Source: a virus
Lineage: Duplodnaviria > Caudoviricetes
Length of the DNA stretch: 64,000 nt
Virus record (IMG/VR): IMGVR_UViG_3300047160_009226
Coordinates: 32,001 to 96,000 of that record
Strand: one strand, 5' to 3'
In this document: positions 1-64,000 of the stretch, in pieces
How positions within the stretch are numbered: the stretch's first letter is position 1
Layout of the letters: the number at the start of each line of letters is the position of its first letter
Position numbers and translations under genes: made by a program
Notes under the pieces: generated by a model
Database searches by the model: none
Seen by the model: only the letters and a program-made list of their open reading frames with translations
What the model was told of the DNA's origin: nothing

Positions 1-609
1 TGCCAAAGCTGCCATGGACAATCCCGTCGAGTCACTTGAACCAAAGATTGAGCCTCGCGGGTCGGGGACCCAATTCGTGTCGATGCCTGCCTGGTTCGAT
101 GACGTCGAGTCGCTATGTCCAGGTCCTCGTTCCCTTCGAACATCTTCGTCATCGGAGCCAATCCCTGTCTCATCCTCTGAGGAGAGTAATTGATCTCCGG
201 ATTGATGCACTTCGGATCGAGCATTTTCTTCATGATTCTCATCCCCAAACTCATCAACCATAGAGAGCATACAATCAAACCGAATTAGCTCTCCAATTGA
301 TGGCCACCTAATTGCCAACTCATTGGGATTCATCTTCCGAAAATCACTCTTGAGTTTTTCAACATCTCTCTTTAGCTCAAATAATGGACAAACTCTGGCC
401 TTGTTGTTCCAACATTGGGATGCACCATTTTCATGTAACCCCATTGCTCCAATTTTGCAGTTCCATATATTCTCACCAAGTTGAATTCCGTGATTCAAAC
501 AGTTTGTGGTACTTTTAACGGTGAATTCTGATATGAATGCACGTTCGGCTTGCTTGGCTTTTCGAGTCAAGCGTCTCTTAACCCATTCTCTCAACTCTTG
601 TATATTCAT
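1..609 (-). CDS. hypothetical protein (Cys-containing N-terminus, acidic C-terminus), runs off the left edge
   Basis: Read by hand from ATG at 609: MNIQELREWVKRRLTRKAKQAERAF...; open to position 1 with no stop, so absent from the ORF track. Confidence 0.7.
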   Translation of the reverse strand, partial: MNIQELREWVKRRLTRKAKQAERAFISEFTVKSTTNCLNHGIQLGENIWNCKIGAMGLHENGASQCWNNKARVCPLFELKRDVEKLKSDFRKMNPNELAIRWPSIGELIRFDCMLSMVDEFGDENHEENARSEVHQSGDQLLSSEDETGIGSDDEDVRRERGPGHSDSTSSNQAGIDTNWVPDPRGSIFGSSDSTGLSMAALA

Positions 610-623
610 AAACTTATCGTGAG

Positions 624-669
624 AAAAAACCGGGCAAGTCCTACGCCGCATTGAGACTCACCCGGTTTT
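624..669 (-). terminator. intrinsic terminator
   Basis: Minus strand AAAACCGGG-TGAGTC-loop-GACTTG-CCCGG-TTTTTT directly after the stop at 690. Confidence 0.75.
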
Positions 670-689
670 GCGGAGATAATCTCCAAAAA

Positions 690-1217
690 TTACTTATAGT
701 ATGACGAGTATCCCTCGTAAGCAGATCCGCCAGGGGTCTTGCTGAAGTCATTATGGTCCTTGTCTTTCGGCCGAAGTGCTACAAAGAGAGTAATCGTCCC
801 CGTGTTCGCCGTCGAAGTCCCCCCGACAATCAACGGCGCACCTGCTCGCAAAATATTCAACCCCTGTCCCAGTGTATCTGGCTGGATCGTAAACACATTC
901 AACGTGCCCGGCTGAAGAATCGCCGTACTGAATGGTTGTCCGGTAACGTCCAAACAATTTGCTGTCGTCAAAAATTGATTCGGAACAGCAGGTTGGATCA
1001 CACCATGTAGTGTATAAGCTCCATACCCTAAGGTAAATGGAGATGCCACTGCTGTTGTTACCACATCAACCAGTGCTCCCATTGCCACGACCTGATAATC
1101 GTAGAAGGGATTCAGGAACAGTACCGCTGCCTCCCCAGTGGGAATCGCACTCAACTTCATCGGAAAATTCACCACTCGATCCTTGAGTGCCGGAATGACA
1201 TTTCGTGATCTGATCAT
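690..1217 (-). CDS. putative virion structural (head decoration-like) protein
   Basis: Beta-rich small-residue protein, last gene of the RxA cluster before a terminator; likely start MIRSRN after AAAGGGG RBS (track start 1280). Confidence 0.4.
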   Translation of the reverse strand: MIRSRNVIPALKDRVVNFPMKLSAIPTGEAAVLFLNPFYDYQVVAMGALVDVVTTAVASPFTLGYGAYTLHGVIQPAVPNQFLTTANCLDVTGQPFSTAILQPGTLNVFTIQPDTLGQGLNILRAGAPLIVGGTSTANTGTITLFVALRPKDKDHNDFSKTPGGSAYEGYSSYYK

Positions 1218-1276
1218 TTTTTTCCCCTTTAAGGAAGCCCTTATGCTTCCCGTCGCAGGAATTATTCGTATCCCTA

Positions 1277-2791
1277 TCAATCCGCCGGAATGCTTTCAAT
1301 CTTGTCAAGAAGTCTGCAGTACTGTCGATTCACCCCTTCATAGTCGATCTTCCCGGAGGCCGTCACCAGACGATTATTCTTGCCCTGATATTCGGCAGCT
1401 CCATTCCAGTAGGGCAAGAGTTCCATCGGAACGAAATCCGGTCGAGCTATACGCACTTGTCGAGGCGTCTCTCGATACGCTATCCGTGTTGATGCCGTCC
1501 TTCCACGGCTCGCCGAAGCAGCCCGACCACGATAAAACTTCAAAGCACCACGGTACTTGTCATCGATGACATAGTAATCGACATCGCCACTGCGATCTAG
1601 CAACCGTCCCTCGCTGGCAATCCGTTGTGCAGCCCGATGCCACAGACCATGCATCTCCTTAGGAACGTGAATAGGTCTGTAGACCTTCACTTCAGCTTCA
1701 TTTCTGTTCCCATTCCTCCTGACATCTCTATTGCGGGAAGACTTCCGTCCCCGATACTGACCCGACAGCCCGCCCAGCGGCTGATCCCGCTCCACGTTAT
1801 CGCCAGGCTCGTCGTTCAAGAGATCGTCGGGATCCTTCACTTCGGGCTTCACTTGACGATCAGCCATGCGTTCAATCACAGAACGTGCCCGTCCCCGACG
1901 TGTGCTGCTGGTGCGGATATCGTTGAAATTCTGCCGATTCGGCGGCTCAACACCTCGGCGATGATGACCGGAATCTGGTCCCGTGTCATTGTCGGTCTGA
2001 GCATAGGTGCCATAAAACTGAAGCGTCCCACCTTCCTGATCGACATCAACCGGCTTGGCAATATCCTCATCCCCGGACTCACCCAGATCAGCCGTCGACA
2101 ATCGATCCTCAGAGCCAAACGTACCAATGTCAACATCCATGTCAGTGTCGGCGTCGATCTTAGCAGCCGATCTTCCCTGCGAAGAACCCATCGCCATTGT
2201 CGCAGCCCGGCGAACCTGATCCCACTGTCCTCTGCGTGCAAATTCGGCAAGATCCGCAGGAGACAGATCGTTAAACGGCCATGATGTCCTTCCTGCCTGT
2301 CGTCCACGAGAACGATTCCGACCCGACTGCACTAAAATCCGATGCTTGTCCTTCCCGCTCGTAGACTGAGCAAAGTCCAAATCAGAAAGGATATCAGCAG
2401 GATTCTTATCAATGGCTTTCGCCAGAGAATCATTCCCGATTGGTGCTTTGTGGTAGTCGTCGGCCTCGTAAGAGTCATCGTAGGCCGCTTCCGGTCCCCA
2501 TGCTCCCTGCTCTCCGTCGGGATCTCCCGCCGCTGCAGTGCGAGCTACTCTCGTAGCTTCAGTATCCAATTCATTGGACACCGTATCCAGGTTAGCCGCT
2601 AAGGCCATGAGCCTCTTAGCATGTCTCGGATATTTTTGGGACAAATCCTGGACCGAATCGGCCAGGTCGTCGAGTTCCGATGTTACAGGGTGTCTCTTCT
2701 GACGCTGTGGCTGCTCTGACGAGCCCTGGACTTCATCATCATCCAGATCGTCTAACTCTGAAGCCGCCAGGCGTCTCGTTTTATTGGCCAC
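1277..2791 (-). CDS. putative prohead core/scaffold-like protein (acidic and Arg-rich, RxA motifs)
   Basis: 504 aa, low complexity; RRLAA, RVARTAA, RRAA, GRTAS motifs. Confidence 0.5.
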   Translation of the reverse strand: MANKTRRLAASELDDLDDDEVQGSSEQPQRQKRHPVTSELDDLADSVQDLSQKYPRHAKRLMALAANLDTVSNELDTEATRVARTAAAGDPDGEQGAWGPEAAYDDSYEADDYHKAPIGNDSLAKAIDKNPADILSDLDFAQSTSGKDKHRILVQSGRNRSRGRQAGRTSWPFNDLSPADLAEFARRGQWDQVRRAATMAMGSSQGRSAAKIDADTDMDVDIGTFGSEDRLSTADLGESGDEDIAKPVDVDQEGGTLQFYGTYAQTDNDTGPDSGHHRRGVEPPNRQNFNDIRTSSTRRGRARSVIERMADRQVKPEVKDPDDLLNDEPGDNVERDQPLGGLSGQYRGRKSSRNRDVRRNGNRNEAEVKVYRPIHVPKEMHGLWHRAAQRIASEGRLLDRSGDVDYYVIDDKYRGALKFYRGRAASASRGRTASTRIAYRETPRQVRIARPDFVPMELLPYWNGAAEYQGKNNRLVTASGKIDYEGVNRQYCRLLDKIESIPAD

Positions 2792-2824
2792 AGTAGCAGC
2801 CCTCCCGGGTTAAACCGTAGGAAT

Positions 2825-3499
2825 TTACTCATAGTGGGGAACTGTAATCTTGTAAGCCCTGCTTCCATTCTCCAAAGTCGATCCATGTTTTTTGGCAATT
2901 CGACCCAACACAGAGGCTTCATCGCGAGAATTCAGTTGGCCTTTATATGCGTAAATATATGTCGCTGTCTTTCCAGAAGAATTAGGTGCAACCGTAAAGT
3001 CTACTCCCAGATCATCTAGCTCGTTCTCAATTCGAGAAACTCGTTCAGTGGCTTCTTGTTCCGCTTCCAAAGTGTTGGCCATCCGATCCAATCGTAAAGC
3101 CATACCTCGAAGATTGCTCGCCTCACGAGGAATCTCCTTGCCCAACCCTTCTAAGTGGTCAGAAATGCGATCCAGAGCCTTGCCCGATGCAAATCGATCC
3201 ATGCGGTTACCGTTGACATTCGAGTTTTCTGGCGACTTGACTTCGAAATAGTGTGCCCCCTGGCTCTCGGCAACATCAAGAGCCTTCCTGAAATTCACCC
3301 CTCGATCGACGGCCCAACGTTTGAGGTCGATCAACAACTCCTTGAGAGACTCCTGCGGATTCGCCGTGGCGTGATAACCACCGGCATATGTAGCCAAGAG
3401 CTTGTCGATGTTGGCAACCTGCGCCGTCCGACGTCCTGCCGAACGATCGACGGCCCGACTACTCCGCAACTCTCTTGTAGTTTCTTTGACGTTCATCAT
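2825..3499 (-). CDS. hypothetical head-associated protein (RxA motifs)
   Basis: 224 aa; RSAGRRTAQ, RFAS; coupled to the upstream gene by overlapping stop/start. Confidence 0.5.
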   Translation of the reverse strand: MMNVKETTRELRSSRAVDRSAGRRTAQVANIDKLLATYAGGYHATANPQESLKELLIDLKRWAVDRGVNFRKALDVAESQGAHYFEVKSPENSNVNGNRMDRFASGKALDRISDHLEGLGKEIPREASNLRGMALRLDRMANTLEAEQEATERVSRIENELDDLGVDFTVAPNSSGKTATYIYAYKGQLNSRDEASVLGRIAKKHGSTLENGSRAYKITVPHYE

Positions 3500-6492
3500 A
3501 CGGTGATCCCATCAATGAGATCCTTCGATGCTTGAACCACCCCAGACACCAATCTTCGCACGATAAGACCCGCCTGTCGAGGTCTCTGGAGAGTAAACTC
3601 GGTGGTTCGGTTCTCCAAGATGCCATCATTGACCTCAACAGTCGCGTAACGACCACGAGGTGAATCATTTATTCTTGAGAAAAGAATCGATCCCACAGGC
3701 ATCGGAAGATTTTCACGGTCTACCACCGATGCCTGAATCTCAACAGAATCGTCGTAATCGCGAGCCTCGATCGAATATCGGCCACCGTTCCACTTGCCTG
3801 TGCCGGATGCCTGCCGAAGAAGTTCCGATCGAAATGCACTCCAGAGAGATGCCAGACGACCTGCCTCCGGATTCTCCCTGAGCTTCGGACGATCGACGTC
3901 CTGAGCAGTCATTGTCTCTTGCAAGGGTGCTTTAGATTCCTTGTAAAAACCCCCAGCGCCATCCGCTCCAACCCCATCCTGATCACCCACGGTAGGCTCA
4001 GGTTTCAATGGGGCATCACCCTGAGTTCGTGCCCGACGATTCCTACGGGATGATGTGGCATGCTGTCCCTGTTGACCCGGAACCATCTCGCCGTTCTGCC
4101 CACCCTGACCATTCTTCAACATGCCCATGGTACGATCGTAGTCGGACTTGAGAATGTGAGCCACTGCACCACGGTCGTACTTACCCTGAAGAGCGCTGTC
4201 AACCAACTTCAATGTGTTGGTCCAGTCGATGTCCTTGACACCCTTGCCTTCACCAGCAGATCGATGACTGGATACACCGAGAGAAGGATCCAACTTTCCC
4301 TTTAATGCATCCTCTACTGCATTGCGAGCCGCTTGTTCTTGCATACCATACTTCTGTATCAACAAATTCATCACCCAAACAGGATTTTCTCCTTCCTTCA
4401 ATCTCCTCCTTACATCCCTCCTAGCAAAATCCCATTCATCAGCTAAACGTCGAGATGCACCACGACTCGCATATTGCAAGTTCGTATCCACATCGCTGTC
4501 GTCGAAGTGTCGGACCTTGACCTCAGCTCCATCTTCCTTGAGTTCTTTCATCTTTTTGTCATATTCATCCTTGGACTTGCAAACGACCTTTTCCCAATTG
4601 TCACCGGGATACTTGAAAGAGATCTCACATCGTGTGAAATCTTCCGTAGCCCTTCGCCAATGAGAAAATTTTCGACTCTCATATTCTTCGGGGAACAGGC
4701 GTTCCCGGACCTCAGGTGGGAGTTTTCTTCCGGGGAACGCTTCCTCGTATGTCGGCAGTGGCGAATCCTCCCCATCCCCGAATTCAACACCCTCACTGGG
4801 ATATTCAAGGGGACCGGGATCAAAGGGCAATGCCTTATCATCCTTCTCATTTCTTCTGATCTTTGCCTTGCGAGACGATTCCCGAGTCAAGGACGTGGAC
4901 TTAGCTGGATCCGTACCAAAGAAGGAAAGTGTGCCGTGCCCAAACTGATCGTGATAGTCATCGACTTCGTTAGACTCATCACCCGCTACTGGAAGAGTCG
5001 CCGTCGAAAGAGCATCATACGAAAGTTCATCAGCAGCGGCCATGAGCCTGCGTGCTGTAATGGGATCCAACCGACGAATCTCTGATGCAACCTTTCTCAA
5101 TATGCCTGCTTTCTGTCGAGAAGCCCCCCTACGCGAAGCTTCAGGGCTCTCCCTCAACTTAGGACGTGTGACATCCTGAGCTTCCATCGGAATCTTCAGG
5201 GGAGAACCGGGAATCACTGTCGCAGGCGCTCCACCACCAGTCGGCTGCTGTTCATCGTCGATGGCTCGATCCTTGCCGGTATCCGGGAGAGCAACGGTCG
5301 TCCATCGTTCAAAGTAATCGTTGCCCTTGAGACCGAGATCAGGATCAGGCATCTTTTTGCCTGTAAATCCTGTCATCAGATCCATCTTAGCACGACGACG
5401 TGTTGAAATATCGTTTCTCATACCAGAAGCTCCTTGATTGATCCCTCGATATGAAGACAATGATCCATAATGTCGGCGAACAGATTTTGGATTTCGTGGT
5501 GGCGGTTTTATACCAGACTCGTCAACGTCACAGCCACCCGGATTAGAAAAGTTGTCAAGAGCATCCATAGCAGATTGTTCGCTAGAGAAAGGTCCGTAGT
5601 TGGTACAGTCCTTAGGATCGTAAGCATATTCAAAGTTACCGAGTTCCATATACCATTTTTGATCAGTTGCCTTCCAAATTAAACATTGGCGTTGTTGGCT
5701 AGCAACCCGTCTTCGAGATGCACCCTTACGATTTCCGAGCATCTGATTCGGCTGTGGATCTTCATATCGAGGGTCGGTTGGCTTCTCCATAAGTTTTCTC
5801 ATTTTGTCCTGAATCTTAGGAAGCGATCGACTCGCTTCATCATGACTAACATACCCCAGTGCTTTCGCCGCATCTTCGACGGTTACCTCTTCAGGATCCA
5901 TACCACTCATAATAAAATCATGAGCCGCCCTTTCAATGTCAATCCAATCCCACTTATCCATCTTAGCACGACGACGTGTTGAAATATCGTTTCTTATGCC
6001 AGAAGCTCCTTGATTGATCCCTCGATATGAAGATTCCACGGGGATCTCCCAATCATCGTGCTTACCGGTATAACCTCTCGCACCAGGCTGATTAGGAAAA
6101 AGATCCATGTGTGTTAAGTGCTCCCACTCACGAGGACGAGTTCCTGGCTCTTCAGAGTAGTTTTCAACGAACTCCTTCAACTGTTCAAGTAGTGCGATCG
6201 ATTTATCTCGCCTCGCCTCTTTTTTTTCTTTCTCTTTTTTGGGATCCCACAAATTTTTGAATGGTTTTCCAGGAACCACCTCTCCCTTATAACCTTGTTC
6301 CTCAACAATCTCCCATTTCTTTTCATTCTTTATGTGATAGTCAATAGTGTCCAGCACCTGCTGCTTCTTATCATCTCGAATCCTGCCGGTTCGCCAAAAT
6401 TCATCAAGAGCACCAAAACTAGGGTAAAAGTGTCTCGCTACAAATCTGGCTTCATCCAGAGAAAGCATTTTAGTTCCTTCAGACAGCTTCAA
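3496..6492 (-). CDS. large modular head-associated protein (polyprotein-like, RxA linkers, internal duplication)
   Basis: 998 aa; ASRRGASR-type linkers repeated; two copies of SSYRGINQGASG(I/M)RNDISTRRRAKMD; AQDVxRPKLRE twice. Confidence 0.55.
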   Translation of the reverse strand: MKLSEGTKMLSLDEARFVARHFYPSFGALDEFWRTGRIRDDKKQQVLDTIDYHIKNEKKWEIVEEQGYKGEVVPGKPFKNLWDPKKEKEKKEARRDKSIALLEQLKEFVENYSEEPGTRPREWEHLTHMDLFPNQPGARGYTGKHDDWEIPVESSYRGINQGASGIRNDISTRRRAKMDKWDWIDIERAAHDFIMSGMDPEEVTVEDAAKALGYVSHDEASRSLPKIQDKMRKLMEKPTDPRYEDPQPNQMLGNRKGASRRRVASQQRQCLIWKATDQKWYMELGNFEYAYDPKDCTNYGPFSSEQSAMDALDNFSNPGGCDVDESGIKPPPRNPKSVRRHYGSLSSYRGINQGASGMRNDISTRRRAKMDLMTGFTGKKMPDPDLGLKGNDYFERWTTVALPDTGKDRAIDDEQQPTGGGAPATVIPGSPLKIPMEAQDVTRPKLRESPEASRRGASRQKAGILRKVASEIRRLDPITARRLMAAADELSYDALSTATLPVAGDESNEVDDYHDQFGHGTLSFFGTDPAKSTSLTRESSRKAKIRRNEKDDKALPFDPGPLEYPSEGVEFGDGEDSPLPTYEEAFPGRKLPPEVRERLFPEEYESRKFSHWRRATEDFTRCEISFKYPGDNWEKVVCKSKDEYDKKMKELKEDGAEVKVRHFDDSDVDTNLQYASRGASRRLADEWDFARRDVRRRLKEGENPVWVMNLLIQKYGMQEQAARNAVEDALKGKLDPSLGVSSHRSAGEGKGVKDIDWTNTLKLVDSALQGKYDRGAVAHILKSDYDRTMGMLKNGQGGQNGEMVPGQQGQHATSSRRNRRARTQGDAPLKPEPTVGDQDGVGADGAGGFYKESKAPLQETMTAQDVDRPKLRENPEAGRLASLWSAFRSELLRQASGTGKWNGGRYSIEARDYDDSVEIQASVVDRENLPMPVGSILFSRINDSPRGRYATVEVNDGILENRTTEFTLQRPRQAGLIVRRLVSGVVQASKDLIDGITV
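5381..5457. repeat. 77-bp direct repeat, copy 1
   Basis: Matches 5957-6033 with 2 mismatches. Confidence 0.95.
5957..6033. repeat. 77-bp direct repeat, copy 2
   Basis: Matches 5381-5457 with 2 mismatches. Confidence 0.95.
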
Positions 6493-7550
6493 TTGATCCA
6501 GCTAACCATACTTCTCACTCTTTCTGCCAAATCACAGAATACCTCCTCTCCCTCCTCACCCAAGCTCTCACCAATACTCTCCAATTCATTAGATACAGAT
6601 TCCAGTCTCGCGGTAGCCACTCGCCTCACCTGAGATGGGGATCTCATCCACCGTCGACTAGCTGCAGGAAATGGTGCGGGTGCTGGAGGTACTCCCCCCG
6701 GAACCGGTGGAGGTCCTCCCGCTGGTGGCATACCACCTGGCATAGGTGCTGGAGCAGGTGGAGCCCCTGCACCAAAAGGCATCTCTCCTCCCGGAGGCAT
6801 GCCAAGATCTGGTGGGATAGATTGTTCTGGAGGAGCGGCAGCAGCCCCTTGATCTCCTGCCGGAGCTACTGGCTGTTCAGGAGCTTCCTCCTCAATTTCT
6901 TCTTCTACACCCGTATCCTCTGGTCCAAACCGTACAGGAGGTTCTGCTGGAGTAGATTTCTCGTCAATATCTTCAGCGATAAGTTGATGGATATGATCAG
7001 ATACCTTGACTATCTCTGCTTCAGCGTCTTCATCTGGAATCTGGCCAACAAACTGCTCAGCCCCAGAGTCGAAACCGGATATCTGTACTTTTCCATCATC
7101 GTCTACTGTAACTTTCCAAGAAAGATCTTGCACACGAATAGAAAGTTCATTAGGTGCGGATTCCTCAACTACTGCGTCTGCTTCTCCCAATTCGGCCCAG
7201 ATCATTCCCGCAAGTAATTTCAGCCTTGACTTTCTAAGAGTCTCTTTCCCTATCTCATCATCGTTATAATCTAAACCATCATCATCGTCATCATCATCAT
7301 CACCACCAAATAACAAAACACTTTTTTCTCCTTTTTCATACTTATCTTCATCTTCATCGGCTTCTTCCCTAAGATCATCTGTATCTCGATAGATCTTAGC
7401 TGTAGGCTCTACTTCAGTGATTGGAGGTTTGATGTGTTTATCTGGACGATACTCATCCTCATCAAGTGGTTGTGCCGTACGACGTGCATCAGTTGCAACT
7501 CTAGAAGTTCCATTGACCAGAATAGATGCCAATCTATTAATGCGATCCAT
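6489..7550 (-). CDS. acidic/Pro-rich head-associated protein (RxA motifs)
   Basis: 353 aa; N-terminal RLAS..RVAT..RRTA, poly-Asp tract, Pro/Gly-rich segment, RRVATA. Confidence 0.5.
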   Translation of the reverse strand: MDRINRLASILVNGTSRVATDARRTAQPLDEDEYRPDKHIKPPITEVEPTAKIYRDTDDLREEADEDEDKYEKGEKSVLLFGGDDDDDDDDGLDYNDDEIGKETLRKSRLKLLAGMIWAELGEADAVVEESAPNELSIRVQDLSWKVTVDDDGKVQISGFDSGAEQFVGQIPDEDAEAEIVKVSDHIHQLIAEDIDEKSTPAEPPVRFGPEDTGVEEEIEEEAPEQPVAPAGDQGAAAAPPEQSIPPDLGMPPGGEMPFGAGAPPAPAPMPGGMPPAGGPPPVPGGVPPAPAPFPAASRRWMRSPSQVRRVATARLESVSNELESIGESLGEEGEEVFCDLAERVRSMVSWIN

Positions 7551-7634
7551 ATCCGCTCTCTCAGTAATCTTGATAGAATCAATCTACCCTAAACCTACAC
7601 TATGACCCATTCCCGCACCAAACCGCCTTTCAAG

Positions 7635-8318
7635 TTATTCCATCTTTTCGCTGAAAATGGCTTCCAAAAGTTCCTCAGTTGAAAGTTCCTCCCTCATACC
7701 TACAGGGAAGTCACCTCTGCCCACCCCACTCTTTTTAATATCCCATCTACCTTGACTCTTAATAGATCTCAACTGATTTAAATTACGCTCAATTAGTTTT
7801 AATAGCTTTAATTCTTTGCTGTTAGAATAGTATGTCTCCATACGACTGATCGCCAACTGATATAGATACCTAATACTTCCCTGAGATAATCCTAATGCAT
7901 TTGCTGTAGCCACCTGAGATGATGTCCTCACCACTCCAGTGATTGCCCTGACATTCTCACTGGTAAATCCCAAATCAAAAAGAGTTCGTCGTAATTGAGT
8001 CTCAGATGCTAAATTAAAAATACGGTAATGAAGACAGATTCTCTCAGATGCACGGATGACTCTATAAGAGATGTTCTGTTGTTTCACAGAGTACATCTTA
8101 CGTGCTTCTTCCTGTACCAATCCCTTAACCTTAACCAAGTAGATAAACTGAAGTTCTCTGGGAGGGAGTGCTTGTAAAGAACGTCTCAGGAAACTCAACT
8201 GTCTGATCGTCTCTAACGGTATCTTCCTCCTTTTAGGCAATGGAGACCAATCTGGATCGTCCTTCACCAGACGATCTAGTGCCTCCTGGTCGGCCTGTAG
8301 GAAGAGATGCTTTTCCAT
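7635..8318 (-). CDS. sigma-70 region 4-like HTH protein with two HTH units
   Basis: LQALPPRELQFIYL..KGLVQEEARKMYSVKQQNISYRVIRA and SQVATANALGLSQGSIRYLYQLAISRM; no region 2 recognisable; start MEKHL (track 8357). Confidence 0.6.
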   Translation of the reverse strand: MEKHLFLQADQEALDRLVKDDPDWSPLPKRRKIPLETIRQLSFLRRSLQALPPRELQFIYLVKVKGLVQEEARKMYSVKQQNISYRVIRASERICLHYRIFNLASETQLRRTLFDLGFTSENVRAITGVVRTSSQVATANALGLSQGSIRYLYQLAISRMETYYSNSKELKLLKLIERNLNQLRSIKSQGRWDIKKSGVGRGDFPVGMREELSTEELLEAIFSEKME

Positions 8319-8322
8319 TGCA

Positions 8323-9288
8323 TCACTCTTGATGTGTGAACAAAGGGGTCTTCCCACTTTCTTCTAGTAAGTTCCATTCCTTTCTATCAACAAAGTGGCC
8401 CATCTCTAAGATAGAGCATAATTTCTTGATGTTTGAACTGTTGCCTATTGTTCCCTCTAAAACAGACAGATTATCATCAACACTATATAAATTAAATAGT
8501 TTATAGTTCCTTTCAATGATATCCTTCCCCGAAGTAAATTTCTCTTTCTGAAGTGCCGTTTGAAAAACAGACCCCTCATCAATAACTTGAAACAAACTCT
8601 CTAAAGAATTACAACAATTGATCAGGTCTAAAATTATTGACTTAGGAATACGAGGAATCCCCTTTACAGGCCCGCCATCTCCTTCAATGGCCCAACGCAA
8701 TGGCAGTCTCTTGGGCTCGACTCCCCAAAAACCCTGAATCTCTTTCTCTCCCCAAATCGCGTCCTCTTCGCCCTTATTACGGGCAAGTCTTAATATGTAT
8801 GTGTAATCAGACACCAACTGATGTAAATCTTCATCATTGGAAATAATCAAAGAAGTCAGTCCAAAACTTTCAGCTTTTCTTGTAAAAAAGGCAATCTGCT
8901 CATCGGCTTCGTTGTTCTTATGGTAAAGAGAGTGGACCAATGTCCTAAACTTATCACGAAGATTTCCGAGTCGAACACCCCAGTCCGGCTCATTTTCCTT
9001 ATCTTCTGGATTCTTCCGACCTGCCTTATATCCATAGATTTTGCCAGTTGTTTCGTCAGTAATACGAGGAAAAATCGAAAGCCCTCTCGTCGGCTCCCCA
9101 TCCCATACCAAAACAAGTCTTGCAGGATACCAACTCCTGACAATCACCATAATCGCTTGAATAAATCCATATTCCAAACCACAAAAAATATCTTTACTTG
9201 TCTTCCGAAATCGGTTGTTCCACCAACTGCGGTATGCTAAATTACTACAATCTATTATCACGAAATCAAACTTATTTTCCTGATTCAT
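8323..9288 (-). CDS. 5'-3' exonuclease / flap endonuclease (Pol I N-terminal, T5 D15-like)
   Basis: IIDCSNLAYR, LVWDG, YKAGR, EADEQIA, IISNDEDLHQL motifs; start MNQENK (track 9351). Confidence 0.9.
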   Translation of the reverse strand: MNQENKFDFVIIDCSNLAYRSWWNNRFRKTSKDIFCGLEYGFIQAIMVIVRSWYPARLVLVWDGEPTRGLSIFPRITDETTGKIYGYKAGRKNPEDKENEPDWGVRLGNLRDKFRTLVHSLYHKNNEADEQIAFFTRKAESFGLTSLIISNDEDLHQLVSDYTYILRLARNKGEEDAIWGEKEIQGFWGVEPKRLPLRWAIEGDGGPVKGIPRIPKSIILDLINCCNSLESLFQVIDEGSVFQTALQKEKFTSGKDIIERNYKLFNLYSVDDNLSVLEGTIGNSSNIKKLCSILEMGHFVDRKEWNLLEESGKTPLFTHQE

Positions 9289-10042
9289 CACATTCTCCAT
9301 CATTACTAATTCGAACCACTTCATCAAAAGTTTTATCATCCCACACATCATATGTAAGTAAAATTTTATCTAAGACTTCATTTGGAATCTGGTAAATCTT
9401 GTTATCTATACTAAGCTTGGTTTTTCTAATACCACAACGCAGAATCTGCACCCGTGGTAATTCACCAAAATTAAACTTGTGCTTATGATTAAAATCATGC
9501 CCATTAATAGAAAGATCAAAATCAGGTGCTTTACTCTCGCTCTTGCGGAGAAGTGTTCGTCTGGAAGATTTTCTAACATGATGAACTGGAAAAGTTACTT
9601 GCAATGATTCCTGACCCAAGTATACTAATACATTAACGTTGTCTCCGACTACAAACTGCACTGTTCCAAAATTATGCCTCAAAGGCCCTGAAATAACTTT
9701 TACTGCATCTCCTCCATCTAATGTAACTTCTGCATCTGCTTTATCCTTAATGTCCCATACCTGATCATTTGTTAACAACTGAGGTTTCCTCGTATGAGGA
9801 TCTTTCAAAATTCGAACAATCTCATCGAGATTCTCTAAAACATAATAGTCAATCCCTTCTTCATAATTAATAAACGTATACTCTCCAAATCCAGTATCAT
9901 TCTTTCCAAATGGATCCTCATACACAGGAATATAAATATACAAAGGTTCTTGGTACAGAACATTAGAGATCGAAGCCTTGATATCTTCGACAGGCAGGTG
10001 ATTCTTCGCCCAGATGGAGAGCTGCGCAATGATCCAATCCAT
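9272..10042 (-). CDS. NusG/RfaH-like transcription elongation factor (NGN + KOW)
   Basis: YIPV...FGEYTFI NGN-like core; GDAVKVISGPLRHNFGTV KOW motif. Confidence 0.7.
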   Translation of the reverse strand: MDWIIAQLSIWAKNHLPVEDIKASISNVLYQEPLYIYIPVYEDPFGKNDTGFGEYTFINYEEGIDYYVLENLDEIVRILKDPHTRKPQLLTNDQVWDIKDKADAEVTLDGGDAVKVISGPLRHNFGTVQFVVGDNVNVLVYLGQESLQVTFPVHHVRKSSRRTLLRKSESKAPDFDLSINGHDFNHKHKFNFGELPRVQILRCGIRKTKLSIDNKIYQIPNEVLDKILLTYDVWDDKTFDEVVRISNDGECDESGK

Positions 10043-10072
10043 TAAACTACATGCCCTCTTTCTCTTAGTTTC

Positions 10073-10450
10073 TCAACGATCATCTTCAGAGGGTATCCGC
10101 ATCACTTTCATTGCATCTTGCCACCCACATTGATATCCCCAATGCAAAAGCCATTCATATTCTTCAGGATATTCATCAAGGCAACCATTTCGACAGCTAT
10201 CAGAACACTCACTAGGAGGGTTTAAAGATGACCAATATGTCCCCCATGGCAAAACAATTGCCGTAATCCCACTTGGCAATGATCGTTTCAACTCCTCTGT
10301 CACTTTATCATACCATAAATTAGTAGAAAAAACTTCTTCAACTGGCTGTATTACAATTACACTATTTGGAGCGGTCATAAACTTTGATAGTATGCACCTC
10401 AGCGTCTCAACAGTCGTCCTCTCGATGTCAGACATGATTTTCTCTCCCAC
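10073..10450 (-). CDS. hypothetical protein
   Basis: ORF fills the gap in the operon. Confidence 0.6.
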   Translation of the reverse strand: MGEKIMSDIERTTVETLRCILSKFMTAPNSVIVIQPVEEVFSTNLWYDKVTEELKRSLPSGITAIVLPWGTYWSSLNPPSECSDSCRNGCLDEYPEEYEWLLHWGYQCGWQDAMKVMRIPSEDDR

Positions 10451-10465
10451 TAGTTGTGATAGTAC

Positions 10466-11698
10466 CTAACCATCGATTTTTTCCGTAACCTTGTCCTCAG
10501 ATACTCCATTGTCTTCCATTCTATTAAGCCCAAAAAGATCAACAAGTCCTTCTTCAGTCAAAATTCTATCCCTTCTAAGACCAGCGGCAAGTATCTGTGC
10601 TTTTGTGATGCCTGCTCGTCTTACTGAAGATTCACTTACAACATCCGTCACACCCAACTTATCTCTCAACAATTTAAACACAACCAAAAGATCGGAGACT
10701 GTTTTCACGTGCAATCTAGCGCCATCCCCTAACGACCACTCTGCAACCGACGAAAGCCTCATTCCATGCTTATCAGAGATTTGTCTTACATTAGAAGAAA
10801 CTTTATAAGACGGCTGACTGACACCAAGAAAAGCCTGCCCCAAAACCCTGCGGACCATTAACCAAATATCCTCAGGAGCCACCTCTTGGCTTAACCCCTC
10901 AGTCATCTGAATTGTAGCTTCCCAAGATTCTCCGACACAAATCAAGAGATTGGTCGCCTTTTCTTCGAAGTCAAGATTCAAGTGCTGCCTAACAGACTCC
11001 AGAGTAATCGACCCATAAAGAGAAATTTGATATGCAAGATTTAGTGTATTTCTAATGTGTCCTCTTGTCTCCTCCACAATCAACTGAAGTGCATCATCCT
11101 CAGAAGAGACGCCTTCATGTATCACAATGGTTTTAAGAAAATCAAATACTATCTTCGTATCTACAGGAGATACATTTATCTTAATACACCTAGATCTAAT
11201 TGTGGAAAGAAGTTTCTCTGGATTTGTTGTCACTAAAAGAATACATGTTTTTCCGATCCCTTCCTCTAAGGATTTGAGCAGTTTGTTTTGTGCCTGACTC
11301 GACAGAGAATGTGCCTCATCAATCACAAGAACGCGACGCGGTGCGTTCATGGGAGCAATGCGAGCTTCTTCCATGAGTTTTTCGATGTCGTCAACGTGAC
11401 CCGCTGATGCTGCGTCCTGCTCGCAGTAATTAGGCGACTCACCCTCTGCCAGATCCATCTGACAGTTCCAGCACTGACCGCATGCTTCTTTCTGAGGTGT
11501 TAAATTCTCACAAGTCAGCAGTCGCCCTATAATTCGTGAAAGAGATGTTTTTCCCCCTCCGAAAGATCCTGAAACTAATAATGCTGCTGGAAAATTAGGT
11601 CGATCCAATGCTCCAGAGATGATTCGTTTCGGAATATCTTGTCCTAGTAGTTCACCCATTGTTGTTGGACGATACTTGAGCGCCCAGATATCCCTCAT
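10466..11698 (-). CDS. dnaX: DNA polymerase III gamma/tau clamp loader subunit
   Basis: WALKYRPTT..LLGQD, Walker A GSFGGGKTS, CxxC zinc motif (CGQCWNC), VIDEAH, LLKSLEE, TIRSRC. Confidence 0.92.
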   Translation of the reverse strand: MRDIWALKYRPTTMGELLGQDIPKRIISGALDRPNFPAALLVSGSFGGGKTSLSRIIGRLLTCENLTPQKEACGQCWNCQMDLAEGESPNYCEQDAASAGHVDDIEKLMEEARIAPMNAPRRVLVIDEAHSLSSQAQNKLLKSLEEGIGKTCILLVTTNPEKLLSTIRSRCIKINVSPVDTKIVFDFLKTIVIHEGVSSEDDALQLIVEETRGHIRNTLNLAYQISLYGSITLESVRQHLNLDFEEKATNLLICVGESWEATIQMTEGLSQEVAPEDIWLMVRRVLGQAFLGVSQPSYKVSSNVRQISDKHGMRLSSVAEWSLGDGARLHVKTVSDLLVVFKLLRDKLGVTDVVSESSVRRAGITKAQILAAGLRRDRILTEEGLVDLFGLNRMEDNGVSEDKVTEKIDG

Positions 11699-11716
11699 AA
11701 AAACTTACCTCACAAC

Positions 11717-12367
11717 TTAAAAGGAAGACAACTCCATAACCCTATCACGAATTCGTCCAAGCCATTCTTCATTACCTGCCAACATAGCAGGGTCTTTTAC
11801 CGGAATGCGAAAATCAAAAAAACCAAGCTCAAGCTCGCGTGCTTGTCGCTTGGCTCGATTGATTCGAATCTCTGCCCTGTCATCAGTTACCGGATCTCTG
11901 TCTCCAACCCACAAAATAATTCTTACATACCGTCGAATTACTCTCAAATGCTCGTGAGAAGGTATCGCCATTAATACAGCGATTGCAGGAATATCCGCTG
12001 ATGCTAAAACCCTTGCATCTTTCGGACCTTCACAAAGCACACAAACTCCAAGTCGATAAACCTGCGGTAATACATAATAAAAGTTATGCCAAAGTGGTTT
12101 GATGTCAGGAGTTATTGCTTTATGGTCTTTCCTCGAATCTGAATACAAATTTCTTAAGACAACTCCCACGCATGACTTATGTTCGTGATCCACAGACCAT
12201 GCAAGTGCTTCATGATTGTTAAGATTGCGTATCCAAAGCCGACAATCGATAGACCTCTTCCCTAGATTCTTAAGTTCCTTGTAATCAAGAAACCTTACAG
12301 AACCCGGTGGAACAGTTTCAGGGGGAATCCCAAAATCCTTAAGAATCCGTCCGGTCGTCTCATCCAC
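11717..12367 (-). CDS. DNA primase catalytic core (TOPRIM), no zinc-binding domain
   Basis: CVLCEGPKDARVL and WVGDRD TOPRIM motifs; GTG start. Confidence 0.7.
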   Translation of the reverse strand: MDETTGRILKDFGIPPETVPPGSVRFLDYKELKNLGKRSIDCRLWIRNLNNHEALAWSVDHEHKSCVGVVLRNLYSDSRKDHKAITPDIKPLWHNFYYVLPQVYRLGVCVLCEGPKDARVLASADIPAIAVLMAIPSHEHLRVIRRYVRIILWVGDRDPVTDDRAEIRINRAKRQARELELGFFDFRIPVKDPAMLAGNEEWLGRIRDRVMELSSF

Positions 12368-12368
12368 A

Positions 12369-12402
12369 GCGAGCGAACCTCCTCTTTAGGAGGTTTACTC
12401 GC
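12369..12402 (-). promoter_or_regulatory. hairpin sequestering the Shine-Dalgarno of the primase gene
   Basis: Minus strand GCGAGT-A-AACCTCCT-AAAG-AGGAGGTT-C-GCTCGC-T-GTG. Confidence 0.7.
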
Positions 12403-12427
12403 CCCTTGACAGAAAAAATCGCCCTTT

Positions 12428-12853
12428 TCAGCCTCCGGGTCGATAAAGTCCAGAAGGCCTAGTATACTCCGCCCCCCTCCGCTCACACGTCAAATGACGA
12501 AGACGTCTGGACACCGATCGAGTGTACACCAGACGAGGATCCAACGGATTAGCAATCAGTGGTTGTTGGATCGGATCATCGTCCGGCAGGAAAAGGGTTC
12601 CGCCAGAATCCTCACTCAATGCCCTAGGGGCTTCTCTCGGCGGATACTCAGAGAATACAGGAGATATCGGAGATGACTCGATCAATTCCAGATCAACTTG
12701 CTCTCTGATTTCAGCGGAAACCTCGACTTCCCCTCCTTGCGGATCGACTACCTCATCTTCAAATACTTCGCCGATTTCATTAGAATCGTTCTCCCAATCT
12801 GCGGGAGGGTTTTCCATCTCTGGAAACTCAGGTTCAACATACTCATCTGACAT
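12428..12853 (-). CDS. hypothetical acidic protein
   Basis: 141 aa, Glu/Pro-rich. Confidence 0.6.
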   Translation of the reverse strand: MSDEYVEPEFPEMENPPADWENDSNEIGEVFEDEVVDPQGGEVEVSAEIREQVDLELIESSPISPVFSEYPPREAPRALSEDSGGTLFLPDDDPIQQPLIANPLDPRLVYTRSVSRRLRHLTCERRGAEYTRPSGLYRPGG

Positions 12854-12869
12854 AATTAAATCTCCATCT

Positions 12870-12912
12870 AAAAAAGATATGGGGAGTTAATGCTGTAAAA
12901 CATTAACTCCCC
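12870..12912 (-). terminator. intrinsic terminator
   Basis: Perfect 12-bp stem GGGGAGTTAATG/CATTAACTCCCC followed by ATATCTTTTTT on the minus strand after the stop at 12921. Confidence 0.75.
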
Positions 12913-12920
12913 CACTGAGA

Positions 12921-13991
12921 TCACTTCGTCGATGCTGGCTTGGGCGTAGCACCTGGAGACAATCCAGAACCAGGCGGTGGTGATGGCGGAGCGCCACCAT
13001 CAGGCGGCTTGTGCTCCTCCTGCGTCGGAATCCATGCCCACGTCGCCACACCTCCCCCACTCATCAAAACGACCGTAACCCAAGAGCCAGGCAAACCATG
13101 CTCGGGCGGCTTGGGCACATGGTCGTCGCTGTTGTCAATCGCAGTTTGAACCCAACCCTTCGTGTACGTACCACCTACGAACACTAGACACAGGAAACCA
13201 GGACTCGCAAAGTCCGGCAGCGAAGAAGTGGTCGGTGGTGTCGGTGGTACAAGATCCGGAGGCGCTGGTTGATAGATCGGCGGAGGGTTCTCAAGGCCCG
13301 GTGGTGCTGGGTAACTAGGATAGCCGCCCGGCGGTGGATTGCCTGTAATCCAATCAGGTGGCATTGGGTGCGGTCGCGGTGGCGGAGTTCCCGGCCAGAA
13401 ACCTGGCGGAATCTGTGCCCAAGGCGGGCTGAAACCTGGATCAACAGGAAATGGCGGTGGAGTCGGATGTGGCCTTGGTGGCGGAGTTCCCGGCCAGAAA
13501 CCTGGCGGAATCTGTGCCCAAGGCGGGCTGAAACCTGGATCAACAGGGGGTGCCGGAAATCCAGGGTAACCACCCGGTGGCGGGTTAAGTCCCGGAGGCG
13601 GTGCCGGAAAACCAGGATAACCACCAGGCGGTGGGTTGAGAATCGGAGGTAGTCCCGGAGGTGCCGGAAAACCAGGATAACCACCAGGCGGTGGGTTAAG
13701 TCCCGGAGGCATTCCAGAAGGCGGAATGATCGGGCCACCACCTACAGTTGGCGGATAGCCAGGCCCTGGAGGGAATACCACTCCCGGCGGTCCCCAGATC
13801 GGAAATGCCGGATGTCCCGGTGGTCCACCAGGCGGTCCAACCGGTGGCCCAACAGGCGGGAAGATGGGACCACCACCGATCCCGGCTCCCGGCACATCAT
13901 AGAATAGTGTCTTTTTCTCCCACACGTCATAGAACGGCATTATGAGTCTCCTTCTGAAAGATCCGAGTGCGAAACTTGCACCCACACTCAC
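12921..13991 (-). CDS. proline/glycine-rich repeat protein
   Basis: NPPPGGYP(G/S)(F/Y)PAPP x4 and PVDPGFSPPWAQIPPGFWPGTPPPRPHP x2. Confidence 0.7.
   Translation of the reverse strand: MSVGASFALGSFRRRLIMPFYDVWEKKTLFYDVPGAGIGGGPIFPPVGPPVGPPGGPPGHPAFPIWGPPGVVFPPGPGYPPTVGGGPIIPPSGMPPGLNPPPGGYPGFPAPPGLPPILNPPPGGYPGFPAPPPGLNPPPGGYPGFPAPPVDPGFSPPWAQIPPGFWPGTPPPRPHPTPPPFPVDPGFSPPWAQIPPGFWPGTPPPRPHPMPPDWITGNPPPGGYPSYPAPPGLENPPPIYQPAPPDLVPPTPPTTSSLPDFASPGFLCLVFVGGTYTKGWVQTAIDNSDDHVPKPPEHGLPGSWVTVVLMSGGGVATWAWIPTQEEHKPPDGGAPPSPPPGSGLSPGATPKPASTK
13378..13547. repeat. 71-bp perfect direct repeat (13378-13448 and 13477-13547)
   Basis: Identical copies at a 99-bp offset; a further 38-bp identical pair at 13600-13637 and 13660-13697. 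Confidence 0.95.
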
Positions 13992-14380
13992 ATAGCCGGT
14001 TGAACTGGTGCCCCCGGTGGTGCCGCCGGTGGTAATCCTGGTGCCCCGCCTGCAGCTCCTTCCGCCTCTCCTCCCGGCAACCCTCCTTCAGCCGGTACAA
14101 CCCCTGTCATTTGACCGGAAGGATGAATCAAATCGCCAGCCAGATTTTGTAATGTGACTTGCAAGTTCAGACCAGTCGTCGGATTCATGGCAGTAATCTT
14201 AATCGATCCGTCTTGATTGATCTCAGTACTTAAATTTGGAGGATAAATATCATACTCTTTCGTCAAGGAATTACGGATCATCTCAGATACTTGTCCAAGA
14301 TCAGGCGGCTGATCATCACCTGTTGTCTCAGCCGCCCATCGTGGAAGCTTCACACGCGTGAATTGCTCAGTAAACTGCAT
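13988..14380 (-). CDS. hypothetical protein with Pro/Ala/Gly-rich tail
   Basis: 130 aa, overlapping stop/start with the downstream gene. Confidence 0.6.
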   Translation of the reverse strand: MQFTEQFTRVKLPRWAAETTGDDQPPDLGQVSEMIRNSLTKEYDIYPPNLSTEINQDGSIKITAMNPTTGLNLQVTLQNLAGDLIHPSGQMTGVVPAEGGLPGGEAEGAAGGAPGLPPAAPPGAPVQPAM

Positions 14381-14392
14381 GCCGACCTCGAA

Positions 14393-15448
14393 TCACAGGA
14401 ACAGACTACGAGGCCCATGCTCTATTGAGTGGTTGATGCCTACGATCTGGGTGCCACCAACCGTAGTCCGTATATCCCTCGTGATTGCGAGAGTCTGCGC
14501 CGGAACCGTCTGCCAGGTCCGATTTGCTCCCTGTCGAGTCGATGCAACCTGAAGTCCGTAATTCGTCATGTGTCCGATTCCCTGACCCAGCGTGATGTCA
14601 AACTGATACCTCTTAAGCTTGTCCGCATCCTCATCGAGGACCGCACCAGCACTCAGACGACCACCAGTCAGTGCTACTGGCCCAAAGGCTGCTGCAGCCC
14701 CTGCTCCAGTAGATGCTCCGTTGTTGGTTGCACTTACAAACTTACTTCCCTTGAGCAAGTTCAACACTTGAGTGGCTGTCGTCGCAACCACACCAGCCGT
14801 ACTGGCGTTGAGCGAAACATACACCAGATACGGAACGTCCACACCTCCCTTGAAATGAGTCAAAGGAAGCGGCGACAATGGAGTCGCAATCGTCGAATCC
14901 GAAACCCAGGCTGTCACCCACTTGCTGATCCCTGGGTTTGCCACAAGGGCTGCAACCAACTGAGCCGCTGTCGTCGTAACCGTAGGAGTCGTATTTTGCC
15001 CAGTACCAGTCGTGGCCAATGTCACCACAATCTGTCCCGGCGGAATCGCCTTGATCACCAATGGCGTTGTCACACCACTCTTGGGATAAGGACTTGGAAG
15101 ATTCACCGTCAGTGATAACTGATTCCCACGGGCACCAGGGAACGTTGCCGCCAACTGATAACCCTGATTCGGAGTAAGCATGAGTATTGCTGGGGTTCCA
15201 TTCTCAAAGATAGCCAGTGGAGCGTTCGGTCCTAGTATCCCAAGCTGAAACGCAATCGCCCCAACCTTTGGACGAATCCACTTGGACTGAATGACCAGAC
15301 CATTGTTATTAGCTATTACTCCTACTGTCACCATATCCGGCGACGATACGTATCCACGCGTCCCCGGATGCTGATTCCTGTAGAGGTGATCCGTGGCAAC
15401 CTCAAAGGAAGCAATGGGATCTGAATCGGTTGCTGGCATGCCGAACAT
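14393..15448 (-). CDS. putative virion structural protein, tail-sheath-like domain
   Basis: Thr/Ala/Val-rich beta protein; GARGNQLSLTV and FKGG/LTGG motifs resemble sheath domains. Confidence 0.35.
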   Translation of the reverse strand: MFGMPATDSDPIASFEVATDHLYRNQHPGTRGYVSSPDMVTVGVIANNNGLVIQSKWIRPKVGAIAFQLGILGPNAPLAIFENGTPAILMLTPNQGYQLAATFPGARGNQLSLTVNLPSPYPKSGVTTPLVIKAIPPGQIVVTLATTGTGQNTTPTVTTTAAQLVAALVANPGISKWVTAWVSDSTIATPLSPLPLTHFKGGVDVPYLVYVSLNASTAGVVATTATQVLNLLKGSKFVSATNNGASTGAGAAAAFGPVALTGGRLSAGAVLDEDADKLKRYQFDITLGQGIGHMTNYGLQVASTRQGANRTWQTVPAQTLAITRDIRTTVGGTQIVGINHSIEHGPRSLFL

Positions 15449-15474
15449 AGGTTTTATCTCCTTGTGGTATTTGT

Positions 15475-16167
15475 CTATTCCTTGCTCTGAATCAAACCAT
15501 TTTTCCTAAGCTTATCAAGAACCAACTCTCGAAGCCATTTCTGACGCTCTTCTGTAGGCATCTGATCATCAGGAATGTCTTCAGAGCAAGCAAAATCTCC
15601 CTGAACATGTTTTTCTGCTTCTTTACGCATGAACCAGACTTCATTCTTCTTCGGTAAAACAGGGAACCAAACTCGTAAACGATCAACAGTAACTTTAGTA
15701 TGATACCCTTTCCCTGCTTTATAAACACCTTTAGGTAATTGATTAGACCCATACTTTCTTTTATTCATTCTATTTTGAGAAACAGTAGCATCTCTCAGAT
15801 TTTCTTTTCTGTTATCTCGTGTATCATGGTTCTTGTGATCTCCTTCACCATTCCAATGCCCATACCCATGCCCACCACCATAAGAGAGACCTAATATTTC
15901 CCTCGACATATAAACAGTAATCCATTCTCCATTTATCTTCTCACATCTAATAGCACAATAAGATCCAGAGCTATGACCATCACTTCTCAACCAACGAAAC
16001 TCTTCTCCATTTGTATCATGGTTAAGTTCCTGAAAGTCATCCTCATCTACCAAGACATTTCCACAAATGCCCCACTTTCTTGTATGTGGCCATCGATTAG
16101 ATCCACTAATTTTACGCCATAACTGAATCGTACAATATCCACGTAAAACTAACAATGAGTCATGCAT
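15475..16167 (-). mobile_element. free-standing HNH homing endonuclease with AP2-like C-terminal domain
   Basis: DHKNHDTRDNRKENLRDATVSQNRMN followed by KGVYK..YHTKVTV; AT-richer than its flanks. Confidence 0.85.
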
Positions 16168-16275
16168 AATTTATCTTCTACCTATAATAATTGCCTCAAA
16201 AATTCAACAACTCCTAATCCCAAAAACCATTCTTTCAAGCCATTGGATCTTGTGGCGATGAAGGCATTCCGAACA

Positions 16276-16812
16276 TCAGATTTCTCCTTGTGTTGTATCC
16301 TCAGAAGGAGCCTCACTCGCTGGAGACTCCAAATCTAGCTCAGGTAATCCAATTTCAATGGGAAAAACTTGAGCCGGAACTCTACTAAGTAAATTCATCA
16401 AATCTGAAATAGCCAACTCATAAGTTTTTTTGTCGATCTTCTCCGCAGAGATATTAGCAGGAGATAAACGCTGTTCAGAAATCTGTCGAAAGAAACTAAG
16501 AACTTGCATCCGATCTGTATGTGCAAACGTTCTAACCATTTGAGGTAATAGAGACTTGATATGCTCTCCAAGAAACACCCTCATCGGCTCTTGACAGACA
16601 AACGCCACCTGTGCTGCATGCCCTTTACACAAGAACTCATGAATTTTAACGGCTAATTCTTTAGCTTCTGGAATAAACTTTCTAACTTCGTCTTTCATTT
16701 CCTGAGGAAGGTTAAACTTAGGCTTATTACTCTCTGGAACTGTCCTCACATTGTCCATTTGCTGAATACGCTCGGCTCCGCCAGGAATAACTATCCTCCG
16801 ATCATTGCTCAT
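16276..16812 (-). CDS. hypothetical protein
   Basis: Likely start MSNDRR (track 16845). Confidence 0.6.
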   Translation of the reverse strand: MSNDRRIVIPGGAERIQQMDNVRTVPESNKPKFNLPQEMKDEVRKFIPEAKELAVKIHEFLCKGHAAQVAFVCQEPMRVFLGEHIKSLLPQMVRTFAHTDRMQVLSFFRQISEQRLSPANISAEKIDKKTYELAISDLMNLLSRVPAQVFPIEIGLPELDLESPASEAPSEDTTQGEI

Positions 16813-17485
16813 CGACCATGTCCTCAAATTCTTGAAATTGCTCATTTAAAGAAAGACTCTGTCCATCGTCTGCTGTTCTGGCAATATAAGAGTAATTAGC
16901 ATTTCTCTTAAAAACATCATCGTGAGATACAATCAATATTGAAAACCCTAATCCGCCTTTCTCTACAGGATCACAAATCCGACGAACAAGGGCTGCCGCT
17001 CGTTCTTTGTACTTGTCACTTACCTGAATCAACGGCTCGTCCAGTATGATCACTCGTGCCAGATCCGGCTGTCTGATAATCGAAAGGACTCTTAGGAGTA
17101 TACCGATAAGTGATGCCGGTCCACCTCCAAATGCCTTCATCGGATCGCCCTTGACACCACGTTTGTGATCGTGCAAGAGCGGTTTAATTGCTGGTTTGCC
17201 ATGAGAAACGTAATGATCTACTTCCAAAGACAATTCTTCATCAATAAAAGTATCTCTCAGTCCTAAGGATACAATTTTCTCTGTGATCTCTTCGCTTTCT
17301 ACACTTAACTTCTCTGCCATCATCCTGAGAACATTCTGAACATTCTGACGATCTTCCATGTCCTGCCGGGCTTCCTGAAGTTGCTGAAAAGTCTTCTCCT
17401 TAAGTTTCTTGGTGACACTCAATCGCATGTTAAACTGTTTTACATTTTCACGAAGAGCTAAACTTTCTGACATTGAAAACTCCAC
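16802..17485 (-). CDS. SbcC/Rad50-like ABC ATPase, C-terminal half only
   Basis: N-terminal coiled coil, signature-like FGGG, Walker B IILDEP, H-loop IVSHD; no Walker A. Confidence 0.8.
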   Translation of the reverse strand: MEFSMSESLALRENVKQFNMRLSVTKKLKEKTFQQLQEARQDMEDRQNVQNVLRMMAEKLSVESEEITEKIVSLGLRDTFIDEELSLEVDHYVSHGKPAIKPLLHDHKRGVKGDPMKAFGGGPASLIGILLRVLSIIRQPDLARVIILDEPLIQVSDKYKERAAALVRRICDPVEKGGLGFSILIVSHDDVFKRNANYSYIARTADDGQSLSLNEQFQEFEDMVDEQ

Positions 17486-17489
17486 CTAC

Positions 17490-18023
17490 TTAAGACTTGA
17501 TCCAACAGCCTAAACCGTTGTACTCAAAGATCTCACTCTTGTCGCCTTCGAGTTCGTGGAAAAACCTACCGACCTCTGAAAAAGATATCGTATCGTGAAA
17601 AATAACCCGTCCACCAGAACGAACAATATGATTCCAAGCCGCAAAATCCGCAGCGACTGCTTCATACGTATGAATGGCATCAATGTGCAAAAGATCTACT
17701 GGCTCACAAAATGATTTCCCGACTTCTGCTACCTGGCCTTTAATTATTTTCACATTTGGAAACAAATGGACATGCTGATTAACCCAGGCTTCTGAATCAC
17801 TGTGCAGCATGAAGTTATCAACCCCAATCACTTCAGCATCTGGATAGTGCATTGCAAAGTGAAATGTCGAAAATCCATAATCAACTCCAAGATCAACAAT
17901 TCTCTTCACCTGGCCAATATTTCCAATGAGATCACGATACCTAGACTCTAAGCCAACCCACACACTTGGTTTGTCAAAGACCTGCTGTAACATGGTAAGT
18001 ACCGATAATCTTTCACACACCAA
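17490..18023 (-). CDS. class I SAM-dependent methyltransferase (Methyltransf_24-like)
   Basis: IVDLGVDYGFST, DLLHIDAIHTYE, GGRVIFHD. Confidence 0.85.
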   Translation of the reverse strand: MVCERLSVLTMLQQVFDKPSVWVGLESRYRDLIGNIGQVKRIVDLGVDYGFSTFHFAMHYPDAEVIGVDNFMLHSDSEAWVNQHVHLFPNVKIIKGQVAEVGKSFCEPVDLLHIDAIHTYEAVAADFAAWNHIVRSGGRVIFHDTISFSEVGRFFHELEGDKSEIFEYNGLGCWIKS

Positions 18024-18038
18024 CTATCATTTTATGTA

Positions 18039-18644
18039 TCATTCGATATTAAATGCCTGAATCTTAGGATTCCTACCTATCCAGAATTCTGCTCCATGTC
18101 GCCCCCACCAGTAACCAACTCGTAAAGTCATAGGGGATGGTAACGTCCGAAGATAACTAGAATTCGCCCACCAAAAATTGCCTGAGTAATGTGGATTATT
18201 CGCCGATGGTCCATTGAGTCTCCATCGAGTTCCACATGTGTCATAGGTCTTAAGTGCATCTAAACATTTCTCATATTGATCAAAAACAACCGACTCCATT
18301 TCCATACGCCACTTGATATTCTCATCGCTGGGAGCAGAGACACCTTTTGTGTGGGCATACCAACAAGCAGCATCTTCGGATTGAATTTCCTCATACAACC
18401 ACTGAAGCGTCGGAAATTCAAACTCCTCCAGCGGACCTAACTGACGAACAAAAGCATTCTTCCCCAGTAAATCAACAAGAACAGAGATATCTTCGTTAGG
18501 ATCACCGACAACACCAACCAGAAGCCTTGATATTCTGGCGAACAATCCCGATTCATTAAGTCTTCGACACTGCTCTTGCACAAGCCCCTGCCAACCAAAA
18601 AATGTTGCCACATGATAAGCGCCGATGATCTTTCGCACACCCAC
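18039..18644 (-). CDS. putative glycosyltransferase-like protein
   Basis: WYAHTKGVS and HYSGNFWWA motifs, typical of a family seen in large viruses. Confidence 0.5.
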   Translation of the reverse strand: MGVRKIIGAYHVATFFGWQGLVQEQCRRLNESGLFARISRLLVGVVGDPNEDISVLVDLLGKNAFVRQLGPLEEFEFPTLQWLYEEIQSEDAACWYAHTKGVSAPSDENIKWRMEMESVVFDQYEKCLDALKTYDTCGTRWRLNGPSANNPHYSGNFWWANSSYLRTLPSPMTLRVGYWWGRHGAEFWIGRNPKIQAFNIE

Positions 18645-18707
18645 CGAGCCTTATAATCGGAGATAAAATCACTTCCAACCACTATACCTCCCATACTGAT
18701 TCTTACG

Positions 18708-19946
18708 CTAAGGCTTGCTTAGCTGAACCTTCTTTTCTGGCTTCTTGGCCCCTGCCTTCTTCGGTTCCTTTGGTTCATCATCATTCTCTAGATCCATCAC
18801 AGACAAAGTAACTGGAACTAATACACAACGATATGTATCGTCGTCTGTAGCTCTTTCATCTTCGATAAGAAATCTTGGCGGAACGGCTGATTCATAAAAT
18901 CTACCCTCCAAAATATCCCCTCCCATCTGGCCCAAACTGATCTCAAAAATCCGACAGTTCACTACGAATTGTATATCTTGATCTCCATCTGTTTCACGAA
19001 TAATGGGAAATCCTTCCTGTGATTTCTTCGAATCTGTAGTAAGAGTAGTGATGTAAATGAAAGAGTCTTCTTTTGATCCTGTAATCCGAACCAGTATTCT
19101 GTCAGCTTCTGCTGGTAAGAGAGTGTTCATAGTAGAGACCCCTTTCAGCAAGGTCTTCCCGTCAAACTTGATTACCGTTGGCTCTTGACTTCCAAGCTTG
19201 ACTTCACTTGGAAATATAGCGGTTTCCCCCAACACGGTAAACTTACTTCCTGATGTTGGACACTGAAAAGTATAATTCCTTCCAGAGATAGTGGTGTTTA
19301 CATCTTCTTGAAGAGCACTTAAAAAAGATATCACAGAGTTCAATGGCTTCTGCTTGAAATTCACGTGCACTGGAGGACACGGCATCCCTTCCACTCGAAT
19401 CAAATGACGTTGAGCCCCCGTAGCCAACAACCCATCTTTCAACCATGTAGCTACAGTATTTGATGATGTTGCACTAGCAGAATTAATAAATGGTTCGGCG
19501 AATTTAAAATTCTTGACAAGAGTTGCTGCACTAACCGAAAACGTCTCATACAATTGACCTCCAGCGGGAGTTTTAGGATACGGAATTGGATCCTCTTCAG
19601 GGATTCTCCATATCGTAACTCCACGAGTCAACGTAATTTGACCGTCTTCCTTAGTGATCTCGAAAGCAAGCCCATCATCCATCTTTGATAGAAAGTCATT
19701 GAGTTTAGATGAAGGAAGTACGATATCGTATACATCCTCAAACGGTTCCTCTGTCGGAATTATCCACGTCAACCAAGAAGATCCGTCTGTCGCATAAAGT
19801 GCCAACCCAGAACTTGGATCTGCCACCAGTCGATAATGATTCAGCCAAGGATATCTCTTGTTGGAGCCACCTCCAGAAATGTCTCTGACCTGATTTGCAA
19901 CTTTTGCCGCGAGCTTCAACTCAGCAGGGCGAACCTTGATCGACAT
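18708..19946 (-). CDS. dnaN: DNA polymerase III beta sliding clamp
   Basis: LALYATDG, IVLPSSKL..FL, YPKTP; three-domain length; dnaX present nearby. Confidence 0.7.
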   Translation of the reverse strand: MSIKVRPAELKLAAKVANQVRDISGGGSNKRYPWLNHYRLVADPSSGLALYATDGSSWLTWIIPTEEPFEDVYDIVLPSSKLNDFLSKMDDGLAFEITKEDGQITLTRGVTIWRIPEEDPIPYPKTPAGGQLYETFSVSAATLVKNFKFAEPFINSASATSSNTVATWLKDGLLATGAQRHLIRVEGMPCPPVHVNFKQKPLNSVISFLSALQEDVNTTISGRNYTFQCPTSGSKFTVLGETAIFPSEVKLGSQEPTVIKFDGKTLLKGVSTMNTLLPAEADRILVRITGSKEDSFIYITTLTTDSKKSQEGFPIIRETDGDQDIQFVVNCRIFEISLGQMGGDILEGRFYESAVPPRFLIEDERATDDDTYRCVLVPVTLSVMDLENDDEPKEPKKAGAKKPEKKVQLSKP

Positions 19947-19983
19947 AAATCATCCTCTCTTCAGGTACAGAATTGTTACTCGT

Positions 19984-20676
19984 TCACGTCCAGTTCTTGC
20001 CCTTGCTCTGAAAGAAACCAGTGTGAGCATAATCTTTATGTTGCCCATCAACATAAGAGTGTCCAGGCAATTGAACAGCGATATTAGGCCACAATGCATA
20101 GCACCTGTGAGATTTTTGTAGTTGATATCCCATCATAACATCCATAGGATTAGTAACTTTAAGATTCAGCATTGCAAGCATCATTTTAGTTCTTAGTCCA
20201 ACGCAGTGCGTCATAAATGATGTGTTACATCTTAATACATTGGGAGCCAATTCTTCAGTTATAGCCCAATAATGATTTGCTCCATAATAAAGGCAATCCC
20301 ACGAAGGTAATCTTCGTAGTTGCTCGGTAGCTAGTTTCAAAATTTCATCGAAATTTGGAATAAATTCACAGTCATCTTCTAGTAACAAGAAGCTCTTCAC
20401 CTTGTCATGGATAGCTTGCTGTAATACAGATCTAATCGCTATCGTTATAGCATAACTCCCTAGACCCGCTCTCCAATTTCTAGGGAGATCACTCTCTCGA
20501 AGAATTTGCTTATACCGCTCCTTGGGAAATAATTCGCCTTTGCCATTTAGCCAAAAATGTATCCTGTCCTCTCTCACTCCATGAGCCATCAACATCTTCT
20601 TGATTCGAGGAGCGTGTTCCTCATATCGATGGTCTACGCTCACGCAAGCAACTCTATCGTAATCGCATAAGTACAT
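19984..20676 (-). CDS. glycosyltransferase family 25-like
   Basis: CVSVDHR, LLLEDDCEF, THCVGL, D(V)MMG motifs. Confidence 0.75.
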   Translation of the reverse strand: MYLCDYDRVACVSVDHRYEEHAPRIKKMLMAHGVREDRIHFWLNGKGELFPKERYKQILRESDLPRNWRAGLGSYAITIAIRSVLQQAIHDKVKSFLLLEDDCEFIPNFDEILKLATEQLRRLPSWDCLYYGANHYWAITEELAPNVLRCNTSFMTHCVGLRTKMMLAMLNLKVTNPMDVMMGYQLQKSHRCYALWPNIAVQLPGHSYVDGQHKDYAHTGFFQSKGKNWT

Positions 20677-20677
20677 T

Positions 20678-20995
20678 CTACCTCTTCTGATCCAAAGCTA
20701 ACAGCGACTGTTCCGCTGCATCAAGTTGAGTCTTCAACTGTGTTAATGAGGTCTCGTACTCGACTGTACGCTTCTTAACCTCTTCAGATGATTTGACCAA
20801 GTCGGCCTGAATCGTTTGAGGAGAAGTCCCCAACGTCTTCATCTCTCCCACGATTCGAGTCAAATCTCGTTGTGCAGCCGCATGACGTTCACCCATAGCT
20901 GCTTGACGACGAATCAGATCTTCGCGAATTGCGTCCAATTCACGTAATCGTGCCAAAAACTTCTCTGCCTCAGACCCATTCGTACCGTCTGACAT
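20678..20995 (-). CDS. coiled-coil protein, candidate middle piece of the split SbcC
   Basis: 105 aa, heptad pattern throughout. Confidence 0.5.
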   Translation of the reverse strand: MSDGTNGSEAEKFLARLRELDAIREDLIRRQAAMGERHAAAQRDLTRIVGEMKTLGTSPQTIQADLVKSSEEVKKRTVEYETSLTQLKTQLDAAEQSLLALDQKR

Positions 20996-21002
20996 TTTCC
21001 CC

Positions 21003-21380
21003 TCACTTGTGCTCTAAACTTGGTAAATGAGAACATAAAGAAGATGTTATTCCTTGAGAGAAACATCTCTTCTTCCACTCCTCATATTCGCTGATAATGG
21101 CCTCCAGGATTCTCATGAGTACCAATCTCTGGTCAAATGAAAACGTCTCTTCTTTACTTACTAGCTCCCCCGCCCTTTGAATCGCGGATTCCCCAATTCC
21201 ACCCATGATCTGCTTAGCTAGATCCATCACAGCCGGACAATTGATCTCTGTGTTCATAGGCATATCCGGATAACGTAATGCTGTTCGAATCTTTTTCTCC
21301 AAAACGTCCCACCGAAGTTGCTCCCAGAATTGATCGAAAAATTCCATTTTATGAACTTTTTCTGGAACGGAACTATTCAT
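21003..21380 (-). CDS. hypothetical protein
   Basis: Translationally coupled ORF. Confidence 0.6.
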   Translation of the reverse strand: MNSSVPEKVHKMEFFDQFWEQLRWDVLEKKIRTALRYPDMPMNTEINCPAVMDLAKQIMGGIGESAIQRAGELVSKEETFSFDQRLVLMRILEAIISEYEEWKKRCFSQGITSSLCSHLPSLEHK

Positions 21381-22417
21381 AAATCTCCCCCTTCCGCTTG
21401 GAGCAAATATTCTTTCGTCAGACTTGCTACTCGTGAAGAAACAGATCCACTGGTCTCGATAAAATTGAGTAAAACATCAATGGTTGTTCCCTTTGTCTGT
21501 AATCTGCGACACTCTTCTATAAACATGTGCTCAACTTCTTGTCGTTTCTTTTCTTTTTTTTGGTTATCGAAATTAAATACATATTCAGGTGCGTCATGAG
21601 CAATAGTAATCAATTCAATCTCATGATGCCCATTCGATTCGAAATTAATACTGACCATCTTCGGTTCACGACCAATATCCTTCTCGGCAATAGTACCACG
21701 AAGCAAAGCCCCTGGTTCTATAATATACTTGAAACTACCGTCATCATCTTCAAGAACTTGAACCCCTTTAAGAGAGTGATCATGACCAGCCAATACCACA
21801 TCAATTCCAGTATCGATAATTTCATCGTACGAAGTAATTGGCTCTCCAAATTGATAACCACAATAAGGTCCGAAAAAACCATGACAAAGCGCTAAAGCAA
21901 AAACAGGAACTCCATACTCCTTAGATATATCCGTCTTCCATTCAATCAGTGTTTCTTCATCCCGGAGGCTTTCCAACCAAGCTGCGGGGCCATCAGCGTG
22001 AAATTCTTTACCTGTAATTAAAATAACAGGATCTAATCCGATCAGTGCATAATTCGGCCACATGACCGATGTGATCAATCCAGCTTTTTCCAGACATCCA
22101 TAAGGATGGCTTCTGAGTGAATCTACCTTATGGCCAAACAAATCGTGGTTTCCAGGGATGGTAAACCACGGAGCCGGTGCCTTACGGAACTTCTCCATGA
22201 GCCATTGATCAACCATGCGATCAATAAGCTGTCCTTTAGGCTGATTAAAGAGATCTCCCCCGTGCACAAGTGCTCGGGCTTGAATTTCTTTTGAAATCCG
22301 AAAGAACTCGTCGAGTTTTTTGGATTGAGTAGCGATCCAATCCTCATCCGTTCGGGATGCTGGTCTCCGATTCGACCAGTGAGAATCAACTATTCCTGTA
22401 ATAGGCGTGTTTCCCAT
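21377..22417 (-). CDS. SbcD/Mre11-like metallophosphoesterase nuclease
   Basis: DSHW, GGDLF, PGNHD, GHDH metallophosphoesterase motifs, PGAL. Confidence 0.88.
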   Translation of the reverse strand: MGNTPITGIVDSHWSNRRPASRTDEDWIATQSKKLDEFFRISKEIQARALVHGGDLFNQPKGQLIDRMVDQWLMEKFRKAPAPWFTIPGNHDLFGHKVDSLRSHPYGCLEKAGLITSVMWPNYALIGLDPVILITGKEFHADGPAAWLESLRDEETLIEWKTDISKEYGVPVFALALCHGFFGPYCGYQFGEPITSYDEIIDTGIDVVLAGHDHSLKGVQVLEDDDGSFKYIIEPGALLRGTIAEKDIGREPKMVSINFESNGHHEIELITIAHDAPEYVFNFDNQKKEKKRQEVEHMFIEECRRLQTKGTTIDVLLNFIETSGSVSSRVASLTKEYLLQAEGGDL

Positions 22418-22423
22418 AATCTT

Positions 22424-22690
22424 CTATAATCCACTCTCAAAAGACTTCGATGCTAATTCCCAAAGAAATTCTTCTGAAGCAGATCCGGCTCCAATGTGAG
22501 GACTCCCTTCACTGCCATCTTTAGATTGACTAATTGCATATTTCTCGATTTTATCAAGAGCATTCGCGAGTTCTTCCCACCTTGCTGCTCTCCTTCTGAG
22601 GCGATTAGCACGATCACGCATCGCAGTTATCGCGCTTATTCTCCGCACCTTGCTAGAAGCTTCCTGACTTTTATTTGAAGGATTCATCAC
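22424..22690 (-). CDS. hypothetical protein
   Basis: ORF in operon. Confidence 0.5.
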   Translation of the reverse strand: MMNPSNKSQEASSKVRRISAITAMRDRANRLRRRAARWEELANALDKIEKYAISQSKDGSEGSPHIGAGSASEEFLWELASKSFESGL

Positions 22691-22718
22691 CCCTCATCCT
22701 TTCTTATATCTTTGTCCT

Positions 22719-23294
22719 TTATGTCGTCTCAAACCGCATCCCTTTCCATTTATTTGCTAATAACGCATGATATCTCCAGAAATCTCTATGCCACACTTCC
22801 CTTTCACTGAGAGTATGGTCCGAATCCTTGTGTGAAGCATCAGCTGCTGGAACTATAACTTCCATTCCAATCTTTTGCGCCTGTAAACATAAATCAGGAA
22901 CATGGCAATGAAAACCATTAAAGAGTACACCATCAAACCGCAAATTACATCGTATAGGAAAGAAAATAGAACAGCCGTCTAATGTCGAGACTTTTCCAGG
23001 ATTTGCATGGCACCAATGATATACACCATCTAAACTTTTCCCCACAATGCCACAAACCTTTCCCTCCATTGCAATCTTTGTAAAAATCTCCAAGGAACCT
23101 GGACCAAACCAAGCATTATTATGGCAAAGTCCGAAAACATCTCGGCTATTCTGTAAATAACGATTAGCAATCGTAGCTAAAGGTTCATGATTAATGTTGG
23201 CAACAAATACCAATTCACAATCTCCGATATGTGCTCTATCGAAGACCTTAAAAGAGTCCTCATTCTTACCAATAGCCACAAGGGTTAATTGCAC
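22719..23294 (-). CDS. glycosyltransferase-like family 2 protein
   Basis: GLCHNN, VCGIVG, STLDGCSIFF, FHCHVPDLCLQA. Confidence 0.65.
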   Translation of the reverse strand: MQLTLVAIGKNEDSFKVFDRAHIGDCELVFVANINHEPLATIANRYLQNSRDVFGLCHNNAWFGPGSLEIFTKIAMEGKVCGIVGKSLDGVYHWCHANPGKVSTLDGCSIFFPIRCNLRFDGVLFNGFHCHVPDLCLQAQKIGMEVIVPAADASHKDSDHTLSEREVWHRDFWRYHALLANKWKGMRFETT

Positions 23295-23354
23295 AAATCT
23301 CTACCCCAATCAAAGAAGGGGAGTACACTACGAACATACTCCCCTTTTCATTGA

Positions 23355-23543
23355 TCAATCGGACTTTTGATCCTCTTTACCCGGGCCTTTATTCATGATC
23401 TCTTCCCGAAAAATCTTGATTTCTGATGGGGCCTCAAATCCTATTTTAACCCGACCCTTGTGTCTGTTGATATAAGTAATCGTCATCCGAATGTTATCAT
23501 TAATGACGATAGACTCATGGAGCTTACGACTCAAAACTAGCAT
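23355..23543 (-). CDS. csrA: carbon storage regulator CsrA/RsmA
   Basis: [18 protein letters not shown]...[18 protein letters not shown]; start MLVLSRK (track 23582). Confidence 0.92.
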
Positions 23544-23574
23544 GCGTGTCCTTTCTCTCGGGGGTGAACTAGAA

Positions 23575-24792
23575 TCAAACACTAATACTTATCGCCTCTT
23601 CAGAACAATACACTCCATTCTTCATCGGAGCCAAACAAAGTGGGCATCTTTCTATTCCACCTACAAGATGATTAATCTTTTCCCGCTCTCCATCAATTTC
23701 CTTTAACTCTGTAGTAATCTCACCCATCACTCGTGCGTAAGAATCTATCTCTTTCTGTGCTTTAAGAAACTGTTCCTGGAGACTTTTTAATGAGTTAATC
23801 CGGTTTACAATTCTCTGACCATCTAATCTCTCAGGCTGCTTTGTAGATACCACCTGACCCATGATTTTAATCTGATGGGAAATCCGATTTGATTCATTAT
23901 AGAGCCTGGTGATTTCTGTGATATATTCGCGTCCATCCATTACTTCAGGAACAGTTCCCTGATTTTTCGAGGACATTTCAACTATAGAACATGCCTGAGT
24001 ATATCTCTTGTGCAAATCAATAAGTTTCTCATGATGCGAAACATCCAAAGTCACAGGAACAGTAGCCTTTGCCACTACACTAGAGACCTTCCAGCCAGTC
24101 CAAGAAGATCGATACCTTCCAACCAGATCTCGGTACGTAGACGCCTTCGTGAGTGCCTCGTTTCGGACTGTCTCAGTCTGATCCATTTTCTGTTGTAATG
24201 CGTTTAACTTTACAGCAAACTCCTCCATCCTCTCGACAGTAGTAAGTAACTCTTGATGCTGCTTTTCAAGGAATTCTGTCTTTGTCTTACACTTAGTCAC
24301 ATCAGCGTTGACAAGTTTAATTGCCCGACTAATCTTTACAGTATCCTGGCTGGCTCCCAGGAGTTCAGCCGCAATCGTGTCGGTATATGCTCCAATAATA
24401 AAAGGCTGTTCCCACTGGAAGTGAATCTGAGGCCAGTGAAGTTCTTTATCAAGAGTCTTAATAGCATAAAGACCAGTCGCCCTCACCTCATCGGGAACCG
24501 TACCCCTGCCTGGCCTATTAATCTTAACTCCATCAACTTCATATAATGTAGATTTTTGATTCTTGTACCATCTAACCTTGTGACCCAATGACTCAATAAC
24601 CACTTCACAAACCAATTCATTTTCCGTAATAAACTCGGTGCCAGCACGGTTAGATAACGCTGCATGAATAGCCCGAATTACTGCCGACTTACCCAGGTTC
24701 GACTCACCCTCGATTACACTATACCCGTCTACTAAAATTTCAACGGAATTTTTAATCGACTGAAAACCCTTAATTTTAATCTTTAAGCTCAA
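23575..24792 (-). CDS. SbcC/Rad50-like ABC ATPase, N-terminal half ending in a zinc hook
   Basis: IKIKGFQSI, Walker [10 protein letters not shown]-loop QIHFQ, coiled coil, C-terminal CPLC; no Walker B. Confidence 0.82.
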
Positions 24793-25179
24793 TTAAAGTC
24801 TCCTTAACAAATAAGGTTCAATAAAATCTTCAAGACCCTTATACTTCAAATCGGGGCGAAACTTAAACCGACCCTTAATCGGTGGTAAATTCCATTCTCC
24901 TTCTGTCACTTTAACGGGTACACTTGTTTTACCAGACAGTAAATACTCAACCATTCGATGATAACCATTCGTCAATTGATACCGTCGTGATTTAGGAAGG
25001 TATGCAACCTCCAGAGGGCCTTCAGTCACAGCCGGATAACCTCGTGCAATATTCTCCGCAGCCGCAAGTAGTTCATCCTGTGTCATGATCAAAGAATCAA
25101 TGGGTAACTCCATTAAATCTTGACGAACTGCCGTCCTATCTAAAAGGATCCGTGCTAATCGCAAAGATCTAAAATTCAT
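24793..25179 (-). CDS. ParB/sulfiredoxin-like domain protein with an RSxRLA leader
   Basis: YQLTNGYHRMVEYLLSGKTSVPV. Confidence 0.6.
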   Translation of the reverse strand: MNFRSLRLARILLDRTAVRQDLMELPIDSLIMTQDELLAAAENIARGYPAVTEGPLEVAYLPKSRRYQLTNGYHRMVEYLLSGKTSVPVKVTEGEWNLPPIKGRFKFRPDLKYKGLEDFIEPYLLRRL

Positions 25180-25531
25180 CTTTGATGGACCAGATTACAT
25201 GATCTCTTTCACCACTATTGTCAACAACCTCCTCGAACCACTTAGAATTTATTGCAAATTCCACCAATGTTTCTCTTTGCCTTTCGTTTATTGGAGTATA
25301 AGATACATTCTCAATGACAAGAGTTTTCCAGTAATAAGTAATTCGCAACCAACCGTCATCAAATAATTTTTCTAAAGTTGTTCCATGATCAGCAGCCCAC
25401 TGATCATGGGAAAACGCTATTGGATGAAATATGCCGCTTGGATCAAGCCAAGATGTAGCATTTTGCTTCTTATAGACAGCCGCTTGTCTTACCAAAACAC
25501 AGGCCAATCTCATAGAACGATCAAAGCCCAC
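25169..25531 (-). CDS. hypothetical protein with an RSxRLA leader
   Basis: MGFDRSMRLACVLVRQAA; HDQWA..GWLRI. Confidence 0.6.
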   Translation of the reverse strand: MGFDRSMRLACVLVRQAAVYKKQNATSWLDPSGIFHPIAFSHDQWAADHGTTLEKLFDDGWLRITYYWKTLVIENVSYTPINERQRETLVEFAINSKWFEEVVDNSGERDHVIWSIKDEF

Positions 25532-25656
25532 GTATTAATAACCCCATCTATATCTTGTATGATTATGGAAATAAATGGCTGCGTATTACACCAGCCATTT
25601 ATTTCCACAGAAATTCCAAATCAAAATCTGGAACGACGAAGGAAGTCAACCATAGA

Positions 25657-26442
25657 CTACTCTCCCTCTTTTTGCTCCTTATCCTTGTCTTTGTCCTTTT
25701 CCTCACTCAATGCCAAAGGGTTGGGAGGCAATGGTTGGTCGTTAGCGAACGGCTTGTTCACCAACTCGTGATGCTGGTGAATCAATGTCGCATACTCCTC
25801 CTGGCTGAGCTGTCCAAGGCGAAGACCCTTGTCATACTTAGTTTTCGCACTCTTTGAGTAGGTCCCCGACAAGTTTACTTGCCTTTCAATATATGCACGA
25901 AACAAGGGATGATTCGTCCTTGGATCACCTGGCGGAAATACTGGAAATGAAACGAATCCAATCGTCATGTTGTTCCCGTTTGGTATCGTATTGCGATACC
26001 ATTCATCTGTGAGCTGTTTATTTCGATCCGGATGTGAATTGTGCTTCAGACCCGGAAGAATGATCTTCTTACACTTCTTCTTGCGTGGAAGAACATCCGT
26101 CTTCAAATCCAAAAGAGCACCTTGCTTCAAATCTTCACGATGAGAATCATCTGGCATTCGTATTTGCCGTTCAAGAATCTTGGCACTCACAGGAACAACC
26201 ATGATCTGTGCCTCCCACAGCATCTTGGCCATCGGCTGGCCATACTTCTGCCAGTGCTGGTTGGTCGATCTCAATCCTTGCAATCTGGCGGTAAACTTGT
26301 CATCGTTAAAACGCAGGTATTCGTTATAAAACGAACCCCACGAAATGAACAATGACTCAGTCTTCAAATGAAATTGCTCTATCGCATAATCCTTTAGTTG
26401 AGCAACGAACAAATGCTTCTTCAGACTATATGCTGACGACAT
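25657..26442 (-). CDS. hypothetical protein
   Basis: 261-aa ORF. Confidence 0.6.
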   Translation of the reverse strand: MSSAYSLKKHLFVAQLKDYAIEQFHLKTESLFISWGSFYNEYLRFNDDKFTARLQGLRSTNQHWQKYGQPMAKMLWEAQIMVVPVSAKILERQIRMPDDSHREDLKQGALLDLKTDVLPRKKKCKKIILPGLKHNSHPDRNKQLTDEWYRNTIPNGNNMTIGFVSFPVFPPGDPRTNHPLFRAYIERQVNLSGTYSKSAKTKYDKGLRLGQLSQEEYATLIHQHHELVNKPFANDQPLPPNPLALSEEKDKDKDKEQKEGE

Positions 26443-26469
26443 AAGTTCCTCCGTCCGGTCCTAGCCGGA

Positions 26470-27603
26470 TCATTTGCCCCGGAATGGGGCTGCAAAAGCA
26501 GATGCCCTGCCAATCAGAGCATCGAACTGCTGGCACAACTCATGACGAGTTGAATCTGACATATCCGATACATGCTCCGTTATAAGTGCAATGTCTTGAA
26601 GCAATTTGCTATTGGAATCATTCAAGATATTTTGAAGAAGTGGAATCAAACTCTTGCGTGCATAACCATCGACGTCAACAAGTTGACTTGCTGTGAATGT
26701 CGAAGCTTTATATTTAGCAGCTTCCTCTTTGACACCACGAACTCCTATGTTACCATTGCGAAGTTGCGGAGTTGTATTCTGTATAAACTGTTTGCTTTTT
26801 TCTTTCGCCGCCGCATCATGCTGCTTAGCTTGTGCTTCTAGAATCGCAACCTGTCGATTCAGAATGCTTTTAACCTGTGGTGAAGATTCCATATCAGCCC
26901 TCTTCTGAGCGACCTTAGCTTCATCCCGATTTGCTTGAGCAACTCGCTTTTCACTTTGATAGATCGACGCTTGTTCTCTCACGATATGATCCATGTCAGA
27001 TCGCGAAAGCCCTTTCAAATTATCCTCGTGAAGAAATCCCCGGTCAATCGCATCAATAGCCCGGAACGCAGTCTCGCAGGCAAAGTTAGGTCTAAGGCCA
27101 CTCGCATGTTTTCTGGTCCATCCCAGGAATTCAGCTACGGTCGCCTTGGTATAGGAACGTAGGCCAGATCCTTGGCCCACGTTCCTGATTAGGTCCTTCC
27201 TAGTATCTCTCGGCACATTCGGAAAGTCGGGTGGTCCAATCTCGCCTCTCCCATAAGCTGCGATTACAGTTCGGATCGTCTCCAACTCAACCCAGGCCGA
27301 CGTACTCCACTCCTCCATGTTCTCACGAGCCATCATCTTAATCATTTCCGCATTGCTGAGATCCCGGATGATAATCTCGACTTTCTTTATCGCGAGTTCT
27401 TGCAAAGCCACCACTCGATGGTGACCAAATGCGATTTCAACTTGGCCTTTGACTTCTCGGCCAACAATGGTTCCCCAGAAACCCGTAGAATCGATACTCT
27501 CTTTAAGAGCATCGACCTTCTCACGGAGAATTGGATACTCATCAAGCCGTCGCCATGGATTCTCTATCAAACTTGCGACCGAAACGGTTTTCAACATCGT
27601 CAA
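26470..27603 (-). CDS. ParB N-terminal domain protein
   Basis: ENPWR, VEIAFGHHRVVAL, MMARENM. Confidence 0.75.
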   Translation of the reverse strand: MTMLKTVSVASLIENPWRRLDEYPILREKVDALKESIDSTGFWGTIVGREVKGQVEIAFGHHRVVALQELAIKKVEIIIRDLSNAEMIKMMARENMEEWSTSAWVELETIRTVIAAYGRGEIGPPDFPNVPRDTRKDLIRNVGQGSGLRSYTKATVAEFLGWTRKHASGLRPNFACETAFRAIDAIDRGFLHEDNLKGLSRSDMDHIVREQASIYQSEKRVAQANRDEAKVAQKRADMESSPQVKSILNRQVAILEAQAKQHDAAAKEKSKQFIQNTTPQLRNGNIGVRGVKEEAAKYKASTFTASQLVDVDGYARKSLIPLLQNILNDSNSKLLQDIALITEHVSDMSDSTRHELCQQFDALIGRASAFAAPFRGK

Positions 27604-27718
27604 AACTCCTCGTGGTGTTTGGAAACCTGTGGAATGATCAAAACTTAGGTACTAATAACCCCGCTCTTCTTCCAAGGTTCCATACCGAGACATCCAGAAC
27701 TCATCCCCAATTTCATTA

Positions 27719-27762
27719 TTCATTTCACGTGTGTGACAGCGTCGTCCCACGCGTGAAATGAA
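27719..27762. terminator. long stem-loop after the PEP-CTERM gene
   Basis: TTCATTTCACGT...GCGTGAAATGAA inverted repeat; U-tract weak. Confidence 0.45.
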
Positions 27763-27770
27763 AACTTACA

Positions 27771-28466
27771 TCAACTTGTTTTCAAAATTTTCTGCTTGCA
27801 CTTCCTAAAAGCCATCCCCGCGAAAACTACACTCATGCCCATACCCAGCGTCACCATCGGAGTGGGCTCAGGTATACTCGACATGGAGAACGAACCACTG
27901 CCCGTTATGGCAGCTCCTGGCGTGCTGAACAGTCCAGCGAAGTTTTTTGTCCCGGTGAACGTGGTTCCGGTAATGGCGAAGTTCATCCCGCCACCTGGCA
28001 TATGACTGAAGTCATACATCGGATCCAGGTTGGAAATCAGACTGGTAATGCTCCCCGACATGTTGAAGAAAGTAGGTAACGCCAGAGGCGCTACACCTGT
28101 CTTCTGATTGAAGTCCAAGATGCCTTGGGCACCAGGAGTAGTGCCAAAGACAACTTCGTATGTCGGAGGAACGAGCCCCAAACTATACGTCCCCAAACCA
28201 GTCGGCGTCACCAACAAAGTAACTGGACCCTGCACCTCTGCAGGATCGGGCACGACAGTCACCCCGTTGAGGTTGTTCAAAAACGACTGGGTGTTGGGCA
28301 ACATCGTGATCGAAATGGTAGCAGTGCCACTACCATTGATCCCAACATTAGTCATTGTGATTCCACCGATGGTCCCTGAGGCGGTGTCAACCACAACATC
28401 AGCTTGGGCAGTCCCAAGCAATCCAGTTAAGGCCATGAATATGGCCCAAACTAAAATCCTTCTCAT
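27771..28466 (-). CDS. secreted PEP-CTERM sorting-domain protein
   Basis: Signal peptide MRRILVWAIFMALTGLLGTAQA; C-terminal IPEPTPMVTLGMGMSVVFAGMAF-RKCKQK. Confidence 0.85.
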   Translation of the reverse strand: MRRILVWAIFMALTGLLGTAQADVVVDTASGTIGGITMTNVGINGSGTATISITMLPNTQSFLNNLNGVTVVPDPAEVQGPVTLLVTPTGLGTYSLGLVPPTYEVVFGTTPGAQGILDFNQKTGVAPLALPTFFNMSGSITSLISNLDPMYDFSHMPGGGMNFAITGTTFTGTKNFAGLFSTPGAAITGSGSFSMSSIPEPTPMVTLGMGMSVVFAGMAFRKCKQKILKTS

Positions 28467-28628
28467 GAAAATCCCTCCTAAGTGAAAAAAGTGTTAAAAA
28501 ATCTCAGCGACTCGAAACCTCCTTTCTCAGATCAAAGGTTCCATGATCCCCGTAATACCCATATACCAGGCTCATAGCCAGAATTCTCTGTCAATCTAAA
28601 ATTCTTTGATCCTTCATTGTTATCCACA

Positions 28629-28868
28629 TCAGCTATCTTTATTACTTTGACTTCTACGTAAACTCATTAGAGTCTTTAATGCTATATCTGTTCTAGATGC
28701 CTCCAACTCAATCATCAAATTATAAAGCTCGATCTCTGTCGTCTCCTCCATTTCCAGCACCTTTAATATCATCGGAATTTGTTTCATGGCTTGATTCATC
28801 ATGACCTTCTTGTGATTTTTCTCGAGGAGGCAGAGTTGTGTAAGGAGTACTTCTCGTCTGTTTAACAT
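28629..28868 (-). CDS. small hypothetical protein
   Basis: Overlaps the 3' end of the DUF6065 gene; uncertain. Confidence 0.3.
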   Translation of the reverse strand: MLNRREVLLTQLCLLEKNHKKVMMNQAMKQIPMILKVLEMEETTEIELYNLMIELEASRTDIALKTLMSLRRSQSNKDS

Positions 28869-29760
28869 TGTGATCCTTTAAGCTTGCCACAAATAATGTA
28901 AACGGCCTTCCATCCTTTCCCATCAGGACCATCGGTCTAGTACCAGTATCCGGGGATAAATCACGACTCTGACCACTAGAACGACAATCCCTGAACTCCG
29001 GTTGCTGCAACCTTGTCTGATGGTCATCTAACTTAGGAAAAAGATTGCTTCCACCTTGAAAGTAATCCTTCTGCCAGCCTTTCTTTTCATATTCACTTCC
29101 CCGAATTGCTAGACCCTTGTTGAATTTATCCCTCTCTTCTCTCCACTGCATATGTAGTTTCAAGAGTTCAGGATTTTCTTCTAGATCGTGAATTTCAGGC
29201 TTGAAAATCTCCGTCATCATTCTGGGTATTGGGAAGATCCTACAGTAAGATTCTCCCGCCTCGAAGACCACCTCATGATTCTTTCTTGTGAATAACCAGT
29301 TCATAGTGAAAGTTGCAGTCGAGAAGTCTGTCTCAACAATTCCCTCCAGAGGGATAATTCCGTCCTTAGGCTGATTCGGGGGTCCTTTCACATAGAGGTT
29401 CACACCATGAGGTGTCCGAAATAAATGTCCCAAGGTTATGGTGAGCGTGCCGACACCGAAGTGGGCCTGTGGAAGGTTAGATTGTTTATTAGTCGGAAAT
29501 GTTATTTTCACATCTGATGGTGCTGATCCCCCATTCCATGATGCAATAAAGCTGACGGGATTTATGATGTCCCAGCCGAATTGATTACACAGAACCATCG
29601 GCAAACACCTGTAAGGGAAACGTTTATGTGCGTTGTCCATCCATTCTCGATCCGGTTTAGCGGACCTAATCAGCGGAGCTTCGGGGCTGCACTGATACGC
29701 CGTAAAAAAATCTGTCTTAACGACAAGATTTTTCTCGGTGATTTCTGTTGTATCGTCCAT
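28720..29760 (-). CDS. DUF6065 family protein (paralog 1)
   Basis: REWMD..YRCLPMVLCNQFGWDI, GPPNQPKDGIIPLEGIVETD, FTMNW, WQKDYF. Confidence 0.75.
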   Translation of the reverse strand: MDDTTEITEKNLVVKTDFFTAYQCSPEAPLIRSAKPDREWMDNAHKRFPYRCLPMVLCNQFGWDIINPVSFIASWNGGSAPSDVKITFPTNKQSNLPQAHFGVGTLTITLGHLFRTPHGVNLYVKGPPNQPKDGIIPLEGIVETDFSTATFTMNWLFTRKNHEVVFEAGESYCRIFPIPRMMTEIFKPEIHDLEENPELLKLHMQWREERDKFNKGLAIRGSEYEKKGWQKDYFQGGSNLFPKLDDHQTRLQQPEFRDCRSSGQSRDLSPDTGTRPMVLMGKDGRPFTLFVASLKDHNVKQTRSTPYTTLPPREKSQEGHDESSHETNSDDIKGAGNGGDDRDRAL

Positions 29761-29764
29761 TGTA

Positions 29765-30148
29765 TTATTCCATCAATCCCTTTCTTCTTGCCCATCTACG
29801 ACATTGCGACTCACTGATTTTTTGTTTCGTTTCTTCACTGAGTTTTGTACCTCGTTTCGCTTTACTCATCTTCTGTTTAGCTTCTTCACTCATCTTTTTA
29901 CCAAGTTGTGCTTCTCTCATTTTCTGCTTTGATTCTTCACTGCAACTTTTACCACGCTGCACCTCACTGAGTTTTCGTCTATGCTCTTCACTCAATTTTC
30001 TACCACGTTTCGCTTCACTCATTTTCCGTCTAGTCTCTTCACTCTTTCTCTTACCTCGTTTCGCCTCACTCATTTTCTGTCTGGTTTCTTCACTGATCTT
30101 TTTCCTACAAGGTATTTCATCCGATTCCTTCCCTTCTTTGTTAAACAT
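29765..30148 (-). CDS. stand-alone NUMOD3 repeat protein (no nuclease domain)
   Basis: Six SEETxxK(M/I/L)SExxxGK-type repeats make up the whole protein. Confidence 0.8.
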
Positions 30149-30165
30149 GAAAGTTCTCCTAAAAA

Positions 30166-30795
30166 TTATTTAGACAGTGTAAGTACTTCCCTCGTGTCGT
30201 AAGTTCCTTTCGCCATTTCTTCGCCATCCGGCTCCTCTTCTTCCAGTTCCTCAAGACTCTTCTCTTCGCGTTTTTTCTTCTCTTCCTCCCATGCATGAGC
30301 CATCATTTCAGCGCTGCGCTCCATATCCACCATCCAAATGCCCCAGCGAGAAACTACATCGGCAAAATCCTCGATGTCATGCTCGCGGAGATAATATTTA
30401 ATCATATTCATATCATTTTTCAGAGGAATGCCCAAATCCAGATCCATAATCGGGCGAGGATGGCATAATTGATGATCTACAAGAGCCCGTCTATTGTCAT
30501 CTGTTGTCGCGGGATTATGCCAATAATTATAGTTCAAAAGAATCTTGATGTCCTTGTTGTGCATCTGACGATCGAAATCCGAGAAAAGGGAGACAGAAGC
30601 CAAGACAACTTTGGCATCGCGGTTCGGTTTCCATCCGTAATTATAGCCAATCACAATACTCGCTTCCGCCAATTCCGGATGGAACTGAGCAATCAGGGAA
30701 TCCATCAGGATGTATGGAAGTTGTGAGTCATCCATCTCGCCCGTTCTAGCGAGAAGTTTCTGACTGACCTGTGGCGGCTTCTTGGGTGCTGGCAT
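30166..30795 (-). CDS. putative phage metallopeptidase-family protein (HQxxH variant)
   Basis: [34 protein letters not shown]. Confidence 0.65.
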
Positions 30796-30798
30796 CTT

Positions 30799-32349
30799 CT
30801 AACCCTCCCACAGCTGAGTATACCCATCCCACTTAGAATCCCCTAGTGATCCAAACGAACTTGGAATAAACTTACGATCCTCAAAAAATAATTTTCTTCG
30901 ACGCTCTGTTTCCCTAGTTGCCCAAACTCTTGCTGGTGTACACCACCCCTCTTCTTGATTTTGAGTGCACGAATTCTGGTAACGCCTAACATTCATCAAA
31001 TTAGACACAGAATAACAAACCCTATATCCTGAAAAGAAATATCGATACTGCAGTTCAGTGTCATTCGTTGATTTATTCCTATTAACATCTCCAAAATCAG
31101 CGTATCCTCCAATATCTACAAATGATTTCTTAGTCATGATTATACTACAACTAGGAAGATAATGTTCGCAAATCTCATGAGGAAAAACTGCATTCCAATA
31201 CCTCTTTCCTCGTTTAATCCGCTTACGCTCAAACATGCTAACAGGAGACCATTCGTGTTCATCGCCAAATATTCGCATCCGCGATCCAAAAAGATCTGAC
31301 TTAGTCAACCGCAGAAGATTAATTCCAGCATAAACTCGATTGCTGGCACTAATATCATCTCCATCCATAAGAGCTATATAATCCGTTTCCAAAAATGGAA
31401 CTATGTTATTCACTGTCATGAACTGACCAATATTTATATAGTTTCGATAGACTCGTACATTTTTTTGTAATTTCCATCTACTCAGAAATGATGAGGTATC
31501 TTCTCTTGAGCAGTCATCAATTAAGTGCACAATAACATCAGCATTATCCTGCTCCACAACTGACTTAATCGCCTCTTCGACAAAGTCAAGGTTTCCATAA
31601 AACGGAAGGATAATATCTACCTCCACCTTACTCTGCTGATACCCAATCGCATGATGCCTCAATGATTTAGTATCTTCCGAAGGATGATTCTGATGTGCTG
31701 ATTTGAGAACCTCCCCATAATCACACGGCCGTTCCTCGTCCTTAGCCCTCTGAATCAGGTCCTCCAAATAAAAATAAGGGGTATCTCGAAACCCGCCCAT
31801 ATCCAAAATTGTGTTTTTTCTAACAATAACCAAGTTTCCGCGATCAAAGCCTATCCTCACCAACACCTCTCGTCCGCTATTCTGAAGTCTGTTGATTTGA
31901 GATCTAACATAATCCGAATCCATGATATACGGAACTGAAAAAACTATAAAATTAGACTTTAACCTAGGTATCAAAAAATGTACTGAAGTATGTATTGAAT
32001 TACTTCTAGCTCCAACAAAAGTAACTTTATGATCATCTTTCTGGATTTGAAATTTTCCTGGATCATTAGTGACAATATAGAAATGAATATCCAACAATTT
32101 CTGTCCTTGTAAGACCCAATACTGACCCATAACATCAACCGCACCGTCTATAAGAATTACATCACACTGATAAGATCTATTATTTCCGATGATTTTCCAG
32201 AAAGCCTCACGCCCTTCACCTATTCCATATGTAAAATAATGCTCTTCAGCCCCTCCACTTTCTCCTCTGTCGATAGCATCCTTGACATCTTGATTAACTT
32301 CCAAATATTTCTCTGCATCAAAAACAGAGTTAATCGTCCTAGGTTCCAT
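30799..32349 (-). CDS. glycosyltransferase family 2 with an N-terminal FDAExYLxxNxDV domain
   Basis: IILPFY, LIDDCS, IALMDGDD; N-terminal FDAEKYLEVNQDV..HYFTYGIGEGR. Confidence 0.85.
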   Translation of the reverse strand: MEPRTINSVFDAEKYLEVNQDVKDAIDRGESGGAEEHYFTYGIGEGREAFWKIIGNNRSYQCDVILIDGAVDVMGQYWVLQGQKLLDIHFYIVTNDPGKFQIQKDDHKVTFVGARSNSIHTSVHFLIPRLKSNFIVFSVPYIMDSDYVRSQINRLQNSGREVLVRIGFDRGNLVIVRKNTILDMGGFRDTPYFYLEDLIQRAKDEERPCDYGEVLKSAHQNHPSEDTKSLRHHAIGYQQSKVEVDIILPFYGNLDFVEEAIKSVVEQDNADVIVHLIDDCSREDTSSFLSRWKLQKNVRVYRNYINIGQFMTVNNIVPFLETDYIALMDGDDISASNRVYAGINLLRLTKSDLFGSRMRIFGDEHEWSPVSMFERKRIKRGKRYWNAVFPHEICEHYLPSCSIIMTKKSFVDIGGYADFGDVNRNKSTNDTELQYRYFFSGYRVCYSVSNLMNVRRYQNSCTQNQEEGWCTPARVWATRETERRRKLFFEDRKFIPSSFGSLGDSKWDGYTQLWEG

Positions 32350-35306
32350 TACTCTCCAACCTCCTCCTGAGGCGGCGAATTCTCCTCACCGAACACTGAT
32401 GAAAGTATATCTTCGGGTTCACCCGCAATCTCCTCTGGTGCCCCGGATTCCTCCAAAGGCCCATTCCCCAACGCTTCAGATTCAAGCCCCTCCATCGAGT
32501 CCGTAAGCCCCTCGGCAACTTTTTCTACAACCCTCTCACCCGACTCTGGAGGTGCAACTGCTGCCGCAGCTTCCTGCTCATTCAATTTTGACTCGATTTC
32601 ATGAATCCTGTCCAAAATTATCTTCTCCATCGCCGCATAACCTTCATCACCTAGTTTACTCTCCAAAAGTTCCAACCGCTGACCACGATACTCGATTCCG
32701 GTCTCTGGATTAGTCCAATAAATCGTCTTACTACGTCGCGTCAACATATTCAATGCATCTGCCTGTTCAATCAAACTATCACGAGACAATACCAACTCCA
32801 ATAGACCCTCACTAACCACTCCAGTTGTATCCGTAAGCTCCTCTTCTTCTCCTGTATCAACAACTTCCTCTGTCATCCCCAAAACTTGCGCATGAATCTC
32901 ATCAGCCTTATCCCATTGGAGCATCTTCTGGAGTGAATCCAGTATTTCTAAACCTTGACGGCCGTGCGTCTGCCCCTTCAATGCTTGAACCAGCTTTTCC
33001 TTCCCAACTACAGAGAACACTTTTCCCTCAGGAAGCTTGATCTCATATGTTCCTTTGCCCTTTGATGTTGTAATGAGTCTTTGAGTAATAGCCATGTCAA
33101 TAATTGTTCTAACTGTATCAATCCCCTCCCCAAACTGAATATATCCCATAGCAGAACGATACGGAGATCCACACTTATTCTTACTCATCGTCATCTTAAC
33201 CATATTAGCAATTGGAATGTCTTCGCGGTCGCCTAACATTGGATTATATACACTAGCCTTGATAACCTTACTCGGACGCAAGTCAATCATCTGCGACGCA
33301 TAAAATTTAAGTGCAAACCCACCTGGCTGATTTTCTCGATCTGATCCCGGAATCCCTACCGTACTCTTCCCTTTCTGTCCATATCCAATTTGGATGTTAG
33401 ATCGAAGTTGATTCAGAAGTAAGAATGTAACTCCATACTTGGCTGCAAACTTCACCCACCTCGCCAGAAGATCTGAAAACATTCTGGCCTGAAGAGCCAC
33501 CTGCGGATTCTCATCGGACTCACGCTCAAAGGCAGCCTTGGGAACCATAGCCGGAATACTGTCGATGATCCAAATAGCAGGGAAGACTTTCTGCTCTTCG
33601 AAAAGCTTAACCAGATTGTCTGCCATCTCGAATTCATCAGATGGGATGAGCAAGAACCTACCATTATGTTTATGAAGTCCCATCTTCCTGGCATAATTCA
33701 CTGCCATTGAATGCTCATAATCCTGGAACACCACAACGGCATTAGGATTATCTGTGAGTTCCTGATTTGCAAGGTGCATGGCCAATGTCGAATTATGGCT
33801 GATCAACCCTCCTGTCGAATAAAGAGACCCAATAGGCACCGAAAGATCTGCCATCGGCACCTCTACACCTGTCGCTTTAGAATACGTCACTCTATCCAGA
33901 TAAGTATATGGAGACGCCATGAGAGAAAGAGTTTGAAAAATACGATCAAAAGTTTTCTTTTTCAGACTCAATGGAAAAAGCAACTCAGCGACTTCCTTAA
34001 GATTTTCCTTTTCTAGATCCTCTACCTCTATACTCTCGGTCTGTTTCTCAAGATATTCCTCTTTGAGTGCCTCCTTAGCCCGTTCCAAAGTCTGTCGAAG
34101 ATAGTCATGGGTTTCAATTCGATCGATAACAGATTCACCCCTCCAATCCGGTGAAATGTCATACCCGCTCCAAAGAATCTGTTGGGCTGTCTGTTGTGCT
34201 AATCGATCCCTCAGAGCGACTTTAAATTTCTCTCGACTGAATGTATCCAAAGATGGATATATAATCGCACGTACTCCAATGTTTTCCAAAACCATGTGCA
34301 AGGTCTTGGCAACATCCTCCGACTCAAGCTCGATCTCCAGATCATACTGAGTCCACACCCCTCGCGTCAATGTCAGCCCGGCACACCAATGTGATTGAGC
34401 CGTCAGAGATGCTGTTCTTATGATTCCAGGGACCAACCTAATAGCTTCTTGGGCCAATTCCGACCACCGACCATCCTGAATCCGAGCCATCCCTGAAAAA
34501 CGCGAAAACTCCACCACATCCTTATCAAAAGGATCGGCAGAGTCATCTCCTGTCATCTCCTTTGCCCACTGACGAACCATCCTAATCTGACTTGGATTCG
34601 TCACCAGCAAGTAAAGTGAGCGATCTCGAGTCTCAATCCCACACAGGGCTCCAAAAAATGATGCCGTAGAAGATTGCTCTATTGTTATCTCTTCATCGTC
34701 AAGAGGAAGTAACCATTGAAAAATTTTATCTGATGGTCCAGTAACCTTCTGTCCTACTGTCTTGACTAACACATTTCCCAACCGCAAATCCCTCAACATC
34801 ACCCAAGCCAAAACTCCACGATCAGTCAGAGATAAGACTCGATGTGTTTTTGATGCAACTAACTCATTTCCGTCTTCAGTAATAACTCGATGACTTTCCA
34901 ATGTTCCCGCGAAATACATAGCATTCGTCTGAACTCGCTCTGACTCAGCATTCGGAACATAAATTGTCAATTCTGCATGTTGATTCGGCTGTACCTCATC
35001 TCCTACAGTATTCCAGTAAAGCTCATTGGCCAGATCCTGCATCCGGATCAAACCTCTCCCATAGACAGGGATAAACGTGCTAAGACATACACACTTTCCC
35101 GATGACTCGGGTCCCTTGACCACAATCACACGCCCGCGGGGAATCCCCCCACAATTAGTAATCCAGTCCAATGAAGGACACTTAGATTTGATAACCGGTA
35201 TATTTTCTTGAGCATCTAGTGAACGCAGTCTACGGTGTTTTGTCAAATATTCTTTGATATTCCCCAAACCGACCGGATGAAACTTAGGCATAGAGTAATA
35301 ACTCAT
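32349..35306 (-). CDS. recA: RecA recombinase interrupted by an intein
   Basis: GGIPRGR, GPESSGK|STLA, FQDYEH, IIDS, LLNQLR, GGFALKFYAS, KNK; acidic C-terminal tail. Confidence 0.92.
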   Translation of the reverse strand: MSYYSMPKFHPVGLGNIKEYLTKHRRLRSLDAQENIPVIKSKCPSLDWITNCGGIPRGRVIVVKGPESSGKCVCLSTFIPVYGRGLIRMQDLANELYWNTVGDEVQPNQHAELTIYVPNAESERVQTNAMYFAGTLESHRVITEDGNELVASKTHRVLSLTDRGVLAWVMLRDLRLGNVLVKTVGQKVTGPSDKIFQWLLPLDDEEITIEQSSTASFFGALCGIETRDRSLYLLVTNPSQIRMVRQWAKEMTGDDSADPFDKDVVEFSRFSGMARIQDGRWSELAQEAIRLVPGIIRTASLTAQSHWCAGLTLTRGVWTQYDLEIELESEDVAKTLHMVLENIGVRAIIYPSLDTFSREKFKVALRDRLAQQTAQQILWSGYDISPDWRGESVIDRIETHDYLRQTLERAKEALKEEYLEKQTESIEVEDLEKENLKEVAELLFPLSLKKKTFDRIFQTLSLMASPYTYLDRVTYSKATGVEVPMADLSVPIGSLYSTGGLISHNSTLAMHLANQELTDNPNAVVVFQDYEHSMAVNYARKMGLHKHNGRFLLIPSDEFEMADNLVKLFEEQKVFPAIWIIDSIPAMVPKAAFERESDENPQVALQARMFSDLLARWVKFAAKYGVTFLLLNQLRSNIQIGYGQKGKSTVGIPGSDRENQPGGFALKFYASQMIDLRPSKVIKASVYNPMLGDREDIPIANMVKMTMSKNKCGSPYRSAMGYIQFGEGIDTVRTIIDMAITQRLITTSKGKGTYEIKLPEGKVFSVVGKEKLVQALKGQTHGRQGLEILDSLQKMLQWDKADEIHAQVLGMTEEVVDTGEEEELTDTTGVVSEGLLELVLSRDSLIEQADALNMLTRRSKTIYWTNPETGIEYRGQRLELLESKLGDEGYAAMEKIILDRIHEIESKLNEQEAAAAVAPPESGERVVEKVAEGLTDSMEGLESEALGNGPLEESGAPEEIAGEPEDILSSVFGEENSPPQEEVGE
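33792..35093 (-). mobile_element. 434-aa intein in the RecA P-loop with a degenerate LAGLIDADG domain
   Basis: Starts CVCLSTF, block B ASKTHRV, ends GGLISHN followed by Ser+1; 1302 nt in frame. Confidence 0.9.
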
Positions 35307-35430
35307 AAAAATTCAAGCGATGTCAAAATCGCTTACTCCTCTCATAATAAAGGATGAACTGATCCCTTTAGAATTACCGTCGGATAAATCGGCTATAATA
35401 AAATACCCAAAATTATCCGAAAAAAATGAC

Positions 35431-36018
35431 CTAAGCCAGCCGATCTAGGATGCCAAGATCAATTAAAACTTGCCTGAATTGAGGGATAAGCACTTGTAAT
35501 ATAACTCGATCATAGTATCCCTTAGATCTAAGCCACATACTTGGATGCGTCATCGGAAAATAGGCCCAACCCGGAAGATGTCTAAACTCTACTTTTTTAC
35601 CTTGAATCACTGATATTGGTGATACATCCCCTGTAATCCTTCGATATGCATCAAAACCAAATGGCATAATAAGTTTAGGCTTGATCTGTGCAATTTCTCT
35701 TTTCAAAAAATCTTCGCAGCAATCGAATACTTCATCTGTCGGACATGGATCTCCTGGACCACCATAACATTTAGACGTATTCGTAATGTAAACTTTATCC
35801 CTGGAGATTCCTGCATCCGAAAAAAACTGATCCAAACGTTTGCCAGCTGGACCGATAAACGGCCTTCCTATCAAATCTTCAGTAGAACCTGGATTCCTGC
35901 CAACGACAAAAAGAGGCGAATCCTCCGGTCCTTCCGGTGGAACCGTCTGAGATTTTCTATCTTTCCAGGGGCAATTCGGACATCCCTGCTTAATTTCATC
36001 AAGCAATGAAATAGTCAT
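35431..36018 (-). CDS. uracil-DNA glycosylase family 4-like (4Fe-4S)
   Basis: CPNC, VVGRNPG..EDLIGRPFIGPAGKRL, YITNTSKC, THPS. Confidence 0.85.
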   Translation of the reverse strand: MTISLLDEIKQGCPNCPWKDRKSQTVPPEGPEDSPLFVVGRNPGSTEDLIGRPFIGPAGKRLDQFFSDAGISRDKVYITNTSKCYGGPGDPCPTDEVFDCCEDFLKREIAQIKPKLIMPFGFDAYRRITGDVSPISVIQGKKVEFRHLPGWAYFPMTHPSMWLRSKGYYDRVILQVLIPQFRQVLIDLGILDRLA

Positions 36019-36086
36019 AACACTATTCTTATAGATAACAAAAATATGGATCTCTATTTCTGCTATCTACTTAATGGCTGCTTAAA

Positions 36087-36848
36087 TCAAAAATTAGTCC
36101 AAAAAGATTCAAACTTACGATGTACCATTCCAGTCTCAGGAGCAAGAAAAATCTTTTGCTCTTTTTTAGTCAAAAATTCTTGACTCCAACATCCTTCTAA
36201 ACAAATAGCCCAGAACCGACCACTGTGAACTGCTACAAAGAAAGCATCTGCTTCATGATCCTTGACGCCTTTCCTGATATCACCACTGACCTCATAGTAA
36301 CGCTCTTTGACAATTTTTGGCTTAGTCTGACCTTCATGATGAGCCACAGATTGAAGTTGTGGTGGCTTAAGAGCTACTCCATAATGAGGGATGTGATCTA
36401 TATGTGAAAAAATTTCTGTCGTCTCCTGTCTCTCTCCGTCAGCCCAGCGATTATCAGGGCATCGAGCCAATCTTACTTGACGTAAATTTGTACAGAAGTA
36501 TGGAAAGACAATCCCAAACTGAATCGCCACTCCCCAAGTACATCTCGCTGATCCAACCTCTAACTGCGACTCCATAGCAATGAGTTCTGGCTTATGAATT
36601 GCACAAAGAAGATGCACCTCATCAATTTGATTGATCATTCTCTCATTAACAGTCATCTGATTATCAGTACTGAATGTTCCTCCATCTATTCTCTGGAAAC
36701 ATTTATAAGTGTGTATGCCTGTTCTATCATTCATCCAAGAAGGCGCTTGCTCTTCATTGATCACATTCGGGTCGAAGTTCACTAATACCCACCCCATATT
36801 AGCTAGGGCCGGATCAAACGCCAATATTTTTAAGGGCTCTATACCCAT
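36087..36848 (-). CDS. RuvC-like Holliday junction resolvase
   Basis: ILAFDPALANMGW, IAMES, HEADAFFVA. Confidence 0.75.
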   Translation of the reverse strand: MGIEPLKILAFDPALANMGWVLVNFDPNVINEEQAPSWMNDRTGIHTYKCFQRIDGGTFSTDNQMTVNERMINQIDEVHLLCAIHKPELIAMESQLEVGSARCTWGVAIQFGIVFPYFCTNLRQVRLARCPDNRWADGERQETTEIFSHIDHIPHYGVALKPPQLQSVAHHEGQTKPKIVKERYYEVSGDIRKGVKDHEADAFFVAVHSGRFWAICLEGCWSQEFLTKKEQKIFLAPETGMVHRKFESFWTNF

Positions 36849-36860
36849 AACCTAAAATAT

Positions 36861-36897
36861 AAAAACGAGTCGACCCAAGGAAAAGATCGACCCGTTT
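36861..36897 (-). terminator. intrinsic terminator
   Basis: Minus strand AAACGGGTCGATC-loop-GGTCGACTCGTTT-TT after the stop at 36927. Confidence 0.7.
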
Positions 36898-36926
36898 CTT
36901 AACTCCCTCCGTCATCAGATCAGTAG

Positions 36927-37931
36927 TCAGCCTTCCGAGGATGATCCCAGGATGCTTTCCATTCCCTCTTGAGACAAGTCCGGGAATTCCGGAGAGGGAT
37001 TGTGCTCAAGAGCTGTCCGGTTACCATTTCCGGTCACCTCAGTAGCTCCAGAGCCAAGAAGGCCCGCAAAATCAATCTCCTCAGGCATCGTCGTTGCCGT
37101 CGGTGCTCCCTGCTTGCCCTTACCTCCCTGCTGTTGAGCACCCGTTATCATCTCAACGATTTCAGCAATAGTGAAATCTTTGGCGATGAGTTTCGGGAGA
37201 TTGACATACATCTTAGCGGCTTCCTTGATGATCCTTTGCATGACCATCGGATCCTGACGCCACAGAGAAGGGCCAGCCGGAGAGAACTTGGTCCGATCGT
37301 ACAGCCCCTCCTTCTGAGTCCAAACCATGTAATCGTTTTTGATCACTGGATTGGTTCGGCTGTGCTCCTTCCATGCCCGAGTCTTGGCATCATTGATTGA
37401 CCATGGCTTAAGCTCGTATTTGAAGTTGAGCTTATGCCCGCCTCCCACCTCGATCTGTCGATCGGGTGGCAGGATCACCGGTTCGTTTTCGTTGTCAAGA
37501 TCGTACTCCAAAAGTACGAACCCGTAAACGATTTGTGCCGGCTTCTCGATCAGCCCATCTGGAATGCCGTCCTTCCAATAGATGTATCCGACTCCATCGA
37601 TCCAGAACGTCTTGGCTGCTTCAGTTCTGGCGTAAATGATCGTCTTCTTCCCGTTCTCGTCGGTCCAGACCTCCGCCGATGGTGGATTCTTTTTCAGGCT
37701 GTTCGTGAGATTCTCGCGAAGCGCTCTGATGTCCTCGATCTCTTCAATTGCTCTTGCATCCCTAGCTGTGGCCCTCCGTTGCAAATCCTGTGTCGGCACC
37801 AATTGATTCTCATACGCCGTGGCTGGGATATATGCGATTCTCTGTGGCCGTTCCTTAATGCCTGTCACCTTAAAGAATTCGCCGTCTCCCTTGCCCACGC
37901 GCCGATCGTCAAACGAATAGTGTCGTCCCAT
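36927..37931 (-). CDS. probable single-stranded DNA-binding protein (gp32-like)
   Basis: Aromatic-rich core, RIAYIP strand, acidic unstructured tail, recombination-gene context; no diagnostic motif. Confidence 0.4.
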   Translation of the reverse strand: MGRHYSFDDRRVGKGDGEFFKVTGIKERPQRIAYIPATAYENQLVPTQDLQRRATARDARAIEEIEDIRALRENLTNSLKKNPPSAEVWTDENGKKTIIYARTEAAKTFWIDGVGYIYWKDGIPDGLIEKPAQIVYGFVLLEYDLDNENEPVILPPDRQIEVGGGHKLNFKYELKPWSINDAKTRAWKEHSRTNPVIKNDYMVWTQKEGLYDRTKFSPAGPSLWRQDPMVMQRIIKEAAKMYVNLPKLIAKDFTIAEIVEMITGAQQQGGKGKQGAPTATTMPEEIDFAGLLGSGATEVTGNGNRTALEHNPSPEFPDLSQEGMESILGSSSEG

Positions 37932-37944
37932 TGCTATTGCTCCT

Positions 37945-38384
37945 GATCTAGAAATGAGAGGAAAAACTCGTCATCACGTCTCTAAACTTGCACGTTGCAC
38001 GTCACGTCTGAGTATCCCGAATTCCACACCGCTCGGAATCACACAGTATGTTCAAAAGGTCAAGGTGGTGACAAATTTCATACTGGGCTCAACTTAATCA
38101 CACGCCATCCCCGGACCTTCAAGCGTGTCGCATTACCAGTTACCTGGTCCCCAGTTTTCCTGTTAATTCAGGCACACCACACGGTCCGGCCTATTACGGG
38201 CTTGTACCTTTGCCCTATTCCCCGATCATGAGTTGAGATCATGATCACTGGTTACCCAGTTCTAAACATCAAGGTGGAAGAATACCTGACAGACAGAGAT
38301 GGAAGCGAGGCCAGTTCCCGCGAGGCATCACTCTACTAAAAGCACCTCACCCCATCTCTGCTGTCAGATATTACGCTTGCTAAA
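37945..38384 (-). ncRNA. candidate large structured non-coding RNA / leader
   Basis: No minus-strand ORF; at least 8 stems, two GUAA tetraloops and a 7-bp loop-involving long-range pairing. Confidence 0.55.
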
Positions 38385-39104
38385 TCAATAAGGCACTTCC
38401 TCATCAATGGGAGGAGGAGGTGCGTCAAAATCTTCTTCGAGAGCATCTGGATCATCACTCTCGTCTACTTCTCGTGGAACAACTCCCACATCCACATGTC
38501 CTCGTATATTTCCCTGGTTGCCATTATTCGCCGCTTGTGGTTGTGGGATTCCACCTTTACCATAAATCGCTGCTTCTGTCTCCATCGTTTTCTGTTGCAG
38601 TCGTACTCCAGAATCCAGTTTTCCAAGCTCATCACGTCTATGATCAATGATTCGAAGAAGTGCCTTGAATCTGATAATATCGCTCCTGGCTGTTTTGAGA
38701 TCTTCACTTAACTGAAACTGATTCGTCGGAGTCGATCTCAGAGCAAACTCTGCCTGATGATCACTGACATACCCTTGCTCCACCTGAGTCCAAATATATG
38801 AGTCTCTACTCTTGGCGTTTCTCATTCCAGTCGCATCGGGATCAAAATTTTGATACTCGACATGAGTCCTAAGCTGAACCTCTTCCTCAAGGTCATTGAG
38901 CCACACCTCAGACTCACAAAGAGCCATTTCTACTTTCTCAGACATTTCATTGACGATAGATTTAGCGTCGAGAATCTCAGTGATCTTCTCGGCAATGTAG
39001 CCAGGTCCCATCGTCGTTGGAGTTTTGGACAGATGGATCTTGAGTTTCTCATCAGAAGCCAACCTATCAACATACGCTTTATAATCGTCATCAGAGATCA
39101 TCAC
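38385..39104 (-). CDS. hypothetical coiled-coil protein (possibly recombination mediator-like)
   Basis: Helical 239-aa protein with an acidic tail, upstream of SSB/RuvC/RecA. Confidence 0.45.
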   Translation of the reverse strand: MMISDDDYKAYVDRLASDEKLKIHLSKTPTTMGPGYIAEKITEILDAKSIVNEMSEKVEMALCESEVWLNDLEEEVQLRTHVEYQNFDPDATGMRNAKSRDSYIWTQVEQGYVSDHQAEFALRSTPTNQFQLSEDLKTARSDIIRFKALLRIIDHRRDELGKLDSGVRLQQKTMETEAAIYGKGGIPQPQAANNGNQGNIRGHVDVGVVPREVDESDDPDALEEDFDAPPPPIDEEVPY

Positions 39105-39514
39105 GAATTTCCTTGATCAGAGGAAACTTCATTAGCATCAATATGTGTATCTTCCACCATCGATGGTGCCGGTGACGAAACATCCTCGTCTCGATATGAC
39201 ACTTTCCCGTTCATACTATCCTTCAGAAATTGGACCTTCTGCTTATACTTAACAAGAGCATGGCTGGCATTGGCTGGAAGTGTGACGCCCCTCATCTGAG
39301 CATCAGCCATGAGCATGACATGAATTTTCATTCGTAGCTCGAAACCGATGACCTCGGCTTCATTGGGATACCAACCAATCACTTCTGGATTAGGAACAAC
39401 TGTCAGTGTCACCTCTGATCCATCGGAAATCCCTGGTGCATCACGAGTCGGATCAGTCCAATGCTTAAAACTTCCCGTCACAGAGATCGAACTGACGTAA
39501 TACTCAGGCATCAT
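39101..39514 (-). CDS. hypothetical protein
   Basis: Coupled ORF. Confidence 0.6.
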   Translation of the reverse strand: MMPEYYVSSISVTGSFKHWTDPTRDAPGISDGSEVTLTVVPNPEVIGWYPNEAEVIGFELRMKIHVMLMADAQMRGVTLPANASHALVKYKQKVQFLKDSMNGKVSYRDEDVSSPAPSMVEDTHIDANEVSSDQGNS

Positions 39515-39963
39515 ATTTCATTTCTCTTTCGTTCTTGTAAGGCTGCTAGGGTCTGATCACGTTCATGATTCTTCAAAACATTACGATCGCGAATAGTATA
39601 CATCAAGTCTTGCGCCCGAATCAAGACTAATTCCTCAAACGAAAAATCAGCTCCAATCTCCGAGCGGACTACTTCGCCTAATTGTAGGCCAGCCAAAGCC
39701 GCGAAGATCACCACATCGCCCGGCTCCAGTTCAATAGGCTCCCGACCTCCAGTTAAATCCACATAACGTCCTGGTCCTGCCGCGATCACCACGCCAGCCC
39801 CGGCAAAACCTTGAGATGACTTTGAATCCCTCTTGTCTGGAAGAAGAATTCCTCCCGCAGTCTGTCTTAAATTAATTTTATACACGATAACGGCGTCATT
39901 TCGTGGAACAAGAGGACACTTGTCAATGACTCTTTTTATTATCTGCGGATCGAAATCAAGCAT
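39511..39963 (-). CDS. groES: GroES-like co-chaperonin
   Basis: [31 protein letters not shown]. Confidence 0.88.
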
Positions 39964-40756
39964 GAATTTTCACTCCAGTTGTCAACGTCCGCTCTATACT
40001 CCATCCACGACGAAGTCGAACCCTAATCACCTCAACAGGAATCCCTTTAATCTTCGACCATTCTGATCGCGTTCTTTTTTCACCATCATATTCCAGTAAT
40101 ACAGCAGTTGAAAGACTAGCTTCACGTATCTTCTGTTTTGTCTCTTCACTGTGTTTCTTTCCAATGTTTTTTCCGAGCATAGAGCTACTTCTCTTCTGCT
40201 TAGTTTCTTTACTAGGCTTCATTCCAAGATGAGCTTCTCGTATCTTCTGTTTATGTTCTTCACTGAGCTTTTTCCCGAGCTTAGCCTCACGCATTTTCTG
40301 CTTGCTCTCTTCGCTATGCTTCCTCCCGCGATTAGCCTCCGCTATCTTCTCTAATGATTCTTCCGACAGCCGTCCAGATGACGGTCTCAAATTAAATCCA
40401 AATCTCCGGTTTGCCGCCTTAAGTCGATTAATCCATTCATTTTCCAACATGGTCAAGACGTCGGAATTATAAACATACTCCAAGATTCCCCAAACAAAAG
40501 CCTGAGATCCATACTCATTCCATGCCATTTGAAGTCGACGGCAGCGATTTCTGTTTCTATTTAAATTTTTTCTGTGGTCTCCCCATCGTTGACGTAAATT
40601 AACCGTACTCCCAACATACACTCTCTCATCAACCAAACAACGAATCTGATAGATCCCCATCTTGGACTTCTGATCATCCCCCAAAACCCACATCCAGCCT
40701 TCAGGAGTAATGGTCTGACCATCTACGAATACCGTCGGTGCAAAACTTTCTCTCAT
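39956..40756 (-). mobile_element. free-standing GIY-YIG homing endonuclease with NUMOD3 repeats
   Basis: [29 protein letters not shown] repeats. Confidence 0.88.
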
Positions 40757-40788
40757 AGGATCCTATACCCCGCTGACCCTGGAAAAAA

Positions 40789-41232
40789 TCACTCGGCCAT
40801 GACTAATTGCTCAGCCGGTACCATTGCGATCAACCTCCTAACCCCCCTATCTCCTTTCACCTCCACCAGAACCGGCTGGTGCCCGAATGGAGCGTTCAAT
40901 GCACCGAAAGTATCCTGCGTAGCCTGATAAATTTGAGACGGCTCTAGGATTACAGTGGTTGCTCCTGCTTTAACTTGCACTCTCTCTGTCGGTCGGACTC
41001 TAGTGCCCTTGACAAAAGGATGATCATCAGCAGGTTGCAGTCGAACTAAAAGTGCAATTCCATAGAGTGTGCCACAAACAGTGCACTGAACCTCAGAACG
41101 ATTATCACCTTGAACGATATGAGACTTACGACAACACGAAAACCGAAGTGTCCCAGAAAAGGACACTTCAGTAATTTCAGGCGGCTCTGTAAATTGATCG
41201 TTAGGGTCCTTCTCCTGCATGACCCCTCCCAA
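40789..41232 (-). CDS. hypothetical protein with a possible zinc ribbon
   Basis: SCC and CTVC. Confidence 0.55.
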   Translation of the reverse strand: MGGVMQEKDPNDQFTEPPEITEVSFSGTLRFSCCRKSHIVQGDNRSEVQCTVCGTLYGIALLVRLQPADDHPFVKGTRVRPTERVQVKAGATTVILEPSQIYQATQDTFGALNAPFGHQPVLVEVKGDRGVRRLIAMVPAEQLVMAE

Positions 41233-41235
41233 TGA

Positions 41236-41580
41236 CTATTTTGGACTAAAAGAAGGCTCCTTCTCCGTCACCAACGCAAAAGTCGGCAAGTAGTCTGGAT
41301 CAGTAAGCATATATGTGTCATTCACATGGAAATACTCGTCCTCACCATCAGCCCGAATCCCGGTCGCCTGAACCTCAAACAACCCGGCCTTAGCAATCAG
41401 CTCGATCCCTGGCCCTAAAATAGGAGCAATCTTCCATTGAAGCTCCTTAATCTTTTCCCAAATTGAAGCCTTTTGATCCCAATCCTCGACTGACTTCTTC
41501 TGATTCCAGAGCTCCGCAAGATGCTCAAGCGCCTGAACCATCTCCTCATTGAAGAGAACAGGCTGAGTCGAATTCGACAT
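41236..41580 (-). CDS. hypothetical protein, paralog of 42018-42446
   Basis: MSNSTQPVLFNEEMVQALEHL..IWEKI..IAPILGP aligns by eye with MSDSIRPVALQEKMVRSLEYL..LWEKI..VIPILSP. Confidence 0.7.
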   Translation of the reverse strand: MSNSTQPVLFNEEMVQALEHLAELWNQKKSVEDWDQKASIWEKIKELQWKIAPILGPGIELIAKAGLFEVQATGIRADGEDEYFHVNDTYMLTDPDYLPTFALVTEKEPSFSPK

Positions 41581-41629
41581 GATCTCTCTCCTAAAAATTG
41601 AAATCGGAGGAACCCCTCCCCCTTAAATG

Positions 41630-41658
41630 ACTATACTCTGACCTCAGCCCGCTTTCGC
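41630..41658 (-). promoter_or_regulatory. phage promoter motif (GCGAAA-N17-TATAGT)
   Basis: Shared motif, upstream of the 41580 start. Confidence 0.55.
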
Positions 41659-41674
41659 CTGAAAATCCATTTTT

Positions 41675-41884
41675 TTAAAATTTTGATGGCTTGAGTCGTT
41701 TCACCGCAGCCCTCTGACTTGCAATCATCTCACGAGTCCTGGCCAGTTCTTCGGCCCATTGACCAGTGTTCGCCAGTGTCAACTTTCCACTTCCACCAAC
41801 TTCCTCAAGCAGAAACCGCTCGGTTTCCTCCAGGATTTCGAGTGACTCTTCTGCTTTTGTAAGTTCATCATCTGGCGTACCCAT
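41675..41884 (-). CDS. hypothetical protein
   Basis: Start MGTPDD after an RBS; the track start 41926 lies inside the tRNA. Confidence 0.55.
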   Translation of the reverse strand: MGTPDDELTKAEESLEILEETERFLLEEVGGSGKLTLANTGQWAEELARTREMIASQRAAVKRLKPSKF

Positions 41885-41901
41885 CAAGGAACCTCCCCCG
41901 A

Positions 41902-41984
41902 TACGGACGGTGGGATTCGAACCCACATAGGATCACTCCCGAGGGATTTTAAGTCCCTTGCGTATACCATTCCGCCACGCCCGC
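41902..41984 (-). tRNA. tRNA-Leu (UAA), CCA not encoded
   Basis: GCGGGCG acceptor, TGGCGGAATGGTATACG D-arm, AGGGA-CTTAAAA-TCCCT anticodon arm, long variable arm, GTTCGAATCC T-loop. Confidence 0.95.
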
Positions 41985-42000
41985 TACTGCCCATGAATTG

Positions 42001-42027
42001 AGTCCACCGGCTGCAGTTCACGGATGA
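42001..42027. repeat. 27-bp direct repeat, copy 1
   Basis: AGTCCACCGGCTGCAGTTCACgGATGA; matches 42540-42566 with 1 mismatch. Confidence 0.9.
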
Positions 42028-42446
42028 GTAGAAACAACAAAAGGATCGGTGATATTGTCTGAAGGTTCGTCACCGTCATCACCGTCATTCCCGTGGTCTC
42101 CCCCATCATACTCCTGATCCCCGTTTTTGCTCACCAACGTAATATTGGCCAGCACATCAGGATCGCAATCATCGACCCACAGATGGTGAACAGGACCGAA
42201 CAGCGGCGTCTCCAAACCAAGTTGATGCGTCAACAAACCAGTTTGAATCATCCACTCGATCCAGGGCGACAAAATAGGGATGACCTGGAGTCGAATCTCA
42301 TCAATCTTCTCCCACAAAGGATCTGAATTGCGGTCAGCGTCCAACCGACCATGACGTTTCACGTACTCATCCTGAAGTTCCTTGAGATACTCAAGACTCC
42401 GAACCATCTTCTCCTGAAGGGCGACGGGACGAATCGAATCTGACAT
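42018..42446 (-). CDS. hypothetical protein, paralog of 41236-41580
   Basis: See paralog; acidic tail (track start 42479). Confidence 0.7.
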   Translation of the reverse strand: MSDSIRPVALQEKMVRSLEYLKELQDEYVKRHGRLDADRNSDPLWEKIDEIRLQVIPILSPWIEWMIQTGLLTHQLGLETPLFGPVHHLWVDDCDPDVLANITLVSKNGDQEYDGGDHGNDGDDGDEPSDNITDPFVVSTHP

Positions 42447-42490
42447 CATCATCTCTCCGGTAAAAGTGAACTTTCTCAACCTCTCAATTC

Positions 42491-42519
42491 ACTATACTCG
42501 ACTCAACCCTGAATTTCTC
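42491..42519 (-). promoter_or_regulatory. phage promoter motif (GAGAAA-N17-TATAGT)
   Basis: Exact consensus. Confidence 0.7.
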
Positions 42520-42537
42520 ATCGATTCTCAGGAACAC

Positions 42538-42873
42538 TCAGTCCACCGGCTGCAGTTCACAGATGATCGGATAATCAACTCGCTTCCCAGTCCAAAAGTC
42601 CGGTCCACCGTTGCGAAGTTGTTCTATCTTGAGTTCCCCTAACTCCTTAGTGCCATTCCAGACAATAGTCCGACCTTCGTTGTGAATGCACACTGCCAAC
42701 TTCACGCTCTTGTCCAACGGATAACTAAAGACCTTCATGAACAGTTCAACGACATACTCAAAGGTATGGTCATCGTCATTGAAGACCACAATGATATGCA
42801 TCGGATGTAACTTAGGTCGTTGCTCCGTTTCCTCAACCTCATCCAGTTCCGGTAAAGCAACGGCCTTGCTCAT
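42538..42873 (-). CDS. clpS: ClpS N-degron adaptor
   Basis: IVVFNDDDHTFEYVVELFMKVF..AVCIHNEGRTIV. Confidence 0.9.
   Translation of the reverse strand: MSKAVALPELDEVEETEQRPKLHPMHIIVVFNDDDHTFEYVVELFMKVFSYPLDKSVKLAVCIHNEGRTIVWNGTKELGELKIEQLRNGGPDFWTGKRVDYPIICELQPVD
42540..42566. repeat. 27-bp direct repeat, copy 2 (3' end of clpS)
   Basis: Encodes ICELQPVD* of ClpS. Confidence 0.9.
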
Positions 42874-43625
42874 TTGAACTCCCCTTGATTGAGCTTGGTC
42901 TGATGATAGGTGCGACTTTCATTCTCGCCCACATCCTGACCTTTGAAGTAATCCTTCTGCCATTGCCGCTTACGCACATCCGGATCAGCCCACAAGAGCC
43001 CTTGAATGAACTGCATCCGAGACTGAGACCAGGCGGTATAACGTTCATGCAATACCGGGTCCTGAATCATACCACGCACCTCTGGTTTCAGCATCTCAGT
43101 AAGATAACGTGGTATCGGAATGACTCGGCAAATCGGTTCACCAGCAGCGAACCTCACCCAACAATATGGACGGGTGAAGATCCAATTCATGGTAAACTTG
43201 GCCGACGACCAGTCCGTCTCTACCACGCCTTCCAACGGATAGACCGCATCTTTTGGACTGTTCGGTGTACCCTTGGCCCATAAGTTAATACCACCAGGTG
43301 TTCGAAACAGATACGGAATGTGGAAAGTGATAACGCCATTGCCGAATTCGTTAGTTACTATCGGAGTCCCATATTGTGCCATTCGAATAACAACATCGCC
43401 CACCCCAACACCACCAGTCCAGTACGCCCAGAACTCTACTGGATTGAGTACATCCCAGCCCAACTGATTAGCAATAGTAAGAGGCAAGCAACGATATGCA
43501 AACTGATTAGCAGTGCAGTCCATCCAGTCACGCTCACGCTGTCCGCGTCTCAGCGGAGCCAAATCAATCATAATAGGATACGCAACGAACTCACCCGATT
43601 TGATCACTAGTTCGTTCGGAATCAT
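42870..43625 (-). CDS. DUF6065 family protein (paralog 2)
   Basis: RDWMD..YRCLPLTIANQLGWDV, GTPNSPKDAVYPLEGVVETDW, FTMNW, WQKDYF. Confidence 0.75.
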   Translation of the reverse strand: MIPNELVIKSGEFVAYPIMIDLAPLRRGQRERDWMDCTANQFAYRCLPLTIANQLGWDVLNPVEFWAYWTGGVGVGDVVIRMAQYGTPIVTNEFGNGVITFHIPYLFRTPGGINLWAKGTPNSPKDAVYPLEGVVETDWSSAKFTMNWIFTRPYCWVRFAAGEPICRVIPIPRYLTEMLKPEVRGMIQDPVLHERYTAWSQSRMQFIQGLLWADPDVRKRQWQKDYFKGQDVGENESRTYHQTKLNQGEFK

Positions 43626-43972
43626 AATCGCCTCGAATCAGGATCCCCCGGATCGCCATTATACGTCCAAAGACGCCCTCCCATCGGTCCCAAAATCTGA
43701 TAACCTTTCCTAGCAAATTCCAAATCATCCCGCCTCATCTGTGCTTCCTTCCGTGCTCGCTCTATACCCCGACACCAAGCGCACAATGATTGTCGCTTCG
43801 GATCGATTCCATCCCCACAAACCGCACACTGACCTGACTTCCGTTTGATAGCGGCAGCCCGCCGTGCCACATCCAGATACGCCAGGTGCTCTGGACTTGG
43901 CCGATTCCCCCTACTGACCTCACGCCTCAGTTCTGCCTGCATCTCAGCCAGATCTGACTTCATGAGTGTCAC
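43622..43972 (-). CDS. hypothetical protein with a CxxC...CxxC zinc finger
   Basis: CAVC..CAWC. Confidence 0.55.
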   Translation of the reverse strand: MTLMKSDLAEMQAELRREVSRGNRPSPEHLAYLDVARRAAAIKRKSGQCAVCGDGIDPKRQSLCAWCRGIERARKEAQMRRDDLEFARKGYQILGPMGGRLWTYNGDPGDPDSRRL

Positions 43973-44271
43973 CTGATAAATGCTGGTCGTTCCTGAATGA
44001 TGCTATCGTCCAGACTGGATGAATTATATAACATTCTGTCAATACCACCCTGATTCACCCCATCCGCTATTGTACTCAAATGGCAGTCGAAAACCTCCAG
44101 TTTCGTAACCCGCAAATTGTAAGTTTCGACTAGCGTTTGAGCATGACGAAACGAGTCCTTGATGGCATCTCGATCTGACTTTGCAAGAAAGTAAGTCGGA
44201 AGAATAGACTTGCCCAGAAGATCTGGTATGATCCACATCTGCACCATGTAACACTGCACTGAAGTTTCCAT
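43969..44271 (-). CDS. hypothetical protein
   Basis: Coupled ORF. Confidence 0.5.
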   Translation of the reverse strand: METSVQCYMVQMWIIPDLLGKSILPTYFLAKSDRDAIKDSFRHAQTLVETYNLRVTKLEVFDCHLSTIADGVNQGGIDRMLYNSSSLDDSIIQERPAFIR

Positions 44272-44332
44272 CGGCAGTTCCCACCCCTAAGAGAAAAATG
44301 GTGCGGACTCTTTCGAGCCCGCACCTTTATGA

Positions 44333-45691
44333 TCATAGATCTTTCAACGGCAGGTTCATACCCCACGGTTGATGCTGTTTCGGACCCCAAAGAGCCCACA
44401 ACACCGGATATGCAGGAGCCGCATCAGGTCGATCACCACCACACTTCCCATCGGTGAAATAGACCAGACACGACGGTGGATCAGACAGATTGTTGTCTAC
44501 CCACTCAAATGGTGGTTTGAAACTAGTGCCCCCACCACCACGAGTCGCCCACACCACTTCCTGGTTAACGTCATACACGTCGACATTGCCTCGAATCGAG
44601 TCATCACAGAAAATCAACGTCAACGTATGATCACCCAATTGCTTCCTAATCAGTTCGACATTGGATGCAAACAGATTGAGCCCTTCCTTCTTGATCGACC
44701 CTGATGTATCGACCACAATCACAATATTGATCGTAGACGACTTCAAACCAGGAACGATCAGACCGCGACTCAGATACGATCGGTTAGGTCGACCATAAGA
44801 ATAATCAGCCATCGCATTCATAACGATGAACTGAGTCAAGATCGACCAGTCATCCTTGACCTGATCAGCCTGTGGTGTTGCAGTCCGCTGAGCAGTACCT
44901 GTCCCCTTACCAGCCTCTTCTCCACTTCCACTACTACCTTCCTCAGCAGCCTTGAGATCGCGTCTGATGGCGATCTGAATCTTCTTCGGATTCATTGGTT
45001 TAGGAGCTTCACCTGCATCCTTGGCTTCCTGCGAAATCTCAACTGGACCACCATTGCCATTGACTACCAGGACCCAGTTGCCATCTTCGTCCACCATTGC
45101 ACCTTCCGGTGCATCTGCAGGATCTCCTGTACCACGGAAGATGTGAACATCGAAGTTCTGTGGCTTCCCGTTAGCCTTATCATACGGATTGTTGAGCAAG
45201 AATTCATAAATCTGTTCCATGCTCATGTTGTAGAATCGCTTATCATAGATACCGCGATTCTTACCCGTCGGAAACTTCATCTTCCGATAGGCCTTTTTTC
45301 GGACCAGTGGAACCAAGATCTGATGAATCGCATAGTCAGCAGCCAGATTCAATCGGCGAAGAACCTTCCTGAGTGCTGATCCCTCCAACCCCTTCTGATA
45401 GCGAGCCCCTCTCCAGATATGACCGTTCGCCACATGAAAGACTTCATGCGCCAATAGAAACAAAAGCTCCCGATCAGACAAACTAGCCGTAAATTCGGGA
45501 TTCCAGTAGAGCTTCACCCCATCGACTGCAGCGGTGGCACACCAGCCGCGAGTCATCGTGAGATGCAGACGAGCCGCATGGTGATGCCAATATGGAAACA
45601 CCCCTTCCAATGCCTCTATTGCCTCATGCCACCGATCCTCTTGGATCAGCATCTCAGCGTCATCGAGTAAAACCTCCGAACCCACCGACAT
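44333..45691 (-). CDS. DUF2201-type metallopeptidase + vWA domain protein
   Basis: TAAVDG, LLAHEVFH (HExxH), NLAAD, VVVDTSGSI MIDAS, GGGGTSF, YFTDG; start MSVGSE after GGAGG (track 45742 lies in the promoter). Confidence 0.85.
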   Translation of the reverse strand: MSVGSEVLLDDAEMLIQEDRWHEAIEALEGVFPYWHHHAARLHLTMTRGWCATAAVDGVKLYWNPEFTASLSDRELLFLLAHEVFHVANGHIWRGARYQKGLEGSALRKVLRRLNLAADYAIHQILVPLVRKKAYRKMKFPTGKNRGIYDKRFYNMSMEQIYEFLLNNPYDKANGKPQNFDVHIFRGTGDPADAPEGAMVDEDGNWVLVVNGNGGPVEISQEAKDAGEAPKPMNPKKIQIAIRRDLKAAEEGSSGSGEEAGKGTGTAQRTATPQADQVKDDWSILTQFIVMNAMADYSYGRPNRSYLSRGLIVPGLKSSTINIVIVVDTSGSIKKEGLNLFASNVELIRKQLGDHTLTLIFCDDSIRGNVDVYDVNQEVVWATRGGGGTSFKPPFEWVDNNLSDPPSCLVYFTDGKCGGDRPDAAPAYPVLWALWGPKQHQPWGMNLPLKDL

Positions 45692-45724
45692 CTGCACCTC
45701 CCTCGAAAGAACAACCGACATGAT

Positions 45725-45753
45725 ACTATACTCGTGCCTCACAAAAATTTCTC
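45725..45753 (-). promoter_or_regulatory. phage promoter motif (GAGAAA-N17-TATAGT)
   Basis: Exact consensus. Confidence 0.7.
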
Positions 45754-45795
45754 CACTCGGTAAATAAATTTCTCCATCTACCGAGTGGATTAAGA

Positions 45796-47334
45796 TCAGA
45801 ACGGCGCGATATCAGAAGTCATCCCGGTGTACGATGGGATCGTTTGTAACAATTCATCCCCGAACCTTTCACCCAAAGCACGAAGACCCAACTCACGATA
45901 TTCGCCATTGAGCTTCGAATTTTTCATCCAAAAGATCACATTTTCCAAGATCTCAGGATCGTCAGTACAGTTAGCAACCACGGCAATAATGACCGTCTGT
46001 GCCCGATTAGGATCGGTTTCGACGTAATTCTTTGCCTGTCCATTCAGAATACTGTCAACAGACTGGATCATCCTGTCGTATCCCTCACAGTGCTTAATGA
46101 ATTCCCTTGCAGCAGCCGTGCCCACCAGTGACGCGATGCCGACACCCTGGTCCACCGGGCTCAAATCCGAATTTAACACCAAATTACATGAAGCCCAAGA
46201 CCGTGGCGAAGGCCAAGCTTCACCGGAAGTCGTAGGCAACATCTTATGGAGGAAATCTTCACTGCGAAGCGTCAAGAACGAGATAATCCGAGGATCAATT
46301 CCTCGCGACAGTGCCCAATTTCTCCAAGCCTTAATAGTTGCCTTAACCGTCAAGTGAGCCAGACGATTCGCAAGTGGTGAGGGCATCTGATACGCTACAC
46401 CACGATCAGTAACACGATTACCAGCACAGACGATGATGCAATCTTTAGGAAGTGGAGTCGACCCGATCATCCGATTAAGTGTGATCTTATAGGCAAGCGC
46501 CTGAATCGACTGTGGAGCCGTCGTGATCTCGTCGAGGAACAGAACACAGTTCGGCCCCTTCGGAATCATGTCAAGAGGCAAAAACTTAGTAACCTGCTCG
46601 TTAAAGTCAGGTACTCCAACCCCTTGCATCAAAGTGGGATCCATGCTCGAAAGACGCCAGTCGAAGATTTCCTTCCCTCGCTCATGCGCCCAATCCTGTA
46701 CCGCATCAGACTTGCCCACTCCAGCCGGACCCCAAATCATTATAGGCTTCACCATACCAAACTTATCGAGAAATAACTCGATCTTGTCAACCGACACAAC
46801 CGGAGATCCATCAGCAGGGGATTCAGCCAACCCAGTCACAGAAGGAGTGACTTTCTTCTGCGCTTTAACAACCTGCTTCGATGCAATCTTCGGAGCCATC
46901 GGAGCATCTAAAACCGCCGTACCACCACCTGAACCACCAAAACTGCCACCGTTTCCAAACACGTTTCTGTTTCCCTTGTTCACCCCCCTTGACACTCCAA
47001 CGCCAGGACGGATCGCCGAGATCACGCCAGCAGGAAGAGCATCACCCTGGATTGACTGAATTTCATATTCACCAGATTTGTGTTTCGCTGTTTGCGGACC
47101 GTAAACCCGAACCGGAAAACGCAAAAATGTATTATGCGTCCGATCGAGTAAACTGGCCGGACAGTAATACCGTGTCCCCAGAAACGACTTCCGAATGAGC
47201 TGCCCTTCTGGATCGACCATACCGGTGCCATCCAGGAAGTTCCCGGCAGACTGTGACGATCCGTCCCGCACGACCAAGAACCAGTAATTGTGCTTCACAT
47301 GCGACGGATCTGTAACTTTCGCGATCTGCGGCAT
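45796..47334 (-). CDS. MoxR-type AAA+ ATPase with an extra N-terminal domain
   Basis: WGPAGVGKS, LFLDEIT, CAGNR, LANRL, SPRSW. Confidence 0.85.
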   Translation of the reverse strand: MPQIAKVTDPSHVKHNYWFLVVRDGSSQSAGNFLDGTGMVDPEGQLIRKSFLGTRYYCPASLLDRTHNTFLRFPVRVYGPQTAKHKSGEYEIQSIQGDALPAGVISAIRPGVGVSRGVNKGNRNVFGNGGSFGGSGGGTAVLDAPMAPKIASKQVVKAQKKVTPSVTGLAESPADGSPVVSVDKIELFLDKFGMVKPIMIWGPAGVGKSDAVQDWAHERGKEIFDWRLSSMDPTLMQGVGVPDFNEQVTKFLPLDMIPKGPNCVLFLDEITTAPQSIQALAYKITLNRMIGSTPLPKDCIIVCAGNRVTDRGVAYQMPSPLANRLAHLTVKATIKAWRNWALSRGIDPRIISFLTLRSEDFLHKMLPTTSGEAWPSPRSWASCNLVLNSDLSPVDQGVGIASLVGTAAAREFIKHCEGYDRMIQSVDSILNGQAKNYVETDPNRAQTVIIAVVANCTDDPEILENVIFWMKNSKLNGEYRELGLRALGERFGDELLQTIPSYTGMTSDIAPF

Positions 47335-47371
47335 TTTCTTCTCCGGTGTTGATTACCACGACCAACACCTT

Positions 47372-47400
47372 ACTATACTTAGCCCGCAGAAAATTTTCCC
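47372..47400 (-). promoter_or_regulatory. phage promoter motif (GGGAAA-N17-TATAGT)
   Basis: One mismatch to consensus. Confidence 0.65.
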
Positions 47401-47407
47401 ATCAATT

Positions 47408-48544
47408 TTAGTCTTCCCAGGGCAATCTTTTCATTTCTTCATCTTCAGTCACAACTTCTTCTGTTGCGGCTTTCTGATCAGATTCCTTCCTCGTATACAC
47501 TGATTGATCTCGTGGAAAGAAACTCGGAATAAATGGTCTGGCTCCAACCATCCGACTATACTCAGGTAAACTTCCATTTTTCTTCGCGTCGTTATAAGCT
47601 TGTCGACAGACATCGAGATGCGCTGATATCATGTCGAGATGATGAAGGATAATAGCTTCTGGCGTTTTGGGCTTGACAGCGCCCATTTCCTGCCCATGAT
47701 GAGCTGCCAATGCGTGCATAAGTCGTAGACCACGGTCAATCGCTTCTGATGAATCCTTGACCCAGTATCGCTCGACCATCAAGACCCCGACAATCGTATG
47801 CTCCAGACAGTCGCTGATCGGATTAGATTGAAACTGCAGCGTCCTCTCATCGTAGTCATAGACCTTGCCAATGTCATGAAGAACAATCCCTGCCCGAAGA
47901 ATCTGATAATCGATCAGACCGGGATAATGCTCTGGTCCATGCACATGAAAAACATCTTTGCTAGGATCTCTCCCACCAGGATCAAGAACACTTTGCCCAA
48001 ACACATTCGCGTTGCAAATTCTCTCAGAAAACTCCAGCATCTCGTCGATATGAAGTAGGAATCCACCACGAACACTGTGGTGATAAGAAGCTCCCGCCGG
48101 AATTGCTTTGATCTTCTCCCACACTCCGTCTCGCTTGAGATGTTCTTCTACACCTTTCATAAGAGTCTGCATGCCATGATCCCAAAATGGCCAATGGAAC
48201 ATCCTGTCAATCACTCGATCCACATCGATAACTGATTTCTCCACGAATTGTTCCTTGACTGCCTCATGAACCTCATCAAGCTTATAAAGCCAATAACCAT
48301 TAATAACCAGTTGTTTCTGCCCTCTGAACACATTCTCATAAGACTTCACTTTCCCCCAGTACTGACCTTCCTGAGGCAGATAACATTCCTTGATTCCTTC
48401 GAGGCCATCACTCCAGAGACGAGCCTCGTACTTGTCTCCTTTTGCATCCAGAAGTTCCAAAGCGTAATATGGCTCGTTATTCTTAGTAGTTCGACGCTCA
48501 GAACGAACCACTTTGAAATCAACTTTGATCTCGTCTCGTGGCAT
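47408..48544 (-). CDS. OB-fold + HD-domain nuclease (YhaM/Cbf1-like)
   Basis: YHHSVRGGFLLH, LHDIGK, HHG, LHHLD; N-terminal OB-like segment; start MPRDEI (track 48640). Confidence 0.8.
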   Translation of the reverse strand: MPRDEIKVDFKVVRSERRTTKNNEPYYALELLDAKGDKYEARLWSDGLEGIKECYLPQEGQYWGKVKSYENVFRGQKQLVINGYWLYKLDEVHEAVKEQFVEKSVIDVDRVIDRMFHWPFWDHGMQTLMKGVEEHLKRDGVWEKIKAIPAGASYHHSVRGGFLLHIDEMLEFSERICNANVFGQSVLDPGGRDPSKDVFHVHGPEHYPGLIDYQILRAGIVLHDIGKVYDYDERTLQFQSNPISDCLEHTIVGVLMVERYWVKDSSEAIDRGLRLMHALAAHHGQEMGAVKPKTPEAIILHHLDMISAHLDVCRQAYNDAKKNGSLPEYSRMVGARPFIPSFFPRDQSVYTRKESDQKAATEEVVTEDEEMKRLPWED

Positions 48545-48989
48545 TGCGATTCCCTTTCGTGGATCTCTTGGGTGTGGATCTCTTGGGTGTAGACTTAGTA
48601 GCCTCAACTTCTCTTTCAGCCTGAGTCCGTAAACTTTCACCTACGCAAATAAGTGCCGCCACTGCTCCCTGAGCCCTACACAACATACTCTCATGAGTCA
48701 AGAATTCTCGGAGTGCTGCGGGATCATTGGCTATGTCTCCATCCTTCGCTTTGGCAAGACGGTCTATGGCCTCGGCCATCCAGGAAATTGCCGTTGGTAA
48801 AAACGGCACGTATTTCTGCAATTCCCTGACTTGCCCCTCGATAAAAACAGGAGAACTCTCTCCAGAGGAGACTTGTGTAAGAATCCCTAGGATGGTCGAT
48901 AAGAGTTGATGTTCAATGTTGATGACTACAAGCGGTTTCTTACCCACAGACTCTTTTTCTCTCATCCTAAACACCTCGAATAAAATCAT
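48519..48989 (-). CDS. hypothetical protein with a basic TPKRS x2 tail
   Basis: 15-bp tandem duplication near 48559-48588. Confidence 0.5.
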   Translation of the reverse strand: MILFEVFRMREKESVGKKPLVVINIEHQLLSTILGILTQVSSGESSPVFIEGQVRELQKYVPFLPTAISWMAEAIDRLAKAKDGDIANDPAALREFLTHESMLCRAQGAVAALICVGESLRTQAEREVEATKSTPKRSTPKRSTKGNRNATRRDQS

Positions 48990-50244
48990 TAATCAGTGAT
49001 TCCATTTTATGCTTATCCCAGTATGGAATCACCAACAAAGGAACTCCATTATCATCAGCATACTGTTTTTTAATCTGATCACGTTTTTGGATCTTCTCAA
49101 GTTCAGCCTCCCTTTCTTCCTTAGTCCTAGAAGAACCTCGACGACTTGGTTCATAATGATGAAGACCCTGATATTCAATTAGAAACCGCTTCCTATCGGG
49201 AAGCCAAACCAGAAAATCAAAAGGAAGATGACACTGATACTTACAATCATCAAACCTGACTTCTCGTTCAAACCGATATCCTCGCTGAGAAAGAATTGAA
49301 ACAATGGCTTTCTCACCTTGTGATTCGTTACAATAAGGGCAACTACGCTCATTTGACATTCGTCCGTTAATCGAAACATTCCACTCGTGCTCGTCTACAG
49401 TTAGACATCTCCACCAAACTCTTCTACTAGAACCAAAAGTAACGTTCTGAGGCGTCAAAGAACCATTTCTAATGGGATGCCATTGTGCTGCTAATTCAGG
49501 ATGCGTCGTTGCTAAACAATTTGATGGTACAACCACTCGACCGCTGCAACAAGCACACCCATTACCATTTAACCGACTAGCTATCGTAGCTTCCCACTCA
49601 TGATCCGAGACAACAGGACATCTCCACCACGCCTTCTTAGTAGAAGTAGCAACAATATCATACGATGTCAGAGATCCATTTTTAATAGGGTGCCATTGAA
49701 CCGCCAATTCAGGATGCGTTGTCATCAAACAATTTGAAATAACCGCAGTGCGATTAGCACAACACGGACAACCAATACCCTTCTTAGCTCGATTACTTAC
49801 CCATGATTCCCATTCATGATCATCAGCAACTGGGCACTTCCACCAGACCTTCCTGTAAGAACCAGAGACAACATCATATGGTGTTAGAGAACCATTCTTA
49901 GTCGGATGCCACTGAGCCGCCAGGTCCGTGTGAGTTATCACTAAACAATTCGATGGTACTACAAGCTGCCGTGAGCAACAAGGACAGCCGCTATTAAAAA
50001 AAGTTCTACCACTTACCTTCACTCGCCATTCATGATCGTCAGCAACTGGACACTTCCACCATATCATCTTGTTAGATCCAAAACTTATATTATCAGGTGT
50101 CAAAAAACCGTTTCTAGTCGGATGCCACTGTGCTGCCAATTCAGGATGTGTAAAAGACAGTCTGTTCTGATCGCTAAGCCTAGCCACAATACACCCCGTC
50201 AAGAAAACCCGGGCTCCAATCATTTGGAGCCCAGATAAAATCAC
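48967..50244 (-). CDS. zinc-ribbon repeat protein (DUF4379-type x4) with a C-terminal PD-(D/E)xK/Vsr-like nuclease
   Basis: HPELAAQWHP.(K/R)N..WWKC..HEW..R..C.(C/Y)C repeats; PFDF..LIEYQGLHHY; LLVIPYW. Confidence 0.8.
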   Translation of the reverse strand: MILSGLQMIGARVFLTGCIVARLSDQNRLSFTHPELAAQWHPTRNGFLTPDNISFGSNKMIWWKCPVADDHEWRVKVSGRTFFNSGCPCCSRQLVVPSNCLVITHTDLAAQWHPTKNGSLTPYDVVSGSYRKVWWKCPVADDHEWESWVSNRAKKGIGCPCCANRTAVISNCLMTTHPELAVQWHPIKNGSLTSYDIVATSTKKAWWRCPVVSDHEWEATIASRLNGNGCACCSGRVVVPSNCLATTHPELAAQWHPIRNGSLTPQNVTFGSSRRVWWRCLTVDEHEWNVSINGRMSNERSCPYCNESQGEKAIVSILSQRGYRFEREVRFDDCKYQCHLPFDFLVWLPDRKRFLIEYQGLHHYEPSRRGSSRTKEEREAELEKIQKRDQIKKQYADDNGVPLLVIPYWDKHKMESLINDFIRGV

Positions 50245-50245
50245 C

Positions 50246-52399
50246 TCAGTTGCTGAACTGCCACTGACGAGGATACCTCTTCAAGATGTGCCACGCCGCC
50301 AAAAGCTCGTTCACATCATTCAAACCGGCCAAGGCAAGCAAGTGACCCCTCATCGTATCTGGCCGATTAAATCCCTGGAAGTCCTTGGCAACAGCCCCGT
50401 CACACACACTGGCCATGAAGCGAATTCCCTTCCGAATCTCATCGGCAAGAGTCGGTGTAATAATTGGTTCAATCCAGTTGTTCCGGGAACGCTCCGAAAC
50501 CAAAATCCCTTCAACCTTTGACTTCGCCCGGATCACCTTCTCAGCTTCTGCCTGCGCCTTGACCTTTGCCTCCAATTCCTGTGCAGCCTTCAGGATCGCG
50601 TCCATACGATCCTGATACTCCTGCTGCGTCTCCCCTTTAACCGTCACCTGCGACCCCTGAGGAGCCACAGGAGCCGCCGCGGTAACCGTCGCGTCGATCG
50701 CGTTAGCGATCAATGCCATCTTCTTAGCGATCAAGCTGTGGATATGCTTCTCCAGCGGATGACGCGTGATCAACCGAGTAATCTGGCAAGGCTTGGTCTG
50801 TCCGATACGGCAGATTCGGTCCTCAGCCTGAATGTTGTTCGCGGGCGTCCAGTTGAGATCATTAAAGATCGCCTTCCATGCATGAGTCAGAGTCAGACCA
50901 GTACCACCCGCAGTAATCGTGAGCGCGATTCCCTTCAACTGACCCGCCTGGAAGGCGTCGATGACTGCCTGACGATCCTCCGGCTTCATTCCACCCTTGA
51001 TCACACCCCAGCCCTGTCGAGCACCACAAGCGTCCACAGGAGCGATGTGATCAGAGAAGACAACCAACGGGATGTTCTGCTCTTCGTGTTCTTCAACCAT
51101 TTCCAGAAGAGCAGGAATCTTGGCGATAGCAAGCTCGTTCTTGATCTTACTGAACTCTTCGAACCCAGGAAGCGTCTGCTCAACTTCCAACAGATCGCCC
51201 TGTTCCGCCCAAACCGCGTCGAGCTGCGACTGAAGATGATCCGGGATGTCATTGACTTCGACGTCCTGATACGTCTTCTTCGGCAGGTCCGGAAGAACTT
51301 CGGTCCGAATCCGACGAAGCATGACTCGACGGAGCCGTTCCGGAACCGACCGGTCAACCTCAGTGCTCCATTCGATACCGCCCCACTTGCTCTTGGTCCG
51401 TGCACCGAAAAGACGCTTGAAATTGGTCCAACTACCGAAAGCTTCGTGTTGAAGACCAGCCGCACCGAGGACACTCCAGAGATTCCCCGGATTCGTCGTC
51501 AGAGCCGTCCCGGTGAGAAACCACACACGGCTAACCAAGTTCGCGAAGTTCTTGACCTTACGAGAACGTTGCGCCTTGTAGTTGGTCAAGAAATGAGCCT
51601 CATCGACGATCAACGTAATTCCCTTCAGTCGATCCAGTCCCTTCGGAAGATTAGCAACCGCCGTCTCATCCGTGGCGTCGTAGTTGAGCCACTTGGGAAG
51701 AATGTCATAGTTGACCACCACGATCTCGTTGGCTTTGGGGACCGGAAAACCACCCGTCTTCCGATCGTGCGACGACAGAACACGCACCGAAAACTCAGGA
51801 CGCCACTTAGCTGCTTCCTTCGCCCAATTGTATTTGAGTGTGTTCGGGCAGATCACGATCACCCGGTCGTCCTTAGCCAGTGACAGAAGCGCCTGAATCG
51901 TTTTGCCAAGACCCATGTCGTCACCGAGGAGCGCCCGGTCGCGGCGAGACAACCACTGCACACCCTTCTCCTGAAACGGATACAGACCAGCCGGAAGAAC
52001 CGCGTAGTCAGCCTGACTGAGCGTCCGAAGAACCGGATCGACCTGCAACTGCAACTGATCAGCAATCTCCAGGACTCGCATCCGATCCTGATCAGCCACA
52101 CTCACTGACCACTGCTTCCGACCGCCACAACCGCACTGGCAATCCTTCGCATGCCACTTGGCTCCCGGCATGGCTTGCAGCAAGGCCAAATTGTCCGGCT
52201 CGTATGGCATGGTGACGTAACCGTCCAGACCAAGCTTGCGCTCCGTCGAAGGAGCCTGACGCGCCTGGATCTGCTCTGGAGCGTGCGCCTTACAGTACGT
52301 CTGCCACGGTCCACGAACGTTCGACGCGAAACCCTTGCCCGTCTCAACCATCGTCCCGCACACACAGCACTTCTTGTCAAACTTGTTCAAAATCTGCAT
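50246..52399 (-). CDS. SNF2-family helicase/annealing ATPase (HARP-like)
   Basis: GDDMGLGKT, IVDEAH, LTGT, VVFSDH, AGGTGLTLT, QAEDRICRIGQ. Confidence 0.9.
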   Translation of the reverse strand: MQILNKFDKKCCVCGTMVETGKGFASNVRGPWQTYCKAHAPEQIQARQAPSTERKLGLDGYVTMPYEPDNLALLQAMPGAKWHAKDCQCGCGGRKQWSVSVADQDRMRVLEIADQLQLQVDPVLRTLSQADYAVLPAGLYPFQEKGVQWLSRRDRALLGDDMGLGKTIQALLSLAKDDRVIVICPNTLKYNWAKEAAKWRPEFSVRVLSSHDRKTGGFPVPKANEIVVVNYDILPKWLNYDATDETAVANLPKGLDRLKGITLIVDEAHFLTNYKAQRSRKVKNFANLVSRVWFLTGTALTTNPGNLWSVLGAAGLQHEAFGSWTNFKRLFGARTKSKWGGIEWSTEVDRSVPERLRRVMLRRIRTEVLPDLPKKTYQDVEVNDIPDHLQSQLDAVWAEQGDLLEVEQTLPGFEEFSKIKNELAIAKIPALLEMVEEHEEQNIPLVVFSDHIAPVDACGARQGWGVIKGGMKPEDRQAVIDAFQAGQLKGIALTITAGGTGLTLTHAWKAIFNDLNWTPANNIQAEDRICRIGQTKPCQITRLITRHPLEKHIHSLIAKKMALIANAIDATVTAAAPVAPQGSQVTVKGETQQEYQDRMDAILKAAQELEAKVKAQAEAEKVIRAKSKVEGILVSERSRNNWIEPIITPTLADEIRKGIRFMASVCDGAVAKDFQGFNRPDTMRGHLLALAGLNDVNELLAAWHILKRYPRQWQFSN

Positions 52400-52451
52400 T
52401 GATGTTCCCTTGTTGTCAACTTGTTCGTGTGAAGCACTCGCCTCACATGAT

Positions 52452-52480
52452 ACTATACTATCACCGCGAGTTTTTTTCTC
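52452..52480 (-). promoter_or_regulatory. phage promoter motif (GAGAAA-N17-TATAGT)
   Basis: Exact consensus. Confidence 0.7.
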
Positions 52481-52509
52481 GTCTTTTCCATGAATCTCAG
52501 AAAGTTTTA

Positions 52510-52767
52510 TCAGGCGTCGATCCGTTTAGCGGACCAGTCCGAAAAGACCATGTACGTGTGACCGTCGTTCCCCTGAAAATGCTGCACCTTCCGACCATCC
52601 GGCATCACATGCCGCCCCGGCAGCATCTTCACGCCCGTAACCTGGCGATACTTGTCGGTGTTGAAGAGAAAATCGTCGTGCTTCATAAGGAACAGCACGT
52701 TCTGATGACCGTTGTAGTTCCCACACAGCACGATGGACTTCTCAACCTTCTTATTCGCGGCTTTCAT
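52510..52767 (-). CDS. hypothetical protein
   Basis: Own promoter motif and RBS. Confidence 0.6.
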   Translation of the reverse strand: MKAANKKVEKSIVLCGNYNGHQNVLFLMKHDDFLFNTDKYRQVTGVKMLPGRHVMPDGRKVQHFQGNDGHTYMVFSDWSAKRIDA

Positions 52768-52809
52768 TGGTGTTCCTTTGTTCTCTATAAGACATCCATC
52801 TCACACAAT

Positions 52810-52838
52810 ACTATACTCGAACTACAAGTATTTTTCTT
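52810..52838 (-). promoter_or_regulatory. phage promoter motif (AAGAAA-N17-TATAGT)
   Basis: One mismatch to consensus. Confidence 0.65.
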
Positions 52839-52876
52839 TTCTTTTGGGCCTCCATGCCCACTTTTTCTCCCAAGCG

Positions 52877-53278
52877 TTACTTACCACCATGAGCAAACCA
52901 CCAGCGGGCGTCCCGATCCATCTGTCTGTAGTCATAGAACTCCTTCAATCCCAGCTTACGGAAACCCGCCATCTCAACTAGCCACAAACCGCCGCAGATG
53001 ATTACGTCTCCGACCGATACACTCCGCATCGGCTGCGGCTGGAAGTCGTTCTGGCCGTACTGAAAGATCAAGTCTAAGGCCTCGTCAGTCTTGAGGTCTG
53101 GTTTGTTCGGAATCTCGACTGTACGCGTCGGCACCTCTGACATGGTAGGATACTTGCCGTTCTCGAACGCTAGCATCTTGACCATGAACCGCCTGGTCGG
53201 CATCGCGTCGAACTCTTCCTTGACCTTGCGGGCTTCAGCTTCCATGTCCTCACGATAAACGTCGTTTGTCGTCCACAT
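52877..53278 (-). CDS. hypothetical protein, YodL-like C-terminal motif
   Basis: MRSVSVGDVII. Confidence 0.45.
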   Translation of the reverse strand: MWTTNDVYREDMEAEARKVKEEFDAMPTRRFMVKMLAFENGKYPTMSEVPTRTVEIPNKPDLKTDEALDLIFQYGQNDFQPQPMRSVSVGDVIICGGLWLVEMAGFRKLGLKEFYDYRQMDRDARWWFAHGGK

Positions 53279-53336
53279 CTTCGTCTTGTCCTTGTTCGTT
53301 GTAAACTTATACTGATTGAGACACGAGTCTCATAGT

Positions 53337-53365
53337 ACTATACTCTAACTATTATCGTTTTTCTC
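53337..53365 (-). promoter_or_regulatory. phage promoter motif (GAGAAA-N17-TATAGT)
   Basis: Exact consensus. Confidence 0.7.
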
Positions 53366-53380
53366 ATCTTTTTGATAAAG

Positions 53381-53815
53381 TCAACTGTCCATTATCTTAG
53401 ATATAGCCGCCGATCCATCAAATGGACGTCCCTCCTTTTCAGCCTGCTCTCTCTCCGCCCGTAACTTTGCCAATCTCTCCTCCACCTCCTCCATGGACAA
53501 ACCAGCACGAATTCGCTCATTACCCGATTCAGAAGTGCGGACATCATTGTCGACTTTGCGGTGATGACCTACCAGCTGTGCCAACTCTTCCACCCACGGT
53601 CCCTGATCGCTTTCTCCCACCCTGACCCATCCATTCGCAACAAATCGTCTCAATCGCTTATTCATCATAGCAGTCGGAATGCAAGAGAACCTTACCAACA
53701 CCTTAATAGATGGCCATTTTCGATCTCCAAATTGTGCCATCAATTTACGAAAAGCCTGCTCGTCACGCTTCCTCAGATCTCGCTGAGAAAAACTCTGCGG
53801 CGAGTTATGATCCAT
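53381..53815 (-). CDS. hypothetical protein (possible winged HTH)
   Basis: WPSIKVLV..RLRRFVANGWVRV. Confidence 0.5.
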   Translation of the reverse strand: MDHNSPQSFSQRDLRKRDEQAFRKLMAQFGDRKWPSIKVLVRFSCIPTAMMNKRLRRFVANGWVRVGESDQGPWVEELAQLVGHHRKVDNDVRTSESGNERIRAGLSMEEVEERLAKLRAEREQAEKEGRPFDGSAAISKIMDS

Positions 53816-53864
53816 TAGTTTCTCCTGTCAAAATAATTGTGGCATGCCTGCCACTCGATCCCAT

Positions 53865-54065
53865 CTAAAATGCTAAATCATCACCTTTCTTCTGAAAAGG
53901 CTCATTAGCAATAGTCTCGATGGCGTGTCCCACCGATTCTTGGGCCTTTTCCAGAGCACGAATCTGAGCGTCCGGTCCCTCAGGTTTGAGTTCGCGGGCC
54001 TTGTCCAAGTGTTGCTTAGCCTCATCAATGTAGGCGTCGGCGTTCTTGTCCTTAGTCTCGCTCAT
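53865..54065 (-). CDS. small hypothetical protein
   Basis: Coupled ORF. Confidence 0.55.
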   Translation of the reverse strand: MSETKDKNADAYIDEAKQHLDKARELKPEGPDAQIRALEKAQESVGHAIETIANEPFQKKGDDLAF

Positions 54066-54256
54066 GATAATGACTCCTTCTGTAGGGGACTAATCGGTTT
54101 GAGAGTGTCGTCCAACCTAGCCATACATCTCATGCAGTCACATGCCATACGGGAAGCATCCGCCCGATGACCACACTTATGACAATATACAGGGCGACCA
54201 TCAGAATGAGTTTCATTCTCAGTATGACACCAACTGCAAGTCCTGATAGATCTCAT
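54062..54256 (-). CDS. small zinc-finger protein
   Basis: CSWC..CHKC..CDCMRC. Confidence 0.55.
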   Translation of the reverse strand: MRSIRTCSWCHTENETHSDGRPVYCHKCGHRADASRMACDCMRCMARLDDTLKPISPLQKESLS

Positions 54257-54270
54257 GGAATCCCTCAGGG

Positions 54271-54657
54271 CTAATTCGGAAGATTCTCCAGTTCATCCGC
54301 TAGATCGCATTCCGGCATGTCAAGATCGTTTGGGAAATCGACATCCACACTATCGGTACTAAAAGCCTCGTATTCGTCCTTCCATGCTAAGTAATCCTGG
54401 CCGTTCTCACTCTCCTGCCAGTCCTCAGTTTCTCCGTCGTAATAATATTGCATATCCCAAGCAATACTCTCAACCCATTCCTTGGCCTCCTCAATTTTTT
54501 CGTTCAGGATGTTCAACTTCCCCTGGACCTTATCTTTCTCTTCCTCCATCACGACATTGTATCCTTTGATGGCGGTTTCCAGTTCAGCGTGGGCAGCCCT
54601 GATCGCGTCGATCAGTGCTAGCTTTTTCTTCTCTTGCTCTTTGTCAAGTGCCGTCAT
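54271..54657 (-). CDS. hypothetical acidic coiled-coil protein
   Basis: 128-aa ORF with GGAG RBS. Confidence 0.6.
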   Translation of the reverse strand: MTALDKEQEKKKLALIDAIRAAHAELETAIKGYNVVMEEEKDKVQGKLNILNEKIEEAKEWVESIAWDMQYYYDGETEDWQESENGQDYLAWKDEYEAFSTDSVDVDFPNDLDMPECDLADELENLPN

Positions 54658-54688
54658 GTCTCACTCCTGGTAAAACTTGTCAACTTCT

Positions 54689-54943
54689 CTACCCCACTAG
54701 TTTAGCATGAATCCTTCCAATAGACGTGAGAGCAACTTTCCAAAGTATTGCTCCCTTCACCGTCTTGCCAGAGGAGATCGACTGATATCTATCAACCTTC
54801 TCTATTAAACCCCTGCGAATCAACTGACGAGCAATATCAGGAGAAATCCAATCATGCCCGTTGTTTCGGTACACTCTCAACAGAATGGTTTCCTGACGCA
54901 CTGTCAAAGCGCGATATCTCCTCATTACACTTTTCGTCTGCAC
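54689..54943 (-). CDS. hypothetical protein
   Basis: GTG start, 84 aa. Confidence 0.45.
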   Translation of the reverse strand: MQTKSVMRRYRALTVRQETILLRVYRNNGHDWISPDIARQLIRRGLIEKVDRYQSISSGKTVKGAILWKVALTSIGRIHAKLVG

Positions 54944-54965
54944 GGATGCCTCTCGTCGTTAAACT

Positions 54966-55199
54966 TTAAACTTTTTCGTCAGCGAGAATGCTCATTCCGA
55001 TGGAAGTATTCCTAGCCAACTGAATGCATTCTTCAAGAGTCTGAGCCCCATCGAAGTACTGACCACCCTTGATCTTGATATTCCAGTGAGTTCGCTCTCC
55101 GGTCTCAGACCGAAGCATCCGATCGAACTCGTAAACGGAACCATCAATGGTGTACTGATAATGGCCATTAAAAACTTTCTTAAGCGCTTTTCTAGCCAC
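54966..55199 (-). CDS. hypothetical protein
   Basis: GTG start after GAGGGGAG; the track start 55250 lies inside the promoter motif. Confidence 0.5.
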   Translation of the reverse strand: MARKALKKVFNGHYQYTIDGSVYEFDRMLRSETGERTHWNIKIKGGQYFDGAQTLEECIQLARNTSIGMSILADEKV

Positions 55200-55239
55200 G
55201 ATCTCGTCTCCCCTCTTCAATGAACCCCACTGCCATCTT

Positions 55240-55268
55240 ACTATACCCATAGCATGATAGTTTTTCTC
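55240..55268 (-). promoter_or_regulatory. phage promoter motif (GAGAAA-N17-TATAGT)
   Basis: Exact -35 and -10 hexamers. Confidence 0.65.
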
Positions 55269-55298
55269 CTATTTTTCAATAATAATCTATCGAATAAA

Positions 55299-55347
55299 AC
55301 TCGATGGGCTGCACTGACACCATAGATATCAGTGCAGTCTATCGAGT
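55299..55347. terminator. 19-bp stem palindrome, probable terminator
   Basis: ACTCGATGGGCTGCACTGA-11nt-TCAGTGCAGTCTATCGAGT; TTTATT follows on the minus strand. Confidence 0.5.
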
Positions 55348-55467
55348 AAATCCGTCACCTACCCACCAGCTCCGTACTGGACAGCCGTAGAATTCCAACT
55401 ATCGCGGAGACCAAGTGTGGTGGTACCCATCTTGTAGTACGGAGTCACAATCGTCATGAAGACGAAG

Positions 55468-57804
55468 TTAGTGACCACTAGGACGTCTGTGCCGGATGAT
55501 CGTGTCCAACACGTTGTCGAGAGTAATCAACGTAGTGGGCTCGCTCACCGCTCCGATAGCATTAATGGCCCCGGTACCGGTGGACTGCGCATCAAAGTTC
55601 TGCACGATCGTCGTCGGACTGGCCCAGAACAGACCATAGTACACACCGGCCGCACCAGGTGCCCAACCCGGTGACGTCGGGGTGGCTGTAGCCGAGGTGG
55701 TGCCCCATGGATTGTATAACTCGTACGGCTGGCTGCTCGCCGGGTTGTAGCCGACAACAGCGTAGACATGGGGGCCGACAATGTGAGAATCGACCGGCGT
55801 GCCAGTGTCCATCACAATGAGTTGGCCTGCATTCCATGCAGCAGCGATGTTGCTGGGGTTGACGGTATAATTCTCACTAGCGGGCTTGCCGGTGATGGCT
55901 TGCAGCGCCGTTGAGGGCCAGCCGCCGTTGATTGCACTGTAGGAGTTTTGGTATGTCTGAGCAGCCCCCACATAGCCATAGCTGCTGGCCACGACATACG
56001 CCTTCTCGGCCAGAGCAACCCAGAGCACCTGGGTGCCTAGGGCGTTGCCAATATGGGCGTAATAGCTGCCACCGGAGGGGAGTTCCGTATCCACAACAAC
56101 GTGCACTGCAGATCCATTGCTCTCGAAGAATCGGACCGAATAGACTCCAACCGTGGCCCCATTCTCGACGGTTGTTCCGTCGTAAGTAAACATACTCGTG
56201 ATGTCCTGGGGTGCCCTGGCCGCAACTTCAGCCAAACTTCCAAGCAACCAGCAATCTCCAACTTGCCCCTGCTGCACATCCAGATAAGACGGTCCCCCAC
56301 CATTGAAGAGCGGCACACCAGCAGGAGCAGGTGAGTAGGGCGTGTTCGCCGTCGGATTGGAGGACGGAACTGGAACAGGAGCCGGAGTCAGCAGATGCAA
56401 CACCCATTCCTGGTTCAGAGCACCATCTCCATGGTACTGAATCACCTGAGTTCCATTGGCAGCCGCCCAGCCATTAGAGTCCAGGTACAGGCCGCTCTTG
56501 GCGTTGACGACGTTATAGTTGCCGTCGCAAAGCTGGACCAGCTTCCATTCTCCGGCGAGAGTACCGTCGTTATGGTACTGGATCATACCGGTCCAGTCAG
56601 CGGTTGACGCATAGCAGTCGTTCAGGTCCAGGCCGCTCTTGGCGTTGACGACGTTATAGTTGCCGTCGGAGAGTTGGACTAGATTCCACTGCTGGTTCTG
56701 ACCACCAGTGTACTGATTTTGAACAACCGGAGCCCAGTCGTAGGGCGATGAGTTGTTGTCCAAGTACTTGCCACTGTAGGCGTTGGAGATCGTAACCGTC
56801 CCGCTGATCGGGGCCGTGGTCAGCGGATGCAGCACCCACTGCTGGTTGTTAATGCCTCCGTTATACTGCCACTGACATGTGAATGCACCGTTGGCAGTCG
56901 AATACCCGTAGTCATCCAGGTACAGATGACTATAGGCATTGATGAGATTGTAATTGCCGTTGGGCAGCAGGACCGGCTTCCACTGCTGGTTCAACCCTCC
57001 ATTGTTGTACCACTGAATCATCCCGTTCCCGTTAGCAGTCGAAAACGCGGCGTCATCCAGATTCTTGCCACTCTGGACGTTGACAACGTTGTAGTTGCCG
57101 TTGGAAAGCTGGACCATCTTCCACTGCTGATTCTGACCACCAGTATACCGATTCTGGACGATCGAAGCCGCGTCATATAATGACGAGTTGTTGTCCAAGT
57201 ACTCATTGCTGCAGACATTGGAGATCGTGAACGTCTGGCCGTTGAGGTTCGATGGTGGAGTCACCACATGCAGAACCCACTGCTGGTTCGTATACCCTCC
57301 GTTGTACTGCCACTGCTGGACCTGAGTGCCATTAGCAGTTAACTGCCACTGAGCATCCACGTACAGACCATTCCAAGCGACAATATCGTAGTTGCCGTTG
57401 GAAAGCGGTGTCACTTTCCACTGTTGGTTGGCATAGCCGCCATTGTTCTGCCACTGCTGGAGCTTGGTGCCGTTGGCCGTCGATCCCCAAGGATCGTCCA
57501 GGTAATCGCCGCTCTGGGCGTTAATGATGCTGTAGCTGCCGTTGGACAACTGGACCAGATTCCATTGCTGGTTGGCAGTGCCGTTGTACGAGTTCTCGAC
57601 GATCGGAGCGCCGTTATTAGTCGCACCGTTGTTGTCCAGATAGTTGCCGGTTTGGACGTTGGAAATCGTGAACGTGGTCAACAACTGGCGATTCTCGACC
57701 TGGTCCAGCGCCGGCCGAAATCGACGTCGAGACTTGGATGACCCAGAACTGGATCGCCCAAAGCCCGTAACACGAGATAAGAAACCTTGACGAATCGTCT
57801 GCAC
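55468..57804 (-). CDS. Planctomycete-type extracellular protein: ricin B-type lectin repeats + calpain-like (C2) cysteine protease
   Basis: RRRFRPALDQVENRQLL leader; repeated QxW ricin motifs (about 3 trefoils); QGQVGDCWLL (Cys), HVYAV (His), NPWG (Asn); GTG start after AGGAG (track 57891). Confidence 0.88.
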   Translation of the reverse strand: MQTIRQGFLSRVTGFGRSSSGSSKSRRRFRPALDQVENRQLLTTFTISNVQTGNYLDNNGATNNGAPIVENSYNGTANQQWNLVQLSNGSYSIINAQSGDYLDDPWGSTANGTKLQQWQNNGGYANQQWKVTPLSNGNYDIVAWNGLYVDAQWQLTANGTQVQQWQYNGGYTNQQWVLHVVTPPSNLNGQTFTISNVCSNEYLDNNSSLYDAASIVQNRYTGGQNQQWKMVQLSNGNYNVVNVQSGKNLDDAAFSTANGNGMIQWYNNGGLNQQWKPVLLPNGNYNLINAYSHLYLDDYGYSTANGAFTCQWQYNGGINNQQWVLHPLTTAPISGTVTISNAYSGKYLDNNSSPYDWAPVVQNQYTGGQNQQWNLVQLSDGNYNVVNAKSGLDLNDCYASTADWTGMIQYHNDGTLAGEWKLVQLCDGNYNVVNAKSGLYLDSNGWAAANGTQVIQYHGDGALNQEWVLHLLTPAPVPVPSSNPTANTPYSPAPAGVPLFNGGGPSYLDVQQGQVGDCWLLGSLAEVAARAPQDITSMFTYDGTTVENGATVGVYSVRFFESNGSAVHVVVDTELPSGGSYYAHIGNALGTQVLWVALAEKAYVVASSYGYVGAAQTYQNSYSAINGGWPSTALQAITGKPASENYTVNPSNIAAAWNAGQLIVMDTGTPVDSHIVGPHVYAVVGYNPASSQPYELYNPWGTTSATATPTSPGWAPGAAGVYYGLFWASPTTIVQNFDAQSTGTGAINAIGAVSEPTTLITLDNVLDTIIRHRRPSGH

Positions 57805-57822
57805 AGAACACACTCCTACTTC

Positions 57823-57858
57823 GGAAAAACTTGAGAAACTTGGGAAACTTGAGAAACT
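57823..57858. repeat. four tandem 9-bp repeats upstream of the ricin-calpain gene
   Basis: GGAAAAACT TGAGAAACT TGGGAAACT TGAGAAACT. Confidence 0.8.
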
Positions 57859-57933
57859 CACCTCAACTATTAGCTGCACGGACACCAACACAGTAATCCG
57901 TGCAGCTAACAGTTACCTGCTCTGAGTCAGTGC

Positions 57934-58104
57934 TTACTTCTTGATCGGCGACGCCGTGGTGTGGTAACCGGGGTTCTGAGCGACCGCCTGCTTTCGAGCT
58001 TCCTCGTAAGAATTCGCCCGGACATGGGCCTCGCGGTAGCCACTCTCGGTACCATGAGGCTTGTTGGAATCGCGATACATGCGAACCTTGTAATCGTCTG
58101 TCAT
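57934..58104 (-). CDS. small hypothetical protein
   Basis: Start MTDDYK after GAGG; the track start 58182 lies in the promoter. Confidence 0.55.
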   Translation of the reverse strand: MTDDYKVRMYRDSNKPHGTESGYREAHVRANSYEEARKQAVAQNPGYHTTASPIKK

Positions 58105-58180
58105 CGTGCTCAACTTCCTCTCAGTAAACTTGGACTGAATACCCTTCGAGCAGAGCCACACGACTCCGCTCTTGCAGTTC

Positions 58181-58209
58181 ACTATACTCTTCTCAAACGA
58201 TTTTTTCTC
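58181..58209 (-). promoter_or_regulatory. phage promoter motif (GAGAAA-N17-TATAGT)
   Basis: Exact consensus; 29/30 identical to 58759-58788. Confidence 0.7.
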
Positions 58210-58231
58210 ATATTTTTCTACGATTTCGTAA

Positions 58232-58269
58232 AAAAGTAGTTCGGGAAGACACCGTCGTCCCCCCGAACT
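58232..58269 (-). terminator. intrinsic terminator
   Basis: AGTTCGGG...CCCGAACT stem followed by ACTTTTTT on the minus strand after the stop at 58277. Confidence 0.6.
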
Positions 58270-58276
58270 ACTTACA

Positions 58277-58720
58277 TCAGACCTTCATCTGATCCACGAA
58301 ACCATTCCACTTCTTCACAATTGCCGCCTTGCTGGAAATCTGATACCTCGATCCCATCTTGATGCACAAGTCGTGCTTGAGCAGCCAAGACAAGATCACG
58401 TAGAAATCCCCGCTGCCGAACTCATCCGAGAGTGGCACGGTGCGGTTCGTTACCACACATCCATTAGAGACGTGCTCAAGAAAGTACCTCAGAGCCGTCT
58501 CCCGCAAGTACGCCTTTGCTCCATTACGATCACGGACCAGCGTGCCGCAAGTAGACCACGCATCACTCACTTCCTCTGCACGGACAGCAGGCAGCGTTGA
58601 CCGCAGTTGCGACAGTTTCCTGGACGCAATTTCGCGCTCGTGCACGGTGCCTCCATTAGCCATGGCCTCCACTCCCGCCATACGCCGCTCCAGCCGAGCA
58701 ATCCCCGAACTCTTTCGCAT
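58277..58720 (-). CDS. hypothetical protein (DUF2786-like N-terminus possible)
   Basis: LERRMAGVEAMANGGTVHEREIA. Confidence 0.55.
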   Translation of the reverse strand: MRKSSGIARLERRMAGVEAMANGGTVHEREIASRKLSQLRSTLPAVRAEEVSDAWSTCGTLVRDRNGAKAYLRETALRYFLEHVSNGCVVTNRTVPLSDEFGSGDFYVILSWLLKHDLCIKMGSRYQISSKAAIVKKWNGFVDQMKV

Positions 58721-58758
58721 CTATCCTCCAAATTGTGAATGAACAAACCGACCGTATT

Positions 58759-58787
58759 ACTATACTCTTCTCAAAAGATTTTTTCTC
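58759..58787 (-). promoter_or_regulatory. phage promoter motif (GAGAAA-N17-TATAGT)
   Basis: Exact consensus. Confidence 0.7.
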
Positions 58788-58804
58788 AAGTTTTTCCATA
58801 AAAT

Positions 58805-58842
58805 TACAAAAAATGGGTGGGACAATTTCTATCCCACCCATT
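58805..58842 (-). terminator. intrinsic terminator
   Basis: 11-bp perfect stem AATGGGTGGGA/TCCCACCCATT plus T-tract after the stop at 58851. Confidence 0.75.
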
Positions 58843-58850
58843 CCCTTTCA

Positions 58851-59054
58851 TCAGTCTTCAAGACGGTCACGATAGATTTTGGTGATCCGCCACTTCAGCG
58901 ACCGTGGTCTGCGACCACCACGGTAACGACACTGAGCCTCCCCTTCGATTTCATGAGCCAGTTGACTAGCACTCAGCGTTCGCCCTTCCCCTTCATAGAG
59001 CGTGGCTTCATCCCTGATCGCAGCCTCAAGATCGCGAATCCTGACCTCGACCAT
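58851..59054 (-). CDS. small hypothetical protein
   Basis: Start MVEVRI after GGAGG (track 59129 spans the promoter). Confidence 0.55.
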   Translation of the reverse strand: MVEVRIRDLEAAIRDEATLYEGEGRTLSASQLAHEIEGEAQCRYRGGRRPRSLKWRITKIYRDRLED

Positions 59055-59097
59055 TCTTCTGTACCTCCAAATTGTGACAGAGCAAACTAACCATGCT

Positions 59098-59126
59098 ACT
59101 ATACTACACACATCGCACTTTTTTTC
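59098..59126 (-). promoter_or_regulatory. phage promoter motif (GAAAAA-N17-TATAGT)
   Basis: One mismatch to consensus. Confidence 0.6.
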
Positions 59127-59140
59127 CAACTTTTTTTCTG

Positions 59141-60028
59141 CTACATTAATTTTGTCAGTGATTTTCCTACCGTAATATCAACAATCAAGGTAAAATCCGA
59201 ATGTGCGTTTTCTAGGCACTCTCGATAAACTGATGATATAAGTTCAACGTGCTCGTTTGGTGCAAATAGGTATGCTGAATACGGTGTGAGAGCAAAAATC
59301 TGAGACTCTAACCTACCAATTCTATAATCCTCGAAGAGATTGATGAACCCCATCTTTGCCAGATCCATTGCAGTCGATTCAATCGGAAATTCCACCACAA
59401 ACCTCGATCTCTCTGATTCAATTTCAGGAACTATAGCTGTCCGCCCAAATAATGAAGATACAATATTCTGTGACTTCGCCAAATTATGAATAAATGACTT
59501 AACGTCAATCCCTGAATCATTAGCAAGTTTTTGAACGACCTTCGATATAATGTCAGAATAAGTTGCCTTGATTAATATCCGATCTTGACGACTAATCGCC
59601 ATCAAAGATTCTTCAGGAAGATCATTCAGCGCCAATTCACTGATAGTAGTAATCTTCCCATTCATATCCAAATCATATTTCGGATAAAGTCCAAATGAAC
59701 GATCCAGTATCTTAGAATTCCCATTGGCTAAATCATAAACCTGCTGGAGTTTCCGGATCAAAGAACCGAGTACCCTGGACCCTAGAATTTGATTCAAAAC
59801 AAGCTCTGAATCTATCACTTGCATAGCTTGATGCCAATGATCATCAGAGTCAATATTAACTGTAAACCCAACTTTACGATTAATTGTTTGCTTCTGTTCG
59901 GCTAGTTGCCTCTGAAACCCTTGGATCATACCTAGTAATTTCTTTTCATCTAACGAGATTCCCGTCTCTGCAAGACTTTGAAATAAGGGCCTCATACCCG
60001 CATCGATCCTTTTATAATTCATGCGCAA
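59141..60028 (-). CDS. inactive family A DNA polymerase-like protein (thumb/palm, fingers deleted)
   Basis: Colinear with the Pol I Klenow polymerase domain; motif A reads KATYSDII and motif C reads ALTPYSAY. Confidence 0.7.
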   Translation of the reverse strand: MRMNYKRIDAGMRPLFQSLAETGISLDEKKLLGMIQGFQRQLAEQKQTINRKVGFTVNIDSDDHWHQAMQVIDSELVLNQILGSRVLGSLIRKLQQVYDLANGNSKILDRSFGLYPKYDLDMNGKITTISELALNDLPEESLMAISRQDRILIKATYSDIISKVVQKLANDSGIDVKSFIHNLAKSQNIVSSLFGRTAIVPEIESERSRFVVEFPIESTAMDLAKMGFINLFEDYRIGRLESQIFALTPYSAYLFAPNEHVELISSVYRECLENAHSDFTLIVDITVGKSLTKLM

Positions 60029-60033
60029 CTATC

Positions 60034-60264
60034 TCACTTGAGAAGTGGTGCTCTGCCCATCACACGGTTGGCTAACTCCTGCTCAACCGCATCAAACTCA
60101 TCTTGATCTTCCGGTGTTGAAACATGATCCGCTAAGTATACCCCTCTGGCCGTAAGATCTCGGATATGAACAGAGGTGATCTGCCATAATAAAATCGGAA
60201 TTTTACCTAAAGCTTGAAATTCTGCCAGAACTTCTTCAGGTGTCGGGTTGGTTGTCTCGGCCAT
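60034..60264 (-). CDS. small hypothetical protein
   Basis: ORF in operon. Confidence 0.55.
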   Translation of the reverse strand: MAETTNPTPEEVLAEFQALGKIPILLWQITSVHIRDLTARGVYLADHVSTPEDQDEFDAVEQELANRVMGRAPLLK

Positions 60265-60267
60265 CCT

Positions 60268-60552
60268 TTATCTCCCCTGGATAAATTCCCAGTCTTGACC
60301 CATCACGTCTTCAATAGATGGGCACCATCCAAAAATAGCTGTCTCGCTGTTCATAATTAGGCTCATCCCAAACGTCAGGAATTCGGGCTGCTTTATACCA
60401 CCATCATCATATTTAACGACTGCCATCGGAGCCCCTCCTGTATCCACTCCTAAAAGGAGGTGCATGTTCGGTGACCATATTCTCCTGCGTACCCTAATTT
60501 GAGTATCATTCTCCATCGCGATATAACTTTCGCACATGGACTTAAAAGTCAT
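60268..60552 (-). CDS. DUF2829 / Tad2-like anti-defence (nucleotide sponge) protein
   Basis: MTF..., VRRRIW, C-terminal GWCPSIEDVMGQDW. Confidence 0.65.
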   Translation of the reverse strand: MTFKSMCESYIAMENDTQIRVRRRIWSPNMHLLLGVDTGGAPMAVVKYDDGGIKQPEFLTFGMSLIMNSETAIFGWCPSIEDVMGQDWEFIQGR

Positions 60553-60566
60553 AATATGCTCCTGAA

Positions 60567-60608
60567 AAATAAAAAAAGAGGCCTACGTCCCTCCATGAGA
60601 CCCAGGCC
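60567..60608 (-). terminator. probable intrinsic terminator
   Basis: GGCCT...AGGCC stem followed by TCTTTTTTTATTTTT. Confidence 0.5.
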
Positions 60609-60692
60609 ATAAAATAAATCTCCATGACTCCATTACTTCCTAAAATAAAAAGATCTTTACACCGCCTCTAATTCAACGTCCTTCACAAGCTG

Positions 60693-61244
60693 TTAATATA
60701 CAGTCGGCTCACTAGGTAAAGACCGATAGGTTTGAAGATCCTTCAAAATCCCCATCAACCTATTGATCCCTTCGGGAGTACCAGCACGTCGATCAATATA
60801 TCTCACGTCAGTAATTCGATGCCCACATCGCAATTCATCTTTCACTTTATCCTCATCCCATCCATAAGGAAGTGGATCAGGTAGAATCAAAAACGGGACA
60901 TCACGAAACCTCTCCTCCTTGAAATCGACATATCCTGTAGGAATGGCATTGTCACCCGCTCCCGACCAGAGATCAGCTGGATCAATATTCCATGCCTCAG
61001 CTAAGAGATTAAGCCCATGCCCTTCCCAGAGATGGTAATGCCACTCTTTGGGATCTCCTGATCCTTTTAACATCTTCCACTCACCATTCGGCAAAGGAAA
61101 CCATAAGAAACTTTCAAAACACGGATTGTCATAATGAGCAGCATTACGCCGAATCACACGCCGTAATCGCTCCATTCTTTCATCATCCCTTCCCTCACCA
61201 ACTCTCATCTCATTAATCTCCCTCGAATTTAAATGCTGAGTCAT
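60693..61244 (-). CDS. hypothetical protein
   Basis: Start MTQHLN after AAGGGGG. Confidence 0.6.
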   Translation of the reverse strand: MTQHLNSREINEMRVGEGRDDERMERLRRVIRRNAAHYDNPCFESFLWFPLPNGEWKMLKGSGDPKEWHYHLWEGHGLNLLAEAWNIDPADLWSGAGDNAIPTGYVDFKEERFRDVPFLILPDPLPYGWDEDKVKDELRCGHRITDVRYIDRRAGTPEGINRLMGILKDLQTYRSLPSEPTVY

Positions 61245-61278
61245 GATAATTTCCCCTTTAAAAAAGAAAGTCACATAT

Positions 61279-61307
61279 ACTATACTACAAACTAAGTCGA
61301 ATTTCTA
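61279..61307 (-). promoter_or_regulatory. phage promoter motif (TAGAAA-N17-TATAGT)
   Basis: One mismatch to consensus; -35 overlaps a hairpin. Confidence 0.6.
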
Positions 61308-61330
61308 CGGAAATTCGACTTTTTCTTTTC
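61295..61330 (+). terminator. hairpin with plus-strand terminator geometry
   Basis: AGTCGAATTTC-TACG-GAAATTCGACT-TTTTCTTTTC. Confidence 0.55.
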
Positions 61331-61360
61331 TATTTAGTACCTTAAGCCAGGTAATCCTTC

Positions 61361-61762
61361 TTATTCATCTCGGAGTTTCACCCCTGGTTTAGGAAGAAAA
61401 TCAGAAGGAATACCCTCGAATCTGAAGGGTCGAATAGCCTGGATTTGATCATGATAATCAATATCGACAATCCAAAGTGTGTCTACATTCAGTGCGGTAT
61501 ACAGGTCAATAGAATTATTACAAATATTATCTACAGTAGAAAAATCAATTGGTACCACTACATAAGTATGTTGTTTTTCCTCCAATCGAGAAAAAAGAAA
61601 GTAAACTAGATGAAGACGATTCGTCCTATCACGGATCAAATAGATCATAGGAGCCATGTCGGGGTCGTAGAGAACTATTTCTGGTATCAGGTCCTTAAAA
61701 GGACTCTCCATCAAAGGTGGAGTTTCATCCAACCAAGATGAATCTACTGTCGAGGAATCCAT
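61361..61762 (-). CDS. hypothetical protein (DUF6575-like)
   Basis: IVLYDPDMAPMIYLIRD...VVPI. Confidence 0.45.
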   Translation of the reverse strand: MDSSTVDSSWLDETPPLMESPFKDLIPEIVLYDPDMAPMIYLIRDRTNRLHLVYFLFSRLEEKQHTYVVVPIDFSTVDNICNNSIDLYTALNVDTLWIVDIDYHDQIQAIRPFRFEGIPSDFLPKPGVKLRDE

Positions 61763-61788
61763 TTTCTGCTCCTAGATTCAAAATTACC

Positions 61789-63039
61789 TCAACGATAATA
61801 CTGAACTTCGTCAATAAACCTAGTTGCTGCGGTATAGGACCATCGCTTAACGTCCGTATCTCTATGACATTCTTCTAGTACTTTACCTCTACTGTACTCG
61901 CTCCCCATCGCTTTGTGAGCAGTGCTCGCATAGGCGAAGTCCAGAAAGACTACATCCCGATATCCATCCCTGTAAAATCGAGTCGAATACGAAAGATCAA
62001 TCTTATCTCGACCAAACTGGTCCTTAACAGCAATGACATTATATATTGCACCGTTATCATCCAAGATCATTCTCAGAAGTTCATCACCCTCTGGCTGGAT
62101 GCTGTTGACAATGAAGTGTTGTCCATTAAAAAGACCAATATCACGGTGGTTATAAAGACATGTCACCTTCTCTCCAACATTAGGAACAGATCCAAGATAA
62201 CCTCTGGCATTGCGGACCACCTTATTCACCCCATGCCTGGTACGATTAAAACCAACGATGATTTTATCACAATTAGGATCAACCACATCCTTCCAGAATG
62301 CACTCCGTGGTGCTATCATAACTCCAGGGCATTTTCCGAACCGAATCGGCTTACCAGTACGTAATGCATGAGCGAACTGAAGAATGTTCGAACCCAATGC
62401 TTGTCGCCTGGGTTCCTCCAATTTGATCCTGGGATTGTACATCAGGTCAATCGTATCGCCTCCAATAGCCTGCAGTTGACCATGGTCTCCAATAGCAATG
62501 ATCCGAATATGTGGAAATGACAAGAGGTCGTCATAATACTGCTTTGAGAGGATCTGAGCCTCATCAATAATGATGATCTCATAACCAAGGGAGTAATTCT
62601 TAGTAAAAATCAATCGTCTCTGTTTTTTGCTCTCGTCATCATCTTTAGTATAAAGACAAGAATGAATCGTTTCAGGTCGATTGATTCCTTTCTTTTTCAG
62701 AACATCCACAGCCTGTCCTGTCAAAGAAACTACATTACACCTTAATCCCAACGCCTGGATATACGCCTGGATGTGAGAGATCAAAAAAGTTTTTCCCGTA
62801 CCGGCCAAGCCACCCACTGAAAAGACTCGATCATCAATATCAGGGTGAATAATCCAGTCTATTACGTCGTCTCGTGCAGCTTTCTGTTCACCTTCGAGAT
62901 CTATGCCTGGAGTTGGACTGTTCATTTCCAGAAACGGCTTAGAAAGCCGTCTGATCACAAAATCCTGAAAATGAATCGTCGACGTTTTTCCAGGATAACG
63001 ACTGTAGTCAAAATTCTGTGGTACATGAATCTTGGACAT
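61789..63039 (-). CDS. RecD/Dda-like SF1B DNA helicase
   Basis: GGLAGTGKT, IIIDEAQ, IGDHGQL, RQA, AYASTAHKAMGSEY, YTAATR. Confidence 0.88.
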   Translation of the reverse strand: MSKIHVPQNFDYSRYPGKTSTIHFQDFVIRRLSKPFLEMNSPTPGIDLEGEQKAARDDVIDWIIHPDIDDRVFSVGGLAGTGKTFLISHIQAYIQALGLRCNVVSLTGQAVDVLKKKGINRPETIHSCLYTKDDDESKKQRRLIFTKNYSLGYEIIIIDEAQILSKQYYDDLLSFPHIRIIAIGDHGQLQAIGGDTIDLMYNPRIKLEEPRRQALGSNILQFAHALRTGKPIRFGKCPGVMIAPRSAFWKDVVDPNCDKIIVGFNRTRHGVNKVVRNARGYLGSVPNVGEKVTCLYNHRDIGLFNGQHFIVNSIQPEGDELLRMILDDNGAIYNVIAVKDQFGRDKIDLSYSTRFYRDGYRDVVFLDFAYASTAHKAMGSEYSRGKVLEECHRDTDVKRWSYTAATRFIDEVQYYR

Positions 63040-63080
63040 TGGAAAATTGATTCCTTAAAAAACTTCAAATCTATGATCAC

Positions 63081-63986
63081 CTACCTCCGATGTTCCTTAA
63101 GCATCCAAATCTCACCATCTATTATAAACTCAATGCCTTCTCTACTTGTAAAGTCACGTACAGCCCTTCCTACCTCTGGCCAAGATGCATAGTCATCACC
63201 GCATACAATTGAGTTTGGAAAAAGTCGGTATATTAAATTTAACTGTGCAAAAACAGACTCGTAAGAATGATTCGCGTCCACATAGATAAGATCGGGAACT
63301 ATTGCATGCTCAGCGACAATCCAAAGCCCATTCAATGTATCCATTCTCAAAGGAATAATCCGATCACGATAATACCAGAGATTGTGACAAAAAGTCTCGT
63401 AAAGAATTGGTATTTTATGTTCCCGTCTCTTAACCAACTCCAGTGAATCGCCTCTCCATGTATCATTTGCAATAACCAAGGCATTGGAATGCTCCAGAAA
63501 AAACTTAGTCGATCCAGCTCCAACCCATGAGCCAAGTTCCAATATCACCGACATCGGCCGCTCAAGCAGTTTACTGAAAAATCGAGCAGCGGTGTCTCTC
63601 AAAAAATGTTCCCCATCTGGTTCTACACTAGGCCTAACATCCGGCCATGGATTCTTCGCTGCCAACTCATAAGTCTGATAACGACGATGTGCTCGTTCTC
63701 CAAGAACCATCGGAATTTGAGGTGATAGTTCCAGTACTTCATAAATCTTAGTCATATCTGTACATGCAGACAAATGAATCGCACATGGAACAGAGAAAGT
63801 ATGTTTATTGTACACTAAATGATCTCGATACCCCAAATCCTCATCAACATAATTGTAATTAGAAGAAGTCACAAGTACATTTTTATAATCAATCGTTGCT
63901 TTAGTCTGATTTTCAGCGTGCCATTTATAAAACATCCTCTGATCATCATCATCATCTTCACCACCTTCCCACATCTCATCAATCAT
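63081..63986 (-). CDS. class I SAM-dependent methyltransferase with an unknown N-terminal domain
   Basis: ILELGSWVGAGS, DLIYVDANHSYE, VCGDDY. Confidence 0.82.
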   Translation of the reverse strand: MIDEMWEGGEDDDDDQRMFYKWHAENQTKATIDYKNVLVTSSNYNYVDEDLGYRDHLVYNKHTFSVPCAIHLSACTDMTKIYEVLELSPQIPMVLGERAHRRYQTYELAAKNPWPDVRPSVEPDGEHFLRDTAARFFSKLLERPMSVILELGSWVGAGSTKFFLEHSNALVIANDTWRGDSLELVKRREHKIPILYETFCHNLWYYRDRIIPLRMDTLNGLWIVAEHAIVPDLIYVDANHSYESVFAQLNLIYRLFPNSIVCGDDYASWPEVGRAVRDFTSREGIEFIIDGEIWMLKEHRR

Positions 63987-64000
63987 ATTTCTAGCATTAC

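Follow-up and report, generated by a model that had tools for sequence, protein, structure and literature searches.

A Rad50-type ATPase of a 200-kb soil phage encoded as two halves separated just past the zinc-hook motif

The Rad50-type DNA-end-processing ATPase of a 200-kb soil phage is encoded as two separate halves, the cut lying just past the zinc-hook motif. SbcC/Rad50/gp46 is normally a single chain whose two ATPase halves fold back via the hook; in the phage, the two lobes are not joined on one chain by an antiparallel intramolecular coiled coil but reside on two genes. The initial annotation of the analysed stretch (the window: 64,000 nucleotides, positions 32,001 to 96,000 of IMG/VR record IMGVR_UViG_3300047160_009226) had proposed an SbcC/Rad50 that is cut after a CPLC motif, with SbcD, a 105-aa helical open reading frame and unrelated genes between its parts; all four features were confirmed on the minus strand (Table 1). 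The N-half and C-half genes are 6 kb apart with SbcD and the 105-aa protein between them, the genes interleaved among the pieces being CsrA-like, glycosyltransferase-like and sliding clamp-like as well as a methyltransferase; N-half, C-half and 105-aa gene each have their own start codon and ribosome-binding site. The record as a whole (200,689 bp, 91% complete) contained one N-half and one C-half, whereas neither an unsplit Rad50 nor a second N-lobe or C-lobe able to pair with either half was found in it. In consequence, an ATP site formed in trans, as had been suggested beforehand, is the only plausible arrangement. Judged from the sequence, the only Rad50/SbcC-type ATPase of the phage would thus be assembled after translation from separate polypeptides, a reading to which we assign a probability of about 0.6.

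Table 1. Coordinates of the split Rad50 genes, their motifs and associated genes in the window.
Feature	Position	Strand	Description	Basis or remark
Rad50/SbcC N-half	23575..24792	-	405 aa: ABC N-lobe, long interrupted helical arm, terminal CxxC	AAA_23, fold, homologues
Walker A	24685..24708	-	G29-ESNLGKS36	read in sequence; G29, G34, K35 invariant in N-half alignments A1 and A5
Q-loop region	24415..24435	-	W120-P-Q122 ... Q126	W120, P121, Q122, Q126 invariant in N-half alignment A1
Helical arm	23659..24348	-	residues 149-378, Pro-containing breaks at 243-251, 277-286, 316-324	AF2 secondary structure
CPLC	23635..23646	-	C383-P-L-C386, zinc-hook-type motif	19 residues before stop
Third Cys	23605-23607	-	C396, within 19-residue tail after CPLC	
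SbcD/Mre11-type nuclease	21377..22417	-	346 aa	Metallophos 2e-12; phrog_100 SbcD-like
Small protein	20678..20995	-	105-aa helix-turn-helix coiled-coil protein, candidate third subunit	25 homologues, synteny
Sliding-clamp-like protein	18708..19946	-	412 aa	phrog_947 'DNA polymerase processivity factor' 1.5e-11, full length
Rad50/SbcC C-half	16802..17485	-	short coil and ABC C-lobe	227 aa from GTG 17485; probably 223 aa from ATG 17473
Signature position	17117..17131	-	F119-GGG-P123	Gly in place of Rad50 signature Ser; fGGGv aligned to LSGGE of P. furiosus Rad50
Walker B	17033..17053	-	V145-IILDEP151, then D-loop V155-S-D157	aligned to LLILDEP of Rad50
H-loop histidine	16922..16924	-	H188 (IVSHD; S187-H-D189)	aligned to LVSHD of Rad50; conserved in at least 90% of alignment A3

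The N-half starts with a TTG codon, 7 nt behind an AAGGAG ribosome-binding site, and matched Pfam AAA_23 (3e-6; 28.3 bits at a cut-off of 27) and PHROG phrog_16465 'exonuclease' (5e-14). Its N-lobe superposed on the heads of Rad50, SMC and RecF (Z 8.4-10.8, rmsd ~3 Å over 115-125 residues), a fold that by itself is unable to tell Rad50 from SMC, RecN or RecF. The Walker A P-loop and the Q-loop glutamine that Rad50/SbcC carries on this lobe were both present; Q126 was also invariant among the distant N-halves of alignment A5, and the Q-loop residue is probably one of these conserved glutamines. In agreement with the initial annotation, Walker A, Q-loop and coil are followed by a stop soon after CPLC, and each N-half examined terminates at most ~20 residues past an invariant CxxC (C383 and C386 in all aligned sequences); the 16 homologues (390-440 aa) share this C-terminal ending. 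An arm that ends in CxxC and a linked SbcD do not agree with SMC, RecN or RecF proteins, for which a hinge, or the lack of both CxxC and an Mre11 partner, would be expected. In Pfam, only a Bacillus N-half matched Rad50_zn_hook, over profile positions 4-33 of 52 and at an E value of 2.4e-4 that lies below the cut-off; the C-terminus of the window N-half did not match this profile. Since a third Cys or His follows the CxxC in many N-half members, the motif could form a zinc knuckle within one chain.

According to the AF2 model, the arm consists of four helices (residues 149-242, 252-276, 287-315 and 325-378), and its Pro-containing breaks are kept across lineages, with one additional unit of ~40 aa in the relatives L032 and L035: whole units of this size are gained or lost in the N-half while the partners stay unchanged. 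Modelled alone, the coil gave confident helices (pLDDT 81) but a pTM of 0.28, and a Foldseek search with this model revealed no coiled-coil match, which speaks against a self-sufficient arm.

The C-half, whose true start is probably ATG 17473 with the site AGGTGGAG in front, matched phrog_15167 'ATPase' (8e-10) in PHROG. The top match of its family profile was the C-terminal fragment of P. furiosus Rad50 (3qkr_B, 1ii8_B; E 7.6e-10), spanning both the coil (~5-75, i.e. ~70 residues) and the lobe, and the Rad50 fragments outranked SMC3 (3e-8). Walker B with the catalytic Glu, D-loop and H-loop are located on this lobe as in Rad50/SbcC, D149 and E150 being invariant in 58 C-half sequences. Short coil, Walker B and H-loop of the initial annotation were hence recovered, but not its signature motif: the position reads GGG instead of SGG, and in the HMM alignment the SGG of the serine-containing LSGGQ/E type stands opposite GGG. 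G121 was invariant in C-half alignment A3 and G120-G122 in alignment A4 (family consensus SFGGG). As the signature Ser is replaced by Gly throughout the family, ATP-driven head engagement may differ from that of Rad50. The nuclease partner is represented by the linked SbcD gene, which by sequence possesses intact phosphoesterase motifs (DxH, GDLFN, GNHD, GHDH) and was found in every related locus that reaches its position.

The same pieces were present in independent contigs from other samples (31-84% identity, frames intact) and in LR745208, Tunturiibacter phage Tunturi_5, 20 IMG/VR loci (the N-half being found in eight), Bacillus prophage phBC6A51 and phage vB_BboS-125. The full set of N-half, ~210-aa C-half, 77-107-aa protein with a GxxPxx(I/L) turn and SbcD was seen in the window, L005, L006, LR745208 and phBC6A51; in vB_BboS-125, N-half, C-half and small protein were present and SbcD was not annotated in the stretch examined. 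With 16 N-half homologues, 25 small-protein homologues and 738 C-half protein clusters, of which the best 150 were all of stand-alone size (111-293 aa), chance is ruled out: the split is old and conserved, neither a broken gene nor a mis-assembly. The scattering over 8 kb that had been emphasised at the outset holds for the window but is secondary, since in relatives the small-protein, clamp and C-half genes are back to back and the additional genes of the window are insertions; in four large phages, N-half and C-half are separated by 28 to ~200 kb. The synteny expected of related phages was observed as the same order of N-half, small protein and C-half in relatives, jumbo phages and Bacillus phages. 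In phBC6A51 (BC1852-BC1857) and vB_BboS-125 (gp32-gp36), the N-half ends in CPLC like that of the window, and homologues of the small protein (77-78 aa, hhalign 92-93%) and of the C-half (211 aa, hhalign 99.5%) are present; these loci differ by contiguous pieces, a longer N-half (471-518 aa) and an extra small protein starting with MCxKC after the C-half. Their records label the pieces 'Exonuclease SbcC', hypothetical proteins, 'Chromosome segregation ATPases' and 'Exonuclease SbcD' without mention of a split enzyme, and in the literature no paper describing a hook-cut Rad50 layout was found, though many phages have it.

The 105-aa protein is helical by composition and comprises two helices of ~43 aa each around a single conserved central turn, GTSPQTIQ. 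Its 25 homologues measure 69-123 aa, hhalign linked it to the jumbo-phage family A6 (96.9%, E 1.7e-10) and to Bacillus BC1854 (92-93%), and the protein is syntenic at all loci examined: the gene lies between SbcD and C-half in the window, L005, L006, LR745208 and the 20 IMG/VR loci. Because this family accompanies the split from Bacillus to jumbo phages, its product is probably, as far as synteny and homology tell, a third subunit of the split Rad50. Alternatively, Rad50 would be two-piece only and the small protein a separate, co-transcribed replication or recombination factor (adaptor of the clamp, of SbcD or of a Cas4-like nuclease, or a regulator). In jumbo phages the gene is indeed preceded by SbcD and the Cas4-like nuclease and followed immediately by the clamp gene; its linkage to the clamp is as good as that to SbcD, and it stays with these three genes even where the N-half is 28 to ~200 kb distant. 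However, phBC6A51 and vB_BboS-125 have no clamp gene in this interval and yet carry the homologue between N-half and C-half, immediately upstream of the latter; in Tunturi_5, the N-half is followed by a borderline look-alike, with the clamp at a distance of ~108 kb; and the family was found only beside split Rad50 genes among the loci examined, so that a merely two-piece enzyme appears unlikely. The clamp-like gene, which is placed between small-protein and C-half genes in jumbo phages (L005, L006, LR745208, IMG/VR loci), is a conserved neighbour for which no subunit role is claimed.

The initial annotation had let the 105-aa protein supply the descending coil, and three colinear fission products could in principle rebuild a canonical arm, with the N-half ascending to the hook and the small protein, then the C-half coil, descending antiparallel to it. 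The order N-half, small protein, C-half matches that of an unsplit Rad50 in the window, its relatives and the jumbo and Bacillus phages, the small-protein helices are near the size of the ~40-aa arm units, and the deficit in the window (~61 residues) is the second smallest seen. Nevertheless, small protein and C-half coil together fell 48-218 residues short of the N-half arm in 14 lineages, and N-half length (386-518 aa) showed no positive covariation with the other two pieces (Spearman -0.39): the longest N-halves (471-518 aa) are accompanied by the smallest versions of the small protein (77-78 aa), and L032 and L035 have no longer partners to go with their additional ~40-aa units. Moreover, the small protein is best conserved at its central turn, which is unexpected in a plain coil strand, no profile similarity to the arm was detected, and fused forms of the Rad50 pieces were not found, the last being a weak argument. 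The 105-aa protein can therefore not account for all of the return coil that is missing, and colinear fission is quite improbable; by extension, the distal N-half arm would not form the usual antiparallel coiled coil within a single chain. The conserved hook-cut layout together with a small coiled-coil protein departs from the one-chain arm of textbooks.

The 6-kb separation by unrelated genes and the ambiguous N-lobe fold might suggest a mis-assembly, the decay of Rad50 into a pseudogene or a pair of unrelated ABC-type fragments without a joint function. Such readings are hardly credible: independent contigs at 31-84% identity have intact frames, stand-alone clusters number in the hundreds, catalytic residues are invariant, cultured phages have the same layout and the genome offers neither half another lobe.

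Compared with Rad50/SbcC and Mre11/SbcD (T4 gp46/gp47, E. coli SbcCD, P. furiosus Mre11-Rad50), the phage system has the same division of the ABC head, one lobe bearing Walker A and the Q-loop and its counterpart bearing Walker B, the D-loop and the H-loop; a helical arm ending in a CPxC-type motif and a linked phosphoesterase gene are likewise shared. It lies within a replication and recombination block with the clamp gene adjoining, as in T4. In contrast to Rad50/SbcC, the N-half chain stops ~19 residues past CxxC, breaks interrupt the arm at intervals of ~40 residues, Gly replaces the signature Ser, and an additional conserved protein of 77-107 aa is present. The C-lobe, moreover, forms a protein of its own with a coil of only ~70 residues, so that a full return coil is absent. 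Another likeness is found in the engineered two-chain catalytic-domain constructs of Rad50 (PDB 1F2U, 1II8, 3QKR), whose separate N- and C-terminal fragments reportedly assemble into an active head: the phage C-half covers nearly the same extent as their chain B, profile positions 32-204 aligning to residues 3-175 of the 179-residue 3qkr_B. These constructs are, however, laboratory truncations without arm or hook, whereas the phage split is natural, the N-half still has an arm of 230 residues with the hook-type motif, and the half-genes may lie up to hundreds of kb apart. Split DNA Pol III alpha and split RNAP subunits are documented for jumbo phages (PMC7824862) and are similar in that an essential nucleic-acid enzyme is distributed over separate polypeptides, sometimes from distant genes, with a split conserved across a clade. 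Their cuts, though, fall between globular domains; the Rad50 cut takes away one coiled-coil strand, and the presumed arm architecture consequently changes.

In the assembly from separate polypeptides favoured here, the N-half would contribute Walker A and Q-loop to the composite site and the C-half the signature position, Walker B, D-loop and H-loop. The N-terminal helix of the C-half (~70 residues) would form an antiparallel pair with the portion of N-half helix 149-242 nearest the head and thereby rebuild the ABC head as in the two-chain constructs; two rebuilt heads and an SbcD nuclease dimer would form a DNA-end-processing complex for recombination-dependent replication. The 105-aa protein may be stably associated as the third subunit, packing on the arm or where the C-half coil ends. 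The distal N-half arm would be a string of ~40-residue helices with Pro-containing breaks and the CxxC at its end. Its most likely partner is the corresponding stretch of another N-half, a parallel pairing deduced solely from lengths, and the terminal CxxC motifs might share a zinc ion. The entire architecture, i.e. a two-stranded distal coil of two N-halves closed at the tip by shared zinc, with C-half and small protein as detachable base strands, is put forward as a doubtful possibility. If such an arm proved true, the phage complex would be an Mre11-Rad50 ring with non-covalent gates, as in SMC-kleisin rings, and its arm length could shift in steps of ~40 residues while the other subunits stay unchanged.

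The viral genome (source record 200,689 bp, 91% complete, of which the window covers bases 32001-96000) encodes one N-terminal and one C-terminal half of Rad50/SbcC, and no unsplit Rad50 was found in it. Motifs, profiles and relatives with the same cut confirmed the two genes where the initial annotation had located them; its claim that SbcC/Rad50 is distributed over separate genes was likewise borne out, the same cut being present in distant phages. All long ORFs of the 14-27.6 kb region are located on the minus strand.

Positions of the Rad50/SbcC halves and neighboring genes in the window
Feature	Position	Strand	Remarks
N-half	23575-24792	-	405 aa; TTG start, AAGGAG 7 nt before
CsrA-like gene	23355-23582		Pfam CsrA 1.2e-18; 8-nt overlap with the end of the N-half gene
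SbcD/Mre11-type phosphoesterase	21377-22417	-	metal-binding motifs intact
105-aa helical protein (small protein)	20678-20995	-	own ribosome-binding site
Clamp-like protein	18708-19946	-	between the halves
C-half	16802-17485	-	227 aa in the ORF listing, from GTG at 17485
HNH endonuclease, methyltransferase, two unknown genes	15475-16167, 17490-18023, 18039-18644, 19984-20676	-	insertions compared with L005/L006, the loci of window relatives

The N-half comprises the Walker A motif GESNLGKS (residues 29-36), WPQ (120-122) and Q126, followed by helices 149-242, 252-276, 287-315 and 325-378 (AlphaFold2 model); behind the last helix, C383-P-L-C386 precedes 19 further residues. The protein matched Pfam AAA_23 (3e-6) and the PHROGs “exonuclease” family (5e-14); single-sequence searches of PDB sequences with the N-half, the clamp and SbcD gave no match, and a narrow N-half profile yielded coiled-coil noise only. 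Superposition on Rad50, SMC and RecF heads (Z 8.4-10.8, rmsd ~3 Å) shows an SMC-like ABC N-lobe, which alone does not specify Rad50. All 16 homologues (31-81% identity, 390-440 aa) possess the C-terminal motif CPxCxAPxxxGxYC.

For the C-half, the true start is most likely the ATG at 17473, which follows the ribosome-binding site AGGTGGAG at a distance of 6 nt; the equivalent Met is the start in the relatives. A coil of ~70 residues is followed by FGGGP, VIILDEP, VSD and SHD. The single-sequence search of PDB sequences resulted in weak UvrA and ABC matches only; the profile of 58 C-half relatives had its best match with the C-terminal fragment of P. furiosus Rad50 (3qkr_B, 1ii8_B; E 7.6e-10), spanning coil and lobe, with Walker B, D-loop and H-loop in register. 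At the signature position (window 17117-17131), Gly takes the place of Ser (FGGGP), as it does in every stand-alone C-half of the alignment (consensus SFGGG), and by this family-wide change from LSGGQ/E the ATP-driven head engagement may be altered. Searched against 1.84 billion cluster representatives, the C-half matched 738 clusters (E ≤ 0.001); the proteins of the best 150 measure 111-293 aa and align end to end.

A megablast of window positions 16000-25000 against phage records gave no match; synteny in related phages was confirmed by the module in LR745208, 20 IMG/VR loci, the relatives' loci L005 and L006, the Bacillus prophage phBC6A51 and phage vB_BboS-125. The 485-kb uncultured phage LR745208 encodes an N-half (455 aa, ending CPVC), SbcD, a Cas4-like nuclease, a coiled-coil protein of ~95 aa, the clamp and a C-half of 211 aa in this order. 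The fixed module of the 20 IMG/VR loci consists of a RecD2 helicase or N-half, SbcD, the Cas4-like nuclease, the small protein (91-106 aa), the clamp, the C-half (~210 aa) and a ~190-aa gene. In L011-L027, which include many jumbo phages, the operon (~4300-10500 in each locus) opens with a BRCT/HhH protein and the RecD2-type helicase, continues with SbcD, the Cas4-like PD-(D/E)XK nuclease, the small coiled-coil protein, clamp, C-half and ~190-aa gene, and has the N-half far off; in many IMG/VR loci SbcD is preceded by a gene of ~740 aa, which was considered as a long N-half and is a RecD2-type helicase. Four of the 20 genomes have an N-half ending CP(S/T)C at 28 kb to ~200 kb from the C-half (on the opposite strand in the two complete genomes among them). 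In the Tunturiibacter phage Tunturi_5, gp181 (“exonuclease”, 485 aa, ending CGKC) is the N-half, gp177 is SbcD and the C-half, gp14 (“ATPase”), lies ~108 kb away. In Microbacterium phage Magritte the “exonuclease” annotation belongs to a stand-alone C-half; gene 1, upstream of it, does not encode a coiled coil.

The set of phBC6A51 comprises BC1852 (518 aa, ending CPLC), BC1854 (77 aa), BC1855 (211 aa; hhalign 99.5% against the C-half family) and BC1857 (SbcD). Apart from SbcD, which is not annotated in the part of the record shown, vB_BboS-125 matches this set and carries an AP2/HNH gene in the gap. Directly after the C-half, BC1856 (phBC6A51 locus, 6468-6845) and gp36 of vB_BboS-125 (6870-7226 in its locus) start with MCMKC and MCIKC, respectively, followed by a charged helical stretch; with this N-terminal CxxC plus coil they could add another hook-bearing piece to the split enzyme. 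The window gene in the same position (16276-16845) is unlike them. Contigs of other samples carry the same genes in intact frames and distant phages share the same cut, which excludes a pseudogene as well as the mis-assembly that the initial annotation had named as a refuting condition.

The 8-kb spread of the window module results from insertions that are absent at those places in L005 and L006: At the four positions the two loci have adjoining conserved genes, and the genes for small protein, clamp and C-half are located back to back. L006 has an HNH homologue at another place. Besides SbcD, the small protein and the clamp, the genes between the halves comprise the CsrA-like gene, the methyltransferase, a glycosyltransferase-like gene and several of no assigned family. 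The Cas4-like gene is missing at its usual place in the window, which is occupied by an unrelated 125-aa gene; neither this gene, located after SbcD, nor the 189-aa gene after the C-half had a family match or, considered as counterparts of BC1856, a CxxC plus coil. The CsrA-like gene is likewise positioned between N-half and SbcD in L005 and L006, and would be a phage-encoded post-transcriptional regulator within a recombination block. A 377-aa protein with N-terminal ParB-like domain is encoded at 26470-27603, which in transcription direction places it 3 kb before the N-half gene.

In the small-protein family (n = 25, 69-123 aa), two helices of ~43 residues flank a near-invariant central turn, GTSPQTIQ. 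The syntenic jumbo-phage proteins of 91-106 aa are homologous (hhalign 96.9%, E 1.7e-10), as are Bacillus BC1854 and gp34, which two independent profiles matched at 92-93% with GVTPETIQ aligned to the turn. Its position in the Bacillus phages, immediately upstream of the C-half and with no clamp gene nearby, ties the small protein to the split Rad50 and separates it from the clamp. The 97-aa gp180 after the N-half of Tunturi_5 is a look-alike only (hhalign not significant; combined HMM borderline, E 0.005). No fused small protein was found among longer proteins, which is weak evidence, and a by-eye likeness of its turn to the breaks of the N-half arm is unproven, the profile comparison of small protein and arm revealing no similarity. 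The complex prediction of N-half, C-half and 105-aa protein, with the latter as scored partner, reached 0.18 versus a mark of 0.32, evidence neither way. Because of its co-inheritance from Bacillus to jumbo phages, the small protein is likely to have a physical role in the complex.

The initial annotation had assigned to it the missing descending coil. With N-half, small protein and C-half in this order, the genes run colinear with unsplit Rad50, which fits a fission origin; the piece lengths do not fit such a return coil. In 14 lineages (N-half 386-518 aa, small protein 77-107 aa, C-half 208-235 aa), the arm exceeds small protein plus C-half coil by 48-218 residues, and the length correlation is negative if anything (Spearman −0.39, not significant). 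Moreover, the arm (window 23659-24348, residues 149-378) is not a continuous coil: Pro-containing breaks of the hxVPxxxD type occur about every 40 residues and are kept across lineages, while the number of units, weakly similar in internal-repeat comparison (z 2.3-3.8 in four of six pairs), varies in whole units. The N-halves of lineages L032 and L035 possess one additional unit of ~40 residues with unchanged small proteins and C-halves. Modeled alone, the arm gave confident helices (mean pLDDT 81) with a pTM of 0.28, and Foldseek returned no coiled-coil match, only chance zinc-finger-sized ones; the arm is thus not folded back on itself in this model, which is weak evidence. The three-piece reading stands in so far as the small protein is co-inherited with the split, and fails for the return coil; the small protein may rather be regarded as a conserved third part than as a length-matched descending strand.

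Family knowledge and gene content suggest that the head would be assembled in trans, comparable to engineered two-chain Rad50 catalytic domains, with the C-half coil pairing with the proximal part of N-half helix 149-242 and an SbcD dimer docking on the head; we assign a probability of about 0.9 to a two-piece Rad50 working in trans. The small protein is probably a third subunit, bound either to the arm or where the C-half coil ends; to go by the lengths, the distal arms of two N-halves might pair and be closed by a zinc ion common to their terminal CxxC motifs. The full arrangement including the third subunit is the best explanation and somewhat favored; the interpretation of the initial annotation is partly supported.

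In motifs, fold, profile matches and SbcD partner, the phage system resembles Rad50/SbcC; unlike Rad50/SbcC as described, it has neither a single chain bearing an intramolecular antiparallel coil nor the signature serine. No description of a split Rad50/SbcC was found in the literature: A jumbo-phage review treats SbcC as single ABC ATPase and covers other split enzymes, not a split SbcC (PMC7824862), and the split-Rad50 genes of Tunturi_5 go unmentioned in the Tunturi paper (PMC11924767). In databases the pieces are named one by one (“exonuclease”, “ATPase”, “chromosome segregation ATPase”, “hypothetical”) with no link between them, so that surveys can count such phages as lacking a complete Rad50.

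Current Mre11-Rad50 models presume a continuous antiparallel coiled coil, to which they ascribe signaling between zinc hook and ATPase head as well as ring closure around DNA. The split family has no return strand and is nevertheless conserved in phages whose genomes range from 60 kb (Bacillus phages) to 480 kb; in consequence, either the arm can be built another way or coil continuity is dispensable. Tunturi_5 and phBC6A51, a B. cereus prophage, are two cultured systems that carry the pieces. Since these are small and separately expressible, the family represents a natural dissection of Rad50 in which the function of arm and hook is directly testable.

Follow-up and report, generated by a model that had tools for sequence, protein, structure and literature searches.

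The 453-nt spacer (37932-38384, minus strand) between a 239-aa gene (38385-39104, minus) and a 334-aa gene (36927-37931, minus) is, on the evidence of sequence comparison, a mosaic of three minus-strand modules: a long hairpin (M1), an insert (M2, called element A) and a repeat block with the RBS (M3). It does not form one RNA domain, because the modules differ in their evolutionary distribution among soil-phage contigs. Element A (38012-38277, minus) comprises 266 nt of accessory, non-coding sequence that is missing from most sampled relatives and, judged from its conservation, is a genuine conserved orphan element. Our preferred though tentative reading is that it represents an accessory, selected and probably RNA-level cassette of unknown function, and not an obligatory leader of the 334-aa gene.

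The window, that is the whole stretch of 64,000 nucleotides analysed here, corresponds to bases 32001-96000 of a 200,689-bp virus record from an uncultured soil jumbo phage. Neighbours of the spacer in the window encode a GroES-like protein, a GIY-YIG/NUMOD3 endonuclease, a RuvC-like protein and UDG, and the locus is therefore considered a replication/recombination module. The GIY-YIG and NUMOD3 homing-endonuclease gene (39956-40756, minus) lies in a stretch that is skipped in the alignment with the relative L002, and has the appearance of a free-standing endonuclease insertion peculiar to this phage. In crude ORF calls for the whole genome, about 189 of 198 ORFs fall on the minus strand. Of 101 2-kb bins, 99 show negative GC skew, and no turn that would mark an origin occurs anywhere in the genome. 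GATC is over-represented genome-wide (1421 observed against about 747 expected, 1.9-fold) and forms 13 clusters of three sites within 30 nt, one of them at 38224-38243; the relative L016 encodes a D12/Dam-class methyltransferase within the same module. Short contigs from four soil-metagenome runs match the region at 100% identity without variants, and in two of these runs contig pieces span both insert junctions, so that the insert is no assembly chimera or artefact.

The sense strand of the spacer contains no ORF, stops being crowded in all three frames, which agrees with the first-pass annotation of an ORF-free region. A plus-strand ORF of 78 aa (37995-38231) was rejected as a gene, as its frame is broken by indels seen in the related locus L014. 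The motifs named in that annotation were all found at their minus-strand coordinates when the sequence was re-read. Its proposal of a single RNA of about 440 nt could not be maintained, since among relatives the distribution of the hairpin differs from that of the 266-nt middle, and both differ from that of the CACGT/ACGTG block. What survives of a novel conserved non-coding RNA is that part of the region is constrained, non-coding and hairpin-keeping, though not as one RNA. Judged by its hairpin density alone, the single sequence had wrongly suggested one big RNA, and relatives were needed to separate the solid hairpin from the insert.

Folding energies point the same way. On the minus strand the folding energy of the whole spacer is -159.7 kcal/mol, shuffled sequences giving -139.3 +/- 6.1 kcal/mol (z -3.35; 0 of 100 shuffles). 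For the plus strand z is -2.69. A z of only -1.0, with 30 of 200 shuffles equally good, was obtained for the middle 281 nt, in which the GNRA hairpins and the proposed pseudoknot lie; the excess stability of the spacer is therefore due to the long hairpin. Folding better than shuffles thus holds for the spacer as a whole and fails for element A taken alone.

No family was identified in the spacer when the window was searched with the 4227 models of Rfam 15 at gathering thresholds; RNase P, tmRNA, SRP, introns, riboswitches, ribozymes and GOLLD/ROOL/HEARO were all without match there, and ARAGORN found no tmRNA in the window. With short inputs (window and L014) at E up to 10, Rfam returned only chance-level hits, namely miRNA, snoRNA, one lncRNA fragment and a weak CRISPR-DR9, at 13-26 bits against the 45-62 needed. 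The earlier statement that the region belongs to no known RNA family is thereby upheld for the window and for L014. Rfam and ARAGORN detect a single feature in the window, a tRNA-Leu (anticodon TAA) at 41902-41984 on the minus strand, about 3.5 kb from the spacer. A segment of L014, GAAAGUCCGGG, which we take to be like the P4 region of RNase P, was considered as an RNase P candidate and dropped, as no RNase P model matches.

M1 (38281-38372, minus) begins about 12 nt after the upstream stop codon and is solidly supported and ordinary in kind. RNAalifold analysis of five lineages gave 29 consensus pairs, four of them with changes on both sides. In this alignment 98.6% of cells are paired, a figure that falls to 41-48% if the 3' partner is slid, and the covariation score lies above that of 500 of 500 shuffles. 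One or more lineages have G.U at ten of the 29 pairs, where the other strand would show mismatches; the hairpin is therefore RNA-level and selected on the minus (gene) strand. Its apical part is variable in length and sequence among lineages. The 86-nt hairpin described in the first-pass annotation is thus real and covarying. M1 was rejected as an intrinsic terminator, as its stem is followed by UAUUCUU with no canonical or immediate U-tract, and a terminator consensus scan of 37700-38700 found none. The stem contains a near-continuous conserved double-stranded stretch of the length expected for RNase III-type processing (about 20 bp or more), and M1 is probably a 3'-end or RNase III-type processing hairpin.

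M3 (37932-38011, minus) consists of an ACGTG-repeat block and the RBS, and is kept in all close relatives. The repeat block (37945-38011) contains two tandem units of about 22 nt, of the type ACGTG...AGTTT, and is conserved in the window, L002, L003, L016, L011 and L014; it is absent from the distant relative L006. The ACGTG triplet and the core words co-occur nowhere else in the 200,689-bp genome. The RBS, AGGAG (37940-37944), precedes the ATG of the 334-aa gene by 8 nt and does not vary in six relatives. The ACGTG block looks like a candidate gene-specific operator of the 334-aa gene, which would act at the DNA or RNA level.

The upstream 239-aa protein has 23 homologues and no Pfam or PHROG hit. 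Its AlphaFold model (pLDDT 79) is all helices, with a long coiled coil and a disordered acidic tail that ends in IDEEVPY, an SSB-like acidic tip (…DFDAPPPPIDEEVPY). A fold search gave no clear match, and the protein was rejected as an OB-fold SSB, being a predicted helical coiled coil despite its acidic tip. The downstream 334-aa protein is a conserved phage protein of the replication/recombination module, with 24 homologues of 49-88% identity from soil metagenomes. It has no Pfam, PHROG or PDB-sequence match; a profile search collected 68 relatives, and the 10 of these that were tested all lack a Pfam or PHROG family. Its nearest named Atlas cluster carries PF08804 (gp32) with a score of 0.86, and a structure model of low confidence (pLDDT only 56) aligns in VIA-align with RB69 gp32 (2atq_B; Z 4.0 over 149 residues), the only structural hit covering most of the model, with no clear fold match. 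The earlier designation as a probable SSB is thus left with weak gp32 leads, and the model hints only weakly at a gp32-type SSB.

The distribution of element A was determined from the spacers of related loci. It is lacking in L002, L009 and L010, in L003-L005 and in L016. L002 is the closest relative sampled (88% amino acid identity in the 334-aa protein), and L003 has 86%. In L002 and L003-L005 the spacer of 175-187 nt aligns through M1 and again from the ACGTG block to the ATG, with 38012-38277 missing exactly. The spacer of L016 (188 nt) is of the same short type. Short spacers span 155-188 nt overall, including that of the P0007 contig (155 nt), in which absence of element A was judged by spacer length alone; the P0005 and P0028 contigs have a spacer of 338 nt. 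The RBS and ATG that follow the insertion site are used unchanged by the relatives without the insert.

One other lineage, L014, carries element A, with 91% identity in the 5' part and 82% in the 3' part. The two copies share 212 of 245 aligned positions (86.5%), with identical runs of 51, 23 and 22 nt, and differ by indels of 1, 1, 2, 2, 1 and 66 nt; the frame-breaking indels, together with the stops in the sense frames, show that element A is non-coding. Fourfold sites of the three flanking genes are only 52-61% identical between the window and L014, the genes themselves being 78-80% identical, and the identity of element A exceeds that of the fourfold sites with a binomial p of about 1e-18. 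Read from sequence, this identity means either strong constraint or a common origin more recent than that of the flanks. Change is distributed very unevenly, which favours constraint, and recent exchange between lineages could account for part of the identity.

Element A is known from these two sequences only. It is single copy in the 200,689-bp genome, and an nhmmer profile of both sequences found no further copy in the genome and the loci. BLAST of the region against 50,697 phage records gave no match. Protein-guided and pattern scans of IMG/VR contigs yielded no further copy, and neither did GTDB genome contigs when scanned with a pattern of the conserved core; the metagenome scan yielded only five loci. 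A promoter search identified one sigma-70-like site inside element A, at chance level, and k-mer enrichment recovered only a GTATAGT motif, which is absent from the spacer. As a MITE or other transposable element it was rejected, being single copy with no target-site duplication or terminal inverted repeat at its junctions. A group I intron was likewise rejected, as the element lies between a stop codon and the RBS/ATG and Intron_gpI gave no hit at E up to 10.

Several hairpins are recognizable in the sequence of element A. These are located at 38247-38260 (GUAA loop), 38224-38246, 38198-38215, 38159-38172 and 38135-38148 (GUAA loop), along with an ACACGC/GCGUGU hairpin at 38100-38128. In L014 the ACCAG/CUGGU stem at 38135-38148 is changed to ACCGG/CCGGU, an A-U to G-C replacement that makes one compensatory pair, and its GUAA loop is replaced by a 66-nt branch of two hairpins between identical flanks. 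The ACUGG/CCAGU stem at 38247-38260 becomes GCUGG/CCAGU, with a G.U pair, and in the GGGC/GCCC hairpin 4 of 10 loop positions are changed and the stem is unchanged. Consensus-paired columns are 93.7% identical between the window and L014 and unpaired columns 79.0%, so that substitutions cluster outside consensus pairs. In an alignment of these two sequences, hand-anchored at the ACCAG/CUGGU hairpin, pairwise alifold gave -67.9 against -52.7 +/- 4.9 for column shuffles (z -3.1) and an SCI of 0.74 against 0.61 shuffled, with 0 of 200 shuffles as high.

Other observations qualify this structural signal. The antisense strand gives values near those of the sense strand in the same test (z -2.9, SCI 0.68). 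High conservation extends to the unpaired stretches as well, and protein binding to the DNA could explain this equally well. Two helices of the first-pass annotation, CAGTATG/CATACTG and ATTCC/GGAAT, are broken in L014, the only homologue of the middle insert, where a shifted CCGA/UCGG stem survives. The 7-nt complement behind the proposed pseudoknot is present, CCGGACC at 38183-38189 matching GGUCCGG at 38111-38117, and may pair either as a pseudoknot or, within a nested three-way junction, as the outer stem. The nested arrangement is the one predicted by minimum-energy folding for the window and for L014 alike, and ACACGC then pairs upstream and not downstream; in L014 GGUCCGG is changed to AGUCCGG, with loss of one end pair and no compensatory change. 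The differences between the two sequences favour neither fold over the other. About two 7-nt complements are expected by chance within 270 nt, by our own estimate. Covariation, which the first-pass annotation had named as the check on the fold, is firm for M1 and rests on one pair in two sequences for element A, for which the comparative evidence of structure is real but thin.

Relatives carry other cargo at the junction occupied by element A. L011 and L015 have an unrelated non-coding insert of about 130 nt (L011:11-139, L015:1328-1448) that follows GGTATT at this same junction; an 11-bp stem (ATTCTCGGAAG/CTTCCGAGAAT) closes the insert, which contains several inner hairpins (fold z -1.5) and has no match in Rfam. 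The JGI contig of L015 ends in AGATCGGA (1449-1456), the start of an Illumina adapter, and L011 continues as phage; the end of L015 looks like untrimmed adapter. In L014, a 249-aa ORF (L014:1776-2525) and a short hairpin stand in the place of M1 and are followed by the element A homologue. This ORF has no Pfam or PHROG family and no homologue in the present genome; its Atlas recognition is low, and it may not represent a real gene. The distant relatives L006 and L007 possess none of the three modules, and their spacer contains a 166-aa ORF (L006:2854-3354) with no Pfam or PHROG family.

Solitary 29-nt units of CRISPR-repeat type were identified in L014 (2953-2981 and 1-27), L011 (192-220) and L002 (510-540). 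They are composed of GTCGC, a stem-loop whose stem covaries, and GCGTGGATTGAAAC. The L011 unit and one of the two in L014 lie in this spacer, immediately ahead of the RBS of the 334-aa gene; the second unit of L014 and that of L002 are elsewhere on their contigs. An array of 82 repeats of the same type is present in L024, a MAG of Ardenticatenaceae (Chloroflexota). A model (R1) built from the relatives' units and this array scores 45-46 bits on L011 and L014. On the window and the whole genome it reaches at most 12 bits (E 0.5-0.8) and identifies no unit; an RNA anti-CRISPR or solitary CRISPR repeat was accordingly rejected as an identity for element A. Single units of the repeat type are also scattered on separate contigs of Giesbergeria, Simplicispira and a Burkholderiaceae MAG (L017-L020, L022 and L023), outside arrays and with no consistent ORF downstream. 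Four of these six (L017-L019 and L023) share the 3-nt prefix AAG of L011, in the context CCAAAG or CCGAAG in the bacteria and CCAAAG in L011. Solitary CRISPR-repeat units of phages are known RNA anti-CRISPRs (Camara-Wilpert et al. 2023, PMC10651486), and the units of L011, L014 and L002 are, by their sequence, candidate RNA anti-CRISPRs. RNA cargo therefore occurs in these phages, and at this spot.

Different explanations of element A may be weighed against these data. It could act in cis, as an optional leader domain of the mRNA for the 334-aa (possibly gp32-like) protein, tuning translation or stability together with the ACGTG block. Its strand, its position directly 5' of the gene-specific repeats and RBS, a possible 7-nt long-range pairing and the weak gp32 leads are what such a leader would offer. 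Most sampled relatives, including the closest, nevertheless keep the gene, the repeats and the RBS without it, the pseudoknot has a nested alternative and no covariation, and the identity of the protein as an SSB is without Pfam, PHROG or PDB-sequence match; an optional leader is thus considered unlikely. Since element A is dispensed with in relatives that retain the same genes, hairpin, operator and RBS, it is not a core leader of the 334-aa gene. The absence of the GNRA/pseudoknot part where the flanking genes, hairpin and repeats remain argues against an essential leader of gene 32 type. Rather improbable, too, is a functionless leftover of a cassette, for example one that once bore an ORF, recently recombined through the conserved flanks. 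Patchy distribution, flanks able to anchor recombination, unrelated inserts and ORFs at the same junction in relatives, and the unremarkable folding energy of the element itself would all suit such a remnant. It accounts poorly for the uneven identity (a 51-nt identical run beside a loop with 4 of 10 positions changed, and a 3' part at 82% beside a 5' part at 91%), for a 66-nt insertion placed exactly in the tip of a hairpin with a compensated stem, and for an alifold signal above shuffles, and position-specific constraint fits these data better than a recent neutral copy.

Least probable among the readings is that element A acts as DNA, through protein-binding palindromes, as a recombination hotspot or as a replication-related site. 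Perfect palindromes such as the 10-bp GATCATGATC with three GATC sites, the sequence conservation of unpaired stretches, the nearly equal antisense structure signal and a Dam-type methyltransferase encoded nearby in a relative speak for it. The uniformly negative GC skew, without a turn near 70 kb, argues against it and lends no support to the structured origin suggested earlier; GATC excess and clusters of this kind are general features of the genome; and the two GUAA hairpins, which share a loop on stems with swapped strands, fit RNA better, as do the G.U pairs. A more ambitious reading, which we regard as possible but doubtful, takes element A as the first member of a new class of structured phage RNAs. 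Such a class would have GNRA-capped hairpins around a multi-helix junction, spread between soil jumbo phages as a cassette and function in trans, for instance as a decoy against a host defence or a small ribozyme, from a landing site that holds CRISPR-repeat mimics in sister phages.

With the preferred reading of element A as a selected accessory cassette, the three modules may be arranged as follows. M1 would close the upstream transcription unit, with a role in processing or 3'-end formation, and M3 would serve the 334-aa gene as a gene-specific operator of tandem ACGTG repeats with its RBS. The junction between them would be a swap site, filled by element A here and by nothing, another insert or extra ORFs in relatives. 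Element A would be transcribed with the 334-aa gene or just ahead of it and would serve as an optional extra, for example a stable processed RNA, a modulator or a decoy. If it works as RNA, the very few accessory non-coding RNAs known from large phages would be joined by an unclassified family. Because sister phages carry CRISPR-repeat-like units in the same spacer, the hairpin-to-operator junction would then be marked as a swap site for RNA and ORF cargo.

Each part of the spacer can be compared with known systems. Large lytic phages possess intercistronic RNase III processing hairpins and terminator hairpins, for example the R sites of T7 and those of T4. M1 resembles these in its long, near-continuous stem of 29 pairs right after a stop codon and in its conservation with compensatory and G.U changes, and differs from canonical terminator hairpins in its UAUUCUU tail and the negative terminator scan. 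The translational operator of T4 gene 32 mRNA consists of a 5' pseudoknot and an unstructured repeat region before the RBS, and the pseudoknot nucleates autoregulatory binding. The present locus shares with it the order of a structured segment, a short repeat stretch, an RBS and a gene of the replication module, and a repeat block unique to its gene. Unlike in T4, however, the structured segment is dispensable in close relatives, the repeats are of ACGTG type and not A/U-rich, the pseudoknot is putative and the downstream protein is only weakly gp32-like. With GOLLD, ROOL, HEARO and the classic structured RNAs, element A and its spacer have in common a non-coding, multi-hairpin organization with GNRA loops over several hundred nucleotides, in a phage that also carries a tRNA gene nearby. 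They differ from these and from RNase P, tmRNA and group I/II introns in that none of the Rfam models, and no ARAGORN tmRNA prediction, matches. Finally, whereas the window's genome and element A have no CRISPR-repeat-type unit and in this are unlike RNA anti-CRISPRs, the relatives L011, L014 and L002 bear such units, as do the carriers of RNA anti-CRISPRs (PMC10651486).
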